DNA from: Phyllobates terribilis
Taxonomy: Eukaryota
Reading direction: 5' to 3'
NCBI RefSeq assembly: GCF_046119375.1
Contig: NW_027362765.1
Location: 389,918,001 to 389,982,000, forward strand
DNA: 64,000 nucleotides
Shown here: piece by piece, positions 1 through 64,000 of the stretch
Numbering within the stretch: position 1 is the first letter of the stretch
Layout of the letters: each line of letters opens with the position of its first letter
Notes under the pieces: model-generated
What the model saw: the letters and a program-made list of their open reading frames with translations, nothing else
What the model was told of the DNA's origin: nothing
The model's database searches: none
Program-made: the position numbers and the translations under genes

Positions 1-1422
1 AGTCACCGGAAATAGTCTTCCAACAATCTTGAAGGAGTTCCCAGAGATGCTTAGCACTTGTTGGCCCTTTTGCCTTCACTCTGCGGTCCAGCTCACCCCA
101 AACCATCTCGATTGGGTTCAGGTCTGGTGACTGTGGAGGCCAGGTCATCTGGTGTAGCACCCCATCACTCTCCTTCTTGGTCAAATAGCCCTTACACAGC
201 CTGGAGGTGTGTTTGGGGTCATTGTCCTGTTGAAAAATAAATGATGGTCCAACTAAACGCAAACCGGATGGAATAGCATGCCGCTGCAAGATGCTGTGGT
301 AGCCATGCTGGTTCAGTATGCCTTCAATTTTGAATAAATCCCCAACAGTGTCACCAGCAAAGCACCCCCACACCATCACACCTCCTCCTCCATGCTTCAC
401 GGTGGGAACCAGGCATGTAGAGTCCATCCGTTCACCTTTTCTGTGTCGCACAAAGACACGGTGGTTGGAACCAAAGATCTCAAATTTGGACTCATCAGAC
501 CAAAGCACAGATTTCCACTGGTCTAATGTCCATTCCTTGTGTTCTTTAGCCCAAACAAGTCTCTTCTGCTTGTTGCCTGTCCTTAGCAGTGGTTTCAAAC
601 AAGTCTCTTCTGCTTGTTGCCTGTCCTTAGCAGTGGTTTCCTAGCAGCTATTTTACCATGAAGGCCTGCTGCACAAAGTCTCCTCTTAACAGTTGTTGAA
701 GAGATGTGTTTGCTGCTAGAACTCTGTGTGGCATTGATCTGGTCTCTAATCTGAGCTGCTGTTAACCTGCGATTTCTGAGGCTGGTGACTCGGATAAACT
801 TATCCTCAGAAGCAGAGGTGACTCTTGGTCTTCCTTTCCTGGGGCGGTCTTCATGTGAGTCAGTTTCTTTGTAGCGCTTGATGTTTTTTGCAACTGCACT
901 TGGGGACACTTTCAAAGTTTTCCCAAGTTTTCGCACTGACTGACCTTCATTTCTTAAAGTAATGATGGCCACTCGTTTTTCTCTACTTAGCTGTTTTTTT
1001 CTTGCCATAATACAAATTCTAACAGTCTATTCAGTAGGACTATCAGCTGTGTATCCACCTGACTTCTGCACAACACAACTGATGGTCCCAACCCCATTTA
1101 TAAGGCAAGAAATCCCACTTATTAAACCAGACAGGGCACACCTGTGAAGTGAAAACCATTTCCGGTGACTACCTCTTGAAGCTCATCAAGAGAATGCCAA
1201 GAGTGTGCAAAGCAGTCATCAAAGCAAAAGGTGGCTACTTTGAAGAACCTAGAATATAAGACATATTTTCAGTTGTTTCACACTTTTTTGTTAAGTATAT
1301 AATTCCACATGTGTTAATTCATAGTTTTGATGCCTTCAGTGTGAATGTACAATTTTCATAGTCATTAAAATACAGAAAAATCTTTAAATGAGAAGGTGTG
1401 TCCAAACTTTTGGTCTGTACTG
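1..1422 (-). mobile_element. Tc1/mariner DNA transposon, left end outside the window. DD34E transposase is disrupted by a 44-bp duplication.
   Basis: ORF 1008->595 is a Tc1 N-terminal HTH region (MARKKQLSREKR...GRPRVTS). It continues in another frame from 552 leftwards with WSDESKF, QQDNDPKH and SPDLNPIE. The terminus reads CAGTACAGACCAAAAGTTTGG on the minus strand, ends at 1422 and is followed by TA. Bases 1-12 are the inverse of 1159-1170, so the inverted repeats are long. Confidence 0.93.
553..640. repeat. 44-bp tandem duplication inside the Tc1 transposase CDS
   Basis: aaacaagtctcttctgcttgttgcctgtccttagcagtggtttc occurs at 553-596 and 597-640. Confidence 0.95.
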
Positions 1423-1976
1423 TATATACTAAATTTGAGCCAAAAGATTTGGAGACCCCCGGTCCTTCCTTTCTCCAGAGGAAAGATTCAGTCTTGCGCA
1501 ACCCTGGAATTTAGTCTTGGATGATTATGAAGATGCATTAGACCAGAGGTCCCCAACCGCCGGTCCGCGGACCAGGACCGGGCCCGTTGGGGTTTTTCAG
1601 CCGGTCCGCGGGGAGAGGGGGCCCCTCCAGCCTCCAGCAGGGCCGCCATCAGGGCATGACTGCCCTGACTCCAGTATGGGGCCCGGCCGGTAGGAGCCCC
1701 CTCGGAGCCCCCCTCTTGTGCGTCTCTCTCCTCATGGGGCCCCCGGCCGCATGCTAAGCGCCGGGTCCGGGACATCTTAGCGCTGCGCTGCTGCGGCAGC
1801 ACCTTCATGATTCCCCCGACTTCCGGTCATGTGACGGCGCCGTCACATGGCCGGAAGTCAGGAGAACCTGGTGTCAGCGATTTGGACGAGCGCCAGGATT
1901 CTGCAGGGATCGCATGGGGGTAAGTATAACAAGTTTTATTTTTTTTTAAATACAATTAACTAGGAGTGGGGGGAAT

Positions 1977-2290
1977 GGGAGATGCACATGGGGGGAGGGG
2001 AGAGATGAGAGATGCACATGGGGGGAGGGGAGAGATGAGAGATGCACATGGGGGGAGGGGAGAGATGAGAGATGCACATGGGGGGAGGGGAGAGATGAGA
2101 GATGCACATGGGGGGAGGGGAGAGATGAGAGATGCACATGGGGGGAGGGGAGAGATGAGAGATGCACATGGGGGGGAGGGGAGAGATGAGAGATGCACAT
2201 GGGAGGGAGGGGAGAGATGAGAGATGCACATGGGAGGGAGGGGAGAGATGAGAGATGCACATGGGGGGAGGGGAGAGATGAGAGATGCAC
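1977..2290. repeat. G-rich minisatellite, 30-bp unit GAGATGCACATGGGGGGAGGGGAGAGATGA (about 10 copies)
   Basis: 30-bp periodicity read directly from the sequence. Confidence 0.92.
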
Positions 2291-4290
2291 GGGGGGGTGA
2301 GAGATGCACGGGGGGTGAGAGATGCACGGGGGGTGGATGAGAGATGCACGGGGGGTGGATGAGAGATGCACGGGGGGTGGATGAGAGATGCACGGGGGGT
2401 GGATGAGAGATGCACGGGGGGTGGATGAGAGATGCACGGGGGGTGGATGAGAGATGCACGGGGGGTGGATGAGAGATGCACGGGGGGTGGATGAGAGATG
2501 CACGGGGGGTGGATGAGAGATGCACGGGGGGTGGATGAGAGATGCACGGGGGGTGGATGAGAGATGCACGGGGGGTGGATGAGAGATGCACGGGGGGTGG
2601 ATGAGAGATGCACGGGGGGTGGATGAGAGATGCACGGGGGGTGGATGAGAGATGCACGGGGGGTGGATGAGAGATGCACGGGGGGTGGATGAGAGATGCA
2701 CGGGGGGTGGATGAGAGATGCACGGGGGGTGGATGAGAGATGCACGGGGGGTGGATGAGAGATGCACGGGGGGTGGATGAGAGATGCACGGGGGGTGGAT
2801 GAGAGATGCACGGGGGGTGGATGAGAGATGCACGGGGGGTGGATGAGAGATGCACGGGGGGTGGATGAGAGATGCACGGGGGGTGGATGAGAGATGCACG
2901 GGGGGTGGATGAGAGATGCACGGGGGGTGGATGAGAGATGCACGGGGGGTGGATGAGAGATGCACGGGGGGTGGATGAGAGATGCACGGGGGGTGGATGA
3001 GAGATGCACGGGGGGTGGATGAGAGATGCACGGGGGGTGGATGAGAGATGCACGGGGGGTGGATGAGAGATGCACGGGGGGTGGATGAGAGATGCACGGG
3101 GGGTGGATGAGAGATGCACGGGGGGTGGATGAGAGATGCACGGGGGGTGGATGAGAGATGCACGGGGGGTGGATGAGAGATGCACGGGGGGTGGATGAGA
3201 GATGCACGGGGGGTGGATGAGAGATGCACGGGGGGTGGATGAGAGATGCACGGGGGGTGGATGAGAGATGCACGGGGGGTGGATGAGAGATGCACGGGGG
3301 GTGGATGAGAGATGCACGGGGGGGGGATGAGAGATGCACGGGGGGGGGATGAGAGATGCACGGGGGGGGGATGAGAGATGCACGGGGGGGGATGAGAGAT
3401 GCACGGGGGGGGATGAGAGATGCACGGGGGGGGATGAGAGATGCACGGGGGGGGATGAGAGATGCACGGGGGGTGGATGAGAGATGCACGGGGGGTGGAT
3501 GAGAGATGCACGGGGGGTGGATGAGAGATGCACGGGGGGTGGATGAGAGATGCACGGGGGGTGGATGAGAGATGCACGGGGGGTGGATGAGAGATGCACG
3601 GGGGGTGGATGAGAGATGCACGGGGGGTGGATGAGAGATGCACGGGGGGTGGATGAGAGATGCACGGGGGGTGGATGAGAGATGCACGGGGGGTGGATGA
3701 GAGATGCACGGGGGGTGGATGAGAGATGCACGGGGGGTGGATGAGAGATGCACGGGGGGTGGATGAGAGATGCACGGGGGGTGGATGAGAGATGCACGGG
3801 GGGTGGATGAGAGATGCACGGGGGGTGGATGAGAGATGCACGGGGGGTGGATGAGAGATGCACGGGGGGTGGATGAGAGATGCACGGGGGGTGGATGAGA
3901 GATGCACGGGGGGTGGATGAGAGATGCACGGGGGGTGGATGAGAGATGCACGGGGGGTGGATGAGAGATGCACGGGGGGTGGATGAGAGATGCACGGGGG
4001 GTGGATGAGAGATGCACGGGGGGTGGATGAGAGATGCACGGGGGGTGGATGAGAGATGCACGGGGGGTGGATGAGAGATGCACGGGGGGTGGATGAGAGA
4101 TGCACGGGGGGTGGATGAGAGATGCACGGGGGGTGGATGAGAGATGCACGGGGGGTGGATGAGAGATGCACGGGGGGTGGATGAGAGATGCACGGGGGGT
4201 GGATGAGAGATGCACGGGGGGTGGATGAGAGATGCACGGAGGGGGATGAGAGATGCACGGGGGTGAGCTGCACATGGGGGGGTGAGAGAT
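2291..4290. repeat. G-rich minisatellite, 22-bp unit GAGATGCACGGGGGGTGGATGA (roughly 85-90 copies, highly homogeneous)
   Basis: 22-bp period. It produces the 22-aa repeat pseudo-ORFs in all three minus frames. Confidence 0.95.
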
Positions 4291-4772
4291 GCACATGGGG
4301 GGGGTTATGTTTACATAACTTTGTTGCCTTATGAAGGGCGGGGGTGGCCCCCAAAAATTTCTTGCACAGGGGCCCACTACAGTCTGTGTCCGCCCCTGGG
4401 ATGAAGTAAATGCAGCTGAACAGCAGCTGTCAGGACAGCTGCCCTGTCCTGCTGCAGGGCGTGATGGGGCCTCAGTGATGCGGCTCCTGGCACAGCACAT
4501 TATGTGGGGCTCCTGGCGGGGACCTGGTCTACACTATATGATAAGTATGCACTAAACTCCAAATCCCTCCATTACCCCGCCCCCATATGACCAAAGCCCC
4601 GCCCACCCCACCCCCTCCTTGCTGGGCCATGGAAAAATGATCTTGCTTCAAGCCGGTCCCTGGTGCAAAAAAGGTTGGGGACCACTGCATTAGACGACAG
4701 CAGAGGATCGGTTACAAGTCCTCATTGCAGAGCTGCACCTTTCCACCCTACAGACGAAGGAGAAACGCTCAC

Positions 4773-4856
4773 CAGGGCTGCAAAGTATTCTGTCTCCGTC
4801 TCATTTCCTCCCTGGGATCGGATCACTTCAGTCACAGCCGCCAGCACAGCGCAGAT
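4773..4856 (-). CDS. RRP12: RRP12 coding exon 3
   Basis: 84 nt; [28 protein letters not shown]. Confidence 0.95.
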
Positions 4857-5983
4857 CTGAAAAATATAAAAAAAAATAAGAAATTAATAAAAATTCATCC
4901 TTAGAAGCTTCAGATGTCTGCACACAAGTTTTATAGATAATTTTCTTCTTAAAACAAAGAAACGTTCTAGATAGTCTTCATGAGACAAGTCCTGGCTGTG
5001 ATGTTGTACCTCCTTCATACAGCTGGCTGTTCTGCTGACTGACAGCGGATGGCACCTGGCTGCATCTTCCCTGAATCATCATGGGTGTAGTATCTTACAT
5101 ATTGCTCTATACAAGGCATAATAAAGACACCCATGTGTTTAAGGCCTTAAAGGATAAAGACACTTTCAGAAGCTTTTTTTTCACTTTTTAATTCAATGCA
5201 TGACCTTTTTGGCTTGCAGTAATATTTTGCAATTTGGTTTTATCAAAACTTTTGCACCGTTCGCCTTTTGTACACTCTGTTTTCACAAGGAATTAACTGA
5301 GAATCTGTCAGTGAGCTCATTCTGATAGCAGAATCTCTCATCTGTAAACAGTTATCTTCCTTCTTCTGAGCTCCTGCCCATTTATATCTGCATAAAAGCT
5401 GCACACTTTCCTGCACTGTGACACTGTAACAAACCGGACACAGCTCAGGCCGACAGAGAAGGGTCTAGACTGCATGCAAGTGTTGCAGACCCTCAGACGT
5501 ATTAGGCTTTTGGTTGGGCTCAGAGCCTGGTCTTGGGTGCCACCCCAACCTCTAATATATAGGAAAATGAGAAGAGCTGTCCTAGAGGAGACAATCAGCA
5601 TTTCCAAATCCATCTGTCCCCCAATCTGGCTCAGTAATAAAGTGATCCGCCAGGAATCTAGTGGGACTCGCTCACCTCTTTATGAGCCGCTGAGTTGGAC
5701 TCCCAGTATCTCTGCACTTTGCCAAAGGTGACATTGGTGCAGTCGGACAAGCCGCTGAGGAAGGTGGCCCCCGACTTTTCAGTCACCGCCATGTCAGCGT
5801 CCTCCTCCATCTCTTCTTCAGGCTTTTTCTGTACGGTGAGTGACCCGGACTGGAGATCATTGTGGAGCTTCAGGGCGTCTACAGTCAGGTCACTTTTACC
5901 TGGAGCACGGGGAGGAAAGAAGGACAGGGTGAGGCCATATATATTATACTACTATAGAGCAGGACAGGGTGAGGCCAATATTA

Positions 5984-6054
<71 letters not shown>

Positions 6055-9000
6055 GTGAAAAAGTGTTTGCCCCCTTACTGATTTCTTATTCTTTTGCATG
6101 TTTGTCACTTAAATGTTTCAGATCACAAAATAAATGTAAATATTAGACAAAAATAACACAAGTAAACACAAAATGCAGTTTTTAAATGAAGGTCTTTATT
6201 ATTAAGGGAAAAAGAAATCCAAACCTACAGGGCCCTGTGTGAAAAAGTGATTGTCCCCTAAACCTAATAACTAGTTGGGCCGCACTTAGCAGCTACAACT
6301 GCAATCAAGCGTTTGCGATAACTGGCAATGAGTCTTCTACAACGCTCTGGAGCAATTTTGGACGCTCATCTTTGCAGAATTGTTGTAATTCAGTTACATT
6401 AGAGGGTTTACAAGCATGAACCGCCTTTGTAAGGTCCTGCCACAGCATCTCAATCAGATTAAGGTCAGGACATTGACCAGGCCACTCAATTTTGTTTTTC
6501 TTAAGCCATTCAGAGGTGGACTTGCATTTTCACACAGGGCCCTGTAGGTTTGGATTTCTTTTTCCCTTAATAAAAACCTTCATTTAAAAACTGGATTTTG
6601 TGATTACTTTTGTTATCTTTATCTAATATTTACATTTGTTTTGTGATCTGAAACATTTAAGTGTGACAAACATGCAAAAGAATAAGAAATCAGGAAAGGG
6701 GCAAACACTTTTTCACACCACTTTATTACACTACTACACAGCCAGGGGCATTTATGTAAAAGCTAGCTTATTGCTCTAAAAATATATAGATAAAAAAATT
6801 GGTCGGATCTTTCCTTCAGCGCCTCCGCAGACCCATGTGTCTCCATGATCGCAGACTATAAAGACGCTTCTCTACTAGTGTTAAATACATTTGTATCAGC
6901 GCAAACAGATCAGCAGCAGAAATGTCTGGTAGTTTGCTACAATGTATCAGTCTGGAGTCCACGCTATCTCAGCTCACAGAGCATTGTCTGTGTGCCTGAA
7001 ACGCGTCGGCTTTTTTCATGGCTGTTGGAATCTCAATTTATTTTGGCCATTACAATTTTTAAGTAACTTTTTTTTTTAAGGATTCACTTGCTGGATTTTT
7101 TTGTTTTCTCGGTTTGGCACTACAAGTATTCCGTGCAGTCCGAATCCTTATCTCCCGGATGACCCGACCTTGCTCTTTTTCTTGCTACTTGAACACCATC
7201 CCACCACAAAACGGAACGAGTGCAGGTGTATGCAATGGGCTCTTGAGCTGACCGGCTGCACACACGGCAGGGTCCGCCTGACGACTCAAAGATGGAACGA
7301 ATAAAAACTGCAGCTCGCTATTAAAAAAAAAGAAAAAAAAAACACAAGCCCTCACACAGCTCCATCGATGGAAAAATAAAAAATTATGAGTCTTGGATAA
7401 AGGTTGACACAAACCAACATTTATTTTTTAGTTTAGTATTAGAATATTTAAAAATAAAATTCTAATCACCTTCTTTTCTCCCATTTGAAAAGCCAAACAT
7501 ATGACATTGCAGGGAACGTAAAAGTATGATCCACTGAGATATAAAATCCACATCCCCCTATAAGGTTAATGTCGTAAAAAAAAACAAAAACTACACCCGA
7601 GGAAGCCACAGAGTGGCCACGATACACATGGGGATCACTCATGCTCTCCCCACGTTTCCGTGGGTTTCCTCCGGGTTCTCAGGTTTCTTCCCACACTCCA
7701 AAGACATGCTGATAGGGAATGTAGATTGTGAGCCCCAATGGGGACAGTGATGATAATGTCTGTAAAGTGCGGTGGAATTAGTGGCGCTATATAAGTGAGC
7801 AAAATACATTCTCATTAACCCTTTAACGGTCTATGTACGTACTTGCTTGATCCCAACGTTAGTGATGCCCTCAGTTACATGTTGCACATACCCCAAAATA
7901 AATGCTGCCAATCAAAAGGTACAACAAAAAAATCCTGGCACTGAACTCAGCGAAAACACAAAGTGAGATAACGCCAGGATTGTATCATTTTTACCTCACT
8001 TTGACTTTCTTATCCATTTTCTAGGATCCAATTAAAAACTACAGCTCATCCCACAAAAACAAGCCCCGATACGGCTGCATTATAGGGGGGAAAAGATGTC
8101 CGCTTATTTAAAGAGGCTGTCAACTCTTTTAACATGGAAATATAGAAGTAGACAGCGCCCATTGGAGAGAATAACAGTGCAGAGGATCAACGTCACAGAG
8201 ACCCCGGATAATACAGGGGTGGTCCTGAGTCAGATGCCCCCCGCACACACCGGAGAGCCTTATAGCGTGCCGATCACCAGGAGTGGATAGCAGTGCATGT
8301 ATACAGGGGTGGTCCTGAGTCAGAGGCCCCCCGCACATACCGGAGAGCCTTATAGAGTGCCGATCACCAGGAGTGGATAGCAGTGCATGTATACAGGGGT
8401 GGTCCTGAGTCAGAGGCCCCGCGCACACACCGGAGAGCCTTATAGAGTGCCGATCACCAGGAGTAGACAGCAATGCATGTAGACAGCAGTGGTCCTGAGT
8501 CAGATGCCCCCCGCACACACCGGAGAGCCTTATAGAGTGCCAATCACCAGGAGTGGACAGCAGTGCATGTATACAAGGGTGGTCATGAGTCAGATGACCC
8601 CCGCACACACCGGAGAGCCTTATAGAGTGCCGGTCACCAGGAGTAGACAGCAGTGCATGTATACAGGGGTGGTCCTGAGTCAGAGGCCCCCCGCACACAC
8701 CGGAGAGCCTTATAGAGAAATGATCACCAGGAGTAGACAGCAGGCATGTATACAGGGGTGGTCCTGAGTCAGAAGCCCCCCGCACACACTGGAGAGCCTT
8801 ACAGAGTGCAGATCACCAGGAGTAGACAGCAGTGCATGTATGTATACAGGGGTGGTCCTGAGTCAGAGGCCCCCCGGACACACTGGAGAGCCTTACAGAG
8901 TGCAGATCACCAGGAGTAGACAGCAGGGCATGTATACAGGGGTTGTCCTGAGTCAGAGGCCCCCCGCACACACCGGAGAGCCTTATAGAGTGCCGGTCAC

Positions 9001-11942
9001 CAGGAGTGGACAGCAGGGCATGTATACAGGGATGGTCCTGAGTCAGAGGCCCCCCGCACACACCGGAGAGCCTTATAGAGTGCCGGTCACCAGGAGTGGA
9101 CAGCAGTGCATGTATACAGGGGTTGTCCTGAGTCAGAGGCCCCCCGCACACACCGGCGGGCCTTATAGAGTGCGGGTCACCAGGAGTGGACAGCAGTGCA
9201 TGTATACAGGGGTTGTCCTGAGTCAGAGGCCCCCCGCACACACCGGCGGGCCTTATAGAGTGCGGGTCACCAGGAGTGGACAGCAGTGCATGTATACAGG
9301 GGTGGTCCTGAGTCAGAGGCCCCCCGCACACACTGGAGAGCCTTATAGAGTGCCGATCACCAGGAGTAGACAGCAGGGCATGTATACAGGGGTGGTCCTG
9401 AGTCAGAGGCCCCCCGCACACACCGGAGAGCCTTATAGAGTGCCGGTCACCAGGAGTGGACAGCAGGGCATGTATACAGGGGTGGTCCTGAGTCAGAGGC
9501 CCCCCGCACACACCAGCAGGCCTTATAGAGTGCCGGTCAGCAGGAGTAGACAGCAGTGCATGTATACAGGGGTGGTCCTGAGTCAGAGGCCCCCCGCACA
9601 CACTGGAGAGCCTTACAGAGTGCAGATCACCAGGAGTAGACAGCAGGGCATGTATACAGGGGTGGTCCTGAGTCAGAGGCCCCCCGCACATACTGGAGAG
9701 CCTTATAGAGTGCCGGTCACCAGGAGTGGACAGCAGGGCATGTATACAGGGGTGGTCCTGAGTCAGAGGCCCCCCGCACACACTGGAGAGCCTTATAGAG
9801 TGCCGGTCACCAGGAGTGGACAGCAGGGCATGTATACAGGGGTGGTCCTGAGTCAGAGGCCCCCCGCACACACCGGAGAGCCTTATAGAGTGCCGGTCAC
9901 CAGGAGTGGACAGCAGGGCATGTATACAGGGGTGGTCCTGAGTCAGAGGCCCCCCGCACACACCGGAGAGCCTTATAGAGTGCCGGTCACCAGGAGTGGA
10001 CAGCAGGGCATGTATACAGGGGTGGTCCTGAGTCAGAGGCCCCCCGCACACACCGGAGAGCCTTATAGAGTGCCGGTCACCAGGAGTGGACAGCAGGGCA
10101 TGTATACACGGGTGGTCCTGAGTCAGAGGCCCCCCGCACACACCGGAGAGCCTTATAGAGTGCCGGTCACCAGGAGTGGACAGCAGGGCATGTATACAGG
10201 GGTGGTCCTGAGTCAGAGGCCCCCCGCACACACCGGAGAGCCTTATAGAGTGCCGGTCACCAGGAGTGGACAGCAGGGCATGTATACAGGGGTGGTCCTG
10301 AGTCAGAGGCCCCCCCGCACACACCGGAGAGCCTTATAGAGTGCCGGTCACCAGGAGTGGACAGCAGTGCATGTATACAGGGGTTGTCCTGAGTCAGAGG
10401 CCCCCCGCACACACCGGCGGGCCTTATAGAGTGCGGGTCACCAGGAGTGGACAGCAGTGCATGTATACAGGGGTGGTCCTGAGTCAGAGGCCCCCCGCAC
10501 ACACCGGAGAGCCTTATAGAGTGCCGGTCACCAGGAGTGGACAGCAGTGCATGTATACAGGGGTGGTCCTGAGTCAGAGGCCCCCCGCACACACCGGAGA
10601 GCCTTATAGAGTGCCGGTCACCAGGAGTGGACAGCAGGGCATGTATACAGGGGTTGTCCTGAGTCAGAGGCCCCCCGCACACACCGGAGAGCCTTATAGA
10701 GTGCCGGTCACCAGGAGTGGACAGCATGGCATGTATACAGGGATGGTCCTGAGTCAGAGGCCCCCCCGCACACACCGGAGAGCCTTATAGAGTGCGGGTC
10801 ACCAGGAGTGGACAGCAGTGCATGTATACAGGGGTTGTCCTGAGTCAGAGGCCCCCCGCACACACCGGCGGGCCTTATAGAGTGCGGGTCACCAGGAGTG
10901 GACAGCAGTGCATGTATACAGGGGTGGTCCTGAGTCAGAGGCCCCCCGCACACACTGGAGAGCCTTATAGAGTGCCGGTCACCAGGAGTGGACAGCAGGG
11001 CATGTATACAGGGGTTGTCCTGAGTCAGAGGCCCCCCGCACACACCGGCGGGCCTTATAGAGTGCCGGTCACCAGGAGTGGACAGCAGTGCATGTATACA
11101 GGGGTTGTCCTGAGTCAGAGGCCCCCCGCACACACTGGAGAGCCTTATAGAGTGCCGGTCACCAGGAGTGGACAGCAGGGCATGTATACAGGGGTGGTCC
11201 TGAGTCAGAGGCCCCCCGCACACACTGGAGAGCCTTATAGAGTGCCGGTCACCAGGAGTGGACAGCAGTGCATGTATACAGGGGTGGTCCTGAGTCAGAG
11301 GCCCCCCGCACACACTGGAGAGCCTTACAGAGTGCAGATCACCAGGAGTGGACAGCAGGGCATGTATACAGGGGTTGTCCTGAGTCAGAGGCCCCCCGCA
11401 CACACTGGAGAGCCTTATAGAGTGCCGGTCACCAGGAGTGGACAGCAGGGCATGTATACAGGGGTGGTCCTGAGTCAGAGGCCCCCCGCACACACTGGAG
11501 AGCCTTATAGAGTGCCGGTCACCAGGAGTGGACAGCAGTGCATGTATACAGGGGTGGTCCTGAGTCAGAGGCCCCCCGCACACACCGGAGAGCCTTATAG
11601 AGTGCCGGTCACCAGGAGTGGACAGCAGGGCATGTTTCCAGTCGCTGACAGCGAGCAGAGAACTTGGGATCAATGGAAAGATTGAAACCAGTAAAGAGAA
11701 ACACAACTTCCTGTAAAGTTTTGGTAAATCCATTTAAGGAACCCTTTAAGTCAGGTGATGAGCGCCAGAGCTCGCCGACCCCCCCAGCACTGCAGCCGCT
11801 CACCTGAGGGCCGGCTGAAGAACCTGCTCCTCGCCGCCTCCCGGTGCCGCTTGGCCTGAGGGTTGGAGTCGCTGCTGTGTCCCTTCTTCCAGCGCTTCAC
11901 CTTCCCGGCGGTCCCGGAGCGGAGCTTCCCCGACTTCCCCAT
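4773..11942 (-). CDS. RRP12: RRP12-like protein (ribosomal RNA processing 12), 5' part: join(11804..11942,5676..5899,4773..4856); continues left of the window
   Basis: [28 protein letters not shown]...FFSRPSG / [13 protein letters not shown]...[10 protein letters not shown] / [28 protein letters not shown] matches the vertebrate RRP12 N-terminus. GT-AG junctions with consistent phases. Confidence 0.96.
5676..5899 (-). CDS. RRP12: RRP12 coding exon 2
   Basis: 224 nt, CAG acceptor, GTGAGC donor; [30 protein letters not shown]. Confidence 0.95.
5989..6052. repeat. (TA)n microsatellite abutting a Tc1 end
   Basis: About 30 TA units. Confidence 0.95.
6054..6723 (-). mobile_element. Internally deleted Tc1-like element with about 190-bp inverted repeats
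   Basis: 6054-6245 and about 6527-6723 are inverted copies (TGTGAAAAAGTGTTTGCCCC...). The middle encodes a transposase C-terminal fragment on the minus strand ([19 protein letters not shown]). Confidence 0.85.
6800..7320 (+). mobile_element. Possible Penelope-like/retrozyme pseudo-LTR fragment
   Basis: GAAACGCGTC at 6998-7007 after a short stem, then an AATAAA near 7299. The catalytic CTGANGA core is degenerate. The classification is inference. Confidence 0.3.
7641..7806 (+). mobile_element. V-SINE-like tRNA-derived SINE, 5'-truncated
   Basis: V-domain-like GTGGGTTTCCTCCGGGTTCTCAGGTTTCTTCCCACACTCCAAAGACATG. Tail GATTGTGAGCCCCAATGGGGACAG is shared with the copies at 15.9 and 61.1 kb. Confidence 0.8.
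8211..11635. repeat. 90-bp minisatellite (about 38 copies) in RRP12 intron 1
   Basis: Unit ATGTATACAGGGGTGGTCCTGAGTCAGAGGCCCCCCGCACACACCGGAGAGCCTTATAGAGTGCCGGTCACCAGGAGTGGACAGCAG(T/G)GC. Gives 30-aa repeat pseudo-ORFs on both strands. Confidence 0.96.
11804..11942 (-). CDS. RRP12: RRP12 coding exon 1
   Basis: ATG at 11942, 139 nt, donor G|GTGAGC. Confidence 0.96.
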
Positions 11943-12130
11943 GATCCGTGATGTCTTCGCTTCCACGCTGAATCCACGTGCGGCCTCCAACACACGCCGG
12001 CCACTTCCGCCCACAGCTGCGAGCACAGCGCTCTATGGTGCGGCCGCTTCCGGTTGAGCAGATTACCGCGCACTGCCCTCTGGTGGCGAGTGCGATACTG
12101 CAGGCAGGAGACATCCCGAGAGATTCTGCA
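11943..12130 (-). promoter_or_regulatory. RRP12 5'UTR/CpG-rich promoter with ETS-like motifs and a CTCF-like motif
   Basis: CpG-dense. CACTTCCG at about 12002 and GCTTCCGG at about 12045. TGCCCTCTGGTGG at 12074-12086 is the reverse complement of CCACCAGAGGGCA. Confidence 0.7.
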
Positions 12131-12593
12131 AGAACCAGGAGTGGGATGGATCAATTATTTTTTTCAATTTTAATTTTCTTTACTTTTTTTCTTTGCACTT
12201 TTTCCAATAGTCTTTTTATTTTTCCATCCATATAGCCATACAAGGACTTAAGTTTTGTGTTTTTTTTTTGGCAGGAGTTTACCATATCATGTAATAAAAA
12301 TGGGAAAAAAAATCCAAGTGGATTGAAATGGTGAAAAAACTCCTTGGCTTTTTGTTGGTGGTTTGTTTTTACAGATCCGCTTTAAAGAAACTAACTCATA
12401 TTGACTGTGCACCGAGGCTTTGTTCACATTGAGAGTTTTTTTTATTGACATTTTGGAGCAGACTCTGAGCTGAAACTTTTCAGATCTCAAAACTCTTCCA
12501 AAACTTTGAGTTTCTGCTTAGTTTCTACTCCAAAAAAACTTTAAAAAAAAATCCATATGCACATGGCCAGTTTCTACTCCAAATACTTGGTAA

Positions 12594-13022
12594 GGCCTTG
12601 TTCACACATTGCGTTTTTTAAATGCAAATTTTAAGCTGCGTTTTACAGTAACAGCAAAGGCTTTGAGATCCCAGAAATCTCCTGCACACACGTAGATTTT
12701 TCTTCCTGACTGTTTTGTAGACTGCAGCATGTCACTTCTTTCAGCATTTTTCACCCATAGAAAGCAATGAGTGAGTGCAAAAATGCAGCAAAAAAACGCA
12801 GGTATCAGGTGTCGCTGCTTTATTGGTGCAAAAACCTGAGTAAGCTGAATCATGTTTTTTTTATGCACTAAACTTTATCAGCAAGCACAAGAGACAAATA
12901 TAGCCTGACAAAAATGCAGCAAAAACTCATCAAAACCTTCTTTTTTGGAAGCAACTTCTTTGCTGCCAAAAGAGCTGTTTTTTCCTGCAGAAAAAAAAAA
13001 AACACAACTTGTGAACATAGCC
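12594..13022. mobile_element. PIF/Harbinger-type palindromic MITE
   Basis: GGCCTTGTTCACAC...GTGAACATAGCC flanked by TAA on both sides. Related copies at about 30697-30981, 40105-40325 and a right end at 23462. Confidence 0.7.
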
Positions 13023-13480
13023 TAAAAAGACTCCTTGTGCCTGATGTTTTTGTGCCCTTATTAAAAAAATGCATTTTACCCAAACATTTATACTGGTATT
13101 TTTCACACATTTTATACCTGCATTTTTTTTTCCAGACCTTTTTTTTTTTTTTTTTTTTACTTATCTAGATATCTATGGAAAAATTGCATAAAAAGATCCC
13201 TCAGTGTCACCTGAAAAAATGCTGCATGTGTATAGCTTTCTATTTTAAGTTCCAGTATAAAAAAAAAAAAGAACAAACAAGCTGTGTGCAAATACATATT
13301 TTGGCCTAAAAAGTGCAGTGAAAACAGCAGCGGATTTGGTGTTTTTTTTTTGTTGCTGTAGAATTTTAATATTACCAGTCATGTGATTCCTAGATCCTGG
13401 AATTCCATGATTCTTCTTACAACGACAGGATTTGTAATGTCAAAATTGCTACAAAAAATTGCACCAAGAAAGGAAAGATA

Positions 13481-13675
13481 GGGCGCGTTCAGACGTCAGA
13501 GCAAATCCGTCAGAGATTGGATCGCGATGCACGGACTGGCCGCGGGTTTCCCGATCCGAGCGTGACAGCTTCATGTGTTTCTATGAGGCTGACACACTCA
13601 GGTCAGGAGACGCATGACCAGTTTTGCATTGTGTTCCAATCTCGGACTGATTGGCATGGACGTCTGAACGCACCC
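13481..13675. mobile_element. Harbinger-type MITE
   Basis: TIRs GGGCGCGTTCAGACGTC / GACGTCTGAACGCACCC. Same family as 23999-24141. Confidence 0.7.
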
Positions 13676-13683
13676 TGACAGTA

Positions 13684-14765
13684 AAGGGTTATTCTCGTGT
13701 TATTTTATGGGTAAAATTGCAAAGTGTTTGTAAAAATAAGCAACTTTGTGATTTCCTTGTCATTAGAAATCATTGACGTTCTCAAGAATGGAAGGATTTT
13801 AAGTTGTAATGTGTACTGGTTATTGTCTAGGTTACCGGCCACCTCTGCAGCCTATCAGCGGTGGCCAAACAATCTTTTCTATTGAGCTTGTAAGCACTAC
13901 CCTGATGCTGGCAGAGATCGCCGGAGCATGCTGTTAGCTACCATTTCTGCCAGCTTTGGCGCCCCTGCGCTTCTTCGATGGCAGCATCAGGGATCACACA
14001 ACTTGGGCCGGTTGCTAAACAATGTCAGTGGTCTGAACTGTCAATCAAGCAGGAGGCTGGGAGCAGTGAGCTGCTCAACAAGATGCTGGGACGACCCCTT
14101 CAATTCATGAATTTTGCAACAATGGAGGTCTGGGGAAAACGAAATAAATAAAAGATAAATAAATAATAAATAATGGCACAATCAGCCACTTGCAAACAAT
14201 TACACTTAAAGAATGCTGCAACATGGGGTGAAAAAAACACAAGAAAAAAAAGCAAAAAGGTCAGTTTTTCATGCTTTTTTTTTAGAACAATGTGCGCAGA
14301 AATGGTAAAACCTCTTCTTACAGTTTTGCTATTTTAAAGCGCTGTTCTCACTTGTCATCTTCAGCAGCGCACTGTTCCTCTGCCTCTCGGCTTCTTGCAT
14401 GCAATGGTTACTGCGCTCCTGATGATTGACAGTTCAGACCAGTCGCATGGTTACGCCGCTGACCTGAACCATGCGATCTCCTAAGCTGCAGCAGCATCGG
14501 AGAAGCAGAGTTACACTAAAGTTGGATCATGCTCTCTAGTGATGAGCCTGGCTTTAGATCAGTGCTCTATTGCAAAAAGCCTGCAAGCACTGAGCATGCT
14601 CGGCCACTGCTGCTAAACTACTAAGGTGGCCGGTAACCTACACAACAGAAATTCCTTCATTCCTGAGAACAGAGAGGATTTTTGCAAAACTAATGTGGCA
14701 AAGATACTCGTTTTTACAAACACTTTACAATTGTAACCATTATTGATGTCGACAAGATCCCTTTA
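13684..14765. mobile_element. Long-IR palindromic MITE remnant
   Basis: About 13684-13850 and 14620-14765 are diverged inverted repeats (TAGGTTACCGGCCACC / GGTGGCCGGTAACCTA), with AAAGGG...CCCTTT termini. Confidence 0.55.
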
Positions 14766-15871
14766 TGTGTAAAGTTACTTTGAAATAAAACTTAAAAGGA
14801 TTCCACATTCATTATGAGATCTGACACGAGGCGCGAATGTGGGGCTAATGTAACAGTTTGTTTTGTCAATAACATTTTATTTATTTTCTTTTATTTATTC
14901 AATGCGTCATAATATTTATTAGGACTTTTCAACTTTTTCATTTAATATTTTCTAGTTTAAAAAGTGTCCACGCTGGCGCCTCCGGCAAACATCACTGGCA
15001 ACAGAGGGATTTATAGTTGTGTACAGTCTATTCATGAAAGTCTCCAGAAAGCAAACACGGAGGAATTACAGAACCTTACCTCTCTCGCTTTGTGCTTTTT
15101 TTCCGTTCGCATCCATTTTTGAAGTGGGAAACAATAGCGCTTTTGCTTCTGACTTTGGAGATGTATGCAAAAAAAAAATGCTCAAAGTCTAAAGTTGCAT
15201 GTTTTGGACTCTGTTTAATAACTGGCACCTGTGGCTCTATCAGGTGAACGTCCGAATCCTATCTTTTAGTGGGAAACCCTGACAAAATTGCAAACATTTG
15301 GATGAAACAGGGTGTGAACGTACCCTCAAAAAGAGTCACCCCAAAGCTTAAATTGAATTATAGGGACTGGCGGACACAGACAGGAGAGGCCCCTGTGCAA
15401 GAACAATATATGGGCCCTTTGCCATCCAGTAGCTCAGAATAATGCACAATTCCACCTGCTTTGGAGGTACTAACCTCCTGGACCTCTGTGCGGCTGCACC
15501 AACAGTTTGTCCGTTCCTGCATATAGTGCACTTAGCACCTATAAAAATCATATTTGTTGTGTAGATTTTTAGTTATTTACTTTTATACAAAAACAGTTTT
15601 ATTAGATATATACACGAGAGGGCTCCGGTGTACCCTTGGTGTGGCAAAGGGCTCAGTGTACCATCCTCCTCCCCTTCCCTTCTGGTGATTGACAGCGCTC
15701 GCTTTGGAGCGCTGCATGATCTAAATCCTTAGCCCTGGATGCACTGACACTGTAGGGACCAAGAACAGACACAGTGTCAGTGTGTGTAGGAGAGTAATTA
15801 TCCCTCTCCTGTGTGTAGCGGGCACTCTCTGCACAAAGAATCTTCAAAGCAATGGGCTTTCAATCAATTAA

Positions 15872-16103
15872 CTGCAGCAATGGAGTCCTGGGTTCATATC
15901 CGACAAAGGGCAACATCTGCAAGGAGTTTGTATGTTCTCCCCGTGTTTGTGTGGGTTTTCTCCGGGTTCTCCGGTTTCCTTCCACATTCCAAAGACATAG
16001 TGATAGGGAATGTAGATTGTGAACCCCAATGGGGACAGTGATGACAATATCTGTAAAGACGCTGAACTAATGGCGCTATAAAAGCAAAGCATAATAAATA
16101 AAT
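15872..16103 (+). mobile_element. V-SINE-like copy
   Basis: B-box-like GGGTTCATATCC, V-domain, shared tail, A-rich end. Confidence 0.82.
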
Positions 16104-16507
16104 AGCACTATACATACAATATCTGAATTATCATACTACTGTGTAGGATTATTATTTTTTACTTAAATGCATGTATTTGTGGCTATATATCATTCTTTCT
16201 ACTGCTACATCTTATGTGGGTTGTGTATGGAAGGAGCGGGCTCAGGAGATGAGCCTGCACAGCACCCATTAGTTACACAGCCGGCATCTGCCTCTAACAG
16301 CAGTGATTGGAGCTAAGCTAAGCCCTGATCGCTGCTGTTAACCCCTTTAATGCCGCAGTCAATCTCTGACACTGGCATTGAAGGTACGCATGCGGGGGGG
16401 TGGGGGGGGCACCGTTCCATGCACCCATTGCCCCTCTACATGATTGCTGGGTGCTGATGTGTTGCCACTTCCGTGATAGTCTGGGCTTCATAAGTAAAAA
16501 TATTTTT

Positions 16508-17480
16508 TACCCCTTCATGACATGGCAATTTTTTCCCTTTTTTTCAATTTCCGTTTTTCCTCCCCTTCTGCTAAGAGCCATAACTTTTTTATTTTTCTGT
16601 CAATATGGCCGCATGAAAGCTTGTGCGGGACGAGTTGTACTTTTGAACGACATCATTCATTCTGCCACATAGTGTACTGGAAAAAGAGAAAAGAATTCCA
16701 AGTGCGTTGAAATTGCAAACAAAAAAAAAATTGTTTTTGAAACCATCTTCCAAGACCCGAAATGTTTTCATTTTTTGGAATACGGGGGCTTATTTTTTGC
16801 TTACTGATCTGACAATTTTAATCATATCATTTTGAGTTAGATATGATGCAATTGCATTTTATTGCAAATAAAAATGTACGTTATTAGTCGTGAAAGGGTT
16901 AAAGATAAAACAAATCGAATCCCCCCCCCCCCCCTGTTTTCTCTTTTTATTAATAAAGAAAAAATTAAACATATTTGGTATCGCTACGTCCATAAAAGCC
17001 ATAAAGCAAAAAAAAATCAAAGTGCCAGAATTTGGGGGTTTTGGTCGCCTTACCTCGACCCAAAAATACAATAAAAAGTTATCACAATGTCCTATATGCT
17101 CCAAAATGGTTTCAATACAAACTACATCGTGCAAAAACAAACCCCATCACCAGAAAAGTAAAAGCGCTTACTGGTCTCAGAAAACGGCGACACAAACCAA
17201 TTTTTTTTTTTACAAATTTCTAAACTTTTTTTTCACTACTTAGGTAAATAAAAAATATCCAAGTTTGTTATCACCGTCCTTGTAGTGACCTGGAGAATTA
17301 CGCTGCCATTGTTACGGTGAAAGAAATGATGGAAAAACAAAACCCCCTAAAAAAAACCAATGTCCAGCACATGGTAATATGAATAGAGTCATTCAAAACT
17401 ACAACTCATCCTGCAAAAAAAAAAAAAAACCCTCGTACGGCTATCTCGATGGAATAAAAAAATAGATTGTTTTCATGTGC
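16508..17480. mobile_element. Members of an abundant AT-rich long-TIR MITE family (TTAACCCCTTC...GAAAGGGTTAA type)
   Basis: Termini at 16508 and about 16902. The family motif GATGGAAAAATAAAAAAGTTAT recurs on either strand near 7370, 17450, 30060 and 56915; related family sequence also lies at 31060-31900 and 63290-63530. Confidence 0.55.
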
Positions 17481-17781
17481 ATTTGTTTTGTTTTTCTGCG
17501 TTTTTTTATGCAAATTAAAAGCTGCATTTTACAATTCCAGCAAAAGAGTTTCCGCCTTGTTTTTTTTTTTTCACCCAGAGAAAGCAATGAAAAATTAGCA
17601 AAAAAAAAAAAAAATATGCAATGGCCTTTTTGAAGCCTTTTTGGTGAATAAAACTGACTTTATTAAACATGTACTGTAGAAAAATCACACATGTAATCCT
17701 CACCCGGAAAAAAAAAATCATTGCAAAAAAACAAAAACAAAGTGACAAAAACACAGCAAAAAAGCAAGTTTTGGCTGCAGA

Positions 17782-17815
<34 letters not shown>
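17782..17815. repeat. (AAT)n microsatellite
   Basis: About 11 AAT units. Confidence 0.9.
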
Positions 17816-17822
<7 letters not shown>

Positions 17823-17926
17823 TAGAAAAAAAAACGTAGCAAAAAACGTTCATAGCCTGAGATGTGAGACCTGATGAGGCAGGTATGCTTTCTTTGAAAA
17901 TCCATTTAAGATAATCCTAAAATTAA

Positions 17927-18133
17927 NNNNNNNNNNNNNNNNNNNNNNNNNNNNNNNNNNNNNNNNNNNNNNNNNNNNNNNNNNNNNNNNNNNNNNNNNN
18001 NNNNNNNNNNNNNNNNNNNNNNNNNNNNNNNNNNNNNNNNNNNNNNNNNNNNNNNNNNNNNNNNNNNNNNNNNNNNNNNNNNNNNNNNNNNNNNNNNNNN
18101 NNNNNNNNNNNNNNNNNNNNNNNNNNNNNNNNN
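17927..18133. other. Assembly gap (207 N)
   Basis: Run of N. Confidence 0.99.
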
Positions 18134-18484
18134 TTAGGGTTATGCAGCCATTCTGATGAAGATTTTTTTTTCATAGTAAGTACACCAGCCTAATCAGGTA
18201 TAACATGCCTATAGTAATGTATGCAGTTTGTATTGTGAAATCTGGTGACGGGTCCGATCTAAGTCTTAGGTTATCTCTATAAAAATGTAGGTAAATCACA
18301 TTATAATATTATAGCGCTCACTTTAATTTTAGGGTTATGCAGCCATTCTGATGAAGATTTGTTCATAGTAAGTACACCAGCCTCATCAGGTGTAACATGC
18401 CTATAGTAATGTATGCAGTTTGTATTGTGAAATCTGGTGACGGGTCCGATCTAAGCCTTAGATTATCTCTATAAAAATGTAGGT
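18134..18484. repeat. Diverged tandem duplication of about 160 bp (period about 195 bp) next to the gap
   Basis: TTAGGGTTATGCAGCCATTCTGATGAAG...ATAAAAATGTAGGT at 18134 and again at about 18328, with several substitutions. Confidence 0.85.
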
Positions 18485-18812
18485 TTTATGTATGAAATCC
18501 GCCGTGCAAGAAATATTTCTAATGGTTGGTAACCGGATTATTACAGACTCTTAAAGGCAAAGCTTCTGGAGACGTCTGGACCAGCCCACAAACAAGACCT
18601 GGGTAACACTTGGCTTCTCAAAGCCTCCTGAGGACTAGTCAGCTGTTCTGCCCTCTGCTTGTTGTAGCTACCATCTCCAGGAGCCATTCATTATGCTGTG
18701 ACAGAGATGAAGCCTTTGTTATAGCAGGGACCTAAACATAAACAGCAACCTGCATCCAATGTCGCCTGCACAGAGCAACATCCCACCATCATCCATATAG
18801 GAGCAGCCTGCA

Positions 18813-18979
18813 ATGTCCTACGTGCTGGAGGTGGAGGTCCTACAAGGGGTCCGCAATGGCCGTGACCCTGGCAGCTGTGACAGCAGCTTAGATGAGGGTC
18901 TCAGCTTCTCTCCAGATCTGGGGCTGTCCCCCATAACCTGCCTCTCTGGAAACATGGGGCATCTGCACTGTGAGGACAG
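18813..18979 (+). CDS. cdc25d: CDC25-like first coding exon
   Basis: [56 protein letters not shown]; donor AG|GTAACA, phase 2. Confidence 0.75.
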
Positions 18980-21900
18980 GTAACACTGATACAACATTGT
19001 AATGTAATATGTTGTATTATTATGTAACGGATGATTGTGTTTTGTTTTGTTTTTATTTATCTGATTTTACATAAACATTGTAATATTTAATAAAATAACA
19101 AAAAAATATATAATTTTTCAAATTAAATCAATGATGCTATTTACTGACTCTGCCGTCCTGGTATGGGGGGCGCTCTAACCCTGGGGAAATTGCATCTTAT
19201 ATTTATTTATTTTATTATTTAACAGCCTTCTGCTTGATCTCGAGCCAATGGCGACTTGATGGATGAACGATCTGTAGGAAGATCGCTCTTGTGCAGCCTA
19301 GATAGGTCCACCAGGGTCTTCTCCGACGTAGTTAGGTTGCTGGTCTTCCTCTTCGCCTTGTTCCTTCTATTCTTCAGACCATGATGTCCTTCTCACTATT
19401 AATCCGGTGACAGACCTTTTTGTCTGAGGAATCCATTGATTTAAATGTGATCCACTTGCAACCCCTCCCCCCTTCCTCTAAAATAGGCAGGAGTTGTCTT
19501 CTTCTTAGTGGGAAAGTTGGGTGACTTTCAACCAATCCCCTTGCAACAATTTCGGTTATTACCTAACTTGAAAAATCTATGACCAAAACCGTTCTGGGAT
19601 ATATCCTGCAAACCCATTACTACTGGATAGTAAATCAGATTTTATATTCAGGGCTCAAGGAAAGTTGGGTGACAACCAGTATGGTGGCCAGCAGACCTCC
19701 TAATCTGGTTGTCACCCAGTTTTCCTTCCCCATAATGAAGTGATATATCTCATATTTCCTTATCGCAGTATAACTAATCATTTTGACCATTCAGGACTTA
19801 AGAAAAGATGTCACCCAGCTTTCCTAGACTCCTGAATAATTTATCTTCCTAGCTAAAAAGCAATTTAGCACACAGTCCCTTATTGCTGTCATTATTACTA
19901 TTTAGGACTTAAGGACAGATGGCTGACAACCAATATGGTCGCCATCAGAACTCCTAATTTGGTTGTCACCCAGCTTTCCTAGACCCCTGAAAGACATATT
20001 TTCCTGTTATGATGCAATATAGCACACAGTCCTTTGTTACTGTCCTTTTTATTATTCAGGGCATAAGGAAAGATGGCTGACAACCAATATGGTCGCCATC
20101 AGAACTCCTAATTTGGTTGTCACCCAGCTTTCCTACACTCCTGAATGACATATCTTCCTAGATATGAACTAATATAGAACATATTCCCACATTATTGTCA
20201 TTGTTATTTTACTATTCAGGATATAAAGAAAGTTGGGTGACAACCAATATGATCAGCAGCAGAATTAATCTGGTTGACCCCAGTTTTTCTTATTACAGAA
20301 TAACTAATAATTTTGACCATTTAGGACTGAAGTAAAGATGTCACCCAGCTTTACTAGACACCTGAAATAATTATCTTCCTAGTTATGAATCAATGTAGCA
20401 CACATTTCTTTATTACTGTCATTTTTAATGTTTAGGATATATGGATAGATGGCTGACAACCAATATGGTCGCCATCAGAACTCCTAATCTGGTTGTCACC
20501 CAGCTTTCCTAGACTCCTGAATGACATCTTTTCCTGTTATGATGCAATATAGCACACAGTCCTTTGTTACTGTCATTTTTATTAGGGCATAAGAAAAGAT
20601 GTCTGACAACCAATATGGTCGCCATCAGAACTCCTAATCCGGTTGTCACCCAGCTTTTCTTCTGAATGACATATTAGCCTGGATATTAAGGGAAACATTC
20701 ACATTCCCTTATTACTGTATATCTTATCTTTTTTTTATGTTCGCGACTTAAGAAAAAGATGGTTGACAGCCAATATGGTCGGAATTGGAACTCCTGATAG
20801 TGTTGCCACACAGCTTTCCTAGTATCCTGAATGGCCTGGTTATACAGTAATATATCCTGATATATCCCACATTCCTTTATTATTGTAAAAATATTTTTTT
20901 TTTAGTTTCAGACTCAAAAAAAAGAATAAGGTCACCATTAGAACTCTTAATGTGGCTGTCACTCAGCTTTCCCAGGCTCCTGAATGGCAAATATGTCAGA
21001 CCCTTTATTAATGCATAACTAAGGGGAAAGGAAAACTGAATGACACCCCTCTGTGAGCCGCAGTGATATGTATTGGCTGCCACCAAACTTTTCCAGAAGA
21101 ATTGAGGATGACTTCAAAACTTTTATTTACTTCTATTTTCTTTTTCTATTACTTTGGTGGAATGTTTCCAGCATGTTGCTTTTGATTTACAATGAATTCT
21201 GTCCGGATACATCTTGTGGTTTCACGCCTGAGTTACCTGCTGTAGGAATGGTTGTCACTCGGTTTGGGTCTAACCCACAACAATACTCTGGTAATTTCCT
21301 TTGTTATCTTTTCTCAGTCTGACACCAAGGAGAAAGCTGAAATTATCCCCGGACTCCCAAGATGCAAGCCCCATGGCGACACCAAGCTTACGAGAGCCTG
21401 CCATGGGAACTGCTGGACTCTCAGGTCAGCCGCATCACTCCCACACAAAGCCGGCTGATGAAACCCCAGTGACTGCCGCCACACACTGTCACCAGGCACC
21501 GCGGAGCCCAGCAACAGCCGAAAACACAAATCCAGTACCAGGGCTATGGGGAAATCAGCATGCACTGCTCTGCCCTTCACTAACATAGTCATAAATATTA
21601 ACCTAAATCCATGTATTTGGTGCTAAAAATCATTTTTACAATTGGGTTTCATTAAAAATGTTGCACCGTTTGGCTTTTACAGGCTCTTGGTTTCCCGGCA
21701 CATTCAACTTTGATGTGGTCAGTGGTCATATATCAGCTAGAGGAGCTCAGAATAAGACTGATAAAAGAGTGACAAACTCTCCAGTCATAACAAGCTCACT
21801 GAAGGATTCTCAGTTAACTCATTCTAAAAATTGTGCACCATTTTGCTTTTACAGGCTCTTTGTTTCTATTGCACATTCAACTTTTATGTGGTCAGGGAGC

Positions 21901-24900
21901 TCAGAAAAAGACAGATGCTGTCTTTCAGTCTTTTGAGTGTGGGAGGAAACTGGAGAACCTGGAGAAAGCCCATGCAAACATGGGGAGAACATACAAACTG
22001 CTTGCAGATGTTGTCCTTGGTGGGATTTGAACCCAGGACCCCAGTGCTGCAAGGCTGCAGTGCTAACCACTGAGCCACTGTGCTGCCCTTAAAACAGAGG
22101 GGATAAAAGAGTAATAAACTCTCCAATCTTAACAAGCTCTCTGATGGATCCTCAGTTAACTCATTCTGCAGCCAGCAATAGATGTTACAACACAGAAACT
22201 ATGGAAGGGAAATTATGCAATAAGGACGTAATGCCAAAAATGATTTTTAGCCCCAAATACACATGGATTTAAGCAAAGAAAGAAGATTGTCCCCAAAGAT
22301 GAACACCCCCTTTAATATTTCCTTGCTATACATTCTTCATGGAATCTTGTTTACTTGTTTTCTACCCTTTTTTGTCAGCATGGTTGTACATGGGCAGGCA
22401 AGATAAATGTCGGCCATACCTGTCGATTTCAGCAGGATCAGAGGACCACGTCCATCTGTATTGCCGTCTGCACTGTCTATTTGTGGCTGTAGAATGAGTT
22501 ATCTAGGAATCTGTCAGTGAGCTCATTCTGACAGAGAGTTTGTAACACTTTTTTCTGTCCCATCTCAGCTAATTTATGATCACATAAAAGTTCCGCTCAA
22601 CTTTGATGTGGTCTGTGGAGCTAAATAAAAAGAGAGGAGCTCAAGAAAAAGACAAATAAAAGAGTTACAAACTTTCTGTCAAAAAAAAGAGCTCACTGAC
22701 AGATTCTGCAGAAATGTGCAGGGAAAAAAAACAACCTAAACTGTAAAAGCCAAACAGTGCAAACATTTTGAATGAAATTCAATTGCAAAAATAATTTTTA
22801 GCCCAAAGTATAAATGTATTTAATAATAATAAAAAAAAAAATGCCCCCAAATCACCGGCATTTGAAAACCACTGATAGCACTCATATGCAAAAAAAATGG
22901 ATGTGTGAATGAGCCCTAATGTAAATAATTAACTGTATAACGAAATGTTATGTAACTTTCTAATTAACTTTCATTTGTTCGGAGATCTCTGCTTGCTGTG
23001 AGAAGCAATAGTTGTATCTGTTTAGAGTTGCAGAATCCACACAGAACTAGTGCTTGTTGTATCCAGTCCAGAGGATCCTCAGTAATATAATACATCAGCA
23101 GCGCAAATCCCTAAACTGCTTAGGGGAGTTTTTCATTTCTTGAAGCTTTCCTTGAAAAGTTTTTGAAGTCTTTTGGAAGAGTTTTCGTTTCCTGAACTTT
23201 TTTTTTTGATTGGACAGTGCCTAGTTCGGAGCAGATCTATTAGGATCCGCTTCTAAGCAATGACATGCACTTTCTTTTTTTTTTTTCTTCATCAGGTTTT
23301 ACCAAATCTCTTTAGGAAAAAAAAAAAAACGCTCAAAAAAAATCCTCATCTGAACAGCAAAGTGGATTTTCCATAGAAATGATTAGAAGAGTTTTCCAAG
23401 CTGGATTTGGGAAAGGATCCGCTCAGAAAAAGTCTTCCGAAAACTTCATGTGAACATAGCCTTAGAGAACTATTTGTGGGCTCTGTGTAATGCTTAACTT
23501 CCCCTGTGGTGGCGCTGTGGGACAAATGAACGGTTGATGTCAGGTTTTCTTAAAGACTTTTGCATTATTTTTTTTTTTTTTTTACTGCGCAGGAAAACCC
23601 AGCATCACTTTTCAGCAGGTCTCCAAAAATGTCTATCCTGCCACCGTATAATGATCGATACCTTTATGTGTCTATAAAATCCCATTAATGATCATCATAA
23701 CGTCCGTATCCAACAGTTTCAGGTCTCATCCTCTATAAACTGCCATGTTGTTGTCGTGCACTGTTACTAAGTTGTAGGTAAACTGCATTAACTTCTATGG
23801 AGGTGCTTGGACTTTAGTAACAGCCGACAGCCGGACGCTAGTGATGGCGCGATCTGTGGTCCCATGGGTTATAATCTCATGCAGGAAACATCAATAAGGT
23901 CAGGATTAAATCTGGTGAGACATTATATGGCATTATATAAGGGATTTTTGAGTCATAGCATAAGACTCTCTTCGAGCACTGCAAATATTTTCATCTAAGG
24001 CCGGTCGGACCGAGATCGGAACGCAGGGCACGGACTGGCTGGCGGCTCTCGCAACAACTGCATAGAAATACATGAAGCTGTCACGCTCGGACCGAGAGAG
24101 CCGCCAGCCAGTCCGATTTATACGGCGGTCTGACTGCGCCCTAAACAATGTCCTCCCCCATCAGGAGCAGCTTCAGATGTACATAAAGCATTGCTGCCCC
24201 CTTGGCATCGCGCCATCATCATGTAGGGACTATTTCCAGGGTTACATATATTTTATGACATATTTCAATATAATTAGCACAAATGCATAATATATATAAT
24301 TTTTAATATTATGTTGCAGATTTATCAAGTGAATTAACTCCGGTGTTAAAACCACGAGTCTGTAATACAAGGTGAGAGAGAGAGCGAGACACCCGCTGTA
24401 TGTGGAGATACCAGGATTTAATGGGAACCGCAACTTTTTTAGCCTATTTTTTCTTAAAAGGTGCTGGAATAAAAACATCAGCTGAAGACTGCTCGTCTTA
24501 ATGAAGTTTCAGTTGGCATAAGATACCCCAGATTCATTAGGAGGTGTTTGCCTCTCGATAAATTTGGCGTAGCTTTAGGTGTTCAGCGTCAGGGACTGGA
24601 GCTGATTTCTGTCGACCACGCTCAGAAACGTTCCCTTTTGGCTAAGACCCACCTAGTTTTCAAGAAGCTGGCGGAGCTGGCCAAACGTTGCAACTGTGAG
24701 AATTTTGGGGAAAACTGATGAATCGGGGCCATCGTGTAACAAACAGATATCTAGAAAACGTGATTCTGCTATAACAGCACGAAGACGACACCATCTGCTG
24801 ATCTGATCCTTGTGCTCGCCTCCTATAGCAGAATAAGCTCAGAAATGCAGCACTCAACTTGTTTCCACCGGACAACCCCCTTATCACCTATCTAAATTGA

Positions 24901-27900
24901 TCGTGGGACCAACTGCTGGTCCGACCACTGGGACCAGTACCAATGGACAGAACGAGGAACTTTTCTCCCCATTAGAATGGAGGAGGAGTACATTCTCGAC
25001 CTGTGCTCCATTCATTCTGCATGGGGCCGCCGGGTGCTGCATTCAGCATTTTAGTCAGCCCCAAAGAGAAAGAATGGAGCTGCAGTCGGGCGTCTGAATT
25101 CCCGCTCCAATCTAACTAGAAAAAAAAGTGCTCCGTAGGGGAGTTAATCGGTGCGAGTCCTAGACATCGTACACCCACCAATCAATAAGTTATCACCAAT
25201 CCTTTGGATAGGTGATAACTTGTTTTCAACGGAGAACCCCTTTAAATTAAATATAGTCCATGCCGTAATTTCTCACGAAAGCCACAATATGTTTGATGAT
25301 ATAATGTTGCGATCAGAGACGAAATGAACACTATTTTGGCCTCCATTGGGTAAATAAGCTTGGAGTGTATGCCAGGAGCTTTCCAGAGTAAAGTGATATG
25401 AACAGGGTCTAAAGCCCCCCAAACACATTTTACTAATATCCTTCGAAGCCGCTGATATTGACAGGATCAGCCGATGGTCTAATTTGTATGAAGCCCCCGA
25501 CTGTTGATTATTGGAGGAAGATAAGGATCCGGTGTTTCTGATTTTGGACTGCTGATCCTTTTGCTATCCGAGAGATAAGCTGAAGCTCCCCCCATAGAGA
25601 ACACTGGAGCGATTGGTCGATCGAGTGCTCCTGTGGATGGGAGAGTTGATCGAGTTAGCTCCCGGTTGAACAGTCGGACCGCTATATAAAGTGTATGGGG
25701 GCTTAACTCTCCGATAAAGGGAGACAGCAAGATATTCCTGAATCAGAAAGTCAGATTTTGCCAGTAGTCTACCATGTAGGTCAATATATTTGTATTTTAT
25801 TATAATTCCCCATTTTTTATTTTGCAGTCATTCTTCTTCTCCATCGAGCATCTACAAGCCAGTGAGTGTCCTAGGTCCAGTTTCTGTGTATCGGCGCCTT
25901 GTGTTTCATAGCACAGGAGGACTCATCAATGTTATCTTCAAGTTTCTTTATCAAATAATTTTTATCTTTTTTTCATATCTAGAAAAAGGCGTCAAGAAAA
26001 GTGAATGTAAGAGAACAGGAGAACGCACGTCGTAAAGACACTAGAAAGGTACAGACTGCCCTTCAATCATCAGGATCGGTCAGTGCGTGGCCAAGATCGG
26101 TGGGGTCAGACCTTCACGGATTATTTTTTTCCCTTCTGTTTATCCAGAAAAGATCTCGCCTGAAGCTTTTAGACTTGTTCCAAAGCCCAGAACTTCTGAG
26201 TGGTCACCAGGGTCAGAGACTGGAAACAGACAAGAAACAAGAAGACGGAGAAAGGGAGACAGAGAATATACAATGCTCTGAGAGCAAGAGGGGATCGGTA
26301 ACATAACAGTGTATTAGTATTGGTCTGAGCCCTCTCTGATGGCCAAAGTTACTTTACACTTTATTGCAAATTCGGTTTATTGACAAACTTTTACATACTT
26401 TCTGCTTTTTGCAGAAAACTTTGTGATCCCGGGAAAGAAAACTTTATTGTTTCCGATAACATGTGAACCTTTTCTGTACTTTTCTCTTTAGATGGCTGAC
26501 GTCAGTCCGACGTTTAAGGATGCCGAAGAGGAAAGCGACGACCTCATAGGAGATTTCTCCAAAGTACGTGATAAACTCTTCGGTGTCGTCAATTGTGAAA
26601 AAAATGCTAAATAATTGGGAAGTATTGCAGGATATATCGGAGAGCTGTATCATCATATATTCAGTATTTAGTAAGTCATCAAAATAACAGAAAATATTCC
26701 CATTGTAGGCATTTATGCCATAGCGTGTATATACGGTACACGATAGGAGCGGGTCCCGGGAGTGGAGCATTGGGCGCCCTGCGACCCTCATCTGCCAATT
26801 CACAGCCTTTTATGGTACAGTAAAATGGTTTCCAAGGGATAGGTGATAACTTGCCGATTGCTGGGGATTTAACAGCTGAGACCCCCACAGATCCCAAGAG
26901 CATGAATGCCCCGAGTGGTGGCCACATGTGTGCACAGGCGCGTCATTCATTGTCTATGGATGTGCAGGAGACAGTGATCATCAATGTCCGGAAGCCCCAA
27001 GGAATAGAGCAGTGACTGCGCTCTTGGCATCAGTAGGGGATCCAGTAAAACCCCTTTAACTGGAAATCCAATAACTGTCTGAACAATGAGGTGTCCACTC
27101 CTACCACCAATCCTTAGAATGGTCCTCCTCCTCCATTTCTCTTCATATTCACAGTCGCTGACTAGTCGGTTGTACAGAGGCACTCCATACACCGCCATAT
27201 AGTGTTTCCGTACAGAAATATTATCCCCTAGTAGCATTTCCATTTTTCTGCAAGGTCATCAATGAAAATAATGGAAGTGCCAGACCCCTTACATGCTGGA
27301 CCCACGCAGAGCTCGAAGGGACAGATTGTCTATAATGGGGGTCCATCATTTTATGTAAAGTAACAATGAACAGTCAGAAACGATCATCTTGTAAATGGCT
27401 CTTATAAAAGTTACTAAACACAAGTGAATGTATCTTTCGCAGCCTCACATCCTACCGGTAGAAAGGGGCAATCACCAGGACCTGAAATATATCACTTGTA
27501 ACACAGTAAGTAGCTGCAATAAAGTATCAAATCTTTTTAAAAGGGAGTTATTCACATTCACTGCTATGGCTAGAAGGGAAAAAAAAATTGGACCTGCCGA
27601 CCATAGTCGGTGTGAATCGGTTTGTACGACCCGGTTCATTGCCCGTGACGGCAATCAGTGGCGGGAGAAGAGAAATGCCTTTACCTGACGGCATTGTGAC
27701 TTCTCCTATGATCAACCGGATTGGTGCGATGTAATTTTTACGGCATGATGCACAAGTCGCACCAAAAGAAGATTTAGGTACAAGGCGGCTCTCCCGCTCC
27801 AGTCCAGTGTCGTGATCAATGGTCCGGGCTGTGCAAATCGATTTGCTCCAATACTGCCACTAAGCCTTTTAGTTTGACAACCTATGGAATAGTATACCGC

Positions 27901-30900
27901 CATATAGTCCCTGAATGCTGGTGCTGTAAAGTGTCCAAATAAGTAATACACCCAATACCCTGATAGTGCCCTGCGTACAGCATCCATAAGTTTCATCCGG
28001 TCCACAGACACTACGTACATTGTCCTGGCGTGCCATTCCCCATGTAGTGGAAAATAACGCTGCACTTTACCCACATAAATGTGACATACATACATTGGCA
28101 CAGTGACGCTATAAAGGTGGCAAAACTAGTATTGTCTTATTGACATTACTAGCGCTACAAAAGTAATAGTTCATGTCTCCAGCAGGTCCGACTAGTTGTT
28201 GGCTTCTTTGGGAATTGGGTACGGAACATTGTTATTATGTACCAGGTTGTAGTTGCGAGGGAAAAGCTGCCAACTAACCCCACATAAAAGGCTAAAACTG
28301 GCAGATTTTTCTCACATTTGCAATATTAATTTTTGTTGTTTTTCTCGAGCAAAAACAGAACAACAAAAATGATGGAAGTGCTGGATCCTTCACATGACGG
28401 ACATTGCAGCACAATTGTGCAAAAAATGTTGTGAAGTTTAAAAAAGTTACAGATGATGAATTATACAGAAATATCAGGATAATGAAATCCAAAAGAAAAG
28501 GAAAACAGTCGAAACAAATACAATTAGCTTAAAAAGGAACAAATAGGAGCAAATTAAGAAAAAAGTAATTATTTTAGGACCATTTTGCAGTGCAGAAGCA
28601 ATGATGAATCTGCCCCTTAAAATATCTTCATATTCTGTATTCCCGGGGATTTATCTATCTCCTGATGCTTTATACTCAGCTAGCGCACCTGCTCGGCGGA
28701 GGATATCAGGGCGATGTACAGACGTACCTTCTAGTGGACTGCCGCTATCCATATGAATACACTGGAGGACACATCAAGGTATGACGCTCTATGGACCCAC
28801 TGACATTGTGTATGTACCATGTGTTTAAAGAGGTATTCCCAAAAAATTAAGTTATCCCTTATCCATTGATTACTTGCTAATCGTTGGGGGTCTGACCACT
28901 GGGACCTTCACCGATCCCAAAAAGGCGGCTTTGGAACCACAAGAATGAGGCTCCGCAACCCCATGGTGTTTGGAGCAGAGGTCTCTGCTCCATTGCTTAT
29001 AGGACTGACAGAAAGAACCGAGCGCAGTGCTCAGCAGATCCGAGCATGCACATCTCCGCTACATTCACAATGGGGCTAAGGAGCCTCGTTCTCAGGGTGC
29101 CACAGCCCCATTTCTCATGATGGCTGAGGGTCCTTCAAATGCACAAAGCCTAAGAATGAAGGAGCTGCAGTGCTGCAACTGTGCAGAGAATTGCATGTAG
29201 CCCAATTTAACGGACTGCTGTGACCACCTTCATTCTTATGATCAACGGTGGTCCTGCAGATCACACCCCAGTGATCGTTAAGCTACGACATATCCTAGCG
29301 ATATTCTATCACTTACTGACGTGGGTAAAGCCACTTTATGTTGGGTCAATAATGGAGGCGCAAGTGGAATGTCCACTGTGGTCTGCTTGTGTCTTAGTAA
29401 TAGTCATTCACTCGGATCTTTGTGAATATTACCACATTTTATAGTGAAGCTGATCATACACGGAAGGAAAGAATAACTTCTCTTTGCTTTTAACAGGGGG
29501 CCCTGAACTTCTATAGAGAAGACCAAATTTCAGAGCATTTTCTTCAGAGCCCATCCTTTGCCCCTGGCCGAAGAGTAGTCATCTTCCACTGCGAATTCTC
29601 CTCTGAAAGAGCTCCAAAACTGTGCGTAGAAACGATTTATGCATTTATCATCCGTATCATTTAAGAAAACATACACTATGGTGAAGTGCAGCCGGGGAGG
29701 AAGGATTAACAAGCTTCTCCGTCCTTATCCACTTCCCACCATGGCAAATTTTCTATTTTTATACTTTCGTCTTTTCCTCTTCTTCTTCCAAAAACTTTTT
29801 TTTTTATATTTCCGTTGACGCAGCCGTATAAGAGCTTGTATTTTTACAGTTTTGAGTAATGTTCATTTTATCGTTGTAACAAAAGAAAAACAACGCTAAA
29901 GAAAAAAAACAATCGATACACCAGAATTGCAATTTTTTTTATCAACGTGCCTCCCCTAAAAAAAGTAATAAAAAGGTATCTGGTCAATGTATGTCCTCAA
30001 AATGGAACAAATAAAAAAATCAACTTGCCAAGCAACAAGCAAACTCCATTACCGCTCCATTGATGGAAAAATAAAAAAGTTATGAGTCTCAGAAAATGGC
30101 AACAATTTTTGTTTTTGCAAAGTTCTACATTTTTTAAAACCACTGAAATAATAACAATAAAATATATATTTTTAGTATCACCGTAATCGTACCAACTGGA
30201 AGATTTCATGTTGCTGGATAATTTTTAACGCACATTGAATGACGTAAACACTAAATCGGAAAAACTACAGTGCAATTTCTGTTTTTCGTCATTTCAAACC
30301 ACTTTGAAATTATTCCTGAAAAGTACAGTATATGGGAAAATGAATGGTGTCAGCCAAAGCAATAACAAAATCTCATAAAAAAAAAGTTTTGGAAGAAGGA
30401 AAGGAAAACACGAAAGCACAAAAAAAAAAAAAATTTGGCTCAAATGAGAAGGGGCTAAAGTGCTTGTCTAGGGGGTACATTAGCAAAATATTCTGAATTG
30501 TTAACTTGTATTTTGAAAACTTTTCTTTTCTTTCAATCAAGATGTCGGATTTTCAGAAACCTGGACAGAAAAGCGAACCGGTATCCTCACCTGTACTACC
30601 CCGAACTCTATCTGTTACAGGGAGGATATAAGGAATTCTACGAAACATTCAAAGTGAGTATTTCATTTTATTTAGAGAAAAAGTTAGCATATAGTTAGCT
30701 TTATTCACCAAAAATGCATTGTTTGCGGGGGTTTTTTTCAGCGTTTTTCCACTTTCTCGTTGTTTTTGATGGTGAAAAAAATGCTGCAAAAACGCTGAAA
30801 GAATTAACATTCAGCAGATTTAAAAAAGCAGCAGTTTTCCAAATCAGTCAGGAAAAACAGTAATCGTGTGCATGAGATTTCTGAAATTTCCAGCTTTTGC

Positions 30901-32300
30901 TGGTTCTGTAAAAATTGTAATAAAAGCAAATTTTAATTTGCATTTAAAAAATGCAGCAAAAATGCAAGTGTGAACATAGCCTAAGACGCAGTGGGTTTTC
31001 TGCAAGCAAATCCGCAGATTTAAATCCACAGCATTTATGCCATGTGTGGAACTTAAGTTTAACCTTTTAAGGACCCTGGGGTTTTTCCGTTTTTGTATTT
31101 TCGTTTTTTGCTCCCCTTGTTCCCAGAGCCATAGCGTTTTTATTTCTTGGTCAATATGACCATGTGAGGGTTTATTTTTTGCGGGATGAGTTGTACTTTT
31201 GAACGACATTGCTTGTTTTACCATATCGTGTACGGAAAACAGGAAAAAAAATCCAAGTGCGGAGAAATTGCAAAAAAAGTGCAATACCACTACACAGATG
31301 TTTTTTTTTTATTTTCTTTTACCAAAGTCACTGAATGCTAAAACTGACCTGCCATTATTATTCTCCAGGTCCTTCCGAGTTCGTAGATACCAAACATGTA
31401 TAGGTTCTTTTTTATTTAAGTGGTGAAAAAAAAAAAAAAAGGTGCCATTTTCCAAGACCCGTAGCGTCTCCATTTTTCGGGATCTGGGGCCTAGTGAGTG
31501 CTTATTTTTTGCGCACCGAGCTGAAGTTTTTATTGATACTATTTTGGGGTAGATCCGATGTTTTGATCGCCCGTTATTGCATTTTATTGCAATGTTGCGG
31601 CGACCAAAAAACGTAATTCTGGAGTTTAGAATTTTTTTCTTGTTGCGCCGTTTACCGATCGGATTAATTCTTTTATTATATTGATAGATCGGACGATTCT
31701 GAACGTGGCAATACCAAATATGTGTATGTGGGTTTTTTTTTTATTACTTTATTTTGAATGGGGCGAAAGGGGGTGATTTAAATGTTTATATTTATTTTTT
31801 TTTTTATATTTTTAAAAACTTTTTTTTACACTTTTTGCTTGGTTCTATAGTCTCCATAGGAGACTAGAAGCCACACTTGTCTGATCAGCTCTGCTACATA
31901 GAGATGATGAGCAGATCACCTCTATGTAGCAGAAATGCTCCTGTGCTATGAGCGCCGACCACTAGGTCATCCATCCCCCCGGTAAGCTACCTTCAGATTA
32001 TAAAATGCACCCCCATTTTCCTCCAAAATTTTTTTGGGAAAAAAGTGCATCTTAAATATCGTATTTTTTTAATTATATCAGTAATTTATGCTTTTTTTTT
32101 TTTTCTTCCAGTGCCTGTGTGAGCCTCAAGGTTACGTCAAAATGGTTCACAAGGATTTCCGAGACCAATTAAAAAAATATCAAAAAAAGAAAAAGAATTT
32201 ATCCGGACAAAGGATCCGAAAAGAACTTTTTAAGCCGCTGACCTCGAGTAAAAGCTTCAGTCCTGTTACGACACAAAGTGCTGAAATTGTAGAGCTCTAA
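18813..32300 (+). CDS. cdc25d: CDC25-family (M-phase inducer) dual-specificity phosphatase, probably the cdc25d paralog; about 450 aa. Model: join(18813..18979,21318..21534?,23593..23645?,25828..25861,25983..26048,26148..26297,26492..26563,27443..27505,28680..28778,29497..29621,30542..30653,32112..32300)
   Basis: N-terminal [12 protein letters not shown]|[11 protein letters not shown] resembles CDC25 LSPVT.L and TP[KR]R motifs. Catalytic domain reads DLIGDFSK|[32 protein letters not shown]|[18 protein letters not shown]|CRIFRNLDR...[30 protein letters not shown]. Catalytic-domain exon boundaries and phases match CDC25A/B. The exon 2 donor and exon 3 are uncertain. Family assignment is secure; the paralog name is inferred. 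Confidence 0.88.
19510..21000. repeat. Satellite-like array of hairpin units (about 32-bp inverted arms, about 27-nt loop, AT-rich linkers) in cdc25d intron 1
   Basis: TTCAGG...GGAAAG(T/A)TGG(G/C)TGACAACCA - loop - TGGTTGTCACCCAGCTTTCCTAGACTCCTGAA recurs about 9-10 times at 110-190 bp spacing. Confidence 0.88.
21318..21534 (+). CDS. cdc25d: CDC25-like coding exon 2 (3' end uncertain: 21424 or 21534)
   Basis: TTTTCTCAG acceptor, phase fits exon 1; [23 protein letters not shown]... Confidence 0.6.
21600..22260. mobile_element. Palindromic MITE family copy, partly duplicated and interrupted by a SINE
   Basis: AAAAATGTTGCACCGTTTGGCTTTTACAG ... ATTTTTAGCCCCAAATACA. Other copies at about 5215-5340, 22480-22810, 48895-49190, 58160-58460 and 62335-62640. 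Confidence 0.6.
21920..22088 (-). mobile_element. V-SINE-like copy with an intact tRNA-like head
   Basis: Minus strand reads GGCAGCACAGTGGCTCAGTGGTTAGCAC (A box)...GGGTTCAAATCCC (B box), then the V-domain. Confidence 0.85.
23593..23645 (+). CDS. cdc25d: Candidate small CDC25-like exon
   Basis: Strong poly-T...CAG acceptor; [18 protein letters not shown]. Phase bridges 21534 to 25828, but the donor (GTATAA) is weak. Confidence 0.35.
23999..24141. mobile_element. Harbinger-type MITE
   Basis: TAA flanks on both sides. Internal sequence homologous to 13481-13675. Confidence 0.65.
25828..25861 (+). CDS. cdc25d: CDC25-like 34-nt exon
   Basis: TTTTGCAG acceptor, GTGAGT donor; [11 protein letters not shown]. 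Confidence 0.6.
25983..26048 (+). CDS. cdc25d: CDC25-like exon (basic, NLS-like)
   Basis: [22 protein letters not shown]; phase 0/0. Confidence 0.6.
26148..26297 (+). CDS. cdc25d: CDC25-like exon
   Basis: TTTATCCAG acceptor; [17 protein letters not shown]...SESKRGS; GTAACA donor. Confidence 0.65.
26492..26563 (+). CDS. cdc25d: CDC25-like exon
   Basis: [24 protein letters not shown] (conserved LIGDFSK). Confidence 0.88.
27443..27505 (+). CDS. cdc25d: CDC25-like exon (63 nt)
   Basis: [21 protein letters not shown]; compare CDC25B LQTVDGKHQDLKYISPET. Confidence 0.92.
28680..28778 (+). CDS. cdc25d: CDC25-like exon (99 nt, CH2A motif)
   Basis: [33 protein letters not shown]. Confidence 0.95.
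29497..29621 (+). CDS. cdc25d: CDC25-like active-site exon
   Basis: [10 protein letters not shown]...[16 protein letters not shown] (HCX5R). Confidence 0.95.
30542..30653 (+). CDS. cdc25d: CDC25-like exon (CH2B motif)
   Basis: [37 protein letters not shown]. Confidence 0.95.
32112..32300 (+). CDS. cdc25d: CDC25-like last coding exon
   Basis: [24 protein letters not shown]...IVEL*. Candidate polyA signal AATAAA at 32825-32830. Confidence 0.92.
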   Translation, partial: CLCEPQGYVKMVHKDFRDQLKKYQKKKKNLSGQRIRKELFKPLTSSKSFSPVTTQSAEIVEL

Positions 32301-33209
32301 CTCTAAAACGACTGAACGGACGTCCAGCAACAGAAATCATGGCCACCTACCAACCAAGGAAAACAAGGCAATACCATGAGACTGTAAATGGTGAGGTCAC
32401 TAGTCCTAGAGACAGGTCAAAAAATACAGGAGGGGGATGGGCACAGATACCCCCACAATAACTGGAACAAAAAAGCCATAGTGACCACCACCTTCCATGA
32501 ACCATTCGCGGCGTCCTTCAGAAGAGGCATCGTAAAACCATTTTAATCTGTTCTTCACCAGTTCTGAAAAATTTCTCATACCATAGAAATAATTTATTGG
32601 CTCCTATTGGACTCCCTTGGCTTCAATAAGAAAAGATGAAGAAATCAGGCCATTACAAAGTCGAGCAGAACTCGGCAGTCCCTTTCTTCCAGTCTTCGGT
32701 GGAGGCAAAACCAAACTGCTCAAAGCCACCACTGATAAGAAGCTCGGACTCGTCTGCGTAACCTAAAGCCTTTGCAGCGTCCATGGTCATCTTTCATGTA
32801 TTCGCTCAAGATCAATATACAGATAATAAAGTTCAACGTTTCGCCATCTTCTCAAAACTGAGACTTTTTCAGGTGCTTTTCTGATGGAAAAGACTCAGCT
32901 GTGACCCGGAGTCAAAACATTGCACTTTATGTTCTGTATGCTGCGGGTGAGCTAATACATCCAAGAAGATGATCCTTGGTACAGTGTAGGATTTATGGGA
33001 TTATATGGGATTGAGGACACAACATTTTTCACTTTCATCCGTTGGGAGTTAGTGCCCTCCTGCGCATAATTAAATAAATCTCTGTAACCTGTAATTTGTT
33101 TATTACATTGGGACAGCAGAGAATAAAGGACGAGATGCTCAGCTCAGAGATATAAAGTTATCAGTGATCTCCTTCAGTGTTTTCATGTATTAAGTTGTGT
33201 TTCCCATGT

Positions 33210-36200
33210 CAGGACTTCTAGAGAAAGCCTGAGAGTCCTGCTTCCTTCCCCACTCATAGAGAAAGCCTGTGAGTCCTGCTTCCTCCCCCACTCATAGAGA
33301 AAGCCTGTGAGTCCTGCTTCCTCCCCCCACTCAGAGAAAGCCTGTGAGTCCTGCTTCTTACATCCACTCATATAGAAAGCATGTGAGTCCTGCTTCTACA
33401 TCCACTTATCAAGCCTGTGAGTCCTGCTTCTCCCACCCACTCATAGAGAAAGCCTGTGAGTCCTGCTTCTTACATCCACTCATAGAGAAAGCTAATAAGT
33501 CCTGCTTCCTCCCCCCACTCCTAGAGAAAGCCTGCGAGTCCTGCTTCTTACATCCACTCATATAGAAAGCATGCGAGTCCTGCTGCCTCCACCCACTCAT
33601 AGAGAAAGCCTGTGAGTCCTGCTTCCAGCACCCACTCATATAGAAAGCCTGTGAGTCCTGCTGCCTCCAAGCACTCATAGAGAAAGCCTGTAAGTCCTGC
33701 TTACTCGACCCACTCATAAAGAAAGCCTGTGAGTCCTGCTTACTCCACCCACTCATATAGAAAGCCTATGTGAGTCCTGCTTCCTGCACCCACTCATAGA
33801 GAAAGCCTGTGAATAATGCTTCCCCCACTCATTCATAGAGAAAGCCTGTGAGTCCTCCTTCTCCATCCACTCAGAGAAATCCTGTGAGTCCTGCTTCCCC
33901 CACCCACTCATATTGAAAGCCTGTGAGTCCTGGTTCCCCCACCCACTCATATAGAAAGCCTGTGAGTCCTGCTTCCCCCACCCATTGATAGAGAAAGCCT
34001 GTGAGTCCTGCTTCTCCATCCACTCATAGAGAAAGCCTGTGAGTCCTGCTTCTCGATCCACTCATATAGAAAGCCTGTGAGTCCTGGTTCCCCCACCCAC
34101 CCATATAGAAAGCCTGTTAGTCCTGGTTCCCCCACCCACTCATAGGGAAGGCCTGTGAGTCCTGCTTCTTACATCTACTCATAGAGAAAGCCTGTGAGTC
34201 CTGCTTCTCCATCCATTCATAGAGAAAGCCGGAGTCCAGCTTCCTGCACCCACTCATAGAGAAAGCCTGTGAGTCCTGCTTCTCCATCCACTCATAGAGA
34301 AAGCCTGAGTCCTGCTTCTCCGTCCACTCATATAGAAAGCCTGTGAGTCCTGCTGCCTCCACCCACTCATAGAGAAAGCCTGTAAGTCCTGCTTCCTGCA
34401 CCCACTCATATAGAAAGCCTGTAAGTCCTGCTTCCTGCACCCACTCATATAGAAAGCCTGTGAGTCCTGCTTCCCCCACCCATTCATAGAGAAAGCCTGA
34501 GCCTGTGAGTCCTGCTGCCTCCACCCACTAATAAAGAAAGCCTGTGAGTCCTGGTTCCCCCACCCACTCATAGAAAGCCTGTTAGTCCTGCTTCTCCCAC
34601 CCACTCATAGAGAAAGCCTGTGAGTCCTGCTTCTTACATCCACTCATAGAGAAAGCCTGTGAGTCCTGTTTCCTGCACCCACTCATAGAGAAAGCCTGTG
34701 AGTCCTGCTTCTCCATCCACTCATAGAGAAAGCCTGTGAGTCTTGCTTCTCCATCCTCTCATATAGAAAGCCTGTGAGACCTGCTGCCTCCACCCACTCA
34801 TAGAGAAAGCCTGTGAGTCCTGGTTCCTGCATCCACTCATATAGAAAGCCTGTGAGTCCTGCTTCCCCCACCCATTCATAGAGAAAGCCTGTGAGTCCTG
34901 CTTCTCCATCCACTCATAGAGAAAGCCTGTGAGTCCTGGTTCCCCCACCCACTCATATAGAAAGCCTGTGAGTCCTGCTGCCTCCACCCACTCATATAGA
35001 AAGCCTGTGAGTCCTGCTGCCTCCATCCACTAATAGAGAAAGCCTGTGAGTCCTGGTTCCCCCACCCATTCATAGAGAAAGCCTGTTAGTCCTGCTTCCC
35101 CAACCCACTCATAGAGAAAGCCTGTGAGTCCTGGTTCCCCCACCCACGCATAGAGAAAGCCTGTGAGTCCTGCTTCTTACATTCACTCATAGAGAAAGCC
35201 TGAGTCCTGCTTATCCATCCATTCATAGAAAAAGCCTGTGAGTCCTGCTTCCTGCACCCACTCATAGAGAAAGCCTGTGAGTCCTGCTTTTCCATCCACT
35301 CATAAAGCCGGTGAGTCCTGCTTCTCCGTCCACTCCTATAGAAAGCCTGTGAGTCCTGCTGCCTCCACCCACTCATAGAGAAAGCTTGTAAGTCCTGCTT
35401 CCTGCACCCACTCATATAGAAAGCCTGTGAGTCCTGCTTCCCCCCCACCCACTCATAGAGAAAGCCTGTGAGTCCTGCTTCCCCCACCCACTCATATAGA
35501 AAGCCTGTGAGTCCTGCTGCCTCCACCCACTAATAGAGAAAGCCTGTGAGTCCTGGTTCCCCCACCCACTCATATACAAAGCCTGTTAGTCCTGCTTCCC
35601 CCACCCACTCATATAGAAAGCCTGTGAGTCCTGCTTCCCCCACCCACTCATAGAGAAAGCCTGTGAGTCCTGCTTCTTACATCCACTCATAGAGAAAGCC
35701 TGTGAGTCCTGCTTCTCCATCCACTCATAGAGAAAGCCTGTGAGTCCTGCTTCCTGCACCCACTCATAGAGAAAGCCTGTGAGTCCTGCTTCCCCTACCC
35801 ATTCATAGAGAAAGCCTGTGAGTCCTGCTTCTCCGTCCACTCATAGAGAAAGCCTGTGAGTCCTGCTTCTCCGCCCACTCATAGAGAAAGCCTGTGAGTC
35901 CTGCTTCCCCCACCCATTCATAGAGAAAGCCTGTGAGTCCTGCTTCTCCATCCACTCATAGAGAAAGCCTGTGAGTCCTGGTTCCCCCACCCACTCATAT
36001 AGAAAGCCTGTGAGTCCTGCTGCCTCCACCCACTAATAGAGAAAGTCTGTGAGTCCTGCTTCCCCCATCCACTCATAGAGAAAGCCTGTGAGTCCTGCTT
36101 CTTACATCCACTCATAGAGAAAGCCTGTGAGTCCTGCTTCTCCATCCACTCATAGAGAAAGCCTGTGAGTCCTGCTTCCTGCACCCACTCATAGAGAAAG

Positions 36201-37222
36201 CATGTGAGTCCTGCTTCCCCCATCCATTCATAGAGAAAGCCTGTGAGTACTGCTTCTCCGTCCACTCATAGAGAAAGCCTGTGAGTCCTGCTTCTCCGCC
36301 CACTCATAGAGAAAGCCTGTGAGTCCTGCTCCCCCCACCCATTCATAGAGAAAGCCTGTGAGTCCTGCTTCTCCATCCACTCATAGAGAAAGCCTGTGAG
36401 TCCTGGTTCCCCCACCCACTCATATAGAAAGCCTGTGAGTCCTGCTGCCTCCACCCACTAATAGAGAAAGCCTGTGAGTCCTGGTTCCCCCACCCACTCA
36501 TAGAGAAAGCCTGTTAGTCCTGCTTCCCCTACCCACTCATAGAGAAAGCCTGTGAGTCCTGGTTCCCCCACCCACTCATAGAGAAAGCCTGTGAGTCCTG
36601 CTTCTTACATCCACTCATAGAGAAAGCCTGTGAGTCCTGCTTCTCCATCCACTCATAGAGAAAGCCTGTGAGTCCTGCATCCACACATATAGAAAGCCTG
36701 TCAGTCCTGCTTCTCCATCCACTCATAGAGAAAGCCTGTGAGTTCTGCTTCTCCATCCACTCATAGAGAAAGCCTGTGAGTCCTGCTGCCTCCACGCACT
36801 CATAGAGAAAGCCTGTAAGTCCTGCTTCCTGCACCCACTCATATAGAAAGCCTGTGAGTCCTGCTTCCCCCACCCATTCATAGAGAAAGCCTGTAAGTCC
36901 TGCTTCTCCATCCACTCATAGAGAAAGCCTGAGTCCTGCTTCCCCCACCAATTCATAGAGAAAGCCTGTGAGTCCTGCTTCTCCATCCACTCATAGAGAA
37001 AGCCTGTGAGTCCTGCTTCTCCATCCACTCATAAAGAAAGCCTGTGAGTCCTGCTTCTCCACCCCCTCATAGAGAAAGCTTGAGTCCTGGTTCCCCCACC
37101 CACTCATAGAGAAAGCCTGTGAGTCCTGCTTCTCCATCCACTCATAGAGAAAGCCTGTGAGTCCTGCTGCCTCCACTCACTCATATAGAAAGCCTGTGAG
37201 TCCTGCTGCCTCCTCCCACTCA
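33210..37222. repeat. 38/39-bp minisatellite (about 100 copies) between cdc25d and PGAM1
   Basis: Unit TAGAGAAAGCCTGTGAGTCCTGCTTCCCCCACCCACTCA with a variable pyrimidine block. Confidence 0.95.
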
Positions 37223-37559
37223 TAAAGTCTGAGAAAATTATCTTTTTTTGCATATGATTAATTAATATAGCTAGAGATTAATATATTCAAGTGGAATTTA
37301 ATACAACTCAGATTTTACAAAAATCCACATTTGCCAAGGAGACCTCAGAGAATAATAAGGGGAATTAAATTTGCAGAGAATAACTTCTTCGCAAATCAAG
37401 TTTCCTGGGAAAACCAGCACGAACAGACAAATGTGAATTGTGTCTGATCCACTCAGATCTAATCATAACATCGCCATGGAAATCCAGTCTTCGTCCATCC
37501 CGTCCTCACTAACTCCCCCCGGCAACCTATTCACGTCTCCCCTCCAGCATCTGCACAAC

Positions 37560-38106
37560 ATGAATCCTTTGGTCACATAATCTCCCTCTGACTGAACCAA
37601 CCCCATTGCTGAAGGTCACGTCGCCTCGCTGCTGAGACGTGCTTTACGTGCAGACAGCACAAGCTCGGACAACGCCCAGCAGCGTCGAAGTCACTACCTG
37701 ATGCCACGGCGGCCATCTTTACTAAGGGCAACCTTCCCAACTTTGTACCCCTTATGGTCACTTAATTCTATTCGCCCTCATATAACCATCATAAAAATTA
37801 TTATTCGGCGTTCGTTAAACAGAGCGGTCAACACAACTCTAACTTCTTTTCTACTCATCTTATAATCACTTTCCCAAAATAAATATGGTCAATAAGGTAT
37901 TGTGCCCGGTTATAGTCTGGCATCGAATACTACGCATGTGTACAAACACACGCAGGCGCACTTGAGTCTGAGAAAGCACGAACGTGCTGGGGAGGTTCTC
38001 GAATGACGTCACTTTTCCACGCCCACTTCTTCTCCGGCTGTGAATGCGCAGGCGCAGTTAGCACTAAGTTCCGCAGTCTGACAGCAGCCGGCAAGAAGAG
38101 AAAGAA
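37560..38106 (+). promoter_or_regulatory. PGAM1 CpG-rich promoter/5'UTR
   Basis: CRE TGACGTCA at 38004-38011. RCGTG motifs at 37637, 37646 and 37982. GCGCAGGCGCA (NRF1-like) at about 38046. YY1-like GGCCATCTTT at about 37711. Confidence 0.65.
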
Positions 38107-48077
<9,971 letters not shown>

Positions 48078-51000
48078 TTTGTCCTTCGCTGCCGACTGCG
48101 TCATCCATCCCATTTTTTTTTTTCTTTTTTTAAGTTTACTTTTAAAGCCGACACTTGACAGATTCAACAATACGTCTGTTGTGTAACTGTGCACCTCCCC
48201 TAACAAACCCGTTCACTTCTCCAGCACCAACGGTCGTGCAGCTGGAGTAGACTTTAGTGCATTCCACATTCTGTACAATAGCAGCGTTATCTGAATAGTT
48301 AGGATGTTCGGGGGCCGCACGTCGGCCCGTAGTCCGGTCGCACACCTCCAGGTAGTCGTTCCTCCCTGTAGTCATCTGTTTACGGCACTTATTGTCCTGC
48401 GCTCTCATGTATGTGTTCGTTAATTTTCCAGGTTTCTATCACTTCTTATTCCAGTGCACGTCCAATATTCCTTCATGAAGCCATTACTGTCCGTAGCGTC
48501 ATTTCCAAACCTCTTGAGACATTTGCGCCAAAATGCAGGAGCTCGTCTCTGTCCTTGTCATTCCAACGTCAGCATGTGTGGTGCAAATCGGTAGATAGAA
48601 GCTTGTGAGTCGCCCTCTGCTTCCTTTGCAGTACTTTCTTGTTCTTAAGGGGATATCCTCATCGTACAATATTACGGTATAACGCTATAATGTTATGTAG
48701 GGGGTCCGACCCCTTGGAACGTACCGATCCCGAGAACCAGGATGCAAATGCTAACTCTACCACACTTCCATTCCAGTGATCCTTCACAACTCCAGTGCTG
48801 CAGCTCCTTTATTTTTAGGGTCGTGGGGGTCAGATTATCTTTAAGGGGTTGCCCATCTTTTTTAGGGGTACCCCCCTCATACTTAAATTCATCTCTTGGT
48901 GGCAAAAAATCATTTTTGAATTTCATTAAAAATTTGCACCATTTGCCTTCTACAATGTCTGTGTTGCACTGACTATTACTGGCTGCAGAAGGAGTTGCCT
49001 GAGAAACGGTTAGTAAGCTCAGTCTAACGAGAGTTTGTTACTCTTTATATGTCTTTGAGCTGATTTTATGATCACAAGTCTCATCAAAGTTGAAAAGTGA
49101 CGGAAGCTAAGAACCTGTAAAAGCAAAATGGTGCAAAATTGTTAATGACTTTTGGGCCCAAATACATGAATTTAAGTAAAAGTAAAAAATTGTTAACAGA
49201 GATGGACAACCCCTTTTTAAGTCACGGCTATTACTGTCATGCCATTTTAACTATTTCTAGGCAAGATGGCGGCAGTTAAAAGTTGCCCAATTTTTCCAGG
49301 TTCCTGAATGGTGGAGCTGCCATATTATGTAGCGATACATGCCCAGCTCCCATGTTCCTACACAGGTAAGTAGATTTGCTGTTCAGGACCCTAGAAAAGC
49401 TGAGTGACTATGTAGTGGGATGATATTTGCTGTGTATACCCACTGAGAATTGGCGGAAAGGAGCATTAACGGTTAGGGCTTTCACTTCTGCTTATAGCGG
49501 ACCAGTCCTCTGCTGCTGCACATCCCAGATGGTAATGATGTCGGCCATTGTTGGACACGTGGCCCGTATTTTAGGTTTCCTGTGCCCCCCTGCATTAGCG
49601 GTATCGTGCATCCCTATACTGTGGCGATGTAGTGTGCATTAGGGTAGAGATCAGTGCTCTCTACCCTACAGTGCAGCCGGGTACCTGTACTTGTTTTACG
49701 GTCACTTTTCCTCCTTTTTTTTGTAGAGATATCTATTATTTAAACCATTACAATAAAGGAGTGATGTGCAATGAGACCGGCCTCGTCGTCGTGCTTTTAT
49801 CCTTGCCTTTTTTTTTCTTTTTTTTACATTTTTGGCATGTCAAAGAATTAGAGAGTTCCGTGCAGTGATGCGGTCTGCTGTCCTGTTTATAGCTCCAGCT
49901 GTTCTTTGCTATGCTAGGAACTGTCTGTCAGCACATAAAATGACTGATCAAACCAAGCACAGGTGCTTGTTGCACCCTTGTGGTGGCCAAACCTTTCACT
50001 GCACCTTCTCTTACTTTTCCATCTATCCTCCCTCCTTCTCCTACTCTTGTAAAATTAGAGCTGTCAATCAAAGAAGAGGAGGGCGGAGATAGATGCAAAA
50101 CAAGCAGGTGCGAGGTTGCACTGAACTGTCTGGCCACGACAAGGGTGCAGCGAGCACCTGTGCTTGGTTTGTAAAGTCATTCTATAACGGAGTTTTATGG
50201 CTCTGCTCATATCCACCTCAGGAGGTGGATAAAATGTCATTTACTCATAACTTCAAGGGCATATACATGGTACATGCCGCCCGCTCCCGCATCCTGAGAT
50301 CTACGTGTAAAGATGACTTCCTCCGCGATATGGATGGGAGCGGCGCAGGACGGCCCATTTAAACCCGGATCAATGGTGGAAGCAAAGCTCCACTGAAAGA
50401 TGCCGCTAGGCACAGATATAGGGGGCTTCAAAAGTAGCTGAGAGACTACCTTATATTTGAGTTAAAAGGGTAATTTCTTCTTTTTCCATTCATTTCTGAG
50501 AAAGCAAGGTGGGGCACATATCTACGTTCCCACATCCATGGGGAAAAATATTCCCTGCTGTGAGCTTCCCAGACAAAAGCTGATTAAATTATTTAAAGGG
50601 GATATTTGACCATTAGATGATAAAATGGCAGCAAATGCAGTGATCATGTGCTGCTGGTGGTCTGTGAACGATCCAGGCCCTTAGCCGTACAACATACAAT
50701 ATCCATAACTTTAAATTGCAACTGTCATTTTAGAAGAATGTGCAATGGAATGTCCGTGTGTTCCGCTAGCTCCTCCCCCTCCACTCTCCATAGAATGTTA
50801 TAAGCACAGTAATGGAAAGGTCTGTCTCCACTGCATACAGATTTTACCCATGACTTGAGAAAGGTCGATCAGTCCAAGCGGATAAAGAAGTAGATTTCTC
50901 TGATAAGATATATGACAAAGTTTCTTATTTTCACGTGTACTATTAATTTATGAAATAAAAATGACCCTTAATGTTTAATCTAAAATTGGTGTTACTGTTA

Positions 51001-51264
51001 AGTGAAAGCCTGCTGACGGCTCATAAAAGGATTCCCATCTGTTTTGTAAGGAACTAGGATAATGGAGAACCCAATAAATACAGTAAATAATCCACTACAG
51101 GATCTGCAGTTCTGGGAGTACTACACTGATGAATTATGTAAATCCCCAGACATTTTTATTATTATTATACATATTCCCTATACAGTAACTAAGTTGCAAT
51201 ACACCAAATTTGTAATAAAAAAAAAAAAAAAAAAAATCTATGGGTAGCATACTGGTCTTTTTTC

Positions 51265-51431
51265 CCTCACTAAAGATGGCTGCCGTCGGTCTACAGAACT
51301 CTCACAGGTGATTGGCTCGTCCACTTTCTAAGACGTCCAATCGCCAGCAGGCATGTTACGACACCACGCGATATTGTATCGTCCAATCAGAGCCTGAGTT
51401 CCTCCTGCGTGTCAAATACCACGTGGTTCTG
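51265..51431 (+). promoter_or_regulatory. EXOSC1 promoter
   Basis: YY1-like AAGATGGC at about 51273; CCAAT/ATTGG boxes at about 51311, 51337 and 51383; palindromic E-box ACCACGTGGT at 51418-51427 just upstream of the ATG. Confidence 0.65.
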
Positions 51432-51459
51432 ATGGCGCCGGCTCGGTGCTGTGTTCCCG
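51432..51459 (+). CDS. EXOSC1: EXOSC1 coding exon 1
   Basis: 28 nt, donor G|GTGAGT. Confidence 0.9.
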
Positions 51460-54400
51460 GTGAGTACAGGAGAGGAAAACAGCTGGTAATGAGCGGAGGC
51501 TTCTGTCACCGGCCCCCTGCAGCGTCATGTGCGGTGAGGGGGTGAGAAGGCTCCTAATGGACGGCGCTTGTATAATATACGGCTCTGTGTTGTAATTACA
51601 TTGCTTAGACGTTTAGTTCCACATGGATTTTTTTTATCTTGCTATTATGTGGGCTAAATACTTGGGATGTGTTCACACGGTGCAGATACGCTGCAGGTTT
51701 TGAGTTCTCCATTCTCCAGGGGTGGAATTTGCACAGAAATTTGACCCAGCGCAAGAGAAACACGAACGAGGACCCCAGTAGCTGTGACCGGCGGAGCTCT
51801 GCAGTCCTGTGCATCATACTTTCTTTTTTTTTTTCACCATTTTATCGCATTTTTTTTTTCTGTTTTTTTTCACTACGTTATATAGTAAAATGAACGATGT
51901 TATTAAAAACTGCATCTCATTCTGCAAAAAAAAAAACAAGCCCCTTTTACTGCTGTCAGTGGGGGGGGGGGGGGAGTTCTGGCTCTAGGAAAAGTAGGAG
52001 AAAAAATATACATTTGAAAAAAGAAATTGTGAGGGGGTTGTCAGCGTTGCATTTTTATTTTTTTTCTATCATAAAATAATGGAGGTATACGCAGCAGTGG
52101 TTGCCGCTGTGCAGGTGTCACGGAACTGATTGTTCAGGTGACAAGAATGGCCCGTCATTAAAAATAAAATATCTAGATCAGTCACAGGACCACTGCCGCC
52201 AGTCACAAGCTTAAAGAAGCACTCCTCCTCCCATCAAAGTTTTTATCCTCTTAATATAATAGTCATGTTATATAGCACTGTGTACTTACAAGTGCTCATT
52301 TTGTCTTTCTACACAGTTAATTCTTCTCTTTTCTCTGCTCTATGTAGAAACAGGAAGTCTCCTGTCCCTGCATTTATCATCCCCCTCTTCACCTCCTGAC
52401 CCAGCTGCTCCCTCCTCCTCCTGCCAGGGACTTCTGCAGTGACTCATGACTCCTACAGGGAAAATTGACCTCCTGTTTCTACATATAGCTTAGAAGGATT
52501 CAGCTAGTCACGTGATATCATAGACCTAATGGAAAAGAGAAGAATTCGCTGGGTAGAAGGACAAAATCAGCAATTGTAAGCGCACAGTGCTGTATAATAT
52601 GATGACTGCAAGATATTAAGAGGATAAAAGCTTTGATGGGAGGAGGAGGAGTGCTTCTTTAAGTGGCATTTTGCCATCCTGACAGTGCAGTCTGCTCTGG
52701 ATCCACGCAAGTGACAGGAGCCATTTGTGCCGCCTGACGTCTCAGTATTAAATATCAAAAGCTGAACCTATAAGATCCTCACTTTGGTCTTGTGAAATCT
52801 GTGCCAGTCCCCACTATGGCAGCGTTCTATATCCACATGTACTGATCTTGTATGTGCTCACGTTCCAGGGGAGCGTCTGTGCAGCTTGGAGGAATGTACT
52901 CCTGGATACGGGACTTACTGCAAACACGGCTATGTCTTCTCCTCGCTGTCCGGATATGTGGTGAAGAAGAGCGACAACGGTCTGGTGAGGAGCGTTCACA
53001 CCTTTTAGTTTATTGACCTACGAGATGTAATGCCGGCGACGTGAAGACAAACCGCGTGTCCTCTGCACGTCAAAGCATTCTGCTTTGCTCTTTTCTATAT
53101 TGCTTTGATGTAAAGCTAAAGTTTTCTAGAACTTTGCAGACTATAATTATGAGAAGAATTGTTACAGGGTTACAATATCGATGGCCAATCCTCATCATCA
53201 TAGTATTTGCAATGAATAAAAACACAACCAACTTTGCAGTTTTTCCTTTTATTAAAATTCCGCACTTTTCCTAAGAATAAAAATCCCTCCAATCTTAAAG
53301 TTTCCAGCTCGTTGCCACCTCTGCAGTCTTATCAGAGGTGGCCGGTTTCCTGGGCAAGGACAGCGACCCTTGCAAGCTGTTTGCTATACAGCTCACAAAT
53401 TCTGATCTGGACCCTGCCCTCTGCCGATGCTGTGGAGCTTGCGCTACCATGCTGGTGGTCCGGATTGTCGGTCATCTATAACTGGCATATAAAGTCGTTC
53501 CCCCACCAGTGATGTGTGTTCTCTTTGTGTAGATGCCGGTGATCTCTGTCGTGAGGGACACAGACTCCCATCTTCTGCCTGATGTGTGCTCCATAGTGAC
53601 TTGTAAGGTGAGTAATTCTTCCCCTCTGCCATGTTATGTGTATAAAGACCACTCCTGATCGTGTTGCTCTTAGGGCGTATGGTTGTGGACCCCCCACTCT
53701 CCAGAGATCCTCGAGCAAAAACTGGCTCTCATTTTTGGACCTGGCCCATCCATGCATTTCAGTAGCTTTTATATACACTGCTCAAAAAAATAAAGGGAAC
53801 ACTTAAACAACAGAATATAACTCCAAGTAAATCAAACTGCTGTGAAATCAAACTGTCCACTTAGGAAGTAACACTGATTGACAATCAATTTCACATGCTG
53901 TTGTGCAAATGGAATAGACAATAGATGGAAATTATTGGCAATTATCAAGACACCCTCAATAAAGGAGTGGTTCTGCAGGTGGGGACCACGGACCACATCT
54001 CAGTACCAATGCTTTCTGGCTGATGTTTTGGTCACTTTTGAATGTTGGTTGTGCTTTCACACTCGTGGTAGCATGAGATGGACTCTACAACCCACAGAAG
54101 ATGCTCAGGTAGTGCAGCTCATCCAGGATGGCACATCAATGCGAGCTGTGGCAAGAAGGTTTGCTGTGTCTGTCAGCGTAGTGTCCAGAGCATGGAGCAG
54201 ATACCAGGAGACATGGAGGGGGCCGTAGGAGGGCAACAACCCAGCAGCAGGACCGCTACCTCCGACTTTGTGCAAGGAGGTACAGGAGGAGCACTGCAAA
54301 ATGACCTCCAGCAGGCCACAAATGTGCACGTGTCTGCACAAACGGTTAGAAACCGACTCCATGAGGGTGGTATGAGGGCCTGACGTCCACAGATGGGGTT

Positions 54401-57400
54401 TGTGCTCACAGCCCAACACCGTGCAGGACGCTTGGCATTTGCCACAGAACACCAGGATTGGCAAAGTTGCCACTGGCGCCCTGTGCTCTTCACAGATGAA
54501 AGCAGGTTCACACTGAGCACATGTGACAGACGTGACAGAGTCTGGAGACGCCGTGGAGAGCGATCTGCTGCCTGCAACATCCTTCAGCATGACCGGTTTG
54601 GCAGTGGGTCAGTAATGGCGTGGGGTGGCATTTCTTTGGAGGGCCGCACAGCCCTCCATGTGCTCGCCAGAGGTAGCCTGACTGCCATTAGGTACCGAGA
54701 TGAGATCCTCAGACCCCTTGTGAGACCATATGCTGGTGCGGTTGGCCCTGGGTTCCTCCTAATGCAGGACAATGCCAGACCTCATGTGGCTGGAGTGTGT
54801 CAGCAGTTCCTGCAAGATGAAGGCATTGAAGCTATGGACTGGCCCGCCCGTTCCCCAGACCTGAATTCGATTGAGCACATCTGGGACATCATATCTAGCT
54901 CCATCCACCAACGTCACGTTGCACCACAGACTGTCCAGGAGTTGGCGGATGCTTTAGTCCAGGTTTGGGAGGAGATCCCACAGGAGACCATCCGCCACCT
55001 CATCAGGAGCATGCCCAGGCGTTGTAGGGAGGTCATACAGGCACGTGGAGGCCACACACAACACTGAGCCTCATTTTGACTCGTTTTAAGGATATTACAT
55101 CAAAGTTGGATCAGCCTGTAGTGTGTTTTTCCTCTTTAATTTTGGGGGTGACTCCAAATCCAGGCCTCCATTGGTTAATAAATTTGATTTCCATTGATGA
55201 TTTTTGTGTGATTTTGTTGTCAGCACATTCAACTTTGTACAGAACAAAGTATTCAAGGAGAATATTTCATTCATTCAAATCTAGGATGTGTTATCTGAGC
55301 GTTCCCGTTATTTTTTTGAGCAGTGTATATACCGTAAATAGATTTCAATTTTTCTCACCTTACAGTATTCTTTCTTCAGGGTGGTCCACCCCATAGCCTT
55401 AGTTTTTTTTAAAACAACCTGCTTTACCCACCCTCCCTGTTTCCATTGCTGAGTCTCCACCACTGCTCCCTTTTATTGTCTGCAGAGCTGACGTCACTTT
55501 GACAGCACTGCAGCCAATCAGTGATATCATCAACTTTTCCTGAATCGCTGGCATAAGCAGATGCACTCAGTGATTGGCTGCAGTGCTGTCAACAAGGTTT
55601 TTATGAAACTGGAAAACTCCTTTAATCGTCCGGCTTAACCTATTCTGCTGCGGTCAGACAGGCTGAGAGAGGTGGGCGCATGGCTGCAACTTGTGGGGGC
55701 TCGGGAGACAGGAGTCCTGGCGCCGCTGTGAACCGCGTTGCTGGCTGGAGGAAGAGACTGAGCAGAGGGCGAGAATCCCCCCTTTCTGCTTTAATAAAAT
55801 TGCTGGATCTGGTCTTGGGGGGGGGGGGGGGATGACACGGTTGGAAACTTTTTGTCACTAGGGGGCACTTGGTTTGAAACTCTGTCATTCATTATTTTTC
55901 TGCTTATAATTGCAGGTGATGAGTATTAATCCAAGGTTTGCTAAGGTCCAGATTATGTACATCGGCGCGGCAGCCCTCAAAAACACATTTAGAGGCACGA
56001 TCAGGTAAGACATACTTGCGTATAAGCCACCATAGGGGTCCTGAAAACGATGGACCCCCCCCCCCACACACACATTGATTGCTGTTGTTGCTAAATTGGT
56101 GTGACACAAAGTGGGTAAATGACCACTTACCTTATACCCCATGTTCCATGATATTATTACCTGGGGCTTCTGGTAGTCAGTGACTGAGACATCTAGTGAC
56201 TCGGGGATTAGGGGCTCCACAATATGAGAGAGGTTTGGATGCAAGATGATTCCACCAATCATGTAAGCTTGTGGGGTTTCATTGTTTTAATTCTTTATAT
56301 AGGAAAGAAGACATCAGAGCAACCGAGAAAGATAAGGTAATGCACAAACCTAGTCTTCACTGACGCACATTGGGATTAGCTACCGAAAACGATTTATGAT
56401 TAGGAGTCTCGGAAATATGACCGGCGTCCATTGTTTTCCCTTTGACGCAGTCGCCGAAGGTCATGGAAGCAGAGTCTGAAGGCGCTCATCGCTGGCACCT
56501 CGCTCCTCCTATGGAGCTGATCCCGATGCTTCATAAGACAACGGAATTTTCACTTTACACTGCGATACTAAAGTATAAAGTACAAGCGATCAGACGGAAC
56601 TGAAAAAAAAAAAAAATATAGAAGTTTAAGACCCCCCCCCCCCCCCTCCACCTTCCTTTCCCAATTTAAAAATACATTTTTCAATTAAATATATTTTTGG
56701 ATGTCTTTTCTGATCTATCAAGATATAAAATGATTTAACTTGTATATTACAAATGAAAAAAATGCCAGAATTTTTTTATTTATTTTCTTTTGGTCCGTGG
56801 ACTTCACTCAGAAATTAAGGGAATAGCTATTAAAGCTTCTTGCAGACCCCAAAATTATATCAATAAAAACTACAACTCAGCGCAGAAGAAACAATCTGTC
56901 ACACAGCTCCATCACTGGAAAAATAAAAAAGTTCTGGACTTGCGAAAATGACGGCACAAATCAAATTTGTACAACATAAAACACACAGGATTCCACCATT
57001 TTTTTATTTTTTTTTTATCATTTTAGCCCATCTGCTTTTTTTTGTTTGTTTTCTTTTTTTTTTTATGCTTTTATTCTTTTTTTTTATTGGGGGATTCTGT
57101 TCTGTTTTTTCCTGCTATTTTTTTCTGGGAGATGGGGAGGAGGGGTTCTGTTTTTTTTTTTGTTTGTTTGTTTTTTTTGTACATTATTCGGTGAAATGAA
57201 TGTCTTTCAAAACTATAACTTGTGCTTCAATAAAAAAAAAACAGCCCTCATTTGACTGTACAGATAAAAGCGTAAAAAGGGGAGTTTTAAAAATGGAAGC
57301 AGAAAAATGAAAAATTGCCTTTTTGGGAAGGAATTGAGTATTGATGAGATGTTCTGTGGGTTACATTAGAACATGAATTGTTACCTGGTGATAAAAACTT

Positions 57401-59422
57401 TCCTTTCTATATTCTTTGTTTTTAACTTTTTGCTTTTCTTTTGCAGGTTGAAGTGTACAAAAGTTTTCGTCCAGGAGACATAGTTGTAGCAAGAGTTGTA
57501 TCCTTTTTTATAGAAATATATAAAATTGACAGCATCTCCTTAGTTCTCCCCATGAGTATGAGAAAGGTGCTGGTCCCCAATAATTATTATTTTTATTCTT
57601 TTAGCACAGCTTTGTTACTGGTCACGTCCGATCACCCGACTGACAAGTTTGTTGAGTGTGATGTGTTTTGTATACCGGTTTAGAAATCCGTGTTCTTGGA
57701 AGCACATTACTGCGTGCTGCCGAGAGCACTGATATTCCATCCATCGGATTGGCAATCATTCAGTGCACTTGGGATGTTCGTCGGACGATCGGCTTGGCGT
57801 GTCTGTGATTGGCAGTCGTGCCGTGTAATGCAGCATTTGCCGGCGCTTCCTTACATCACACCCAGATATCTCTAGGAGACGCCCAGTCCAATTATCTGCT
57901 GACGACGGCGGAGAATGAGTTAGGAGTGGTGGTTGCACATAGTGAAGCCGGTGAGTGGAAATATGTCATGGACATCCTTGCACCAGCATGCGCTGTGTAT
58001 TCACCCTGCCCGCCCATGTACAGAGGAAAGCGGCAGCTAAGATCCTATGCGAAATGTACCACAGGGATTGTCCACCTTTTGGTGATACATTTCTTTTTTT
58101 TTTTTGCTTAAATGCAGATTTATTGGGGGTTAAAAATCTTTTTTTTTAGAATTGAGTCCCTTTAAAAAATGTTGCACCGTTTGCCTTCTATAGCCTCCGC
58201 GCTTCACTGTACTGCTGGCTGCAGAAGGAGTTAACTGAGGAACCATAAGTGAGCTCAGAGTTTCTAACTATGTTGCATTTTTCTTTCTGAGCCCCTCTCA
58301 GTTGATTTACAACCACATCTAATATGCAGGGAAGCAAAGAGCCTGTAAAAGTCAAACGATGCAGAATTTTTTATGAAAACCCAATTGCAAAAAAAAATGT
58401 ATTTCAGGCTACAAAAAAATATATTTTTTTGTAGCCTGAAATACATGCATTTAAGTGAGAAGTAAAAAAAAAAAAAACGTTTTAAACGCACTGTTTTGAG
58501 GCTTTTTTTCCCACTTGTAGCTGTCATGGGTGTGTCGCCACGAAGATCGTCGCGACTACACAGCCTGACTTCTCGCAGCTGAGTTTTTGGTGCTTTGTGT
58601 TTTTTGGTTGTGAGGGAGTTAATTCTCTCTCTCTGTGCTTGAGGAGGCTCAGCCTCGCCCAGCTGCAGTTAATGCTGCAGTATTGGGATTCCTTCAAATA
58701 CCTGCTGGTCTGTTAGGGAAGTTGTCGGTGAAAGCATTTCTTGCAGACCTTCAGAGTGGATCGTTGTTTGGTGGAGTTCGGAGCGAGGAGTATGCGGTGT
58801 GGTTTGTTCCCATCCTCCCTTTATCATTTATCTCCTAACCTGTTGTTGTTCCCTCTGTAATTGTGGTGTTAGTTTTTGTATGCAAGGTGGTTTTTGGTTT
58901 TCCCCTTGTACTGTCTCGTTTGTCTAGTACTGTGTTTTGGGCATTTTCTATCCTGTTCCCCATTGTTGTGATCGGGGTCCTTCTCAGGACTAGATTACTT
59001 AGGTTCAGGGATATTCAGGAGTTTAGGGTTACGCTGGTGGCCTGGACCTCTGTACCATTAACAGTACCTCCAGGTTGAGGGATTAGTCAGGGCCCCGTCT
59101 AGGGTCAGCTCAGGCCCCTGACCCCCCTGTACGCTGAGACAGCGTGACAGTAGCATATTTTAAGCATGAGGTTTTCTCATAGACTTTTCTACAGAAAAAA
59201 TACACGTGCCAATTAAAAGAAAGGGAAAAAATGCTTAAAATTCTGTTTACAAGTTGCAAAAACAATGTGTATGAATAAGACCAGTTTTTAAAATGTAAAT
59301 TCCTTACTTTTCCAGGGGCGACCATGGTGCCGATCAGCTGGTGTGAGATGCAATGTCCGAAGACTCACATGAAGGAGCCTCGGAAAGTGGCCCGAGTGCA
59401 GCCCGAGTTTCTCCAGACATAA
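51432..59422 (+). CDS. EXOSC1: Exosome complex component CSL4 (194 aa): join(51432..51459,52869..52984,53533..53607,55916..56004,56303..56336,57447..57497,57866..57950,59316..59422)
   Basis: [10 protein letters not shown]|[16 protein letters not shown]|[12 protein letters not shown]|[17 protein letters not shown]|[11 protein letters not shown]|[17 protein letters not shown]|[29 protein letters not shown]|..[22 protein letters not shown]. 585 nt, all phases consistent. Confidence 0.96.
52215..52658. mobile_element. TTAA-flanked palindromic MITE (T2/Kolobok-like)
   Basis: TTAA|AGAAGCACTCCTCCTCCCATCAAAG ... CTTTGATGGGAGGAGGAGGAGTGCTTCT|TTAA; long imperfect arms. Confidence 0.8.
52869..52984 (+). 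CDS. EXOSC1: EXOSC1 exon 2
   Basis: 116 nt; [29 protein letters not shown]. Confidence 0.95.
53533..53607 (+). CDS. EXOSC1: EXOSC1 exon 3
   Basis: 75 nt; [25 protein letters not shown]. Confidence 0.95.
53776..55325 (+). mobile_element. Tc1-like transposon, 1550 bp, both TIRs and TA TSDs present; transposase pseudogene
   Basis: TA|CACTGCTCAAAAAAATAAAGGGAACACT ... TTTTTTTGAGCAGTG|TA. ORF 54393-55067 has FTDESRF, QDNARPH and DLNSIE (D-34-E). The N-terminal part is broken by deletions and a TGA at 54381. Confidence 0.94.
55916..56004 (+). CDS. EXOSC1: EXOSC1 exon 4
   Basis: 89 nt; [17 protein letters not shown]. Confidence 0.95.
56303..56336 (+). CDS. EXOSC1: EXOSC1 exon 5
   Basis: 34 nt; [11 protein letters not shown]. 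Confidence 0.93.
57447..57497 (+). CDS. EXOSC1: EXOSC1 exon 6
   Basis: 51 nt; followed by GTATCCTTT. Confidence 0.95.
57498..57865 (+). other. U12-type (minor spliceosome) GT-AG intron of EXOSC1
   Basis: 5' site GTATCCTTT. Branch-like TTCCTTAC at 57847-57854, 12 nt before the 3' end. No long polypyrimidine tract. Confidence 0.85.
57866..57950 (+). CDS. EXOSC1: EXOSC1 exon 7
   Basis: 85 nt; [28 protein letters not shown]. Confidence 0.95.
58522..59149. mobile_element. Solo LTR (628 bp) in EXOSC1 intron 7
   Basis: TGTCA...TGACA termini; 5-bp TSD GTAGC at 58517-58521 and 59150-59154. Confidence 0.85.
59316..59422 (+). CDS. EXOSC1: EXOSC1 exon 8 (coding part)
   Basis: [34 protein letters not shown]. 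Confidence 0.95.
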
Positions 59423-60059
59423 TAAAATTACTGTGTGCTTGTGTCTCACTGATTGGTCAGTTACAATATATTTACCACCATGTGGTTACATTAAAGAGGC
59501 GAGTCACTTTTTTTTTTTAACTTTTAATTTTCTTAAATTTTTTATTTCATCGCCTGTAGAATTTCCTACTTTTCGTATACACATTAAATTGTTTTATGCC
59601 TTTTTAACCTCGTTTTCCTTTTGTACTTTTATAGAGTTGGCAATTAAACAGTGTTATACGGCCTCCATTATCTGATCAATGTGAACACTGCCAATCACAA
59701 AAATCTACGGCGAGCAGAGCTCGGGAGGCCGTTTCGGCTGCGCGCTTGTTTTTCAACAAGGCAAGCGCAGTCTTCAAGTTTAGTCATGGCCGACTTCTTG
59801 TTCTTTTACAATCTTTTCAGTAGTTTCCTTTTTACATTTTGCTAAAAGGTACGAACCCATATATAAAGGGATGGGGTTTTCCTATTGAAAATTTTACTAA
59901 AAAAAAATGCATTCAGCATGCAGAATCTGCAATGTAGTATTTGTGCAGCAGTTACAATTATAATACTTTGGGAAGAATGGTGTAAAGTAAGAAGAATGCT
60001 TTCATAAATAAAAGTTTAATAGTTTGCATTTTGTTAATTGATAAAAGTGAATGAAATAT

Positions 60060-60415
60060 AAATCCCATCAATATATGGCGCCACCCGTCGCCTTGATCAC
60101 TTCTAGTCACTTGTACACAGTTTTTGAAAGAATTTAGCAGTAGGTTGTTCCAAACATCTTGGAGGACTGACCCCAGATCTCCTGTGTATAAGGCTTGTGC
60201 GGATCCTTCTGTCTCTCCATGTGATCCCAGATTGACTGGATGATGTGAGATCAGGACAACATGGGGCCGGATCATCACTTCCAGGACTCCTCGTTCTCAA
60301 TGACATTGGCTGGATGTTTGGAGTAGTTGTCCAGCTGCAAAATAAATTTGGAGCCAATCAAACGCCTCTCTGATGATATTACATGATGGATGAGTATCTG
60401 CCTGTATTTCTCAGG
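60060..60415 (-). mobile_element. Degenerate Tc1 transposase 3' fragment
   Basis: Minus-strand translation resembles ..RLIGSKFILQLDN..SPDL..; multiple frameshifts. Confidence 0.55.
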
Positions 60416-61112
60416 ACCATAGTCACAGTGATCGTACCTCTATGTAGTGTGACTATTTATGACACTGCATTGTAGGTAAAAGCCTGTATAGACGGAGTCA
60501 ACTTATAAAATTTGAACTGCCGGCAGCTACCACTAGAGGGAGCTCATTACACACTTATTAGAGTTAAAAGTGCACCTAAACTTTGTGGTCCCTTTAATTC
60601 TCTGCAGATCAGTGGGGGTCTGGATTTTGAGATCCCCATGATTGCTCATGAGGCAGAAGAGCCTGAGCAGAGTACAGATGCAGTGTGCAGGCAGGAGGAG
60701 AGCTTGTTGACTGCTGGGGTCCGTCTGATCAGCGTAACGGGGGGGCTTTTATCCCTGTTAGAATGAAGCAGTAGTGTGCATGCTCAAGTTCCCCTCCGTT
60801 TTTTTTTTGTTCATTCCTATGGAGCTTCCTAATAGAGAATGAATGGAGAATTGGTCAGGCATCTATATGCCCACTCCATTCTGGTGGGCATAAAGGTGTC
60901 CCATCGATGATAACAATTCCTTGTTCTGCCGATCAGTGTGCAGCCCAGTGGTCAGACCGCCACCAATGTGTAAGTGATCGCCTCTCTGGTGGATAGCCGA
61001 TAAAGGGGTTGTCCAGTAAAAACAAGTTAAGGGCTTAAAAGATGTAAAATAATGCACCAAAGTTTGTAAAGTAGCAAGTTGTGTGCGGCTCGCTTTTTAG
61101 GTCATCATTTTT

Positions 61113-61348
61113 GCAGCACAGTGGCTCAGTGGTTAGCACTGGATGGTGGCTCGGTGGTTATCACTGCAGCTTTGCAGCACTGGGGTCCTGGGTTCAAATT
61201 CCACCAAGGACAACATCTGTAAGGAGTTTGTGTGGTTCCCCTTATTTGCTTGGGTTTCCTCCCACTCTCCAAAGACTGATAGGGAATGTAGATTGTGAGC
61301 CCCAATGGGGACAGTGATGATAATGTCTGTTAAGTGCTGTGGAATGGC
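61113..61348 (+). mobile_element. V-SINE-like copy with a duplicated A-box segment
   Basis: GCAGCACAGTGGCTCAGTGGTTAGCACT then GGTGGCTCGGTGGTTATCACT; GGGTTCAAAT B box; shared tail. Confidence 0.82.
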
Positions 61349-62829
61349 GCTATATAAGTAAAATAAATATTTGTGGTTATTACTATGGCAATCGAGAAAT
61401 TTCCAGCGACCGACAAACATTCCATAAGGGGTTTTTGTACTTCTCGGTCAACTTATGGATCAAGGAGCCAAATTGCAATAAAGGCCAGTGTGGGTGGGTG
61501 CAGGAGCTGCCCTGACATTGAATATATTCTGGTCCATAGAATAATGGTGCTAACTCGGCCATGTCTGCTGGCTGTAATGGGTCGATGGCACACACAGACC
61601 GAATACATGTAAGAATCCCTATCGGATCTGCAGGATTGACTCCTAATATGTTTTATATCACATAGTCCTGTAAATGTTTACACCGACCGATTAACCGGAC
61701 CCCCTAATGTGCCCACTGCAACTGCAGATTCTCAATGACATCCTCCATTAAGTCCGGGGAGAACAAAAGGATCGACGGCTGAAATTCCAATAGTCGGATC
61801 CTCTCCCCTGACATAATCGAGAGGACCCCATATGCATTAAAGGGTCGACTTTAGACTCTTCCGTCCAGGTAGAGACCGACCCTAGAATAGTCTAAAACTG
61901 ACATGTAAGGGTCTCGCGTCTACGCGTTTCAGGCTATGGAGCTCTTAGTCCTGACTGCTCCACAGCTTGAGACATGTAGACCCGTGTCCTTTTTATCTCC
62001 CTCCTCTATGTCACCCCTTCTTCCACTTTATTGATATGTTTTTGCAAAAAAAGTTTTTGAATAGTTTTTCATTAAAAGTCATGTTTTAAACTTCTAATCC
62101 TTGGTGGATGCAGGAACCCTCTGGGTTTCTTTTTTCTCTGCTACTGCCCAGCTGCCGGTCTGGAGTCCGTGCACCGCACTCTTCATATGGAGGCCTCCAA
62201 CCATCTGCACTTGGTGAGCTGAATATTTCCTTTTCACCCATAAGAGAAGACCAATACAACTAAAGGCCTGTGGTCGCTCGGGGTACTGTTTTTTTTGCAC
62301 CTTTTGGGTGCATTTTTTTTTTATATTATATGCATGCATTTTAGGTGAAAAATAATTTTTGCAATTTGGTTTAATTAAAAATGTTGCACCGTTTAACCTT
62401 GTTTCCTGACACACTCAGCACTGATGTAGTCTATGGTCATAAATCAGCTCAGAAAAGGACATAAAAGAGTGACAAACATCCCTGTCATGGCAAGCTCACT
62501 GACCGATTCTCAGTCAACTCTTAAGTCCGTAGCCAACAATAGATCGTGAAGCACAGAGGTTACGGAAGACGAACAATGCAAATTTTCTAATGAAACCATA
62601 TTGCAAAAATGAATTTTAGCCCCAAATACATGGATTTAAGTGAAGAAAAAAAAAAGTTCCCAAAAGTCCCCAATCCCTATAATAAGTTATGGCTCTTGGG
62701 AGTTGGTTATTTATATACCACCTATTTTATATAGGTTTCTGGGTCAGCAAACGTAAACTACCCAAATTTGATTCCCATATAATGCTATAGTCAGTAATCA
62801 GCTTCTGTTCTCTGGTAGCAGCAGCCTTC

Positions 62830-63190
62830 TGAAAGGTTTCCATTCTGCGCATGCGTACTATAGATCATAAGCCATGAAGCGCATGCGTTGCCTATAGCGA
62901 CTTAATACCGGCTTTCACTGGGCATGCGTAGTAATGTCACCGAGTTGCCGGGTTGTTGTGCGCATGCTCGGTAGGCATGGCTCCGGCCGATGTCGGGTAA
63001 AATCGCTGTGACATCCGGTTCTTGTAGGTGCCCGGGAGTCAGAATGACGGGAGCGAGGTGGAGACCATGAGCAGCCGGGCAGGTGAGGAGCGGGCACCGG
63101 GGAAAACATGGAGGAGGCGACTCTGCGTCACCGGCAACATTCTACCATTCTCCCACACAATGTAACCGCGGAGGCCGGTAACTCCTGCAC
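62830..63190 (+). promoter_or_regulatory. CpG-island-like promoter and candidate first exon of a downstream gene (ZDHHC16 expected by synteny; unverified)
   Basis: Four GCGCATGCG-like NRF1 motifs (62846, 62879, 62921, 62959); CpG-dense; donor-like CAG|GTGAGG after 63082 and CCG|GTAACT after 63177. Confidence 0.55.
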
Positions 63191-63546
63191 TGCCGGACGG
63201 ATTTATATTGGTTTCTCTTTCGTTTTTTTTTCCTCTCTTTCTTTCAACAAAGAGACAAAACTTTTATATATATATATTTTCACTTTGCCATATGAGGTTT
63301 TTTTTATTTTTTTTTACAGCTTGTTTTGTTTTACACCGTTCATATCACTATAATGTGCTGGAAAAAAAAAATTCTAATTGTGGAGAAATGGTTAAAAACA
63401 ATGATGTAATTCCGCCATTTTTTTGTGGGTTTTTAAGCCGCTCATTGTGCAGGTAAAAGTGACCCAATTCTCCACTTGTATATTTTATTATTTTAGTTGT
63501 TAAAAGTTTAGAAATTTTTAAATAAATCAATGAATAATTTTCTCCT

Positions 63547-64000
63547 TCACACTTTGCTTTGGTCACAGAATGCTCCTTTGCAGCAATTCCAGCATTGCAG
63601 ACCTTTGGCTTCTAGCTGGTAATTTGCTGAGGTAATCTTGAGACTTTTCCCCCCATGCTTCCTGAAGCCCCTCCACAACTTGGATTGGCTTGATGGGCAC
63701 TTTTTGTGCACCATACGGTCATGCTGCTCCCACAACAGCTCAATGGGGTTGAGATCTGGTGACGGCGCTGGCCACTCCATTACAGATAGAATACCAGCTG
63801 CCTGCTTCTTCCCTAAATAGTTCATGCATAATTTGGAGGTGTGCTTTGGATCATTGTCCTGTTGTAGGATGAAATTGGCTCCAATCAAGCGCTGTCCACA
63901 GGGTATGGCATGGCGCTGCAATATGGAGTGATAGCCTTCCTTATTCAAAATCCCATTTACCTTGTACAAATCTCCCACTTTACCAGCACCAAAGCAACCC
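63547..64000 (-). mobile_element. Tc1-like transposase, C-terminal half (element continues right of the window)
   Basis: GILNKEGYHSILQRHAIPCGQRLIGANFILQQDNDPKHTS...SPDLNPIE; frameshifted near the end. Confidence 0.88.

What the first reader, a model, noticed from the sequence alone, without database searches (positions are those of the whole stretch)
18813..32300. Hidden fourth-type CDC25 phosphatase gene between RRP12 and PGAM1, where human has none
Seen: eleven to twelve small exons, mostly invisible in the ORF track, splice in phase into a CDC25 with a complete catalytic domain ([13 protein letters not shown], HCEFSSER). The CDC25B substrate-docking residues R488/R492/Y497 are kept ([12 protein letters not shown]). 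Known: RRP12 and PGAM1 are direct neighbours in human, and CDC25A/B/C lie elsewhere; a divergent cdc25d has been described in fish and Xenopus. Inference: this is an active cdc25d that mammals lost from this locus, i.e. an extra and poorly studied cell-cycle trigger.
Basis: partly seen in the sequence, partly recalled or inferred. Interest (0 to 1): 0.78.

Follow-up and report, generated by a model that had tools for sequence, protein, structure and literature searches.

The report
Frog cdc25d gene, already annotated
The stretch holds an intact 12-exon gene for Cdc25d, the fourth vertebrate CDC25 cell-cycle phosphatase; it is real, but this frog's public annotation already has it and the literature already describes the family, so it is an ordinary gene.

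Summary
On the + strand at 18813-32300, twelve small coding exons with eleven GT-AG introns add up to 1236 nt (411 codons plus stop). Each exon's translation is an exact substring, at the expected offset, of RefSeq XP_073541056.1 ("uncharacterized protein isoform X1", Phyllobates terribilis). The gene is therefore already annotated. A second isoform uses another first exon at 19259-19335.

A careful ML tree places the product inside a clade supported at 100/97. That clade holds NCBI-named "cell division cycle 25 homolog d" proteins of sharks, gar, bowfin, sturgeon and eels, plus Xenopus laevis Cdc25D, other amphibians, turtles and a platypus protein. It is separate from the A+B and C clades, and the same frog also has a CDC25A.

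The gene sits directly upstream of pgam1 in shark, gar, Xenopus and turtle. The turtle and this frog also have RRP12 on the other side.

Catalytic Cys/Arg, the [13 protein letters not shown] and CEPQ motifs, and the CDC25B R488/R492/Y497 equivalents are invariant family-wide. The modelled domain superposes on human CDC25A/B/C.

Cdc25d and its absence from birds, crocodiles and placental mammals are published. Enzymatic activity is inferred, not shown. The reads test failed.

The parts
18813..18979 (+). coding exon 1 (ATG at 18813; aa 1-55 plus 2 nt). Holds the N-terminal block [20 protein letters not shown], which is shared with other CDC25s.
19259..19335 (+). alternative first coding exon of isoform X2 (P0328, XP_073541057.1, 381 aa). 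It splices to exon 2 in the same phase.
21318..21424 (+). coding exon 2 ([12 protein letters not shown] block)
24320..24371 (+). coding exon 3
25828..25861 (+). coding exon 4 (34 nt)
25983..26048 (+). coding exon 5
26148..26297 (+). coding exon 6 (LFQSPE block)
26492..26563 (+). coding exon 7 (LIGDFSK motif, where the conserved C-terminal half begins)
27443..27505 (+). coding exon 8 (HQDLKYI motif)
28680..28778 (+). coding exon 9 ([14 protein letters not shown]; Cys258 is the equivalent of the CDC25B back-door Cys426)
29497..29621 (+). coding exon 10 (active-site loop HCEFSSER; catalytic Cys302 and Arg308)
30542..30653 (+). coding exon 11 (Arg317, Arg321 and Tyr326, the equivalents of CDC25B R488, R492 and Y497; YYPELY..GGYKEF)
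32112..32300 (+). coding exon 12 (CEPQGY motif, basic C-terminal tail, stop at 32298-32300)
11800..11942 (-). first coding exon of RRP12, the upstream divergent neighbour ([10 protein letters not shown]...)
38107..38245 (+). first coding exon of PGAM1, the downstream neighbour ([14 protein letters not shown]...). Further exons lie at about 42064-42854.

Best explanation
This is the cdc25d gene of the golden poison frog, Phyllobates terribilis. Cdc25d is the fourth CDC25 paralogue of jawed vertebrates. It has kept its ancestral position immediately upstream of pgam1, here with RRP12 on the other side.

The gene encodes a 411-aa protein. The N-terminal regulatory region of about 205 residues is predicted disordered and carries Ser/Thr-Pro sites. 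The C-terminal domain of about 185 residues is a rhodanese-fold CDC25 catalytic domain.

The most likely mechanism is inferred from family-invariant residues. Cys302 of the HCX5R loop attacks the phosphate on the inhibitory Thr14/Tyr15 of cyclin-bound CDKs. Arg308 holds the phosphate. Arg317, Arg321 and Tyr326 dock the CDK-cyclin substrate. The kinase is thereby activated and the cell cycle moves forward, probably in restricted tissues rather than as the main mitotic trigger.

Shown here: the gene structure, identity with the RefSeq model, family and subfamily membership, synteny, the fold and residue conservation. Inferred: catalytic activity, CDK as the substrate, and the biological role.
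For: - Gene model: 12 exons, all introns GT-AG, in phase. Each exon is an exact substring of XP_073541056.1 at the expected offset. The annotated gene span of 13,488 nt equals 18813-32300, with a 1279-aa gene upstream on the - strand (RRP12 by its position and the N-terminal translation) and a 254-aa His_Phos_1 gene downstream.
- Family search: the best full-length relatives are a family of about 400 aa. NCBI names these proteins 'cell division cycle 25 homolog d' in sharks, gar, bowfin, sturgeon and eel.
- Tree: the careful ML tree gives the D clade 100/97, A+B 98/99 and C 100/98. The window's protein is nested with Dendrobates and Anomaloglossus and, further out, with X. laevis Cdc25D (BAK26545.1). 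The same frog species also has a CDC25A (the quick tree agrees).
- Synteny: cdc25d lies directly upstream of pgam1 in gar, shark, Xenopus and turtle.
- Catalytic domain: Pfam Rhodanese at 8e-12. PDB matches to CDC25C/B/A catalytic domains at 1e-57 to 1e-51. In the AlphaFold model, residues 210-380 have block-mean pLDDT of about 75-97 and match human CDC25A/B/C at target TM 0.79-0.90.
- Residues: C302, E303, R308, R317, R321 and Y326 are invariant in 52 sequences.
- Transcripts: a Xenopus cDNA protein (AAH82713.1) shows that the orthologue is transcribed. PMC9178385 and PMC3937516 report cdc25d expression in frog and zebrafish.
Against: - No transcript evidence was obtained for this species. 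The five runs that hold 16-26% of the stretch's sampled words are only guessed to be RNA.
- The N-terminal region does not match Pfam M-inducer_phosp (PF06617), which CDC25A and CDC25C of frogs do match.
- From memory of Dalle Nogare et al. 2007 (the paper is not held), zebrafish cdc25d did not complement a fission-yeast cdc25 mutant.
- No enzymatic assay of any amphibian Cdc25d is known to me.
Confidence: 0.93

Rival explanations
1. The gene encodes a CDC25-fold protein that no longer acts as a canonical CDK-activating mitotic inducer. It could be a weak or specialised phosphatase with other substrates, or a scaffold or competitor.
For: The D clade sits on long branches, with a stem of 0.38-0.62. 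PF06617 is absent. The frog protein lacks the RSPSMP-type motif and the KEN box seen in the A/B/C rows of the alignment. The C-terminal tail differs, RIRKELFKP against WAGE(K/R)SKRE. PMC9178385 calls Cdc25d divergent, with restricted and species-specific expression. From memory, zebrafish cdc25d failed to complement yeast cdc25.
Against: Every catalytic and substrate-docking residue known from CDC25B is invariant across 42 D-type proteins spanning sharks to turtles. That argues for selection on catalysis and on CDK-cyclin docking. The fold is a close match to CDC25A/B/C.
Confidence: 0.12
2. The gene is an orthologue or a lineage-specific duplicate of CDC25A, B or C that was mistaken for a fourth type.
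For: RefSeq names for frog orthologues vary: 'M-phase inducer phosphatase 1-like', '1-B-like' and '3-like'.
Against: Three separate, well-supported clades appear in both trees. The same species carry A and C as well, for example Phyllobates CDC25A and Ranitomeya CDC25C. The position next to pgam1 is conserved from sharks onward.
Confidence: 0.01
3. The gene is a decaying, unexpressed relic on its way to loss, as happened in birds and placental mammals.
For: No RNA evidence was obtained here for this species. The gene has been lost repeatedly in other lineages (PMC9178385).
Against: The reading frame is intact and all 22 splice dinucleotides are canonical. Identity to Dendrobates is 92-93% overall and 93-100% in the four catalytic exons. 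The catalytic residues are invariant. RefSeq models two isoforms.
Confidence: 0.03

Closest known systems
Xenopus laevis Cdc25D (BAK26545.1 / F5HR98; Nakajo et al. 2011, as cited in PMC9178385)
   Same: Same clade. Similar length, 413 against 411 aa. Rhodanese is the only Pfam match. Same position upstream of pgam1. Same catalytic motifs.
   Different: About 51% identical overall. The N-terminal half is poorly conserved outside short blocks. Expression is known for Xenopus (epidermal ectoderm, liver diverticulum) and unknown for this frog.
Fish and shark 'cell division cycle 25 homolog d' (e.g. gar XP protein P0126, Heptranchias P0102; zebrafish cdc25d of Dalle Nogare et al. 2007)
   Same: Orthologous clade at 100/97. 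Directly upstream of pgam1. Invariant active site.
   Different: Ray-finned fish proteins carry an insertion of about 50-80 aa in the loop before the strand that leads to HCX5R. The upstream neighbour there is PI4K2A, not RRP12. Fish and sharks keep a KEN motif that frog proteins lack.
Human CDC25A, CDC25B and CDC25C (PDB 1c25, 1qb0/1cws, 3op3, 8roz)
   Same: Catalytic domain is 46-52% identical, with target TM 0.79-0.90. [16 protein letters not shown] and CEPQ.Y are present, as are the CDC25B hot-spot residues R488, R492 and Y497.
   Different: A separate paralogue clade. The N-terminal region is about 120-150 aa shorter and has no PF06617 match. There is no RSPSMP 14-3-3 motif. The C-terminal tail differs.

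Membership tests
CDC25 dual-specificity phosphatases | Rhodanese-fold catalytic domain | tested here: met
   Pfam PF00581 at E 8e-12, residues 252-346. Foldseek finds the human CDC25A/B/C catalytic domains at E 1e-18 to 1e-20 and target TM 0.79-0.90.
CDC25 dual-specificity phosphatases | Active-site loop H-C-X5-R (HCEFSSER) | tested here: met
   HCEFSSER lies at 29587-29610. Cys302 and Arg308 are invariant in 52 sequences.
CDC25 dual-specificity phosphatases | Family signature blocks [41 protein letters not shown] and CEPQ.Y | tested here: met
   All are present and aligned with A/B/C and with a sea-cucumber CDC25.
CDC25 dual-specificity phosphatases | CDK-cyclin docking hot-spot (CDC25B R488, R492, Y497) | tested here: met
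   Arg317, Arg321 and Tyr326 are invariant. The CDC25B numbering is from established knowledge.
CDC25 dual-specificity phosphatases | N-terminal regulatory domain matching Pfam M-inducer_phosp (PF06617) | tested here: not met
   There is no PF06617 hit at E<=0.01 for the window's product, Xenopus Cdc25D or gar cdc25d. Frog CDC25A (9e-61) and Xenopus CDC25C (3e-31) do match. Only short blocks are shared: SPV..L..M..L, TP(K/R)R(K/R)L and LF.SP.
CDC25 dual-specificity phosphatases | Dephosphorylates pThr14/pTyr15 of CDKs | not testable with these tools
   This needs a biochemical or oocyte assay.
cdc25d subfamily | Monophyly with named cdc25d proteins, apart from A, B and C | tested here: met
   The D clade has support of 100/97 in the careful tree and 99 SH-aLRT in the quick tree.
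cdc25d subfamily | Conserved position immediately upstream of pgam1 | tested here: met
   Seen in the window, turtle (29), Xenopus (28), gar (26) and shark (30).
cdc25d subfamily | Spliced transcripts in this species | tested here: inconclusive
RefSeq models two isoforms.

The most novel reading that the evidence does not exclude
Cdc25d is a fully competent CDK-activating phosphatase, contrary to the published remark that it 'possibly has no phosphatase domain'. In frogs it has also lost the RSPSMP-type 14-3-3 site and the KEN box of its paralogues. It would then be a checkpoint- and APC/C-insensitive CDK activator used in particular tissues, and its loss in therian mammals, birds and crocodiles would have removed that route.
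Probability: 0.25. Interest if true: 0.4.

Novelty: already known. Interest (0 to 1): 0.15.

Why it matters
This adds little beyond housekeeping. The gene deserves the name cdc25d in the P. terribilis annotation and in many other frog annotations, where it is currently called 'uncharacterized protein' or 'M-phase inducer phosphatase 1-like/3-like'.

Three modest points go beyond the literature read here:
- Every catalytic and docking residue is invariant across 42 D-type proteins. This argues against the published suspicion that Cdc25d lacks a phosphatase domain. In ray-finned fishes a large loop insertion splits the domain, which may explain that impression.
- The cdc25d-pgam1 linkage dates back to the ancestor of jawed vertebrates.
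- A platypus protein groups with turtle Cdc25d, so among mammals the loss seems to be therian or placental rather than general.

Tried and rejected
- Pfam scans of single exons gave almost nothing, only a sub-threshold Rhodanese hit for exon 9. Exons are too short for domain models.
- NCBIfam gave only chance-level rhodanese hits; it is a prokaryote-oriented library.
It supplied the Pyxicephalus orthologue that opened the family.
No junction evidence was obtained.
- The look-up of encoding contigs returned no DNA for the Dendrobates or Phyllobates loci because the files are too large, so dN/dS among dendrobatids could not be computed.
- The platypus protein is not on record as a called gene, so its neighbours could not be checked.
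- Dalle Nogare et al. 2007 (PMC2150743) is not held.
- Earlier scan notes had nothing on this locus.
- Rejected readings: an orthologue of A, B or C (trees); a pseudogene (intact frame, conserved residues).
Full report
**Observation**

[22 protein letters not shown] and [12 protein letters not shown] are all present, and a final exon starts with CLCEPQGY. Searched exon by exon, the active-site exon and the following exon hit only human CDC25A/B/C chains in the PDB, at E down to 1e-10 for 37 residues. In those alignments the equivalents of the CDC25B residues R488, R492 and Y497 are retained. The CDC25B numbering comes from established knowledge of its substrate-docking hot-spot.

**Gene model**

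The 41-aa active-site exon, searched against the representative protein library, found a 415-aa Pyxicephalus protein. That protein aligned collinearly to nine places in the window. Its own homologue search brought in a family of about 400 aa. The closest member, from Dendrobates tinctorius, aligned in ten collinear pieces.

Inspection of the boundaries gave 12 coding exons. There are 11 GT-AG introns, the phases are compatible, and the total is 1236 nt. The 90% cluster of the Dendrobates protein contains XP_073541056.1 of Phyllobates terribilis, which is 411 aa. Every exon's in-frame translation is an exact substring of that protein at the expected residue offset.

The annotated gene spans 13,488 nt, exactly 18813-32300. 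It has a 1279-aa gene upstream on the opposite strand and a 254-aa His_Phos_1 gene downstream. In the window these are RRP12, with its ATG at 11942 on the - strand, and PGAM1, with its ATG at 38107.

The window is therefore P. terribilis, and the gene is already in RefSeq under an uninformative name. Isoform X2 (381 aa) starts in an alternative exon at 19259-19335.

The stored RefSeq protein served as the whole-length reference once its identity to each exon had been shown.

**Which CDC25 it is**

The homologue lists show about 400-aa proteins without the PF06617 domain in frogs, caecilians, salamanders, turtles, sharks, rays, gar, bowfin, sturgeon and eels. NCBI names many of these "cell division cycle 25 homolog d". 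The 500-570-aa CDC25A and CDC25C proteins of the same species score lower.

A careful IQ-TREE analysis of 53 proteins over 393 columns gives three clades: C (100/98), A+B (98/99) and D (100/97). Inside D the branching follows the species tree. The window's protein sits with Dendrobates (100/99), then Anomaloglossus, Hyla and Bufo. X. laevis Cdc25D (BAK26545.1) lies further out among the frogs. A quick tree of 56 proteins over 557 columns agrees. P. terribilis also has a CDC25A in the A clade.

**Synteny**

The D gene lies directly upstream of a 254-aa His_Phos_1 (pgam) gene on the same strand in every locus checked:
- spotted gar, with PI4K2A upstream
- the shark Heptranchias, with PI4K2A upstream
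- X. laevis
- the turtle Emydura, with RRP12 upstream, as in this window

The linkage with pgam1 therefore predates the split between cartilaginous and bony vertebrates.

**Likely function**

Pfam finds only the Rhodanese domain. The whole protein matches the CDC25C/B/A catalytic domains in the PDB at 1e-57 to 1e-51 over residues 205-392.

An AlphaFold model built from a 52-sequence alignment is confident for residues 210-380 and disordered for 1-205. Its domain superposes on human CDC25A/B/C at target TM 0.79-0.90.

Across 42 D-type proteins plus A/B/C and a sea-cucumber CDC25, several residues are invariant. They include the catalytic Cys302, Glu303, Arg308 and the docking residues Arg317, Arg321 and Tyr326. 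The back-door Cys258 is nearly invariant.

I infer a working CDK-directed phosphatase. This step is inference, not demonstration.

Three differences from A/B/C stand out:
- The N-terminal region is shorter and shares only short blocks with them.
- The frog protein has LFQSPE where B and C have RSPSMP, and QEN where other CDC25s have KEN.
- The C-terminal tail differs.

**What is known**

PMC9178385 states that many jawed vertebrates have Cdc25b, c and d. It reports that Cdc25d was not found in crocodiles, birds or placental mammals. It also says that frog and zebrafish cdc25d were described by Nakajo et al. 2011 and Dalle Nogare et al. 2007, with restricted expression. PMC3937516 calls zebrafish cdc25d weakly expressed.

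The finding is therefore a correct rediscovery of a known, annotated gene.

That paper's remark that Cdc25d possibly has no phosphatase domain is not borne out here. In ray-finned fishes a 50-80-aa loop insertion splits the domain and weakens the Pfam match, which may explain the remark.

**Limits**

- No reads could be laid.
Local scripts and the tandem-repeat scan did read the window file as a whole.
- The runs found are only guessed to be RNA.
- Absence of the gene from squamates, birds and therians rests on the literature and on their absence from a top-120 list.
- The human locus was not examined.

Noticed in passing
window 19259-19335: An alternative first coding exon (MDERSVGRS...) is used by RefSeq isoform X2. 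It replaces the conserved N-terminal block [15 protein letters not shown], so the two isoforms may be regulated differently.
   Followed up: partly
window 33219-37224: A 39-bp minisatellite of about 104 copies (86% matches) fills 4 kb of the 5.8-kb spacer between the cdc25d stop codon and the PGAM1 start codon.
   Followed up: no
window 1968-4263 and 8211-11635: Large G-rich tandem arrays lie downstream of the RRP12 start on the - strand, apparently in RRP12 introns: 30 bp x 11, 22 bp x 91 (99% matches) and 90 bp x 38 (95% matches). They create long spurious ORFs in both strands.
   Followed up: no
window 17927-18133 and 18134-18484: A 207-N assembly gap lies 680 bp upstream of the cdc25d ATG and abuts a 192-bp repeat (1.8 copies). 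The promoter region is therefore incomplete.
   Followed up: no
window 595-1008 (-), 44631-45104 (-), 54393-55067 (+), 63547-63978 (-): Tc1/mariner-type transposase remnants. Pfam finds HTH_Tnp_Tc3_2 in the first and DDE_3 in the third and fourth. The copy at 44631-45104 was not scanned and is judged from its translation, which closely matches the one at 54393-55067.
   Followed up: partly
window 57441-57960 (+): Exons that look like EXOSC1 ([13 protein letters not shown]..., [28 protein letters not shown]) lie downstream of PGAM1. This continues the RRP12-PGAM1-EXOSC1 order recalled for human 10q24. There was no Pfam hit for the 50-aa piece.
   Followed up: partly
proteins P0126, P0105, P0107, P0156 (ray-finned fish cdc25d): A 50-80-aa Ser/Pro-rich insertion sits in the loop between GGHIKGA..L and the strand before HCEFSSER. 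Tetrapod and shark Cdc25d and A/B/C all lack it.
   Followed up: partly
protein P0002 (platypus A0A6I8P431, 299 aa): It groups with turtle Cdc25d at 100/99 on a long branch, so monotremes may retain cdc25d. Its genomic neighbours could not be checked.
   Followed up: partly
trees: Tetrapod CDC25A is nested beside CDC25B, and the teleost 'cdc25a-like' proteins fall in B. This agrees with the published idea that A is a tetrapod duplicate of B. A lamprey CDC25 attaches to the D stem, but on a very long branch.
   Followed up: no
window 19809-20657: Tandem copies of an element of about 150 bp (82-84% matches) lie in intron 1 of cdc25d.
   Followed up: no
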